Shown here one piece after another: positions 1 through 36,242 of a DNA stretch of 36,242 bases. The stretch lies in assembly GCA_040755775.1 (NCBI GenBank), contig JBFMAJ010000002.1, positions 1 through 36,242 of the forward strand, in the 5' to 3' direction. A model generated the notes under the pieces. That model made no database searches and was not told the DNA's origin. It was given only the letters and a program-made list of their open reading frames with translations. Position 1 is the stretch's first letter. Each line of letters starts with the position of its first letter. This DNA is from Nitrospirota bacterium (GTDB lineage Bacteria > Nitrospirota > Nitrospiria > JACQCE01). The position numbers and the translations under genes are program-made.

Positions 1-1
1 G

Positions 2-1347
<1,346 letters not shown>

Positions 1348-1348
<1 letters not shown>

Positions 1349-1605
1349 TGGCCGAGCATACCCTGCAACTCGACATCGCCACGCCGGAACAACTGCTGGT
1401 GAGCCAAGCGGTGGAGATGGTCACCGCGCCCGGCAGCGAGGGGGAGTTCGGCGTGCTGCCCGGCCACTGCCTCTTCCTGAGCAGCCTTCGGGAGGGGGCT
1501 GTGCGTTATCAGCTCAACGGCCAAACGACCGTGCTGAATATCAGCGGCGGCTTCGCCCACGTCGCCAACGACCACGTCATCATCCTGGCCGATTCCGTAT
1601 TATAG
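1348..1605 (+). CDS. atpC: ATP synthase epsilon subunit, short form (85 aa; N-terminal beta-sandwich domain only)
   Basis: TAATG overlap with the atpD stop. Epsilon-like N-terminal sequence (LQLDIATPEQLLVSQAVEMVTAPGSEGEFGVLPGHCLFLSSL...). Ends where the C-terminal helical hairpin normally begins. Confidence 0.85.
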
Positions 1606-2430
1606 AAAGAACGGGTTATGCGCCCGTTCTTCACCCACGGTCGTCATGGGGCCATGGCCGGGATAGATGATCGTCTCATCGAGCAGCGTGAAAATCTTCG
1701 CCCGGATTCCTTCCAGTAACCGTCGATAATCGACCGGAGAACGGGCCCGTCCAACCGAGCCGGCGAAGAGACAATCCCCCACGAAGACGGCGCCGGGCGC
1801 CAGATAGCACACCCCGCTGTGCGTATGGCCGGGCACCCACCGGACGCGCACGGTCGTGCCTCCCACGGGGATGGCCGTCTCTTCATGGGCCGCCACGTCG
1901 CGGCCCTCTTTCCAGATCGCTGCGAGCGCCGGCTGATCCAACGGATGGGCCACCAGCCGCGCGCCGCTGCCGGCCTGCAACTGCTCGACGCCGCCAACGT
2001 GATCGATATGGGTATGGGTCAGCAGAATGGCCGTGATGCGAAGACCGGCGGTGCGCGCCGCCTCGAGCACGCGCTCGGGCGCATTGGCGGTGTCGATGGC
2101 GGCCGCCTCATCACTGCCCGGATCGCAGAGCAGATAGCTGTTGACGGCGTAGCCGCCCAGCGAGCCGACGACCTGTAGCACCGCGCCGGCCGAAGAAACG
2201 GGGCGGGGAGACCATCGTTCGTCGGCAATCGCCTGCAGACGGGCCGGCTCCAATCCCAGCACTGCCGCCAGCCGCGCCAGCTCGTCCGTCGGCGGATGAC
2301 CGTCGCCGCGCTCCAGTCGGCTGATGCGGCCGGCCGGCAGACCCGCGCGCCGGGCCAATTCTTCGACGCTCCAGCCGGCCCCGGCCCGGGCCTTCTGCAG
2401 AATATCGCCATAGTGATCTTCCAGCGCCAT
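1600..2430 (-). CDS. HTH-XRE domain fused to an MBL-fold (glyoxalase II-like) metallo-hydrolase
   Basis: N-terminus WSVEELARRAGLPAGRISRLERGD is an XRE-type helix-turn-helix. The C-terminal domain carries the THTHIDHVGG (HxHxDH) metallo-beta-lactamase motif plus downstream PGHTHSG and GDCLF motifs. The 3' end overlaps atpC convergently by 6 nt. Confidence 0.8.
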   Translation of the reverse strand: MALEDHYGDILQKARAGAGWSVEELARRAGLPAGRISRLERGDGHPPTDELARLAAVLGLEPARLQAIADERWSPRPVSSAGAVLQVVGSLGGYAVNSYLLCDPGSDEAAAIDTANAPERVLEAARTAGLRITAILLTHTHIDHVGGVEQLQAGSGARLVAHPLDQPALAAIWKEGRDVAAHEETAIPVGGTTVRVRWVPGHTHSGVCYLAPGAVFVGDCLFAGSVGRARSPVDYRRLLEGIRAKIFTLLDETIIYPGHGPMTTVGEERAHNPFFL

Positions 2431-2444
2431 GAGCCACCAAAAAT

Positions 2445-2490
2445 AATAGGGACACGTCCGATTTATGCGAAATTGGGACGTGTCCCTATT
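2445..2490 (-). terminator. Intrinsic terminator hairpin after the cyclophilin gene (perfect 15-bp stem, 16-nt loop, T-tract on the minus strand)
   Basis: AATAGGGACACGTCC (2445-2459) is the exact reverse complement of GGACGTGTCCCTATT (2476-2490). On the minus strand the stem is followed by TATTATTTTTGG. It begins 9 nt after the stop of the 2499..3095 CDS. Confidence 0.65.
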
Positions 2491-2498
2491 TAATGTGG

Positions 2499-3095
2499 TT
2501 ACTTGCTGCGAATAATCGTCAGCTTTTTAATGACGACCGGGGTGCTCGGACGGTCGCCGGGGCCCTTGGGCACCCGCGCGATCTTCTTGACGACATCCAG
2601 CCCCTCGGTCACCTCGCCGAAAATCGTATGCTTGTTGGTCAGCCAGTCCGTGGGCGCCTCCGTGATAAAAAATTGGCTGCCGTTGGTGTTGGGCCCGGCG
2701 TTGGCCATCGCCAGCAGGCCCGGCCGATTAAACTTCAGCGACGGATGAAATTCATCCTCGAATTTATAGCCAGGCCCTCCGGTGCCGGTGCCCAACGGAT
2801 CGCCCCCCTGGATCATGAAGTCGGGAATGACGCGATGAAAGATCAGGCCGTCATAGAAGGGTTTCTTGACCTTCTGGCCGCTTTTGGGATCGGTCCATTC
2901 CTTGGTCCCCTCGGCCAGGCCGACGAAATTGGCCACCGTCTTGGGCGCTTCCTTGTCAAACAGTTTGACCACAATCATGCCCTGCGTCGTCTCAAACTTG
3001 GCGGCCATTCCCGATGCGCCCTCCGCCGCCATCACCATCGATACCGCCATACCCACCAAGAGACTTGCCACCGCACCGCCCAGCCAGATCGTCAT
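2499..3095 (-). CDS. Cyclophilin-type peptidyl-prolyl cis-trans isomerase with N-terminal signal peptide/anchor
   Basis: Cyclophilin signature [15 protein letters not shown] and GSQFFIT...[12 protein letters not shown] moved the start from 3128 to the ATG at 3095 because an AGGAGG Shine-Dalgarno (plus-strand cctcct, 3102-3107) sits 6 nt upstream, and this removes the overlap with trmI. Hydrophobic N-terminus [26 protein letters not shown]. Confidence 0.9.
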
Positions 3096-3108
3096 CGCAT
3101 GCCTCCTG

Positions 3109-3957
3109 TTAATTCGCGTCCCGCTCATCGTCCATCTCCTCCTGCGCCGACACCGCCGGCCGGCCGGCGGCCGATTCGGGCGACCGGCTGACGCGGCGCG
3201 CCACGGTTAAAAAGCCGCTGTGGGCGACCATCCGCAGTTGCGGCCGCACGCTGCGCCCTTCGATCTGCCAGGGCCGCTCCAGCCCCTCCGTCGTTTCAAT
3301 CAAGGCAAACTCGCACGAGGCCTGTAAGGCCGCCACCAGCTTTTCCACCTGAGGCACCGTGGGCAAAAAGGTCAGCAGAATGCCCCCCGGCCGCAGCGCT
3401 TCAAGCACGCCCGTGATCATTCGCCACGGCTCCGGCAAATCGAGCACCACGCGGTCCAGTTCCCGCTCTTCAATCCCCTCGGCCAGATCCCGCCGGCGCA
3501 CGGTCAGTTGCGGCGTCTCGCCCAGAAAACGCTGGATATTTTTTTCAGCGCGGGCGGCAAAATCCTCGCGCATTTCATAGGAAAATAACTGGCCCTTCTC
3601 GCCCACGGCCCGCAACAAGGCGATCGTCAACGCGCCGGAGCCCAGGCCGGCTTCCAGCACGCGGGCGCCGGGAAAGATGTCAGCCTTCATCAGAATGGCG
3701 GCGATATCCTTGGGATAGAGAATCTGCGCGCCGCGCGGCATCCGCAGCAGGTACTCGGCAAGGGTCGGACGCACCACCAGAAACCAACGGCCGCCGGAGG
3801 ACTTCACCCATCGCCCCTCCGGTTGGCCGATCAGCTCATCATGCGCGAGCCACTCGCCCGAGTACTGGAAACGGTCGCCGGCCTTCAACGTCACGGCGTA
3901 GTGCCGCTGCTTCTCGCTGATCACATGGACCAGCTCGCCGGCGCACAGGGGTTTCAT
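3109..3957 (-). CDS. trmI: tRNA (adenine58-N1)-methyltransferase (TrmI/GCD14 family)
   Basis: GCD14-like N-terminus ([27 protein letters not shown]) and SAM motif [22 protein letters not shown]. Start set at Met93 of the listed 374-aa ORF (ATG at 3957), which makes an ATGA overlap with the ttuA stop. The 92 upstream codons lie inside ttuA and are G/A/R-rich junk. Confidence 0.85.
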
Positions 3958-4901
3958 GGCTCTTGATGGAGTTGAATGAACGGCCCCGGCAACGGACGAA
4001 CCCCCGCCATGGGCGCCACCAGCCGGCAATGGCCGCACAGTTCGCTGGTGGTCGGCTCCCCGCACTGGGCGCATTCGCGCAGCGCAGCCTCGGCCGCCGA
4101 CGCGGGCGGGGCCAGCGGCTGGCGGCGCAGAAACTCCAGATAGAAAAACTGCTTGGTCCCCGGCGACTGCTGCTCCAACTGATTCAGGACCCCCTTGTAT
4201 TGCAGCGATTTGGCGTCGTGGCTCATCGGGCATTCATCGATCATGTAGTCGATCTTGCGCAGCACGGCGTAGGCGGCGATCTCCCGCTCGGCCAGCCGGT
4301 AGAGCGGCTTCACTTTTCGCGCGAGCTTGGACTCCCAGGCGGGCAGGGCGGGCGACTGCTTGGCCAGATAATCGGTCTGCCAATGGAGCAGATTGCCCAG
4401 CAGGCGGGCGGCTTCATCATCCAAATTATGGCCGGTGGCCACGACGTGAACCCCCAACTCGCGGGCGATCTTGTTGAAGGCGTAGCGCTTCAGCGTCCCG
4501 CAGGCCGAGCAGGCGCTGCGGCGCGCCGTCTCGGCGATCTCAGGCACGCCGCCGCCGTACTCGTTCGCGAGAGCATAGACCGTCAACGGCAACTGGCGGG
4601 CATCGGCGAATGCCCTCGTTTTCATTTCAGAGATCTCGGAATACCCGCCGATGCCCTGTTGCACGTGAAGGCCCGCGGCTTGATAGCCCAAGCGGTGGAG
4701 CAGATCCCAGAGCGCCAGGCTGTCTTTTCCGCCGGAAACGGCGATCAGCACCGCCTCATCCTTGCGGAACATCCGGTAGTCTTGAATCGCCCGCTCCACC
4801 TGGCCGATCACGTACTGGTCGAAGCAGCCCGCGCAGAGCGCCGTATGGTGGCGCGGCAGCAGGATGGCCACGGGCGTGGCGCGGCAGCGCTTACAGCGCA
4901 T
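3954..4901 (-). CDS. ttuA: tRNA 2-thiolation PP-loop ATPase, TtuA-like (tRNA-5-methyluridine54 2-sulfurtransferase)
   Basis: PP-loop SGGKDS. N-terminal CxxC...CxxC zinc finger (MRCKRC...LCAGC). Central CSACG and ECP cysteines. C-terminal CAQCG...CGHC finger. Collinear with Thermus TtuA as I remember it (VATGHNLDDEAA, VKPLYR..EREI). Start chosen at MRCKRC (4901); the listed ORF extends to 4967. Confidence 0.85.
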   Translation of the reverse strand: MRCKRCRATPVAILLPRHHTALCAGCFDQYVIGQVERAIQDYRMFRKDEAVLIAVSGGKDSLALWDLLHRLGYQAAGLHVQQGIGGYSEISEMKTRAFADARQLPLTVYALANEYGGGVPEIAETARRSACSACGTLKRYAFNKIARELGVHVVATGHNLDDEAARLLGNLLHWQTDYLAKQSPALPAWESKLARKVKPLYRLAEREIAAYAVLRKIDYMIDECPMSHDAKSLQYKGVLNQLEQQSPGTKQFFYLEFLRRQPLAPPASAAEAALRECAQCGEPTTSELCGHCRLVAPMAGVRPLPGPFIQLHQEP

Positions 4902-5115
4902 CGGCGCCTGCCCCGCCGGAAATGACCGGCCGAATCTCAATCCGATCCTCATCGGCCACCAGCTCATCCTCCGTGATCAAGGTATCGTTCCGGATCACCA
5001 GCACCGTCTCCGGCAGCAGATTCAGCTCTTTCAACAGCGCGCGGACGCGGCAAGGGCCCTTCATCGTCACGTCGCGCGCGGGATGATGGCACTTGATGAT
5101 CATCAGAGGGGGCAT
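4891..5115 (-). CDS. ttuB: ThiS/MoaD-fold ubiquitin-like sulfur carrier (TtuB-like), with an internal GG followed by 6 extra residues
   Basis: About 65-aa beta-grasp-like sequence ending ...DEDRIEIRPVISGG, then AGADAL and a stop. Lies immediately upstream of ttuA and overlaps it by 11 nt. Start is uncertain (TTG 5133, ATG 5115 or ATG 5103). Confidence 0.65.
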   Translation of the reverse strand: MPPLMIIKCHHPARDVTMKGPCRVRALLKELNLLPETVLVIRNDTLITEDELVADEDRIEIRPVISGGAGADAL

Positions 5116-5143
5116 CTTAGCGGAAACGAGCAATTCATTGCAA
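5114..5143 (-). promoter_or_regulatory. Candidate sigma70-type promoter for the ttuB-ttuA-trmI-ppi operon
   Basis: The minus strand reads TTGCAA (5143-5138), an 18-nt spacer, then TAAGAT (5119-5114). The -10 overlaps the ATG at 5115, which would favour the ATG at 5103 as a near-leaderless start. Pattern match only. Confidence 0.3.
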
Positions 5144-5203
5144 CCGCGCCGCGGCCGAAGCGCGAGAGCAAAAAATATGAATGAAATCAGAGACTCGGGG
5201 ATT

Positions 5204-5878
5204 TCAGAGGTTGAGCAGTTTAGTGAGAATGCTGGTGCGGCTGCCGGCCTGGCACTTGGCCATGATGTGCTTCAAATGGTCCTTCACCGTATATTCCTGA
5301 ATATTCAGCGAGGCGGCAATCTCTTTATTGCTGTCTCCCTGCACCAGGCGCGTGACCACTTCCTGCTCCCGTTTGGTCAATCCGTAGACGTCGCCCAAGC
5401 GCTCGGGATTCAGGCTTTTTCGCTGCCCAATTCGCTGCACAACCAAAAAAATCAATTTTCGGCCGCTCGGGGAGGTCGAGCGGCCAAGAGACAGCGCCAT
5501 CACCAAATAATGTTGCTCCGAAGGACTGCGGAACACCATGGCCTGTCGTGGCGGCGCCTCATCGGTTTGGGGCGTAACTCGTCCTGATTGTTTACAAAAA
5601 TCAGCAATTTGCGTGGGAAGCAGAAAGTGGGGATTCCCATTCCCACGAATTTGAGGAAGACTTTCCTTTAAGAATTTGGCGGCCTCATCGCTGGCAAATA
5701 CCACTCTCGCTGGGAGTTCCACTACCAAAATGGCTGGAAGTTCACGTTTTTGCAAGAGATCCTCAACAGAAAGATCCTGGCTGTAGCTTTTTTGCATCAT
5801 AGTGCTTGCCAATGAATGATGGAATATCGCGGTAGTAGCGGCATTTTGATACCAATAAATGAAAAACCGGTGGGACAC
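5204..5878 (-). CDS. LuxR-family transcriptional regulator, EpsA-like (EPS locus regulator)
   Basis: C-terminal LuxR/FixJ HTH: LTKREQEVVTRLVQGDSNKEIAASLNIQEYTVKDHLKHIMAKC. Divergent from the EPS operon, like EpsA in Methylobacillus-type PEP-CTERM-associated eps loci. Start uncertain: GTG at 5878 or ATG-ATG at 5800/5797. The 5' half of the gene is visibly more AT-rich than its surroundings. Confidence 0.8.
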   Translation of the reverse strand: MSHRFFIYWYQNAATTAIFHHSLASTMMQKSYSQDLSVEDLLQKRELPAILVVELPARVVFASDEAAKFLKESLPQIRGNGNPHFLLPTQIADFCKQSGRVTPQTDEAPPRQAMVFRSPSEQHYLVMALSLGRSTSPSGRKLIFLVVQRIGQRKSLNPERLGDVYGLTKREQEVVTRLVQGDSNKEIAASLNIQEYTVKDHLKHIMAKCQAGSRTSILTKLLNL

Positions 5879-6002
5879 AACTGGGAAAAAACCCTGACGG
5901 GTTGAAAGGAAAAAACACGAGGCTTTATCGGTTGCTTCACTGAGGGAGCCCTAGGGTGAATTCCCTACAAGAAAGAGCCCAAATTATAGCTACCGCTCAC
6001 CC

Positions 6003-6026
6003 GGGTGTCAAGACACACTGACACCC
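6003..6026. promoter_or_regulatory. 8-bp inverted repeat in the divergent luxR/pilZ control region (possible operator or hairpin)
   Basis: GGGTGTCA (6003-6010) and TGACACCC (6019-6026) with an 8-nt loop, followed by CCCCTTTTGA. It lies in the 265-bp gap between the two divergent genes. Confidence 0.25.
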
Positions 6027-6143
6027 CCCTTTTGAGGGATTGTTCGTGCGCGGATAGCCATGGTACAAGTGAGCCTTGCACCTGATGCGTTCTTGATGCA
6101 TCGAACGGCGCACGACGCCCAGAGCGACAGGAGACTCCACAAC

Positions 6144-6467
6144 ATGACTATTGCTCCTCCAAACGGGCACCGGCGGCCGAACCGCCTCCCGTTTCTCCGA
6201 CCAATCACGTACGCATTGGGCGCGCCCGGCTCGGTTGAATCGGCGCAGCAGAAAAATCCCGCCGCGGCGATCAATATCAGCGAGGGCGGGTTGTGCTTGC
6301 TGGTCAAGGAGCCGATCAATGAGACCGACATTATCCGGGTTGACCTGCCGTTGGCCGACGTGTCCACGACCAGCGCCACCCTGGCGGAGGTGAAGTGGCT
6401 CAAGCCGGCGCCCTGGTCGACCATGCAATCGCCGGAATATTTCGTCGGCGTGCAATTTTTATTGTAG
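6144..6467 (+). CDS. Single-domain PilZ (c-di-GMP receptor) protein; first cistron of the EPS operon
   Basis: Both PilZ motifs are present: RRPNR (RxxxR) and, about 30 residues later, NISEGG (D/NxSxxG). Start moved to the ATG at 6144, which has AGGAG about 10 nt upstream. The stop lies 9 nt before the next gene. Confidence 0.75.
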   Translation: MTIAPPNGHRRPNRLPFLRPITYALGAPGSVESAQQKNPAAAINISEGGLCLLVKEPINETDIIRVDLPLADVSTTSATLAEVKWLKPAPWSTMQSPEYFVGVQFLL

Positions 6468-6476
6468 AGCGTTCTA

Positions 6477-7145
6477 ATGATCCCGCGCGCGCGTCCAACA
6501 CATTTTTCGTTCAACGTGCTTTCGCTTGCGGGCTGGGCCGCGACCGCCCTTCTGCTCATCGGAAACGCGGGCTGCGTGGTCCACTCCCAGCCGGCGGGGC
6601 GGGGAGGCCAGACCAGGCCCGTCGAGCAAACGGCCAAGCCGACGAACGGCGTTCCAACGGACTACATCATCGGCGCCGGCGACGTGCTGGAAATTCTCGT
6701 CTGGAAAAACACCGATATTTCAAGAACCGTCACGGTCCGGCCGGATGGAAAAATCTCTCTGCCGTTGCTCAACGATGTGCAGGCCGCCGGCCTGACGCCG
6801 ATGGCGTTGAAAGAACAAATCGCCCAGGAGCTGAAAAAATTCAAGGAGCTACCCGAAGTCTCCGTCATCGTGACCGACACGAAAAGCCAGGTGGTCTACT
6901 TGATGGGGCAGGTCACCAACCCGGGGCCGTACCCGCTGACCCCGAACACCACCATCCTCCAGGTCATCGCCCAAGGCGGCGGGTTTACGCCCTTTGCCGC
7001 CCGCGACAGCATTGTGGTCATCCGCCGCGGGGAGAACGGCGGCAAGGAACAGCGGATTCGGGTGAACTACAACTCCATACTGGCGGGACGGGTGTCGGTG
7101 AGCGACATCGCGCTTCATGCCGGGGATACCATCGTTGTTCCATGA
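6477..7145 (+). CDS. Polysaccharide export outer-membrane lipoprotein (Wza/EpsE-like; Poly_export + SLBB domains)
   Basis: Lipobox LLIGNAGC. Poly_export motif DYIIGAGDVLEILVWKN...VRPDGKISLPLLNDVQAAGLTPMALKEQI. SLBB-like GQVTNPGPYPL. Confidence 0.9.
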   Translation: MIPRARPTHFSFNVLSLAGWAATALLLIGNAGCVVHSQPAGRGGQTRPVEQTAKPTNGVPTDYIIGAGDVLEILVWKNTDISRTVTVRPDGKISLPLLNDVQAAGLTPMALKEQIAQELKKFKELPEVSVIVTDTKSQVVYLMGQVTNPGPYPLTPNTTILQVIAQGGGFTPFAARDSIVVIRRGENGGKEQRIRVNYNSILAGRVSVSDIALHAGDTIVVP

Positions 7146-7167
7146 GCCGGAAACCCTCAAACTTGCG

Positions 7168-8328
7168 ATGGTGTGGGCCGTCATGACCATCCTCGGTGCA
7201 TTGCTGTCCGGCGGCTGGGCCTCACGGGCCTCGGCCGAGCCGTGGTCGGTGCAAACATCGTTGTCCGTTTCCTCAACACTGGACACCAATGTCGACCAAA
7301 GCTCTTCGGCGGATCGGCGGAGTGACGTCATCACCACGTTGTCGCCCAATTTGTCGGTGGTCCGGCGCGGGCAGCGAATCATCCTGACTATGAACGGGCG
7401 GACGAATTACGATCTGTACGTGGTGGATCGCCATCTCAACAACGCGGCATATGGGGGCGGCGTCGCCCTGACGATCAACGGACTCGGCGGACGGCTCAGC
7501 AACGCCACGCTGGACCTGTCTGACAATTATGTGTTCACCAAACAACTGATCAACGTGCCGATCCCGGGCGATCAGCTGGGCAACGACGGGTTGCTAACCC
7601 GGCGCACCAATACGTCGCGCAACATCTTCGCCGCAACGCTGACCAGACCGTTGACACCGCAATTGAGCGCGGTCATCGGCTACGGCAACACCGTCACGAA
7701 GTATCAGGCCGCACAGCTCACCGATGCCGTCGACCATCGCGCCAACGCCCGGCTGAACTATGCGGCTACGGCCCTCACAACGCTGAACGCCGCCTATGCC
7801 CTGCGCGTGCAGGAACAGGGGGACCAGGCGTTTCTCAGCCACCAGCTCCTCACCGGGGTCAACACGGCGTTCACGCCGATGCTGACAGCGTCCCTGAACG
7901 GCGGGGTGTCGTACTTCACCGCCAGCAACCAGACGTTCCTGATCCTCACGGGCAACGTGACGAAACAGTTTGAATATGCACAGGTGTGGCTCAACCACAG
8001 CCGGCAGGTCTCCTACGGAGGCGGACTGTTTAAAACACCCGCGTACGGTCAGTCGGTGCGCATCGGGGCGAGCCGCACCATGGGACCGAACGGAGAGACG
8101 ACGGCCAGCGTCACAGCGGGCTACCGTGACACCCGAGCCACCCAGGGAGGCACCACCAAGGCCCGCACGATCGATATGAGCGCCACAATCAGACAGACGA
8201 TTTCGCAATGGCTCAGTGCCGGCATTGACGTGCGGCATATTAACCAGCATAGCAGCGGCGGCGCGCACATCCGTAACGAAACCATCACATTGACGCTCAC
8301 CGGCGCATGGAGTTCGCCAATACCATGA
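7168..8328 (+). CDS. Putative outer-membrane beta-barrel protein (PEP-CTERM-locus-associated OMP type)
   Basis: Signal peptide MVWAVMTILGALLSGGWASRASAEP. The rest is T/S/N/G/Y-rich with an alternating amphipathic beta-strand pattern and ends ...ITLTLTGAW. No enzymatic motif. Function inferred from composition and position between Wza-like and Wzz-like genes. Confidence 0.55.
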   Translation: MVWAVMTILGALLSGGWASRASAEPWSVQTSLSVSSTLDTNVDQSSSADRRSDVITTLSPNLSVVRRGQRIILTMNGRTNYDLYVVDRHLNNAAYGGGVALTINGLGGRLSNATLDLSDNYVFTKQLINVPIPGDQLGNDGLLTRRTNTSRNIFAATLTRPLTPQLSAVIGYGNTVTKYQAAQLTDAVDHRANARLNYAATALTTLNAAYALRVQEQGDQAFLSHQLLTGVNTAFTPMLTASLNGGVSYFTASNQTFLILTGNVTKQFEYAQVWLNHSRQVSYGGGLFKTPAYGQSVRIGASRTMGPNGETTASVTAGYRDTRATQGGTTKARTIDMSATIRQTISQWLSAGIDVRHINQHSSGGAHIRNETITLTLTGAWSSPIP

Positions 8329-9803
8329 AGACATTTACACCGCAAGATTACATCGACATGGGCATTCGCCGCCGGTGGTGGCTGGCGGCGCCGATCGTGC
8401 TCTGCCTGTTGGCCGCCGCCGTGATCGGCAAAATCTCGCCGAAACTCTACCAGTCGAGCACCCTCATTTTTGTCGATCCCCAGAAAGTCCCAGAGGAATT
8501 TGTCAGAACCACCGTGACGGGATCCATGGAGGACCGCCTCTCGACGATTAAACAGCAACTCCTGAGCCGCTCGCTGCTGACGCAGATCATCGAAGAGCTC
8601 AAACTCCATCCGCGCGAGAATTCCGATGCGACGGTCGATGACGTCATGCAATCCATGCGCAACCGGATCACGGTCGACACAGTCAAGGGACGGAACTCCA
8701 GCGCCTTCACGATCACGTATGTCGACAGCAGTCCGCACACCGCCATGCGCGTCACCAACAAGCTCGCCGATCTGTTCATTCAGGAAAACCTGAAACTGCG
8801 TGAGCAGCTGGTCGAAGGCACGGCCGACTTTCTCGTCACTGAGATGCGGCGGCTGAAAGAAACCCTGGTCGAGCAGGAGCAGGGAATCAGCGCCTATAGA
8901 CAGCGATACATCGGCGCCCTGCCGGAGCAGCTCGACGCCAACCTTCGGACGCTCGACCGCCTGCAACTGCAGCTCACCGCCACGAACAACCAGCTGCGCA
9001 ACACCGAGGAAAACCAGCGCCTGCTCGATCAACTCCAAAGCACCGGGATCGATCCCGGCGCGCCCAATGTCCCGGGGCTGCTCCAGCAATCCCCGCGTCT
9101 CGTGCAACTCCAGACGCTGAAGGACCGTCTTGCGCAGATGCGGGCGGAGTATACCGAGAGTTACCCCGACATCGTCATTCTCAAACAGGAACTCGCCCAG
9201 CTTGAAGCCGCCATCATGAGCACCGATGCCTCAGAGGAAACCGCGGATGTCCCGCAGCCGCTGACACCCAACCATCCCACTCAGCAGCGGTTGACGCTGA
9301 AGAAGGAGCTAGCCACGCTGGAGAAGCAGCGAGACGCCATTCTGGAGCAAATCGCCCTTTACGAACGGCGCGTCGAGGAAACGCCACGGCGTGAAATGGA
9401 GTTGGCGAGTCTGACCCGCGACTATGAAAATACGCGACGAAGTTACGACTTGCTGTTGAGCAAAGTCGGGGATGCCAAAATATCGGAAAATCTCGAAAAA
9501 CAACAACAGGGAGAGCAATTTCGCATCATCGACCCGGCCAATCTTCCCGAAACACCGCTCAAGCCGAACATTCCCAAACTCCTGATCATGGGGTTCATGC
9601 TTGGCACGGGTCTGGGAATCGGATTGGTTCTGCTCTTGGAAAACCTCGACACGTCGATCAAGCAGGCCTCCGAACTTGAGGAGATGTTTGGTCAACCGGT
9701 CCTGGGGATTATTCCCATGGCCACATCACTGCGCGCGGCCAGGCACCCGCAGGCGTCCGTCACGCCACTCGAACTGGTGGCCTCATTGAAGCGGAGAATG
9801 TAA
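8325..9803 (+). CDS. Polysaccharide co-polymerase / chain-length determinant (Wzz/GumC/EpsF-like)
   Basis: N-terminal TM helix (WWLAAPIVLCLLAAAVIG) followed by KLYQSSTLIFVDP. Long coiled-coil periplasmic region. PxxP (PANLPETPLKPN) before the C-terminal TM helix. Start set at the ATG at 8325 (ATGA overlap with the upstream stop). Confidence 0.9.
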   Translation: MKTFTPQDYIDMGIRRRWWLAAPIVLCLLAAAVIGKISPKLYQSSTLIFVDPQKVPEEFVRTTVTGSMEDRLSTIKQQLLSRSLLTQIIEELKLHPRENSDATVDDVMQSMRNRITVDTVKGRNSSAFTITYVDSSPHTAMRVTNKLADLFIQENLKLREQLVEGTADFLVTEMRRLKETLVEQEQGISAYRQRYIGALPEQLDANLRTLDRLQLQLTATNNQLRNTEENQRLLDQLQSTGIDPGAPNVPGLLQQSPRLVQLQTLKDRLAQMRAEYTESYPDIVILKQELAQLEAAIMSTDASEETADVPQPLTPNHPTQQRLTLKKELATLEKQRDAILEQIALYERRVEETPRREMELASLTRDYENTRRSYDLLLSKVGDAKISENLEKQQQGEQFRIIDPANLPETPLKPNIPKLLIMGFMLGTGLGIGLVLLLENLDTSIKQASELEEMFGQPVLGIIPMATSLRAARHPQASVTPLELVASLKRRM

Positions 9804-10513
9804 TGATCAGGCATTCAGGCGCACACGCAGCTCGAAACGGCAAGCACCAGGAGGCCGGCGATTCGCTCGATGGATTGCTGGCCCTGGAGCAATTGCGCAT
9901 CTTGTCCTTGCGTTTGGAGCAGCTCGCACGCCAACGGCCCGCCCGCATCATGGCCGTTACCAGCGCCATGGCAAACGAGGGAAAATCGACGATCTCCGCC
10001 AATCTTGCGCTCGTGCTGGCCAAGGATTTTTCACGCAACACGCTCCTGGTCGATGCGGACTTTCGACACCCCAGCCTGGCGACATGGTTCGGCGGCAACT
10101 TTAGCCACGGTCTTCGTGAAGTGCTCAAGGGAGAGGTTCCGCCGGCGGCCGCACGCTGGCAGATGCGCGAAAAACAGCTGACACTGCTGCCACTGATTGC
10201 CGCAGATCCAACGCTAGCGCCGCTGTTGTCACAGCCCGAGGTGCGCAAACGCTTTGCGGAGGCGCTTCAAGGATTCGACACGGTCATTATCGACACGCCG
10301 CCCATGCTCCCCCTGGCCGATTGCACCATGCTGGCCGATTTTGTCGACGGGTTCATTTTTGTCGTCAAGGCCGAGGAAACCCCTAGGCGGCTCATCACAT
10401 CGGCCACGCGGGCGCTGCCGGCCGATAAACTGTTGGGATATGTGCTCAACGGCGCCAAATCGTTCGGACGCACCGCCTACGGTTATCTGTACGGCAGCCC
10501 CCGCACCTACTAA
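9803..10513 (+). CDS. BY-kinase-like ATPase (CpsD/EpsG-type tyrosine autokinase partner of the co-polymerase)
   Basis: Walker A-like SAMANEGKST, Walker A' LLVDADFR and Walker B VIIDTPP. C-terminal tyrosine cluster AYGYLYGSPRTY. TAATG overlap with the upstream gene. Confidence 0.85.
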   Translation: MIRHSGAHAARNGKHQEAGDSLDGLLALEQLRILSLRLEQLARQRPARIMAVTSAMANEGKSTISANLALVLAKDFSRNTLLVDADFRHPSLATWFGGNFSHGLREVLKGEVPPAAARWQMREKQLTLLPLIAADPTLAPLLSQPEVRKRFAEALQGFDTVIIDTPPMLPLADCTMLADFVDGFIFVVKAEETPRRLITSATRALPADKLLGYVLNGAKSFGRTAYGYLYGSPRTY

Positions 10514-10561
10514 CAGATCGATGGCATCCGAGCGGCCAGTGATTCGTGAAGTGGTGAGCAA

Positions 10562-11953
10562 ATGATTCGAATCTTCAACCGATACGTGCCCATCAAATAC
10601 ATCGTCATCCTTCTGCTCGAGCTCCTGCTGCTCCTGGGCACCGGGTATCTTGCTGTGGGCATTCGGTTTACCCTCGACTCGTTTCAGATTGACAGTTTCC
10701 CGGCGCTGTTCGGCAAGCTCTTTCTGATTACGGTCATCTGCCAGGTGTGCCTCGCGTACAACCGCCTCTACACCGAATTGGTGCCGGCCGCGGGGATTCT
10801 CTATGCGCGACTGTACCAGTCGTTTGCCGTGGCCTGGGGCTTTTTGTTCATTCTCTATTTTTTGCTCCCCGGGCTCGAGATCGGCCGCGGCATCTTCCTG
10901 CTCCATATCACGCTGAGTCCGCTCTGCCTTGGCCTCTTTCGAAAAACGATCGCCCGCCTGCTCACACAGGATAAATTTCGCAACAAAGTGCTGATCGTCG
11001 GCACCGGTCACCTTGCCAAGCTCGTCGGACGCCATCTGATGGCGCATCACGACCCGGGGTTCGAAGTCATCGGGTTTATTGATCAAGACCCCCAGCGGAT
11101 CGGCGCGCCGGTCATCAACCCCAAAGTCATCGGCACGCCCGACCAGATTCCAGACATCGTCAGGGACTACGACGTGAAAAAAGTCATCGTCGCGCTGCCC
11201 GAGCGGCGCGGGCAACTGCCGCTCACCCCGCTGTTGGCCTGCAAGGTCAGCGGGGTGGAGGTGCTCGACGGATTGTCGTTTTATGAGCGATTAACCGGGA
11301 AAATCCTGGTCGAGGGGCTCAATCCGGGGTGGCTGATTTTTTCCGAGGGGTTTACACGCCAGCAGCTGACCATGTTCATCAAACGGATCGTCGACCTGCT
11401 GAGCGCCTCGATCGGTCTGCTCGTCACCGCCCCGCTCCTCGTGCTGCTGGCCGCGCTCATTAAACTGGATTCACCGGGGCCCGTCCTCTATCGGCAGCAC
11501 CGGGTGGGTGAAGGGCAGCGGCGTTTCACCGTCATCAAGCTGCGCTCCATGCACGAGCAGGCTGAATCCGACGGGAAACCGATCTGGGCCGCCGCCGACG
11601 ACTCCAGAACGACGCGCATCGGTTACTACCTGAGAAAACTCCGGCTGGACGAGCTGCCGCAAATGATCAACGTGCTCCGCGGCGAGATGACGTTTGTGGG
11701 GCCCAGACCCGAGCGGCCCGAGTTCGTGGCGATGCTCAGCGAGAAAATCCCCTACTACAATCTTCGGCACACCGTGAAACCCGGGATCACCGGATGGGCG
11801 CAGGTGCGCTATCGTTACGGCTCCTCCATCGAGGATGCCATCGAGAAGATGCATCTCGATCTGTATTACATCAAGAATCTTTCTCTCGGACTCGATCTGC
11901 TCGTCTTGCTTGAAACCGTCAAGATCGTACTGCTGGGAAAGGGGGCACGCTGA
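10562..11953 (+). CDS. Initiating polyprenyl-phosphate sugar-phosphate transferase (WbaP/EpsB-type bacterial sugar transferase)
   Basis: N-terminal TM helices and a central Rossmann-like segment (VLIVGTGHLA). C-terminal Bac_transf domain: KRIVDLLSASIGLL...PGPVLYRQHRVG...KLRSM...DELPQMINVLRGEMTFVGPRPERPEF...KPGITGWAQV. Confidence 0.92.
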   Translation: MIRIFNRYVPIKYIVILLLELLLLLGTGYLAVGIRFTLDSFQIDSFPALFGKLFLITVICQVCLAYNRLYTELVPAAGILYARLYQSFAVAWGFLFILYFLLPGLEIGRGIFLLHITLSPLCLGLFRKTIARLLTQDKFRNKVLIVGTGHLAKLVGRHLMAHHDPGFEVIGFIDQDPQRIGAPVINPKVIGTPDQIPDIVRDYDVKKVIVALPERRGQLPLTPLLACKVSGVEVLDGLSFYERLTGKILVEGLNPGWLIFSEGFTRQQLTMFIKRIVDLLSASIGLLVTAPLLVLLAALIKLDSPGPVLYRQHRVGEGQRRFTVIKLRSMHEQAESDGKPIWAAADDSRTTRIGYYLRKLRLDELPQMINVLRGEMTFVGPRPERPEFVAMLSEKIPYYNLRHTVKPGITGWAQVRYRYGSSIEDAIEKMHLDLYYIKNLSLGLDLLVLLETVKIVLLGKGAR

Positions 11954-11981
11954 CCCAGCGGACAGCCGGGCGTGGCGCTCC

Positions 11982-13178
<1,197 letters not shown>

Positions 13179-14087
13179 ATGACGAAGCGTCGACGCCACA
13201 CCGAAGCCCCACGCGCAATGCATATCACACGCACGATTGAGGGACAGATGGACACACCGACTCAGCCATCGAATGGTCTCGGTTCACAGACATGGGAGTA
13301 CCTGTCGTATATCGGCGTCGCGGCGCTTCCGCCGCGAACCAGCCCTTTCGATCCGGGATACGACCCGCTGACGGTGGAACATCACTTGGCGCAAAGCGCG
13401 CACCTGATGTCAGCGCTCAAGCTGTCCATGGCCTGCTGGCAAGTGGCGAACGAGGAGGCCACGCGACGCAAAATCTCGGCGGCTCAGCGATGCCGTGTGC
13501 CCGTCTGCACCGGAGGAGGGCCGTATGAAATCGCCTCGGCGCTTGGGGCCCTCCCGCAGTATCTCGACCTGTGCGCCAAGCTCGGCGTGACCCGCGTGGA
13601 GGCCGGGGCGGGTTTCACCGAGCAACAGCTCGAACCGGCGGAGGTCGTTCGCATGGCGCGGTCGCGGGGCTTGGAAGTGCAGTTTGAGATCGGGGACAAG
13701 CACGCCGGAGCCTTCACGGACGAAACCGTGCAGCAGCTGGTGGACCAGGGCCGGCGATGGCTGGATGCCGGGGCCGTGAAGATCGTGGTGGAAGCGAGGG
13801 AAAGCGCCAACGACGTCGGGTTGTTCAACGCCCGCGGCGAGTTCAACGGACGCTTTGCGGAGCGGCTGGCACGGGCTTATGGCATGGAGGCCACGGTGTT
13901 TGAGGCCCCGAACAAAGCCAGTCAGTTTGCCCTGCTCACCCACTTCGGCCCCGATGTTCAGCTCGGCAATGTGCGTCTCGAGGAGCTGCTTCGGGTCGAG
14001 ATCTACCGGCGAGGCCTGCACTCCGACGCCTTTCGACACCAACACCTGCGGCCGCGGGGGCCTGCCGCCCGAAAGGCGAACGGGTAG
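13179..14087 (+). CDS. comA: (2R)-phospho-3-sulfolactate synthase family protein (ComA-like)
   Basis: Collinear with methanogen ComA as I remember it: VVEARESANDVGLFNARGEF matches IIEGRESGKGKGLFDKEG, and VFEAPNKASQFALLTHFGPDVQLGNV...LRVEIYRRGLHSDAF matches VIFEAPQKSQQVAFILKFG..VNLANI...SLETLRRGLRGDTF. The upstream DPG...LKLSMACW block corresponds to DKG...VKFGWGTS. Start uncertain (13179, 13218 or 13248). Confidence 0.82.
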   Translation: MTKRRRHTEAPRAMHITRTIEGQMDTPTQPSNGLGSQTWEYLSYIGVAALPPRTSPFDPGYDPLTVEHHLAQSAHLMSALKLSMACWQVANEEATRRKISAAQRCRVPVCTGGGPYEIASALGALPQYLDLCAKLGVTRVEAGAGFTEQQLEPAEVVRMARSRGLEVQFEIGDKHAGAFTDETVQQLVDQGRRWLDAGAVKIVVEARESANDVGLFNARGEFNGRFAERLARAYGMEATVFEAPNKASQFALLTHFGPDVQLGNVRLEELLRVEIYRRGLHSDAFRHQHLRPRGPAARKANG

Positions 14088-14092
14088 GGCCG

Positions 14093-14833
14093 ATGCCGGG
14101 ACACGTTGTCATCGATTGCTTTCCGGAAAGCGCGCAGCGTTATGGCGCCGGGTACGCGGTCGTGGTCGTGGATGTCATCCGCGCCACGACCACGGCGGTC
14201 ACGGCGGCGCATCAGGGCCGACGGGTGTTTCCGGCAAAGAGCACTGACGATGCGCAGGCCATCGCCTCCAGGCTCACGAATCCGCTGTTGGTCGGGGAAC
14301 TCGGCGGACATATGCCGTATGGCTTTGACATGACCAACAGTCCCGCTCAGCTCTCGGCGCGGCGGGACACGGACCGGCCCATTGTGCTCGTCTCGTCGTC
14401 CGGCATCCAGCTGCTGCTCAATGCCGCCGGGTGCGACGCCGTCTTTGTCGCCTGTTTTCGCAACCTGTCCGCGGTCGCCCGCCTGCTTGACGGACAGTAT
14501 GAGCGGATCGCCCTGCTCGGCGCCGGCACGCGCGGACAGTTCCGGCGGGAAGATCAAATGGGATGCGCGTGGATTGCCGAAAAATTACTCCAGCGCGGGT
14601 ATGGGGTCGGATCCGAGCAGACGCTTGCCTGCATGACGCAATGGCACGGCGCCAGCCCCGACGCCGTGCGGTGGGGAAGGAGCGCCGACTACCTGGAACG
14701 GACCGGCCAGCGGGAGGATCTTGATTTTATTCTGAAGCATATTGACGACCTCGACATCGTCCCGATGCTCAAGGCGGGCGAGCTCATCACGGCCGGGTCG
14801 ACCATCACATCGTCACGGAACACCGGCCGATGA
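14093..14833 (+). CDS. comB: 2-phosphosulfolactate phosphatase family protein (ComB-like)
   Basis: Family hallmark VVVVDVIRATTTAVTA near the N-terminus, then LVGELGG...GFDMTNSPAQL. Starts 5 nt after the comA-like stop. Confidence 0.82.
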   Translation: MPGHVVIDCFPESAQRYGAGYAVVVVDVIRATTTAVTAAHQGRRVFPAKSTDDAQAIASRLTNPLLVGELGGHMPYGFDMTNSPAQLSARRDTDRPIVLVSSSGIQLLLNAAGCDAVFVACFRNLSAVARLLDGQYERIALLGAGTRGQFRREDQMGCAWIAEKLLQRGYGVGSEQTLACMTQWHGASPDAVRWGRSADYLERTGQREDLDFILKHIDDLDIVPMLKAGELITAGSTITSSRNTGR

Positions 14834-16062
14834 GGATCCCGAAGACCAGCACACCGGTCGTCGTCATCGAATGCCTGCTGGGCGGCCTGGCGATCATGCG
14901 CAGCCTCGGGCCGCACGGCATTTCGCTTGTCGGGATCGATGCCGACCGTTGGGCGCCGGGACGGCTCTCCCGCTATTGCCGCGCCGGCGTCTCCCTCCGG
15001 CTGGCGCAGGACCGCAAGCCGGAGTTTCTCGAGCAGCTCCTTCGCGTGGGGCGGCGACTCGGGCAGCCGGCCCTGCTGATCCCCACATCGGACGAAACAT
15101 CGGAGTTTGTCGCCGAGCACGCCGCCGCGCTGGACGGCCCATTTCTCTTCCCCAAAGTCCCGGCGAAGATCGTGACACAACTGGCCAGCAAGAAGGAGAT
15201 GTACGGCCTGGCGCGACGGCATGGGATCCCGACACCCCACACCATCTTCCCATCGACTCTCGATGAGGTGCGGTCGTACGCGGCGCAGGCCACCTACCCC
15301 GTCATGCTCAAGGGCATCTACGGCAATCGCTTGCAGTCGCGCAACCACAAAAAGATGGTCATCGTGCGCTCCCCCGAGGAACTCATCAGCCACTACCGCA
15401 GGATGGAGGACCCCGAAGTCCCGAACCTGATGCTCCAGGAATACATCCCGGGCGGCGACGATCAGATTTACATCTTCAACGGCTACTTTAATCACCAATC
15501 GGAGTGCGTGCTCGGCATGACCGGGCGCAAGCTGCGTCAGTTTCGCATCCACACCGGGTGCGCGTCGCTGGGGGAATGCCGGTGGTATCCCGACGTGGCC
15601 AAACTCACGACGGAACTGATGAAAGCCGTCGGATATCGCGGCATTCTGGACATCGGCTATCGATTCGACGCTCGCGACGGACAGTACAAGGTGCTGGATA
15701 TCAACCCGCGTGTCGGTCAAGCCTACCGGCTCTTTGTCACGGAGGACGATTGTGACGTGGTGAAAGCCCTTTACCTCGACCTCACGGGGCAACCGGTCTG
15801 CTCCGGTCGACCCAGAGAGGGGCGGCGGTGGCTCATCGAGGATTTCGACGCCATTTCAAGCTATCACTATTGGCGTGAGGGCACGTTGACCCCCGGGCAG
15901 TGGCTGCGATCATTTCGCGGCGTCGAGGAAGCGGCCTGGTTTTCCTGGAAGGATCCCGTTCCATTCCTGGTCATGGCGGCCGGCTTCATGAAAAAGATGC
16001 TGACGTGGTCGCTGAAACACGCGGGGCTGTCACGGACGAAGGGGTCCGGTGACACACACTGA
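14830..16062 (+). CDS. ATP-grasp ligase 1 (carboxylate-amine ligase type)
   Basis: ATP-grasp core: YPVMLKGIYGN, LMLQEYIPGGDDQIYIFNGYF, GILDIGYRFDARDGQYKVLDINPRVG. ATGA overlap with comB-like. Paralogous in layout to the 19708..20988 product. Confidence 0.8.
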   Translation: MRIPKTSTPVVVIECLLGGLAIMRSLGPHGISLVGIDADRWAPGRLSRYCRAGVSLRLAQDRKPEFLEQLLRVGRRLGQPALLIPTSDETSEFVAEHAAALDGPFLFPKVPAKIVTQLASKKEMYGLARRHGIPTPHTIFPSTLDEVRSYAAQATYPVMLKGIYGNRLQSRNHKKMVIVRSPEELISHYRRMEDPEVPNLMLQEYIPGGDDQIYIFNGYFNHQSECVLGMTGRKLRQFRIHTGCASLGECRWYPDVAKLTTELMKAVGYRGILDIGYRFDARDGQYKVLDINPRVGQAYRLFVTEDDCDVVKALYLDLTGQPVCSGRPREGRRWLIEDFDAISSYHYWREGTLTPGQWLRSFRGVEEAAWFSWKDPVPFLVMAAGFMKKMLTWSLKHAGLSRTKGSGDTH

Positions 16063-17197
16063 TCAGCTCAGGCAGGACGGCATTCTCCGTCACATGGCCC
16101 AACTGGACGGCCTCCGTGCCATCGCCGTGCTCGCGGTGTTTGCAGACCACTGGCTCCCCGGCGCCTACCGATTGGGGGTGGCATGGGGTGAGTCAGGCGT
16201 GGATTTGTTCTTCGTGCTCAGCGGCTTTCTGATCACCGGCATTTTGCTCACCTGTCGCCGTTACGTTGACGAGGCCGGCCAAAGCGTCTTGACCACCGCC
16301 AAACAATTCTACATTCGTCGGACCCTGAGAATCTGGCCCCTGTATTTCGGAGTGCTGCTCCTTTATATGGTGGCCGCGCAGGATCCGACGAACTGGCTCA
16401 GCCCTTGGCTGTGGACATTCACGCTGAATTTTTATCGGACGTTTGTCGAACCGACGTGGGGCGGTCCCATGTCCCATTTTTGGTCACTGGCCGTCGAAGA
16501 GCAATTCTACCTTGTCTGGCCATGGGTCATTCTGCTCACGCCTCGGCGTTATCTCCTGCCGGTGCTTATTGGGGCCGTGCTCATCGGACCGTTGACGAAA
16601 ATTATGATGGCCCTGGTCGGTTACCACGAGCGGGCCATCAGATTTTTCACGCTTTCCTGCCTCGATACCCTGGCGTTCGGCGGGCTGCTGGCCTATTTCT
16701 CCCACCTGGCAGGGGTGGAGCGTATCGCGAACAGCCGTGTCGTCGCATGGCTGGGCCCGTTGAGCCTGCTGCTATTGGGAGCCGGGTTGGTCCTTCGCCT
16801 CAACAGTGAGGCCCCGTTGGAACGCATGGCGCTGTTCATGAGCGCGAAAACCCTATTCCTTGGCTGGATCGTTATCAAAGCGGCGCATGGTTTCCGCGGA
16901 GCCGTGGGCTTCGTGCTGTCAGCGCGCCCCGTCATGTATATTGGCAAAATCAGCTTCGGACTCTACTTGTTGTCCAAACCATTGGCCGCGCTGGTTGAAC
17001 GAATGGGACTGCCGGTTGAGGATATTCACCCGCTGGTGGTTTTTTCGCTGTACTCTGCGCTGTCCGTGGGAGCGGCGACGCTGTCGTGGAACTATTTTGA
17101 AGCACCGATCAACAGACTCAAACGGCACTTCCCCTATCACGTCGACTCGACAGCCCGCAAGCCGTCCGTTGATACGGCCTCCCAATCGATCAGATAA
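16049..17197 (+). CDS. Membrane acyltransferase family 3 (O-acyl/acetyltransferase)
   Basis: LDGLRAIAVLAVFADHW and FFVLSGFLITGIL, HFWSLAVEEQFYLVWP, roughly 10 predicted TM helices. Confidence 0.85.
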   Translation: MTHTDQLRQDGILRHMAQLDGLRAIAVLAVFADHWLPGAYRLGVAWGESGVDLFFVLSGFLITGILLTCRRYVDEAGQSVLTTAKQFYIRRTLRIWPLYFGVLLLYMVAAQDPTNWLSPWLWTFTLNFYRTFVEPTWGGPMSHFWSLAVEEQFYLVWPWVILLTPRRYLLPVLIGAVLIGPLTKIMMALVGYHERAIRFFTLSCLDTLAFGGLLAYFSHLAGVERIANSRVVAWLGPLSLLLLGAGLVLRLNSEAPLERMALFMSAKTLFLGWIVIKAAHGFRGAVGFVLSARPVMYIGKISFGLYLLSKPLAALVERMGLPVEDIHPLVVFSLYSALSVGAATLSWNYFEAPINRLKRHFPYHVDSTARKPSVDTASQSIR

Positions 17198-17201
17198 GCC
17201 G

Positions 17202-18536
17202 ATGGAGCTCGAGATGAGAACCGGGGTCTGGTACCATGATCGGCCGTTTACTGTCACGTTTCCAGACGCATGGGAGGTGACGGCCCACTGGCCGGCCACA
17301 CCGCCGCCGCTCACGGATGAGCAGATACGTGAGCGGATGCATCATCCCACCGGACAGCCCCCATTGCGTGAACTGGCCCGAACGGCACGACGGCCTATCG
17401 TCATCGTCGATGACCTCTCCCGACCCACGCCCGTTTCCGCCATTTTTCCCCATGTGCTTGAAGAGTTTTACGCCGCCGGCATCGCTCCCGACCGCGTCAC
17501 CGTGCTGGTGGCCACCGGGACGCACGGCCCGCAACACGCGGCCGCGCTGGCGCGAAAGCTCGGCCCTGACGCCACACAGCGCTGCCACGTTCAGATTCAC
17601 CATGACCGTCGGCACACGTCAACGATCGGCCGAACCTCGTTTGGCACACCGGTGGCCGTCAATCGCGCGCTCTTGCAGTGCGACCTGGCGGTGGGGATCA
17701 GCGGCATCTACCCGCAGGACACGACAGGATTCGGCGGCGGAGCAAAACTGGCGCTCGGCGTGCTGGGCCGCCGGACAATTACGCACATGCACTACACGCA
17801 TGAAGGCGTCGGCGGCAGCTACAACATCGACAATGATTTCCGTCGAGACATCACAGAAATCTGCCGGATGATTCGTCTCAACACGATCTATACCCTGCAC
17901 ATTAACGCCAGACAAGAGGTTGTGAACCTGACCTGCGGTGATCACTATACCTATTATGCCGAAGCGGCGGCATTTTCGAAATCCAGATATACCGCCCCGC
18001 CGCCGACTGACGCTGACGTTGTCATCGCCAATACCTACCCCTCGGACGTCTCCTACACCTTCATGCGCAAAGGCATGAAGGTCATCTATGGCGCGCCGGT
18101 GGCGGCCACCCGCATCGTGATTGGATCACATCATGAGGGGATCGGCCGACACGGCCTGTTTCCACAGGGGAAGAGCGCCCGCTATCTTCGCGTCAAGGAG
18201 CTCTACGCTCGAGCGCTGATCAGCCGCCCTTCCGCGCTGCCAGGAAAAATCGTCAAACGACTCTTCGCCAGCGCCGCACCGCGGCCACAGCCATCTGTCA
18301 CTGGCGCCACCCGCGCCATGGCACCACGTCCGATTTGGCTCTATCGACCCGAAGGGTCCAATGCGGTGTTGCCGCGACTTCCGGGGATTCATCAAACCAC
18401 CGATTGGCAACGCATCATCACCGCCATCGAGCGAGAGCAATCGGCCAAACAAAACCTCCGTGTCATGGTCTACCCGTGCGCGTCATTGCAGTGTGTTGAC
18501 TTTGCCGGTGCGGCTGTCGGCGCAGGGGTGGAGTAA
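17202..18536 (+). CDS. LarA-like protein (lactate racemase N-terminal domain/DUF2088 family; nickel-pincer-dependent 2-hydroxyacid racemase/epimerase superfamily)
   Basis: IVIVDDLSRPTP, VLVATGTHGPQ and GIYPQDTTGFGGGAKLALGVLGRRTITHMH match LarA blocks (SSDHTRPVP, LVATGFHRPS, GFIESHFFAGFSGGRK...ANH, recalled from memory). Start set at the ATG at 17202, 4 nt after the upstream stop. The listed 558-aa ORF's first 114 aa overlap the acyltransferase gene. Confidence 0.72.
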   Translation: MELEMRTGVWYHDRPFTVTFPDAWEVTAHWPATPPPLTDEQIRERMHHPTGQPPLRELARTARRPIVIVDDLSRPTPVSAIFPHVLEEFYAAGIAPDRVTVLVATGTHGPQHAAALARKLGPDATQRCHVQIHHDRRHTSTIGRTSFGTPVAVNRALLQCDLAVGISGIYPQDTTGFGGGAKLALGVLGRRTITHMHYTHEGVGGSYNIDNDFRRDITEICRMIRLNTIYTLHINARQEVVNLTCGDHYTYYAEAAAFSKSRYTAPPPTDADVVIANTYPSDVSYTFMRKGMKVIYGAPVAATRIVIGSHHEGIGRHGLFPQGKSARYLRVKELYARALISRPSALPGKIVKRLFASAAPRPQPSVTGATRAMAPRPIWLYRPEGSNAVLPRLPGIHQTTDWQRIITAIEREQSAKQNLRVMVYPCASLQCVDFAGAAVGAGVE

Positions 18537-18539
18537 CCC

Positions 18540-19715
18540 ATGACCTTGGCCGTTACACTGCTGCGGTGGACCACTCGAGTGAAGAAATTGCTCCAGTCAC
18601 GCTTGCGGGGAGCGCGACAAGTGTACGTCCATCATCGGGTGGCAGAATATCGCCGAATGTGGCAGGCCGTGGCTGACGCCCTGGGCGCCCAGTTCGTGAT
18701 GCTCGCGGATAACCTCTGGGAACTAAAGCTTGGCGGCCGGTCAACGCGCATCGCAAATGACATCATGGAGTTTGATAATCCGGTCATCCTTGAGTTGGCA
18801 GGAATGAAGCCGATCGTCTATCAGCTGCTTCGTGAGCACAACCTTCGAGTTCCGGAGCATCGAGTGTTCGACCTGGATGCCTTGCCCGCGGCGTATGATT
18901 TCCTGGCGCGACATCCGGAAGGGTGTGCGGTAAAACCCGCCAACGGCACCTCTTCCGGCGTCGGGGTCTCGACGCACTTGCAGACGGCCGCGGAGGTCCG
19001 TCGCGCAGCCGTCCTCGCCTCGCTCTACGACCGTGACATCCTTATTGAGCAAATGATTGCCGGTGAGTGCTACCGTGTATTGGTGCTCAACGGCACGGTG
19101 GTCCACGCCGTCTGCAGACGGGGCATCCGCCTCCTGGGTGACGGGGCATCGACCATTGCGCAGCTCCTCGATGCGGAGAGTGCCCGCCGCCTAGCCGCTG
19201 GCGTCCCAGGCCTCTTCGCGGACCGCGACAGCGCGCTCACCCTGAACGCGCAGGGCCTTACACTGGCCTCGGTACCGGAGGCGGGGCGCACACTCCTCGT
19301 CAAGAGCGTCGGAACGGTTCACGGTGCCGGTCAGACCGCTGAGGTGCGGACGGTGTACTCGGAGGACGTCACCGATCATATCTGCCCCGCCGTACGGCTC
19401 GCGGCTGAACAGGCGGCCGGGATCATCGGATCGAATCTGCTCGGCGTTGACTTCATCCTGCTGGATCCATCCTCGCCGCTTGAGCAGACGGGGGGCGTTA
19501 TCAATGAAGTCAACACCACGCCGGGGATGCATCACCATTACGACAGTCAGCGCGAGCGTTTTCCTCAAGCCGCACTGCAAGCCGCACGCGTGCTGCTCGG
19601 TCTCAGCGCCGAATCGGAGCGCGGGAAGCCGCATACTCGCGCGGATGCGGATCCATCAACCGCGTCCGGTCGACTGGTCTCCAACTGCAGGGAAGGCAGA
19701 CTCGCTGATGTGTGA
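18540..19715 (+). CDS. ATP-grasp ligase 2, cyanophycin-synthetase N-terminal-domain-like
   Basis: LLREHNLRVPEH...CAVKPANGTSSGVGVS...LIEQMIAGECYRVLVLNGTVVHAVCRR...LLGDGASTIAQLL...GLTLASVPEAGRTLLV...GVDFILLDPSSPL...GVINEVNTTPGM parallels the CphA ATP-grasp module (IKP.DGNHGRG, RVLVVNGK.VA, GDG.STI.ELI, GID...PDIS.PL, I.EVNAAPG). Confidence 0.8.
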   Translation: MTLAVTLLRWTTRVKKLLQSRLRGARQVYVHHRVAEYRRMWQAVADALGAQFVMLADNLWELKLGGRSTRIANDIMEFDNPVILELAGMKPIVYQLLREHNLRVPEHRVFDLDALPAAYDFLARHPEGCAVKPANGTSSGVGVSTHLQTAAEVRRAAVLASLYDRDILIEQMIAGECYRVLVLNGTVVHAVCRRGIRLLGDGASTIAQLLDAESARRLAAGVPGLFADRDSALTLNAQGLTLASVPEAGRTLLVKSVGTVHGAGQTAEVRTVYSEDVTDHICPAVRLAAEQAAGIIGSNLLGVDFILLDPSSPLEQTGGVINEVNTTPGMHHHYDSQRERFPQAALQAARVLLGLSAESERGKPHTRADADPSTASGRLVSNCREGRLADV

Positions 19716-20988
19716 TGTGCTCGTCACCGGAGCCGAGTCCCGCCAAGGGCTCGTGGTGATTCGATCATTGGGCCGCCGTGGCCTTCGTCTGTTTGTCACG
19801 GGAGACCGTCCGCGCAGCTTGGGTTTTTATTCCAAGTACATTCACCGCCATGCGCTGACGGCATCCCCCGAGCACCACAATAAACTGTTTGTCGATGAAG
19901 TGCTCGGGTTGGCTCAACGACACCGCATCCCGTACATTTTTCCGGTGACCGAAACAAGCCTCATCGCGCTCGATGAGCGCCGCGATGAGGTGGATGCCAT
20001 TTCGAAGTTGCTGGCGCCGCCTTCCTCGGCGATTCGAGCCGGCGTCGACAAACAGCGCACTCTGGCCATTGCCGAACAGGTTGGCGTGCCCATCACCAAA
20101 ACGTTATACCCCCGAGGAATAGAGGAGGCCGACGCAACCGCCGCGCAATGGGGCTATCCCGTGATCTTCAAGCCCCGCGGCCGTGCCAATGACAGCCGCA
20201 TCGGCGGGAAGTTTGATTTTAAAATCCGTTATGCGCACAACCGCACACAGCTCCACAGCATTCTCGAAGACTGCGCCGACGGCGTCTTTCCCATGATGCA
20301 GGAATACGCGTACGGCGGCCACACGCAAGTGGTGTGCTTCATGGAACCGCAGCGCGCGCACTCGTGGTTTCAGGATGACGCCGTCAGAATGCTGCCGCTG
20401 ACCGGCGGAGTGGGCACCCGGATGCAAAGCCGTCCGGTTGATCCCCTGCTGGCGGAATACTCCGGCCGAATCTTCGCTGCCATGCGCATGGAAGGCTGCG
20501 CCCAGGCCCAGTTTAAAGGCCCCGACGCTGACGGTCGATACCGGTTCCTGGAGGTTTCCGTTCGTCTGCCGGCGTCGGTCGGCAGCGCAGTCTATTCCGG
20601 CATCGATTACCCCTGGCAGCAGTACTGCTACTTTTCGGGACAACCGGTCGCACCTATCGACCGATATCGGCTTTCGCAGCCAACCCGTTGGCTCCGCGGT
20701 GATACGATCTCCGTGTGGCAATATCTTCTGGACGAAACACCCCGCTCCGGCGATACTTTGCCATCCAAACCACGGATATTTTGGGGCTGGCTTGTTGATT
20801 TCGTCAGACCCCGACTACGCCATTACGTGGAAGTCCCCACTGACCCGAAACCCGCCCTCCAGGAACTCCGCGAGCTGTTTCGCGAATTGGCCGTTCTGTT
20901 CGGCCGCAAGGCGCTCCAGCGGCTCCCCATCCTCCGAACGGTCGAGCGGGCGTTGACTCCACATCGCGCCGCACGGGGGAGATTATGA
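19708..20988 (+). CDS. ATP-grasp ligase 3 (paralog-type of ligase 1)
   Basis: VLVTGAESRQGLVVIRSLGRRG, WGYPVIFKPRG, PMMQEYAYGGHTQVVCF, RMEGCAQAQFKGPDADGRYRFLEVSVRLP. Start set at the ATG at 19708 (8-nt overlap with the upstream stop). Confidence 0.78.
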   Translation: MCDVLVTGAESRQGLVVIRSLGRRGLRLFVTGDRPRSLGFYSKYIHRHALTASPEHHNKLFVDEVLGLAQRHRIPYIFPVTETSLIALDERRDEVDAISKLLAPPSSAIRAGVDKQRTLAIAEQVGVPITKTLYPRGIEEADATAAQWGYPVIFKPRGRANDSRIGGKFDFKIRYAHNRTQLHSILEDCADGVFPMMQEYAYGGHTQVVCFMEPQRAHSWFQDDAVRMLPLTGGVGTRMQSRPVDPLLAEYSGRIFAAMRMEGCAQAQFKGPDADGRYRFLEVSVRLPASVGSAVYSGIDYPWQQYCYFSGQPVAPIDRYRLSQPTRWLRGDTISVWQYLLDETPRSGDTLPSKPRIFWGWLVDFVRPRLRHYVEVPTDPKPALQELRELFRELAVLFGRKALQRLPILRTVERALTPHRAARGRL

Positions 20989-23510
20989 CGCCAGCCGCTT
21001 CCATCCCTCGGGCGGCGAGGCCGACTTACGCCCCTCACGTATCGGCGAACCGCGTGATGCTGTTGGTGTCCTACCATTTCCCTCCGAGCTCAGAAGTCGG
21101 GGGCTTGCGGACCGTGCACCTAGCCACCCATTTGCCTGAGCACGGCTGGCAGGTGGAAGTGCTGACGATCGCGACGCGTCATGTGGAAAACCAGGACCCC
21201 GAGCGCCTGCGCGGGCTCGACAACATCCCAGTGCATCGAGCGTCGAAATGGCCCACCCTCCTCGATCTCTACGCGTCTGTCAAACGCGCCCTGACGTCCC
21301 GTCTTGACATTTCACGACACGGTCGGGCGCGACCATCTGCCTCGGCGACGCGGACGCCAAAAGAGTCGATCGGGGCCAGGCTCCGACGATATATTTTGTC
21401 ACTGCTCTCTCTGCCGGACGGCTACCGTAGCTGGGTGATTCCGGCCACTCTTACAGCGCTCAAACTGTGCCGGATGCGCCGCTATGACTGCGTCATGACC
21501 ACCTCGCCGCCGAATTCCAGCCACCTCATCGGCCTTCTGCTCACGTTGTGCACGGGTATCAAGTGGATCGCGGACTTTCGTGATCCCTGGATGACTGGGG
21601 GGAGCAAGAGCTTGTTCGAGACGTCCGCCCTTTCGCTCGCGCTCGAGCGCCGGCTCGAACGGCTCGTTCTGCGTCATGCTCACCTGGTCACCGCCAATAC
21701 CGCGCCGCTTGCTGAATTGCTCCATGGCGCACAGCCCCCTGATCGGCGTCATGACAATCTCTATATCCCGAATGCCATTGATTGGACGCGCTACACATCC
21801 TACCGCCAGCGTGCAAAGCGCGAAATGTTTACGCTGACCTACGCGGGGTCGCTCTATTATGGGCGCTCACCCCAGCCAATTTTTCAAGCAGTCCGCGAAC
21901 TAGCCGCAGAGGGGAAAGTTTCGCTTGACCGCCTCCGGATCATGCTCGTCGGGGACTGCGCCGATATCGGAGGCCAGCCGATATCCGACGTCACCACGGG
22001 GTACGGGCTAGCGGCGGTGGTCGAGGCTGTCCCGACCGTGCCCTACACTGCGGCCCTGGAGTTCATCGCGCGCAGTCATGTGGCGCTACTCTTTGCACCC
22101 AATCAGCCGTATCAGCTGCCGGCGAAAATCTACGATTATATGGGCTTGGGGGTGCCAATTCTTGCCATCGCCGGTCCTGGCGTGACGGAGCAGGTGTTGA
22201 GAGAGACCAACACCGGCGCGGCGTTCGAGCCGTCGAATATCAGCGGCATCAAGAGCTACATCGCTAATGCGTACGCGGATTTTTCGCATCGCACAAACCG
22301 CAGTCTCGGGGCACGCGGGCTTGATCGATTCGAGGCCGCACGGATAGCCCAATCGTTGTCGGAACGGCTCAACGAGCTCTACCAGCCGCCGCGCACCGGA
22401 CTGGAACTCCCTTCTCCTAAGCGACCCCCACGGCCACCGCTAGTGAAGCCCATGATCCAACTCACGGTCTCCAATCATCCTGGCCCCGATTGGTCAGCGT
22501 GGCTCACGCGGCTCAATGGCAATCTCTATCACAGCGCCGCCTGGGCCGAATCATGCCGGACCGCGCACAAGCATCCGATCTATTTCCACTGGGAGGACGA
22601 GCAGGCGAGGTGCGTCGGCGCGGCCGTCGGCATCGCCAGCCGGTCGCCTCGCCCCGTCATCGGTCGATTTTCACGACGGCTCGATTTTGAAACCTATCCC
22701 GCCGCCGGCGACAGGGCCGACCTCGCGCTCCAGATGATGGCCGACCTCGCCCGCCACGCGAGCCTGACGGGCCATCGCGCGCTCTCGATTCACTCCTATC
22801 TCGCTACTGGCCCGGTGGCCGGGCTTGAGCGGCTGGGGCTGTCGCTGTCGCCGCGCATTGAGTTTGCCGTCGATCTCACGCGCTCGCCCGATGCATTGTG
22901 GCAGGCGCTGAGCGCGCACCACCGACGCAAGATCAAGAAAGCCGGCCGACTCGGACTGACTCTGGTGGAGGCCGATTCCATGGAGGCCTTGCGGCAGTTT
23001 CGCGCCCTACAAGTTGCCTCGCGCGAACGCCGTCGCAGCCGCGGTGAAGAGATCGGCATGCTCGATGATCTCTACTACGAAGAGAAGGGGCGGCGTTACT
23101 TTGGACGGAACCTCGGCCGGCTCTGCCTCATGCTCCACCGCGGCACGCCGGTCTCCGCCGCATTCATCGCCCTGTACGGCGGGCAGGCGCTCTACGTGCA
23201 CGGCGGCAGCAGTGATGAGGGCTTCCGCATGAACGCCCCGGCGCTTCTGTTCTGGGAAGCGTTTCTCCAATACCGCACACGCGGCTGCGATCGCTTCAAT
23301 CTTGGCGGCGTGCCCGCGGATGCCGCCGACCCCCAATCGCCTTCGCACGGACTCTACCGATTCAAGGCGGGATTTGGCGGGCGGGAGCTCGCCCTGGCCG
23401 ACTGTACCACCGAAGGCTCGGGATTGCGGACCCGCTGGCTCCTGCAGTCGGCGAAAGCGCTCCTCCGGTCGGGCGGGACGTCGAGGCGCTTGGAGGTCCC
23501 GCTGACATGA
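20985..23510 (+). CDS. Fusion protein: N-terminal GT4 glycosyltransferase + C-terminal FemAB-related (PEP-CTERM-system-associated type) aminoacyl/acyl-transferase domain
   Basis: N-terminal half: VMLLVSYHFPPSSEVGGLRTVHLATHL...LPAKIYDYMGLGVPILAI (GT-B/GT4). Pro-rich linker YQPPRTGLELPSPKRPPRPPLVKP (about 22381-22451). Then an in-frame Met and a FemAB/Acetyltransf_6-like domain (WAESCRTAHK...HHRRKIKKAGRLGLTLVEA...GLYRFKAGFGG). No stop codon in frame across the junction. Confidence 0.78.
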   Translation: MTPAASIPRAARPTYAPHVSANRVMLLVSYHFPPSSEVGGLRTVHLATHLPEHGWQVEVLTIATRHVENQDPERLRGLDNIPVHRASKWPTLLDLYASVKRALTSRLDISRHGRARPSASATRTPKESIGARLRRYILSLLSLPDGYRSWVIPATLTALKLCRMRRYDCVMTTSPPNSSHLIGLLLTLCTGIKWIADFRDPWMTGGSKSLFETSALSLALERRLERLVLRHAHLVTANTAPLAELLHGAQPPDRRHDNLYIPNAIDWTRYTSYRQRAKREMFTLTYAGSLYYGRSPQPIFQAVRELAAEGKVSLDRLRIMLVGDCADIGGQPISDVTTGYGLAAVVEAVPTVPYTAALEFIARSHVALLFAPNQPYQLPAKIYDYMGLGVPILAIAGPGVTEQVLRETNTGAAFEPSNISGIKSYIANAYADFSHRTNRSLGARGLDRFEAARIAQSLSERLNELYQPPRTGLELPSPKRPPRPPLVKPMIQLTVSNHPGPDWSAWLTRLNGNLYHSAAWAESCRTAHKHPIYFHWEDEQARCVGAAVGIASRSPRPVIGRFSRRLDFETYPAAGDRADLALQMMADLARHASLTGHRALSIHSYLATGPVAGLERLGLSLSPRIEFAVDLTRSPDALWQALSAHHRRKIKKAGRLGLTLVEADSMEALRQFRALQVASRERRRSRGEEIGMLDDLYYEEKGRRYFGRNLGRLCLMLHRGTPVSAAFIALYGGQALYVHGGSSDEGFRMNAPALLFWEAFLQYRTRGCDRFNLGGVPADAADPQSPSHGLYRFKAGFGGRELALADCTTEGSGLRTRWLLQSAKALLRSGGTSRRLEVPLT

Positions 23511-24709
23511 TCACGTTGCACGGCGTGCAGGAGCGGCTGAAATACTACCGGTCGTGTTTCGATCACGACCTGCTCGAGCTCTCGTTGCCGTGGACGAGCG
23601 GCAAAGGGGCCGACACGGGGGACCATCTTCGCGCGGCCATGCAGTGGCTTTGTCGGGCGCAGGACGCCTTCGACGACGGCGGTGTGGCGCGAAGTTACGC
23701 GCTCGTCTACAAGCCCTACTTCCGCAAAAAAGGATGGATCGCCTCCTACCCCGAGACGACCGGGTACATTATTCCCACGGTCTTCGACTACGCCAGGGCC
23801 ACCGGCGACCAGCGGCTCTTCGACCGCGCCGTCCGGATGGCCGACTGGGAGTGTGACATTCAGCTGGCGAGCGGCGCCGTGCAGGGCGGGACGATCGATC
23901 AGCCCCCCTCGCCGGCGATCTTTAATACCGGACAGGTTATTTTCGGCTGGCTCCGAACATATCAGGAAACGTTGAAAGAAAAATACCTCGGCGCGGCTGT
24001 GCGCGCGGCCGATTTTCTCCTCGCGCACCAGGACGCCGATGGGGCATGGCGACGCCACCTTTCCGCCTTCACCAATCCCGATATGGCGTTCTACACGTAC
24101 AACACGCGAACCGCGTGGGCGTTGCTCCTGCTCTCAACCGTGCTCGAAGACTCATCGTACCGGACGGCGGCGCTCCGCAACATCGAATTCGCGCTGACCC
24201 AGCAACGCGGCAACGGCTGGTTTCACTCCAACTGCCTGAGCGACCCGTCGCAGCCGCTGGTCCACACGATCGCCTATTGCATCCGCGGCATTCTCGAAGC
24301 CGGCGTTCTCGTCAAAGATGAACGATTCATCGCCAGCGCCCAGAAGGCCGCCGACGCGCTCCTGGTCAACCAGCGGGCCGACGGCAGCCTGGCCGGCCGC
24401 TACAACGCCCGCTGGCAACCTGCGGTGTCATGGAGTTGTCTGACGGGCAACGCCCAGATGGCCATCATCTGGGGACGCCTCTATCAACTCACGGGCCAGA
24501 TGCGCTACCTCGTTGCCCTGAACCAGGCGACGCAGTATCTCAAGTCGGTGCAGATTCTCAAAACGAACAACCCGAATCTGTATGGCGGGATCACCGGAGC
24601 CCGGCCGATCAACGGCCCGTATGGAAGCTATGAAATTCTCAACTGGGCCGTCAAATTTTTCATCGATGCGTTGCTGCTCGAGCACGCACTGCGCGGAGCC
24701 GCGCCGTGA
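23507..24709 (+). CDS. Alpha/alpha-toroid protein with QW-like repeats (prenyltransferase/squalene-oxidase-repeat-like); role in the EPS pathway unknown
   Basis: Repeated Q/N-x-x-x-(D/N)G-x-(W/L) motifs (HQDADGAW, QQRGNGWF, NQRADGSL) spaced about 50-60 aa apart. Predicted all-helical. ATGA overlaps on both sides show it belongs to the operon. Confidence 0.45.
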   Translation: MITLHGVQERLKYYRSCFDHDLLELSLPWTSGKGADTGDHLRAAMQWLCRAQDAFDDGGVARSYALVYKPYFRKKGWIASYPETTGYIIPTVFDYARATGDQRLFDRAVRMADWECDIQLASGAVQGGTIDQPPSPAIFNTGQVIFGWLRTYQETLKEKYLGAAVRAADFLLAHQDADGAWRRHLSAFTNPDMAFYTYNTRTAWALLLLSTVLEDSSYRTAALRNIEFALTQQRGNGWFHSNCLSDPSQPLVHTIAYCIRGILEAGVLVKDERFIASAQKAADALLVNQRADGSLAGRYNARWQPAVSWSCLTGNAQMAIIWGRLYQLTGQMRYLVALNQATQYLKSVQILKTNNPNLYGGITGARPINGPYGSYEILNWAVKFFIDALLLEHALRGAAP

Positions 24710-25998
24710 GCTTCTCCGTAATGGGGCTCATTGCCGCCGCGCTCATGATCGCGCTCTTCCACCCACTGGTCGGGCTCCTGGCGTTTTTGTCGCTCATCTA
24801 CTTGCGCATTCAGGACATCGCCCCGGAGTTGATGGGTCCCTTTTCACTCAATATGATCGGGGTCGTCACGCTGGCCGGCTGGTTGATCCAACGCCAGCAG
24901 TCCGTCTCATTGCCGTCGCAGATCTTTCTGCTGGCGGGGTTTCTGCTGGCATCGACGCTGTCGTTGGCCCATCTCTCCATGGACGTGATCAAGGCCGCCA
25001 TCCCGGACTTGCTCTCCAAGGCCTTCTTCGTGTGGTTGATCATCAATATTGTGACAACTAAGCATGCCGCCAAGGCTTACATCTGGTGCTGGCTGCTCCT
25101 GACCACGTCACTGGCCGTCTGGATTACGTATCAAACGTCGATTCTAGACAATTCCGAATATCTCTATAAGGACCGGACTCAATATTTTGGGATTTTCGCC
25201 GACCCGAACGACCTAGCCCTGGCCTATATCCTGATGCTGCCCGTGGCCTATTACGTCATCAGCCAGGCGCGCACCCTCTGGGTCAGGGGACTGGCGGCGT
25301 TCTCCTTCTTAAGCATCGCCTACGCCACGACCACGACGCTCTCCCGCGGCGCGTTTGTGGCGGTCCTGGCCGCCGTCCCGGTCATATTCGTCCGTGACCG
25401 TCGGCGGGCCACCGCGTTCATTTTGCTGGTGTTGTTGCTGGGCGTGCTGGATCCGTATATTCCGTCGAGCTTCTGGGCCCGCGTGGAGTCGATCGAATAC
25501 AACAATCCCGGGCAGTCGGCCGTACAGCGCATTGCCGCGTGGGAGGCCGGTCAGCAGATGTTTCTCGATCACCCGCTCCTGGGCGTCGGGAAGGACCAGT
25601 TTCTGCAGCACCACGTCCGCGCCGCCCACAGCGCCTATTTCCAGGTGGCGGCGGAGACCGGGCTGTTCGGGTTGACATTCTGGGTTCTGCTCATTGCCTG
25701 GACCTTCAAAGAGCTCTACAGAGTGGGAAGCTTGGCACGGAACCACCCGGAAGTAGCCGACCTGGAACTGTACGCCAAAGGCCTCGAAGCGGGTTTCGTC
25801 GCCTTCCTGGTCGGCGCCGTGTTCCTCAGCCAAGCCTATAGTTGGTTGCTCTTCTCGTTTATCGGAATCGCGGCGGCGCTTCGCCAGGTTGCCGATGCGG
25901 CGATCATGCCGCAACAGTCCGCCGCGGACCCCAAGCCGACACTCGCGTACCCTGATCGCTCCCCGGCCGTCCGATCATTCCTCGGCGGGTCGTCATGA
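24706..25998 (+). CDS. O-antigen ligase/polymerase-like membrane protein (Wzy_C domain; exosortase-locus O-glycosylation ligase type)
   Basis: About 10-12 TM helices. LSRGAFVAVLAAVP and RIAAWEAGQQMFLDHPLLGVGKDQF...HSAYFQVAAETGLFGL, typical of the Wzy_C/O-antigen ligase loop. GTGA overlap with the upstream gene. Confidence 0.82.
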   Translation: MSFSVMGLIAAALMIALFHPLVGLLAFLSLIYLRIQDIAPELMGPFSLNMIGVVTLAGWLIQRQQSVSLPSQIFLLAGFLLASTLSLAHLSMDVIKAAIPDLLSKAFFVWLIINIVTTKHAAKAYIWCWLLLTTSLAVWITYQTSILDNSEYLYKDRTQYFGIFADPNDLALAYILMLPVAYYVISQARTLWVRGLAAFSFLSIAYATTTTLSRGAFVAVLAAVPVIFVRDRRRATAFILLVLLLGVLDPYIPSSFWARVESIEYNNPGQSAVQRIAAWEAGQQMFLDHPLLGVGKDQFLQHHVRAAHSAYFQVAAETGLFGLTFWVLLIAWTFKELYRVGSLARNHPEVADLELYAKGLEAGFVAFLVGAVFLSQAYSWLLFSFIGIAAALRQVADAAIMPQQSAADPKPTLAYPDRSPAVRSFLGGSS

Positions 25999-27779
25999 GC
26001 AGCGCGGTCTCGCGCATCGTCGAGCGCTGCGCCGCCATGCCTCTGCCGCAGGCCATTAACGGCGTGATGCACGAGCTTGACTCCTCGCATCGGTCGGAGC
26101 TCCGCAAGGCCCTGTATGATGAGCGGCAGGCCGCCTGGAAATGCTTCCTGGCCCTCGATCCATCTTCGGTCGGCCTCTTTGTCGGCGCCGGATCAGGACT
26201 GGTCCCGATGAACATCGCTCAGCAAGTTCGCGTCGTGTATGTCATGGATCCCGACCCGGCCCGGCTGGCGTTGCTCCGGGAGGCGCAACGTCATCGGGGA
26301 GTTCCCAACCTCCACCTGATGATTGCCGACGACACCCGCCCGCTGCCGCTCTCCGCGGGCATGTGCGACTTTGTCTGGGTGCAGACCGGCGAGGTGGGAC
26401 CCGCCCTTCTCGCCGAACTCCACCGCGTGCTGTCGTCCCACGGCGAGATCTATTTCCCGCTCGACGCCGGATGGCCGCACCGCTGGGCGCGCGCCCCGCG
26501 GCGGCCCGACCGGGTTGCGCAGGCAGGCCCGTTTCGGCCGATCGGCGTCCGCCGCCAATTGCGGGAACAAGGCTTTCAGACCGTGGAGTGGTATGTGCCG
26601 TGGCCGACCGCCGCGCACGCGTCATCAATCGGCCGGCAACACGGATGGCCGGCGGTCCCCGAGCTCAACGGCCGCACGGTCAAGACTCGTCTGCTTCGCT
26701 CGCTGGTCACCAGCCGGTGGTATCCCTATCTCGCCCCTGAATACGGTGTCGTCGCATCCAAACAGCACCGCCGCCGCAGCACCGTCGAGCAGGTGGTTGA
26801 TCAGCTAGAGCGCACCGTCGACCCGCAGCGGCAGGAGACCATCGGGCCGCTCGGCATTGCACGTGTGGTCGTCTCTCGAACACGCATCTTACTCGTCGAG
26901 CTCGCCACCGCACAGAAGCGGAACCACGGCTATATTCTCAAGCTTCCGCTGGCCTTACCGGCCCAGCAACGGCTGGAGCGAAATTACCAGGCCCTAGAGA
27001 CCGTGGCCGCTGAGATTGCAGACCTCGGGGTGAGCCTGCCGCTTCCCGTGGCTCGCGGCGCGCTAGGCGCGCATCCCTATTACGTGGAGTCTAGGCTTGC
27101 CGGTGTGCCCGGCCAGCATTCGGGCATTGATGCATCAGCCCTGCTCACCGATGCCGCGGCACTGTTACATCGACTTGCCGCCGCCACCACGACATGGACA
27201 CCCATGGGGCCAGAGCTGATGACCGAGCGGATCCACCGGCCCTTCCACCGCGTCCGTGCGCTTCTCCGCTCCGATTATGAGCGACAACAGCTCGGGGAGT
27301 TGGAAACCTTTGTTGCCCAGACCTTGCGGGGCGTGACACTCCCGCTCGTCCGTTCACATGGCGATTTCAAGCGTTCCAACACCATGGTCACGCCGCACCC
27401 GCAGCGCCTCACCGGCCTGTTTGATTGGGATCAATCACAGCCGCTCGATTGGCCGCTCTTTGACCTGCTTAATTTTTTATCGTCGTACCAGACGGCCAGC
27501 GATGAGCTTGAGCTCCACGACAAGGTGGCTCGTATCGTTTCAGGCACCATGACCGTACAAGAGGAGGCCGTCTACCAGGACGCGGTCACCGGATTTGGGC
27601 TTTCTCCGGATGTGGAACGAGCACTGCGCATATTGTACTGGATCGTTCAGGTGTCAAAGAAATGCCAACTGGAGTCTGTATACAGCTCATGGATAGAGAC
27701 GCACCATGACTGGGTTGAGCGGAATGTTCGTCGGGTGCTGGCGCAGGTCGCTGCCGTTCGGGGTCTCCATGTATCGTGA
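25995..27779 (+). CDS. Bifunctional class-I methyltransferase-like + APH/choline-kinase-like phosphotransferase (WbdD-like architecture)
   Basis: N-terminal half: LFVGAGSGLV (motif I), VYVMDPD, MIADD, DFVWV. C-terminal half: kinase catalytic loop SHGDFKRSNTMV and LFDWDQS (DxD-type metal site). Confidence 0.62.
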   Translation: MSSAVSRIVERCAAMPLPQAINGVMHELDSSHRSELRKALYDERQAAWKCFLALDPSSVGLFVGAGSGLVPMNIAQQVRVVYVMDPDPARLALLREAQRHRGVPNLHLMIADDTRPLPLSAGMCDFVWVQTGEVGPALLAELHRVLSSHGEIYFPLDAGWPHRWARAPRRPDRVAQAGPFRPIGVRRQLREQGFQTVEWYVPWPTAAHASSIGRQHGWPAVPELNGRTVKTRLLRSLVTSRWYPYLAPEYGVVASKQHRRRSTVEQVVDQLERTVDPQRQETIGPLGIARVVVSRTRILLVELATAQKRNHGYILKLPLALPAQQRLERNYQALETVAAEIADLGVSLPLPVARGALGAHPYYVESRLAGVPGQHSGIDASALLTDAAALLHRLAAATTTWTPMGPELMTERIHRPFHRVRALLRSDYERQQLGELETFVAQTLRGVTLPLVRSHGDFKRSNTMVTPHPQRLTGLFDWDQSQPLDWPLFDLLNFLSSYQTASDELELHDKVARIVSGTMTVQEEAVYQDAVTGFGLSPDVERALRILYWIVQVSKKCQLESVYSSWIETHHDWVERNVRRVLAQVAAVRGLHVS

Positions 27780-29262
27780 TCTTCAGCGCCTGTCCAAACA
27801 TTCCGTCATTTACGGCATCGGTAGCGTGCTGAATAAATCGCTCGGCTTTCTGATGCTGCCGATTTACACCCGTTATCTCATGCCGGAGGATTACGGTCTG
27901 TTGGAATTGTTGCTCTTGACGAGCGCGGTCGCCAGCACCTTCCTGGCGCTCGGACTGAGCCAGGCCACGCTGCGCTTTTATTTTGAATACGACCACCCGG
28001 AGCAGCGCATGGAAGTCATCAGCACCGGCTTGTGGGTCAGCCTGGTCTCGACGTTGGCCGGCCTGGCCTGTATCGCGGTGTTTGCCGATGACATCTCCAG
28101 GCTGACCTTCGGCACGGCGGAGTACGAGTTGCTGCTCTGGATCATCTTGGCGACAACGTTTTTTGAAGTCACGATGGAAGTTCCCATGTCGTATTTACGC
28201 GCACGCGAATATTCCAAGCTGTTCACCGCGGCCAACCTGTTCCAACTGCTGATCGGACTCAGCATGAATCTCTACTGGGTCGTGTGGCGGCAGCAGGGGG
28301 TCGAGGGGGTCCTCAAGAGCGGGCTCACCAGTGCCGCGGTCACGTGGCTGGCGTTGCTGGTGTATACGACCCGCCAAGTCGGCCTTCGATGGTCGTATCT
28401 GAAGGCCAGGGAGCTCTTGGTGTACGGGGCTCCGCTGATTTTCAGCGGATTCGGCATGTTCATCATGAAAATTTCCAACCGCTTGTTTCTCAACCACTAT
28501 TCGTCCCTCACTCAGGTCGGACTTTTCTCCCTTGGCGATAAGCTGAGCCGGGCACTGGGCTTCCTGATCCTGGGACCGTTTTGGCGGTCCTATGGTCCGT
28601 TCCGTTTTTCGATCATGAAGCAGCCTAATGCCGCGCAGATCTACTCCAGGGTCCTGACCTATTTTTTGTTTGTCATGATATTTCTCGGCACAGGGCTGGC
28701 CATGATGGCGAAGGAAGTGCTGCAGATCATCGCGGCGCCTCCATTCTGGGGGGCGGCCAATGTCGTGCCGTTATTGGTGGTGGCCAAAATCTGGTATGGC
28801 CTCTACTACCTCACGCAAACGGGCATTTATTTACAGAAAAAAACTCGCGTGATCTCTGTCATCATCACCGTCACGGCCTCCGTCAATCTGCTGCTCAACT
28901 GGCTCCTGATTCAACGCTACGGCGTGATGGGGGCGGCCGTGGCCTCGGTCGGGTCATTCGCCTTCCTGGCGGTGGTAACCCACCGGGTCGCACAATGGCT
29001 GTATCCCATCACCTATGAAGTCCGTCGGATCGTCACCATGGTCGCCGTCGCGGCGGGGATGTATGCGGCGGGGATATGGATCGCCCCGTCGTCCGTGTGG
29101 CTCGCGTTGGGGCTGAAGGCCGCCCTGCTGGCCGGCTTCCCCCTGCTGCTGGGCGTGGCGCACTTCTATACGGAAGAGGAGAAAACACGGCTCCGGTCGC
29201 TCTGGCTCATGGGTGTCGAACGGGTGAGCGCCACACTGTCGAACGTGTTCAGCTACCGATGA
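27769..29262 (+). CDS. wzx: Wzx-type oligosaccharide flippase (MOP superfamily polysaccharide biosynthesis protein)
   Basis: KHSVIYGIGSVLNKSLGFLMLPIYTRYL N-terminus, about 14 TM helices, LLNWLLIQRYGVMGAAVAS. Start set at the ATG at 27769 (11-nt overlap with the upstream gene). Confidence 0.85.
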   Translation: MYRDLQRLSKHSVIYGIGSVLNKSLGFLMLPIYTRYLMPEDYGLLELLLLTSAVASTFLALGLSQATLRFYFEYDHPEQRMEVISTGLWVSLVSTLAGLACIAVFADDISRLTFGTAEYELLLWIILATTFFEVTMEVPMSYLRAREYSKLFTAANLFQLLIGLSMNLYWVVWRQQGVEGVLKSGLTSAAVTWLALLVYTTRQVGLRWSYLKARELLVYGAPLIFSGFGMFIMKISNRLFLNHYSSLTQVGLFSLGDKLSRALGFLILGPFWRSYGPFRFSIMKQPNAAQIYSRVLTYFLFVMIFLGTGLAMMAKEVLQIIAAPPFWGAANVVPLLVVAKIWYGLYYLTQTGIYLQKKTRVISVIITVTASVNLLLNWLLIQRYGVMGAAVASVGSFAFLAVVTHRVAQWLYPITYEVRRIVTMVAVAAGMYAAGIWIAPSSVWLALGLKAALLAGFPLLLGVAHFYTEEEKTRLRSLWLMGVERVSATLSNVFSYR

Positions 29263-30305
29263 TCCCATTGATGCCATTGCTCTTCTCGGCCGGAAAACAG
29301 CACCTGGCGGCCTCGCTGCTGTCCGGGACGGGATTGTTGAACGTGGCGCGTTTCGTCAGGCGGCGCGCCTCGCGGGGCTTGACCATTTTCGCCTACCATC
29401 GCGTGTTGACGCACCTGCCGAGCGCGTTTTCGTTCGATCCGGAAGTCGTCAGCGCATTCGCCGATGACTTCGAGCGGCAGGCCCGCCACATTCAGCGGCA
29501 TTGCACCCCGATGACCTTCGCAGAGGTCCGGGAGCTCGAGGACGCCGGCCGGCCGTTTCCGCCGCATGCCGTGATTCTCACATTTGACGACGGCTACAAG
29601 GATAACGCCACCGTCGTGGCGCCCATTCTCAAGCGGTGCGGCATTCCGGCGACGTTTTTCATCACGACCGGCTATCTGACGGATCGACGGTTATTTTGGT
29701 GGGACGAAGCGGCCAACATCATCTGGAAGTGCGCCCTGCCGCTGCCGCCGTTGCCCGAGTTCGGACTCGACGCGCGGGCGTTGGCGTCGATGGCGGACCG
29801 GCCGTCCATCATTCGGGCCGTGCTGCGGCGCTGCCACCAGCTTCCCGACGACCAGCGCGTCGACCTCATCCGCCGGTTGGCCGCGCTCACGGGAGTGCAT
29901 CCCGATCATGGAGCGGCCGACGCGGAGCTGCTCACCTGGGAGGACGTCGCAGCGATGGCCGAGGACGGCTTTGAAATCGGCAGCCACACGGTGACCCATC
30001 CGGTCCTCACCCGCGTCGATGCGGCCCGGCAGGACGCCGAGTTGACGGACTCAAAGCGAATACTGGAACAGCGCCTGAACCGGCGCATCGAGGTCTTCGC
30101 CTACCCGGTCGGGGCCATGCACTGTGTCAGTGAAGCGCTCGCCGCGCGGGTCAAGGCCGCCGGGTACCGCTACGCCGTGACCTATATCGGCGGGACCAAC
30201 CAGGCCATCGGCAATCCGTACGCACTACGGCGCCAGCACGTCGGATTGGACACCACAGGGCCGACGTTCCAGGCGAGCCTGGTCTTCCCGGAGCTGTTTC
30301 AATGA
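29259..30305 (+). CDS. Polysaccharide deacetylase family protein (NodB homology domain, long form)
   Basis: VILTFDDGYKDN, IPATFFITTGY, FEIGSHTVTHPVL. Start set at the ATG at 29259 (ATGA overlap). Confidence 0.85.
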   Translation: MIPLMPLLFSAGKQHLAASLLSGTGLLNVARFVRRRASRGLTIFAYHRVLTHLPSAFSFDPEVVSAFADDFERQARHIQRHCTPMTFAEVRELEDAGRPFPPHAVILTFDDGYKDNATVVAPILKRCGIPATFFITTGYLTDRRLFWWDEAANIIWKCALPLPPLPEFGLDARALASMADRPSIIRAVLRRCHQLPDDQRVDLIRRLAALTGVHPDHGAADAELLTWEDVAAMAEDGFEIGSHTVTHPVLTRVDAARQDAELTDSKRILEQRLNRRIEVFAYPVGAMHCVSEALAARVKAAGYRYAVTYIGGTNQAIGNPYALRRQHVGLDTTGPTFQASLVFPELFQ

Positions 30306-31525
30306 CGGAATCGCACACCCCAGCGACGATGCCTGCTATTACGCAACCTCAGACAAGGCCCATACGACTGATGCACGTGCTGCCGTCGCTCGAAGTTGGT
30401 GGAATGGAGAAGGTCGTCGTGAACCTGTCAAACGGACTCGACCGTCAACGGTACCAGGTCGCTATTTGCTGTATCGAGCGCGGCGGGGCGCTTCAGCGTG
30501 AATTGTCACCGCCGGGGCTACCGGTCTATGTAATGAACAAACCGGAGGGGGTGGATTACTTTCTGCCATTTCGGCTTTCCCGTTTATTTAATCGGCTGAA
30601 CGTGGATATTGTTCACACACACAGCATGGGGGTGTTTCCGTATGGCTGCCTCGCCGCGACCTTCAGCAGAACCCCCGTGTATGTCCACTCCGAACATGGC
30701 TCCTTCAATCTGAAAACTGTCCGCCGGCGATTGGCTTTTCAATACGGCATGCGGCGCACGGATCGAGTCTTGACGGTCTCCGAGACGGTCAAGCACCAGC
30801 TGCTCGGTGTTATCGATATTCCTGAGAAAAAGATTACCCCGATTATGAATGGAGTGGATACCCGACGGTGCGCGCCCGATGATGCCGCCAGCGCCGCGCT
30901 TCGCGCCGCGTTGGACATACCCGACGGCGCTCCCGTGATTGGGGCCATTGGCCGGCTCGTGACGGCAAAAAATTACCCAACATTACTGCACGTCGTCGCG
31001 CAGCTCACGCGCCGCCACCCGCAACTGGTCTGCCTGATGGTCGGGGATGGTCCGGAGCGCGCGCGCCTTCATGCTCAGGCCGATGCACTGAAACTCTCCG
31101 GTCATGTCCGGTGGCTGGGGGAGCGCCATGACGTGGCCGAGCTGCTGAATCTCATGCAGGTCTACCTCCTGCCATCGTATAGCGAGGGGATGTCCATCGC
31201 CCTGCTGGAAGCCATGGTCGCCGGGCGCCCCATTGTCGTGTCAGACATTACCGCCAATCGGGAGGTGATCCGCCATGGCCAAACAGGCTGGCTGGTGCCC
31301 CCCGCTGATATCGAGCAGTGGGCTGGGGCCGTGGCGCGCCTGCTGACCGACCGCGTGATGGCCCAACAGCTTGGGCGGGCGGCGCAGGCCACGGCGCAGC
31401 AGTTCTTCAGCATTCCCCGCATGTGCCGCTCCTTTGAAGCGCTCTACGAACAGTTGTTGGAAGAAAAGCGCGGCCGGGTCGATCCGCGCGGATACCGCAA
31501 CCAGGCCGTTTCCGTGGCTCGCTGA
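30302..31525 (+). CDS. Glycosyltransferase family 4 (GT-B, Glycos_transf_1)
   Basis: IRLMHVLPSLEVGGMEKVV, GRLVTAKNY, LLPSYSEGMSIALLEAMVAGRPIVVSD. ATGA overlap with the upstream gene. Confidence 0.9.
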   Translation: MTESHTPATMPAITQPQTRPIRLMHVLPSLEVGGMEKVVVNLSNGLDRQRYQVAICCIERGGALQRELSPPGLPVYVMNKPEGVDYFLPFRLSRLFNRLNVDIVHTHSMGVFPYGCLAATFSRTPVYVHSEHGSFNLKTVRRRLAFQYGMRRTDRVLTVSETVKHQLLGVIDIPEKKITPIMNGVDTRRCAPDDAASAALRAALDIPDGAPVIGAIGRLVTAKNYPTLLHVVAQLTRRHPQLVCLMVGDGPERARLHAQADALKLSGHVRWLGERHDVAELLNLMQVYLLPSYSEGMSIALLEAMVAGRPIVVSDITANREVIRHGQTGWLVPPADIEQWAGAVARLLTDRVMAQQLGRAAQATAQQFFSIPRMCRSFEALYEQLLEEKRGRVDPRGYRNQAVSVAR

Positions 31526-31528
31526 CGC

Positions 31529-32182
31529 ATGCGTTCACTCAAGCAGTTGCTCAAATGCCTTCTCATCCGGCTTCTGCCGCTCCAGTTTGTCATGTGGAGG
31601 GGCCGTGACGCCTCCGGTCGGATCGCCCTCACGTTTGACGACGGGCCGGACCCGGAGTTGACCCCCGCCATTCTGGCCGTGCTGCGCCAGTACGGGGTCA
31701 AGGCCACGTTTTTTGTGCTGGGGGAAAAGGCCAGGACACACCCGGAATTAATCGAGCTCATCGCACGGGATGGACATGAAATCGGCAACCACAGCTTTTC
31801 GCACCAACCGATGAACGAGAGCACGCTGCCGTCCATGATCCGGGAGTTTTCCGCGACCGACCGGCTCATTCATCATCACACCGGGCGACCGGCGCCGCTG
31901 ATCCGCCCCCCCCGAGGGATCATGACACTGCCCTTTCTCTGGTATGCGTTGACGCATCGCCGGACCGTCGTGCTCTGGTCCGTCGACCCGCAGGATTATC
32001 ATCCTCAGGCCTCGGAGCTGTTGCTGGAGAGAATCCTCCAACAGCTTGGATCGTCGTCGGACATCGTCCTGCTTCACGAGCGCCACCGGCAAACAGTCGA
32101 GCTGCTGCCGCCGTTGCTTGACGTGCTGACGGCCCGTCGGGCGCAGTGCGTGACCGTGAGTCGTCTGATGGAGGCGGCATGA
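31529..32182 (+). CDS. CE4 polysaccharide deacetylase (canonical NodB domain)
   Basis: IALTFDDGPDPELTP, KATFFVLG, HEIGNHSFSH, LIRPPRG, IVLLHE. Confidence 0.9.
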   Translation: MRSLKQLLKCLLIRLLPLQFVMWRGRDASGRIALTFDDGPDPELTPAILAVLRQYGVKATFFVLGEKARTHPELIELIARDGHEIGNHSFSHQPMNESTLPSMIREFSATDRLIHHHTGRPAPLIRPPRGIMTLPFLWYALTHRRTVVLWSVDPQDYHPQASELLLERILQQLGSSSDIVLLHERHRQTVELLPPLLDVLTARRAQCVTVSRLMEAA

Positions 32183-33321
32183 ACGAGCATCCCCTGACCG
32201 TGACGTGTCACCGCACGCCCGAGGCGCTGACCCGGCTGGCCGACGCATGGGATCGGCTGCTTGACAAGGCGCTCGTGAAAACACCGTTTGCGACGCATGA
32301 GTGGCAGGCCGCCTGGTGGAAACACTTCGGCCGTCATCAGTCCCTCTATCTGCTGAGCGTTGAGCGCCAGGGCGAGCTGGTCGCCATCGCCCCGTTCATG
32401 CTGGGACGGCGAGGGCCGTTTCGTCTTCTGCAGTTCATCGGAACAGGACGGTCCGACTACCTGGATTTTATCATTGCCGCGCATTGTCGCGAGGCGCTGC
32501 CCGCCATCATCGCCTACCTGGCCCGGCACGCGGACGAGTGGGATCTTATCAGCCTGGAAGATTGGGCGGAGGATTCGGCCCATCTGGCGCGCTGGCGCGA
32601 CCTCCTCCCGGAGACGGGTTGGCAGTGCTCGATCAGGCCCAGCACCGTGTGTCCCAAGCTCTCCTGCGAGAACGGGTGGGGCGCGTACCTTCAGTCAAAA
32701 TCGTCAAAGCACCGGAAGAACCTGCGCCGACTCGAGCGACACGTTGAGCACTCTCCGCATCTGCGCATCCGGTCGGGCCGAGACTGGGAGGTCGCCGCGC
32801 AGCTGTCGTCCATCGTGCGGATCGAATCGCGGAGCTGGAAAATGGCCCAGGGCAATCCACGCATCACCGGCCCGACCGCCACATTGTTTTTTTCCGAGCT
32901 GTTCGAGGCGTTTCGCCGGCGCAACTGGCTGGAAACATGGTATCTGCTCCACGACGATGAACCCGTCGCCTACACCATCAACTACCTTTACGACGGCAAA
33001 CTGTATTTTTACAATGTGGCCTACGACCTCCGTCATGCCGACCAGTCGCCGGGCACCGCGCTCACCATGCATGTCCTGCGAAATGCGTTCGAGCGGCGGA
33101 TCGTGGAATACGACTTTCTCAGGGGCGACGAACCCTATAAGCGGCTCTGGACCCATGAGGCGCGGCAGCTGTACCACGCGGTGATCATCGGCCGCGGTCT
33201 GCGGGCGCGACTGGCCTACGCGCTGCTGATCGCTCCACGGTGGCTTGTGCGCCGGTCGGCATGGCTTCGGCGTCTGGCGGCGCGGGTCAAGCCGTTCGTC
33301 ACAAGGCGCGTGCCCGCATGA
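32179..33321 (+). CDS. GNAT-fold acyltransferase of the CelD/BcsL/FemAB-like (Acetyltransf_6) type
   Basis: W..L......TPFATHEWQAAWWKHFG at the N-terminus. SKHRKNLRRLERH, YNVAYDLRHADQSPGTALTMHVLRNAFERRIVEYDFLRGDEPYKRLW. ATGA overlap at 32179. Confidence 0.72.
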   Translation: MNEHPLTVTCHRTPEALTRLADAWDRLLDKALVKTPFATHEWQAAWWKHFGRHQSLYLLSVERQGELVAIAPFMLGRRGPFRLLQFIGTGRSDYLDFIIAAHCREALPAIIAYLARHADEWDLISLEDWAEDSAHLARWRDLLPETGWQCSIRPSTVCPKLSCENGWGAYLQSKSSKHRKNLRRLERHVEHSPHLRIRSGRDWEVAAQLSSIVRIESRSWKMAQGNPRITGPTATLFFSELFEAFRRRNWLETWYLLHDDEPVAYTINYLYDGKLYFYNVAYDLRHADQSPGTALTMHVLRNAFERRIVEYDFLRGDEPYKRLWTHEARQLYHAVIIGRGLRARLAYALLIAPRWLVRRSAWLRRLAARVKPFVTRRVPA

Positions 33322-35600
33322 ATATTCTGTACCACCATCGGACGCGCGGCAGGGGTGTTGAAGGCGTGCATATCAACAGCCTCGCCAGCGCGCTCGGGGC
33401 GTCCGGCCACACGGTACGGTATGTCGGCCCGCCCGGCACCGAGCCGCCGCAGAGCCGGACGGCAGACCCCGCATTCACACCGGCGCAATCCGGCGCCTGG
33501 TCGCTTATCTCCCGTCATGCGCCTGAACAGCTGTTCGAGCTGTGCGAGGTGCTCTACAACGGGTATGCGTGGTGGCGGCTCGGTCACGAGTTGCGGCAAC
33601 ACGCCATCGACCTGATCTATGAACGGTATGCGCTCTTTTCAATCGCCGGCGTGCGGCGCGCCAACAACGCGGGCATTCCCCTCATTCTTGAAGTCAACGA
33701 TGCCGCCGGGCTTCAGCGCGTCCGGACGCTCAACGCGCGGAAGCTGGCCTTGGCCTTCGAGCGGCGGATTTTTCACGCGGCCGACGCCATCATCACCATC
33801 TCGCAGCCGTTCAAGCGCTATATTGCGCAATACGGCGTGCCTGAGGAAAAGATCACCGTGCTCTCCAACGCCGCGGATGTGTCGAAGTTCCACCCATCCG
33901 AACCCGATCCCGCGCTGCGCGCGTCGCTGCGATTACCCGGGGGACGGGTCATCGGATTCATCGGCTCCTTTGCCCCGTGGCACGGGGTGCACCTGCTGGT
34001 CGAGGCGGTGGCACGCCTGGCCGCGACTCACCCCGACGTGCACCTTTTGCTGGTTGGCGCAGGACCGGAGATCGGCCGGATCCGCCGGCTCATGGCGTCG
34101 TCCGGCCTGGAGGCGCGGGTGCGGCTCTGCCCGCCGGTGGCGCACCATCAGGTGGCGCGGTATATCGATCTGATGGACGTGGCTGTCATGCCTGATTCCA
34201 ACACCTACGGCTCGCCGATGAAGATTTTCGAGTATATGGCCATGGGGAAGTGCGTCGTGGCGCCGTCCTATGAGCCCATCCGGGAGGTATTGACCCACGG
34301 GGTCAACGGACTGCTCTTCTCCCCGGGTGACGTCGACGGGTTGGCGCGCGCCCTCTCCGAGGCCCTGGCTGACGCGTCACTACGCTCGACCCTTGGCCGG
34401 ATGGCCTGTGCGGACGTGCAGAAAACCCACAACTGGCAGCGTCACTCCCAGGCGGTGCTGGATATTTATCAGAACATCGTCTCTCCCAAACCGCGTCTTG
34501 TCGCCGCGCCGCGTCCCCGGCGGATCGCAGCCATTCCCCCGCGGCCCACGGTCACCATCATCATGCCCGTCTATAATGAAGAGCGGTTCCTGCCGTCGTG
34601 CCTGGACTCCATCCTCGCACAAGACTATCCGGCGGATCGCCTCGAGGTCGTGATCATCGACGGTGGATCGACAGACAACAGCCGCGCCATCATCCGGCGC
34701 TATCAACAACGGGCCCCGCATATACGATTGCTTGACAATCCTCGTCGGGTCATCCCGGCGGCGTTGAACATCGGCTGGCGCGCGGCGCGCGGCGAGATCG
34801 TCGTCCGAATGGATGCCCACACGCTGTATGACGCGCCGTACGTGCGCGAATCCGTGCGGTTGCTGCTGAGCACGGGAGCCGGCAGCGTGGGCGCCATGCA
34901 GCGCGCGGAAGGCACGACCTTTCTCACGCGCGCGATTGCACTGGCCACCAACAGCGGGTTTGGGGCCGGGAACGCGCATTTTCGCTGCGGGTCGACGCCG
35001 CGTTTTGTCGACACCGCGTACCTCGGCGCCTGGCGCCGATCCACTCTGGAAGAGCTGAGAGGCTTTGACGAGGAGTGGCTGGTCAATGAAGACTACGAGC
35101 TGAACTATCGCCTGCGCGTGCGGGGCTATCGCGTCTATGTATCGCCGGCGCTGGGGTGCCGCTACTTTGTCCGCGGTTCCCTTGCCTCCCTCGCACGCCA
35201 GTATTTCCGCTACGGGTACTGGAAAGCCAAGACCGCCCGCGTGCACCCCGATTCACTCCTCCCGCGGCAGCTGATCCCCCCCATGTTCGTCATGGGGGTG
35301 GTCACGGGAATCGTCGTCTCCCCGTCTGCAGCCGCGTGGTTGCCGTGGCTCGGGTGGGGATTACCGGTGCTGTACGCGTTCGTCGCAACGGTGGCAGGGC
35401 TGCGCGCCGCCTGGTCGGCGCGCCTTTCGTACGCCCTGATTTTGCCGGCCGTGTTTGCGACACTGCACGTCTCCTGGGGAAGCGGGTTTCTCGCCGGCAT
35501 GGTTCGGTTCGGCCCTCCGGCCGTGGATTTGCGCACCCTGCTCCGCAATGAACGGCAATGGCAGGAGCTCATCCCGCCCGGCACTCCGCCCGCCCCGTGA
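33318..35600 (+). CDS. Fusion glycosyltransferase: N-terminal GT4 + C-terminal GT2 (ExoA-like) with C-terminal TM helices
   Basis: GT4: MNILYHHRTRGRGVEGVHI...GSPMKIFEYMAMGKCVVAP. Pro-rich linker KPRLVAAPRPRRIAAIPPRP. GT2: VTIIMPVYNEERFLPSCLDSILAQDYP...VVIIDGGSTDNS...RMDAH...NEDYELNYR, then hydrophobic helices. ATGA overlap at 33318. Confidence 0.85.
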   Translation: MNILYHHRTRGRGVEGVHINSLASALGASGHTVRYVGPPGTEPPQSRTADPAFTPAQSGAWSLISRHAPEQLFELCEVLYNGYAWWRLGHELRQHAIDLIYERYALFSIAGVRRANNAGIPLILEVNDAAGLQRVRTLNARKLALAFERRIFHAADAIITISQPFKRYIAQYGVPEEKITVLSNAADVSKFHPSEPDPALRASLRLPGGRVIGFIGSFAPWHGVHLLVEAVARLAATHPDVHLLLVGAGPEIGRIRRLMASSGLEARVRLCPPVAHHQVARYIDLMDVAVMPDSNTYGSPMKIFEYMAMGKCVVAPSYEPIREVLTHGVNGLLFSPGDVDGLARALSEALADASLRSTLGRMACADVQKTHNWQRHSQAVLDIYQNIVSPKPRLVAAPRPRRIAAIPPRPTVTIIMPVYNEERFLPSCLDSILAQDYPADRLEVVIIDGGSTDNSRAIIRRYQQRAPHIRLLDNPRRVIPAALNIGWRAARGEIVVRMDAHTLYDAPYVRESVRLLLSTGAGSVGAMQRAEGTTFLTRAIALATNSGFGAGNAHFRCGSTPRFVDTAYLGAWRRSTLEELRGFDEEWLVNEDYELNYRLRVRGYRVYVSPALGCRYFVRGSLASLARQYFRYGYWKAKTARVHPDSLLPRQLIPPMFVMGVVTGIVVSPSAAAWLPWLGWGLPVLYAFVATVAGLRAAWSARLSYALILPAVFATLHVSWGSGFLAGMVRFGPPAVDLRTLLRNERQWQELIPPGTPPAP

Positions 35601-35666
35601 ACTTCATGGTCCCGAGCGCACAGAGGCAGGCCGCCCACGCATCCGATACACCGGCGGAAGAAGCCG

Positions 35667-36242
35667 ATGTCACTGAGTGAGCTGAGCCTTGTGGCGGCCG
35701 TTGCGCTGCTGCTGGCGGCGGGCTGGGTATTCCTTGAAGTCGGCCGACGGGAGTTGCAGATCTGGCTTCCGGCCCACATCAAGCAGCGCATGACCGCCAG
35801 AAAGGGCGCCGACGCGCGCCGGCCCACAGATGTCTTTTTCTGTATTGTGGACCATTTCGAGCCCCGCGATCCTCACTGGGGGCTGTCCCGCCTGGATGAG
35901 GAACGGGCCCGCGTGGATGAATGGTGCCGGGGGTTTCCGGACATCGCCCGACGGCATCGCGATACCCAGGGACGTTCTCCTCAGCATACGTTCTTTTTTC
36001 CGGCGGAGGATTATTATGCCGAGCACCTGGACCGACTGGCCGCGCTGTGCCGGCAGGGCCATGGCGATGTGGAAATTCACCTCCATCACGACAACGATAC
36101 GGCCGACACCTTGACGGAAACCCTCAGCGCGTTCAGGGACACGCTCCACCGGCAGCACGGCCTGCTGCGGGCCGATCCCGACACCGGCTTGATCCGGTAC
36201 GGGTTCATTCACGGAAACTGGGCCCTCGACAACTCCGGGAAA
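35667..36242 (+). CDS. 3'-partial ORF absent from the supplied track: membrane-anchored hypothetical protein, possibly a metal-dependent polysaccharide deacetylase/hydrolase-like enzyme
   Basis: My own translation from the ATG at 35667 gives 192 codons with no stop up to the window edge: MSLSELSLVAAVALLLAAGWVF (TM anchor)...FFCIVDHFEP...EIHLHHDNDT...FIHGNWALDNSGK. It is co-directional with the operon and 66 nt after the previous stop. His/Asp-rich motifs suggest metal binding, but the family is not confidently recognised. Confidence 0.5.
   Translation, partial: MSLSELSLVAAVALLLAAGWVFLEVGRRELQIWLPAHIKQRMTARKGADARRPTDVFFCIVDHFEPRDPHWGLSRLDEERARVDEWCRGFPDIARRHRDTQGRSPQHTFFFPAEDYYAEHLDRLAALCRQGHGDVEIHLHHDNDTADTLTETLSAFRDTLHRQHGLLRADPDTGLIRYGFIHGNWALDNSGK

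Follow-up and report, generated by a model that had tools for sequence, protein, structure and literature searches.

The ComA and ComB enzymes of coenzyme M (CoM) synthesis in methanogens, and the YitD/YitC pair of Bacillus subtilis spores, are the closest described counterparts of the genes analysed here, which encode members of the same two families, adjacent and in the same order. ATP-grasp enzymes are known as decorators of envelope glycans or their precursors, as in the D-aspartate ligase of Enterococcus and the capsule glucuronamide ligase of Campylobacter jejuni, and mycothiol and bacillithiol synthesis follows a logic in which a GT4 glycosyltransferase, an N-deacetylase and an ATP-dependent ligase acting on the freed GlcN amine work together. 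The present cassette differs from the CoM and spore systems in lacking ComC/D/E, in residing in non-methanogenic bacterial hosts, and in pairing ComA and ComB with an ATP-grasp ligase inside polysaccharide loci. To our knowledge, neither that coupling nor that setting is known for CoM or spore sulfolactate, and a sulfonated 2-hydroxy acid would be an unprecedented acyl donor for an ATP-grasp glycan ligase. The literature searched contained no description of the cassette or of sulfolactate decoration of bacterial polysaccharides, in agreement with an earlier note on this DNA, which knew of no sulfolactyl-modified exopolysaccharide and no such gene combination.

The window, a stretch of 36,242 nucleotides from a Nitrospirota bacterium, carries at positions 13179 to 20988 seven intact, tightly packed plus-strand ORFs in the order ComA, ComB, AG1, Acyl_transf_3, LarA-like, AG2 and AG3. 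The ORF check thus bore out the cassette that the earlier note had delimited between wecB and the glycosyltransferase genes, coordinates and flanks included.

11835 to 13178, plus strand: WecB-type UDP-GlcNAc 2-epimerase (PF02350, 335.9 bits), directly upstream of the cassette; its stop abuts the ComA ORF and its real start is probably internal to its own ORF
13179 or 13248 to 14087, plus strand: ComA-type (2R)-phospho-3-sulfolactate synthase, which scores 152.6 bits with PF02679 (cut-off 25.2); database annotation begins the gene at 13248, giving a protein of 279 aa
14093 to 14833, plus strand: ComB-type 2-phosphosulfolactate phosphatase (PF04029, 139.2 bits against 26.4)
14830 to 16062, plus strand: AG1, three-domain ATP-grasp ligase, proposed from fold and conserved synteny as a sulfolactate-activating amide ligase
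16049 to 17197, plus strand: Acyl_transf_3 membrane O-acyltransferase, a lineage-specific accessory (PF01757, 90 bits)
17202 to 18536, plus strand: LarA-like protein, putatively a nickel-pincer-nucleotide (NPN) enzyme, from a separate clade with a single catalytic histidine (Lar_N, 132.5 bits; true start about 17202)
18540 to 19715, plus strand: AG2, ATP-grasp ligase resembling the G domain of cyanophycin synthetase (CphA) and N-acetylglutaminylglutamine synthetase (NF010623, TIGR03103)
19708 to 20988, plus strand: AG3, ATP-grasp paralog of AG1 (true start 19708; 23% identity over 356 aa, E 1e-14)
20985 to 23510, plus strand: GT4-like glycosyltransferase fused to a FemAB-family aminoacyl transferase (Pfam Glyco_trans_4_4 plus FemAB/Acetyltransf_6), directly downstream of the cassette
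29076 to 30305, plus strand: CE4 polysaccharide deacetylase (PF01522, 91.6 bits), a candidate source of free amines on sugars
31529 to 32182, plus strand: second CE4 polysaccharide deacetylase (PF01522, 113.6 bits)

From ComA onward, successive genes are spaced by +5, -4, -14, +4, +3, -8 and -4 nt, and no terminator-like sites were found between the genes of the 13179 to 20988 block. The host locus is for Wzx/Wzy-type exopolysaccharide (EPS), as had been proposed, and belongs to the XrtA/PEP-CTERM type: the GT4-FemAB fusion, Wzy, Wzx, the two CE4 deacetylases and glycosyltransferases lie downstream of the cassette, and a chain-length determinant (TIGR03007) and a priming glycosyltransferase (TIGR03013), both exceeding their cut-offs, lie further upstream. 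The reported lack of later CoM genes also held, with no ComC, ComD or ComE domain among the large ORFs of the window.

The family assignments of ComA and ComB, likewise anticipated, stand well above the Pfam cut-offs, and the two proteins score 99 bits against Methanocaldococcus jannaschii ComA (1qwg) and 71.5 bits against PDB 2yyv, respectively. The stricter NCBIfam equivalog cut-offs were missed (ComA 143.9 against 280 for TIGR03849; ComB at most 97 against at least 175), which on sequence grounds places both in a distinct subfamily, with invariant motifs of its own such as PFDPGYDP and SMACWQ. ComA homologs are 61–70% identical across phyla in the loci examined (best database match, 73%), and identity to the characterised ComA enzymes on CoM plasmids is only about 28–31%. 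The missed cut-offs, the low identity and the private motifs would fit a subfamily that has diverged in substrate, adding another nucleophile to phosphoenolpyruvate (PEP) or using an enolpyruvyl sugar as substrate, with a product other than sulfolactate. We regard such a shift as very improbable, given that every charged residue of the M. jannaschii active-site barrel (K137, E103, E133, E168, R170, E171, E205 and K209) is aligned and invariant across the subfamily, and that a ComB-family phosphatase adjoins ComA in 85/86 loci, as expected for a phospho-hydroxy-acid product. The expected product is (R)-sulfolactate, as in the CoM and spore systems.

A pattern scan detected close relatives of ComA in the genomes of 301 species. 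The best 80 of these are without exception metagenome-assembled genomes (MAGs), and they span more than ten phyla. In a survey of 86 independent ComA-anchored loci, ComA-ComB-AG1 was syntenic in 76, again across more than ten phyla, with representatives in the Nitrospirota, Acidobacteriota, Desulfobacterota, Zixibacteria, Ignavibacteria, Bacteroidota, Gemmatimonadota, Chloroflexi, Binatia, Gammaproteobacteria and Actinomycetota. Because this synteny recurs in so many independent loci, the arrangement is far beyond chance, and the genes form a genuine functional unit. What is strongly conserved is the trio, often accompanied by a SAM methyltransferase (no more than two genes away in 34/80 loci); the complete set of seven occurs only in Nitrospira MAGs. 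The LarA-like gene and AG2, present in 23 and 28 of the 86 ComA loci, are optional accessories, and Acyl_transf_3 and AG3 are Nitrospira-specific; orthologs of the former at the same position (50–53%) are limited to Nitrospira-type loci (L008, L013, L015, L017 and L087-L094), as are true AG3 orthologs (30–34%).

The third member of the trio, AG1, overlaps the ComB stop through an ATGA start. It shares fold and glycan-locus setting with the glycan amide ligases mentioned above, and differs from them in matching no curated family; its Pfam matches are weak, and JGI auto-annotation labels its homologs 'D-aspartate ligase'. An AlphaFold2 model (pLDDT 87) has biotin carboxylase, PurK, PurT and the L-amino-acid ligase 3vot as top Foldseek matches, with the biotin carboxylase, PurK and L-amino-acid ligase folds at probability 1.0; judged by this model, AG1 is a genuine ATP-grasp protein with three domains, and it would be expected to form an acyl phosphate first and then an amide bond. 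ComA and ComB might nevertheless only supply free sulfolactate, as reported for Bacillus spores, or feed CoM synthesis, with the ATP-grasp ligases acting separately on peptide side chains of the EPS. XrtA-type EPS loci of this kind commonly carry ATP-grasp and FemAB genes whether or not ComA is present, two loci (L012, L036) carry additional AG1/AG3-like paralogs, and the link between AG1 and sulfolactate is proposed from gene linkage. This separation is nonetheless very unlikely in our view: AG1 orthologs (42–63% identity) are present in 76/86 ComA loci across phyla, mostly immediately after ComB and with translational overlap, AG1 stays with ComAB even in stand-alone cassettes, and ComC/D/E, missing from the window, are also missing among the annotated recurrent neighbour clusters.

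The LarA-like protein shares Lar_N with the LarA superfamily, as the earlier note had recognised, and equivalents of the NPN-binding Lys184, the Ni-ligand His200, Asp72, Arg75 and the first catalytic His108 are invariant. It falls below all NCBIfam LarAH cut-offs (best match, malate racemase LarAH6, 166 bits against 500), and its nearest relatives are the malate racemases Mar1/Mar2 (PMC7583248, PMC11770544), with Mar2 (6d6z) the best structural relative by sequence at 178 bits. Malate is the carboxylate analogue of sulfolactate. The C-terminal region of the LarA-like protein is different, the Gln295 equivalent is Phe, and the position of the second catalytic histidine, His174 of Lactiplantibacillus plantarum LarA, is Gln or Asn in this protein and in all 18 co-located orthologs. 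The protein hence lacks the histidine pair that defines the racemase mechanism, and a simple racemase is doubtful; the acid yielded by ComA/ComB is L-configured (2R), and the base absent is the L-side one. The inversion at C2 suggested earlier is therefore a possible activity and not the default reading. Membership in the published single-histidine subfamily LarA_Sp/LarA_Bw (PMC12611868) was ruled out, with only 68 bits to 9q2u. Linkage is reciprocal, ComA/ComB being present in 28 of 30 LarA-anchored loci of at least 12 kb. AG2 (391 aa) proved CphA-like in its ATP-grasp G domain only: it matches cyanophycin synthetase profiles at 133–137 bits over positions 180–452 (NF010623, 137 bits, 181–453 of 871), TIGR03103 at 126 bits and PDB CphA 7lgn at 81 bits, and it lacks the Mur-ligase-like M domain, the CphA N domain and the GNAT domain, which makes it a single-function ligase. 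AG3 matches PRK12767/PRK06849 weakly.

The surroundings of the cassette point to glycans. Among the long loci, 45/60 are polysaccharide loci with at least three polysaccharide-synthesis genes each, a CE4 deacetylase or DegT aminotransferase lies within 10 kb in 40/61, and 25/61 have a FemAB-like gene. In the Acidobacteria, the cassette borders a run of genes for a priming glycosyltransferase, DegT, CapD 4,6-dehydratase and DegT, and in two loci (L037, L038) a Wzx flippase directly follows AG1. The GT4-like part of the window's fusion recurs beside the cassette (tblastn, 28–44% in 16/86 loci; cluster c9, in 17/82 de-duplicated loci), relatives of the 29076 to 30305 deacetylase occur in 15/86, and Priestia plasmids carry a distant AG1 relative as the ATP-grasp member of an operon with PIG-L deacetylase, GT4 and kinase genes, which follows the glycosylate, deacetylate, ligate order of mycothiol and bacillithiol synthesis. 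In the window and many related loci, GT4 enzymes and deacetylases likewise occur together with an ATP-dependent ligase, except that the deacetylases are CE4 (NodB-type), the ligase is ATP-grasp and not Cys-tRNA-synthetase-like, and the proposed product is a polymer, not a thiol cofactor.

Together with the ComA/ComB Pfam scores and active site, the core synteny, the AG1-ComB overlap, the AG1 fold and the LarA-like linkage, this context supports a conserved glycan-decoration cassette, a reading that we give about an even chance. By strong homology, ComA would add sulfite to PEP to give (2R)-phospho-3-sulfolactate and ComB would release (R)-sulfolactate; gene linkage and ATP-grasp chemistry suggest that AG1 would then convert the sulfolactate carboxylate into an acyl phosphate and couple the acid through an amide bond to a free amine on the sugar-linked repeat unit under assembly, be it a CE4-exposed hexosamine, an amino sugar made by DegT or an amino acid from a FemAB-type enzyme. 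In this window, lineage-specific accessories would elaborate the core: the LarA-like NPN enzyme may act on sulfolactate or its adduct, AG2 and AG3 probably add amino acids, and an O-acyltransferase is also present. The polysaccharide loci and the nearby CE4 or DegT genes favour EPS attachment and deacetylase-derived amines; stand-alone cassettes with no EPS genes within 10 kb speak against attachment, namely ComA-AG2-ComB-AG1-MT on a 9.3-Mb contig (L167) and MT-LarA-ComA-ComB-AG1 among unrelated genes (L040), as does, for the glycan-decoration reading, the roughly one quarter of long loci with few recognisable EPS genes. Such cassettes would suit a free small molecule, an amino acid or short peptide that bears a sulfolactyl group, is perhaps methylated and serves as compatible solute, signal or metabolite and is merely co-regulated with EPS. 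That alternative would accommodate the frequent methyltransferase, which has no role in the glycan-decoration model, and the likeness of AG2 to N-acetylglutaminylglutamine synthetase, whose product is an osmolyte dipeptide; a 52.5%-identical ComA in a Streptomyces NRPS/PKS cluster indicates that ComA homologs can feed small-molecule pathways. It is unlikely, however, in view of the prevailing polysaccharide loci, the embedding of the cassette, with overlapping frames, between same-strand glycosyltransferase, flippase and deacetylase genes, the Wzx genes following AG1 and the absence of a second ligase from trio-only loci. Under the glycan-decoration reading, the outcome would be a Wzx/Wzy-exported exopolysaccharide bearing a permanently charged C-S sulfonate, and sulfonate decoration of bacterial polysaccharides is predicted for hundreds of uncultured species in many phyla.

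The seven genes, ComA, ComB, ATP-grasp 1 (AG1), Acyl_transf_3, LarA-like, ATP-grasp 2 (AG2) and ATP-grasp 3 (AG3), lie within one long polysaccharide-biosynthesis array that runs along the + strand from 6.4 kb to 35.6 kb of the window and whose members were named by Pfam and NCBIfam scans:

In the array, + strand: PEP-CTERM-type outer-membrane protein (weak match)
In the array, + strand: XrtA-system chain-length determinant (TIGR03007, 295 bits, above the cut-off of 279)
In the array, + strand: tyrosine autokinase (Pfam/NCBIfam scan)
In the array, + strand: priming glycosyltransferase (TIGR03013, 471 bits, above the cut-off of 393)
In the array before the seven-gene block, + strand: WecB (336 bits)
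13179-20988, + strand: seven-gene block
In the block, + strand: Acyl_transf_3 (90 bits)
17202-18536, + strand: LarA-like (Lar_N, 132.5 bits), from the likely start ATG at 17202; the long ORF from 16860 overlaps the preceding gene
In the block from a start ATG at 19708, + strand: AG3, a paralog of AG1 (23% identity, E 1e-14)
After the block, + strand: GT4-FemAB fusion and alpha/alpha-toroid protein, followed by Wzy (Wzy_C, 64.7 bits), a methyltransferase-APH-kinase fusion and Wzx (Polysacc_synt_3, 65.5 bits)
3' of Wzx, + strand: two CE4 deacetylases, GT4, GNAT-like protein and GT4-GT2 fusion

With the priming glycosyltransferase, the chain-length determinant/tyrosine kinase, Wzy and Wzx all in one cluster, the array is a Wzx/Wzy-dependent exopolysaccharide (EPS) locus, probably of the XrtA/PEP-CTERM type; neither the exosortase XrtA nor PEP-CTERM substrates were found among the window ORFs scanned, and both may lie elsewhere in the genome. 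The earlier note had described the block as seven consecutive and mostly overlapping or closely spaced genes, and this observation was right in every particular, since all seven are intact ORFs, their families are as described and the spacing between consecutive genes is +5, -4, -14, +4, +3, -8 and -4 nt. A terminator scan detected no intergenic terminator-like site inside the block, and Rfam and tRNA scans added nothing there. At the 5' border of the array, a perfect sigma-70 consensus (TTGACA, 17 nt spacer, TATAAT; 5983-6011, - strand) lies upstream of a divergent LuxR-family regulator gene (5204-5878, - strand).

ComA adds sulfite to phosphoenolpyruvate (PEP), yielding (2R)-phosphosulfolactate, and ComB dephosphorylates this product. 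The window ComA matches PF02679 over profile positions 16-243 of 243, with 152.6 bits against a gathering threshold of 25.2, falls short of the cut-off of 280 bits for the archaeal ComA equivalog (TIGR03849, 143.9 bits) and can be assigned by sequence to a distinct bacterial subfamily. Aligned with the M. jannaschii enzyme (1qwg), it is identical at K137, which we take to be the catalytic lysine, and at E103, E133, E168, R170, E171, E205 and K209, and these eight charged residues of the TIM-barrel active site are invariant among 29 members of the subfamily. ComB matches PF04029 (139.2 bits against a gathering threshold of 26.4) and misses every NCBIfam equivalog cut-off (best match, 97 against 235; lowest cut-off, 175). 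Synthesis of sulfolactate by the two enzymes is hence predicted as likely. ComA and ComB match the first two steps of both coenzyme M and Bacillus sulfolactate synthesis, but the locus departs from the coenzyme M pathway in that both proteins fall below the equivalog cut-offs and the later genes are absent: no domain of ComC (sulfolactate dehydrogenase), ComD/ComE (sulfopyruvate decarboxylase) or the bacterial Xcb genes was detected in any large window ORF, and none of these genes was found among the recurrent neighbour clusters annotated.

Close relatives of ComA number 4897 at E < 1e-10, nearly all of them metagenomic and the best 73% identical, and a pattern scan in which each GTDB species was represented by one genome identified a close ComA relative in 301 species genomes. 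The best 80 of these 301 are all metagenome-assembled genomes (MAGs), from the Nitrospirota, Acidobacteriota/Terriglobia, Desulfobacterota, Zixibacteria, Ignavibacteria and Bacteroidota, and further from the Gemmatimonadota, Chloroflexi, Binatia, Gammaproteobacteria and Actinomycetota. When every window protein was compared by tblastn with 86 loci (the best 80 and six from exact look-ups), ComA was found in all 86, ComB, adjoining it, in 85, and AG1 in 76 (42-63% identity), usually directly 3' of ComB and in the same orientation. Of the ten loci without AG1, some are short contigs, and three (L030, L035 and L058) genuinely lack it in the available sequence. The remaining genes are less frequent, with AG2 present in 28 of the 86 loci, the LarA-like gene in 23 and Acyl_transf_3 in five; true AG3 orthologs occur in Nitrospira-type loci only, and AG3 matches elsewhere (20-28%) fall mostly on the AG1 gene, as cross-matches to this paralog. 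All seven genes occur together in three loci (L008, L013 and L015) and in several metagenome contigs (e.g. L087 and L094), and a further locus, L017, carries six, with no AG3 within reach. On this pattern of presence and absence, the conserved functional unit is hence the ComA-ComB-AG1 trio, and the seven-gene form is a Nitrospira-lineage elaboration; the window itself probably comes from a relative of that lineage. In the neighbourhood survey that the earlier note had proposed, conservation thus holds for the trio, whose synteny is kept across phyla, and the full set of seven is found together only in the Nitrospira-lineage form. That the cassette is real and widespread can be stated with high confidence.

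Among cultured organisms, a plasmid search returned no ComA-ComB-AG1 trio, its yield being limited to remote relatives of AG1 and a Streptomyces ComA within an NRPS cluster, and a cluster-member look-up for cultured carriers yielded a MAG as the sole named member. The Streptomyces homolog (52.5% identical to that of the window; L169, Streptomyces sp. NBC_00211 plasmid NZ_CP108119.1, 357027-357824) lies in an NRPS/PKS-type cluster carried on linear plasmids of six cultured strains, together with SbnA/SbnB-like genes, an ATP-grasp gene, an ACP, ketosynthases and MbtH, and with no adjacent ComB; this cluster may direct the synthesis of a sulfonated natural product.

In ATP-grasp catalysis, an acyl phosphate is formed and then captured by an amine. 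AG1 falls in no curated Pfam or NCBIfam family, giving weak ATP-grasp matches only, and its sequence profile returned only marginal biotin-carboxylase matches from the PDB. Its 3861 homologs (E < 1e-5) are either nameless in their sources or auto-labelled 'predicted ATP-grasp carboligase' or 'D-aspartate ligase'. An AlphaFold2 model built from 44 homologs was confident (pLDDT 87.2, pTM 0.87), and Foldseek placed it with probability 1.0 among three-domain ATP-grasp enzymes (biotin carboxylase, PurK, PurT and the L-amino-acid ligase 3vot), confirming the fold and pointing to no specific functional relative. The modelled fold establishes the predicted generic chemistry of AG1, ATP-dependent carboxylate activation; its substrates are suggested by gene linkage, which makes sulfolactate a fairly probable one. 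AG2 (391 aa) matches the G-domain region of cyanophycin synthetase (profile positions 180-453, 133-137 bits) and, at 126 bits, N-acetylglutaminylglutamine synthetase. A full cyanophycin synthetase was ruled out for AG2, which covers the G-domain region alone, whereas CphA1 comprises N, G (ATP-grasp) and M (Mur-ligase-like) domains over about 870 aa. A distant AG1-like ATP-grasp gene (25% identity) is found on a Priestia megaterium plasmid (L170, NZ_CP137801.1), in an operon with a PIG-L deacetylase, a GT4 and an APH-like kinase. Genes for spore coat and exosporium surround this operon, and a TauE/SafE sulfite exporter is encoded 9 kb from it. The operon echoes the order of mycothiol and bacillithiol synthesis, in which a sugar is attached, deacetylated and ligated, and offers a cultured system where the ligase family could be studied.

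In a reciprocal test, metagenome contigs were scanned with a profile of the co-located LarA-like proteins, yielding 80 loci (L087-L166) at 40-57% identity. Of these, 30 span at least 12 kb, and in 28 of the 30 ComA/ComB lie no more than 10 kb away, as a rule next to the LarA-like gene; this LarA-like clade is therefore essentially dedicated to the cassette. Among complete MAG chromosomes with the cassette, CP070674.1 and CP070777.1 contain the LarA-like gene, and OY969786.1 has none within 10 kb. By NCBIfam equivalog cut-offs, the protein lies outside every characterised LarAH group. Its nearest characterised relatives are malate racemases: NF052593 (LarAH6) is the best match, with 166 bits where 500 are required, and the profile gives 178 bits to Mar2 (6d6z). 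Malate corresponds to sulfolactate with a carboxylate in place of the sulfonate. In an alignment of 19 members (the window protein and 18 orthologs), numbered after L. plantarum LarA, the equivalents of His108, Lys184, His200, Asp72, Arg75 and Lys298 are invariant; four of these, the residues for binding the nickel-pincer nucleotide (NPN; Lys184, His200, Asp72 and Arg75), correspond to K182, H197, D70/D71 and R74 of the window protein. The His174 position is occupied by Gln in the window protein (YPQDT) and by Gln or Asn in all 18 orthologs, leaving the His108 equivalent as the only one of the two histidines expected of a racemase; the Gln295 equivalent is an invariant Phe, and the C-terminal region is non-LarA and ends in a conserved VYPCAxLQC motif.

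The (2R)-sulfolactate expected from ComB is L-configured, the priority switch being that of L-cysteine. The proton-coupled hydride-transfer mechanism of LarA needs both histidines (PMC11770544; PMC12611868), and the His174-type base has been assigned to L substrates (PMC12611868). With an L-configured ComB product and this base missing, the enzyme would thus lack the base for a simple L-to-D inversion. Single-histidine LarA homologs have recently been described structurally, with their function left open and unidirectional or different chemistry suggested (PMC12611868); membership of this published LarA_Sp/LarA_Bw subfamily was rejected for the window protein, which scores 68 bits to 9q2u against its higher score to Mar2. 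Of the racemase or epimerase activity originally proposed, the Lar_N assignment and the NPN-binding residues hence stand, but with Gln/Asn at the second catalytic histidine racemase activity is not established, and a plain racemase appears doubtful. We conclude that the enzyme would act on sulfolactate or its adduct. The larB, larC and larE genes are absent from the 36-kb window. In four Proteobacteria/Binatia loci without a LarA-like gene (L045, L051, L057 and L065; e.g. L051 12709-13929), AG1 is directly followed by a galactonate-dehydratase-like gene of the enolase superfamily and a conserved 305-aa gene. The enolase-superfamily protein was considered as a racemase replacing LarA and rejected, being of the galactonate-dehydratase type (279 bits to PRK14017; 508 bits to the putative dehydratase 2poz) and not of the mandelate-racemase type.

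Family memberships, ComA active-site residues, the ATP-grasp fold of AG1, operon structure and cross-phylum synteny are all evident from the sequences, and a route can be proposed on this basis. Following established enzymology, ComA would convert PEP and sulfite into (2R)-phosphosulfolactate and ComB would dephosphorylate it; by genomic context, AG1 would then activate the carboxylate of sulfolactate as an acyl phosphate for capture by an amine, presumably borne on a glycan, and AG2 and AG3 might add amino acids. The surroundings of related loci bear on the acceptor. ORFs of 82 de-duplicated loci were clustered and ad hoc HMMs were built from them and spot-checked with Pfam, revealing at least three polysaccharide-synthesis genes in 45 of the 60 loci that are 15 kb or longer, a CE4 deacetylase or DegT aminotransferase within 10 kb in 40 of 61 loci, and a FemAB-like gene in 25 of 61. 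In the Desulfobacterota and Nitrospirota, the arrangement is FemAB-DegT-deacetylase-AsnB-GT2-(WecB)-ComA-ComB-AG1-AG2-...-GT4-like. In the Bryobacterales and other Acidobacteriota, it is priming GT-DegT-CapD(4,6-dehydratase)-x-DegT-x-ComA-ComB-AG1, an amino-dideoxy-hexose pathway leading straight into the cassette. A third arrangement, methyltransferase-(LarA)-ComA-ComB-AG1, is followed by a Wzx flippase in two loci (L037 and L038). The attachment of sulfolactate to EPS, suggested by this context, has about an even chance of being correct. The product might instead be a free sulfolactyl conjugate, an alternative kept alive by stand-alone cassettes, EPS-poor loci and the Streptomyces ComA. A 9.3-Mb contig carries ComA-AG2-ComB-AG1-methyltransferase, with the identity of AG2 confirmed and no polysaccharide gene within 10 kb, and in L040 a methyltransferase-LarA-ComA-ComB-AG1 cassette lies amid unrelated genes. 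About a quarter of the long loci have few recognisable EPS genes, as judged by crude ad hoc HMMs, and the Streptomyces homolog indicates that bacterial ComA proteins can feed small-molecule pathways. The decoration module proposed in the earlier note is partly supported, with sulfolactate synthesis likely, attachment to EPS about even and a plain-racemase role for the LarA-like protein doubtful.

Several neighbouring genes extend this picture. A SAM methyltransferase lies at most two genes from the cassette in 34 of 80 loci (e.g. L066 8982-9881, L007 3243-4112 on the - strand, and L167 11223-12137), as type c4, upstream of ComA or LarA in Acidobacteriota, or as the NodS/Pse-methylase-like type c15, which overlaps the end of AG1; it has been included in no explanation so far. 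In the window, an 841-aa fusion (20985-23510) joins a GT4-like glycosyltransferase to a FemAB-family (aminoacyl-tRNA-dependent) transferase, and its two halves are encoded separately in related loci, by adjacent genes of GT4-like cluster c9 and then FemAB cluster c24, directly downstream of AG2. The alpha/alpha-toroid protein (23507-24709), with weak terpene-cyclase and pectate-lyase-like matches, is unusually well kept (48-61% identity) in five related loci (L017, L022, L027, L031 and, faintly, L005). The gene between Wzy and Wzx (25995-27779) joins a methyltransferase to an APH-type kinase, and APH-like kinases recur beside ComA in L030 (640-2052) and L035 and beside the AG1-like ATP-grasp on Priestia plasmids (L170 11179-12240), which hints at a phosphorylation step linked to ATP-grasp ligases. 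In some loci (L003 15965-20852 and L168 16403-21215), the genes 3' of the cassette encode a MaoC-dehydratase/SDR fusion, a protein of the arylamine-N-acetyltransferase family, an ACP, KAS III and FabD, suggesting an additional ACP-borne fatty-acyl decoration. One Terriglobia locus has a Sulfotransfer_3 family sulfotransferase between AG1 and ComA (L062 8696-9787), and may combine sulfate-ester and sulfonate chemistry.

Searches of the literature for a link between sulfolactate and polysaccharides, ATP-grasp ligases, LarA or glycosyltransferases retrieved no relevant description, and the main papers on the LarA superfamily are silent on both sulfonates and polysaccharides. That ATP-grasp enzymes can decorate envelope glycans is established in principle, and the enzyme kinds involved are already known; what is new is therefore their combination and the predicted product. 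A study of sulfur metabolism in Acidobacteria deals with sulfolactate only in regard to its degradation.

The broadest reading, a widespread class of EPS, unrecognised in the literature searched, that bears sulfolactate (a C-S sulfonate) amide-linked by the ComA-ComB-ATP-grasp cassette, with a LarA subset specialised on sulfolactate or its glycan adduct, is put forward tentatively, at rather less than even chances, and would span at least 301 species genomes (pattern scan) in more than ten mostly uncultured phyla of soil, sediment and groundwater. Bacterial glycans rarely carry sulfonated (C-S) groups. With a sulfolactyl decoration, EPS would gain a pH-independent negative charge, which would affect metal binding, hydration, biofilm structure and recognition by phages or grazers in lineages that are abundant but uncultured, among them Nitrospira, Acidobacteriota and Desulfobacterota. 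If the reading is true, sulfolactyl EPS would be a biological source of sulfolactate and organosulfonate in the environment that has been overlooked. It would account for the biosynthesis of sulfolactate in soils and sediments, from which genes for its degradation (suyAB, slcC and comC) have already been reported (PMC6018796). The reading would likewise provide a testable role outside coenzyme M synthesis for a large bacterial ComA/ComB subfamily, and another for an ATP-grasp family that has thousands of members and no annotation. Lastly, what LarA homologs with a single histidine do is a question still to be answered in the nickel-pincer field (PMC12611868), and sulfolactate would be a concrete candidate substrate for the new nickel-pincer LarA clade, lacking one catalytic histidine, that a subset of the carriers has.
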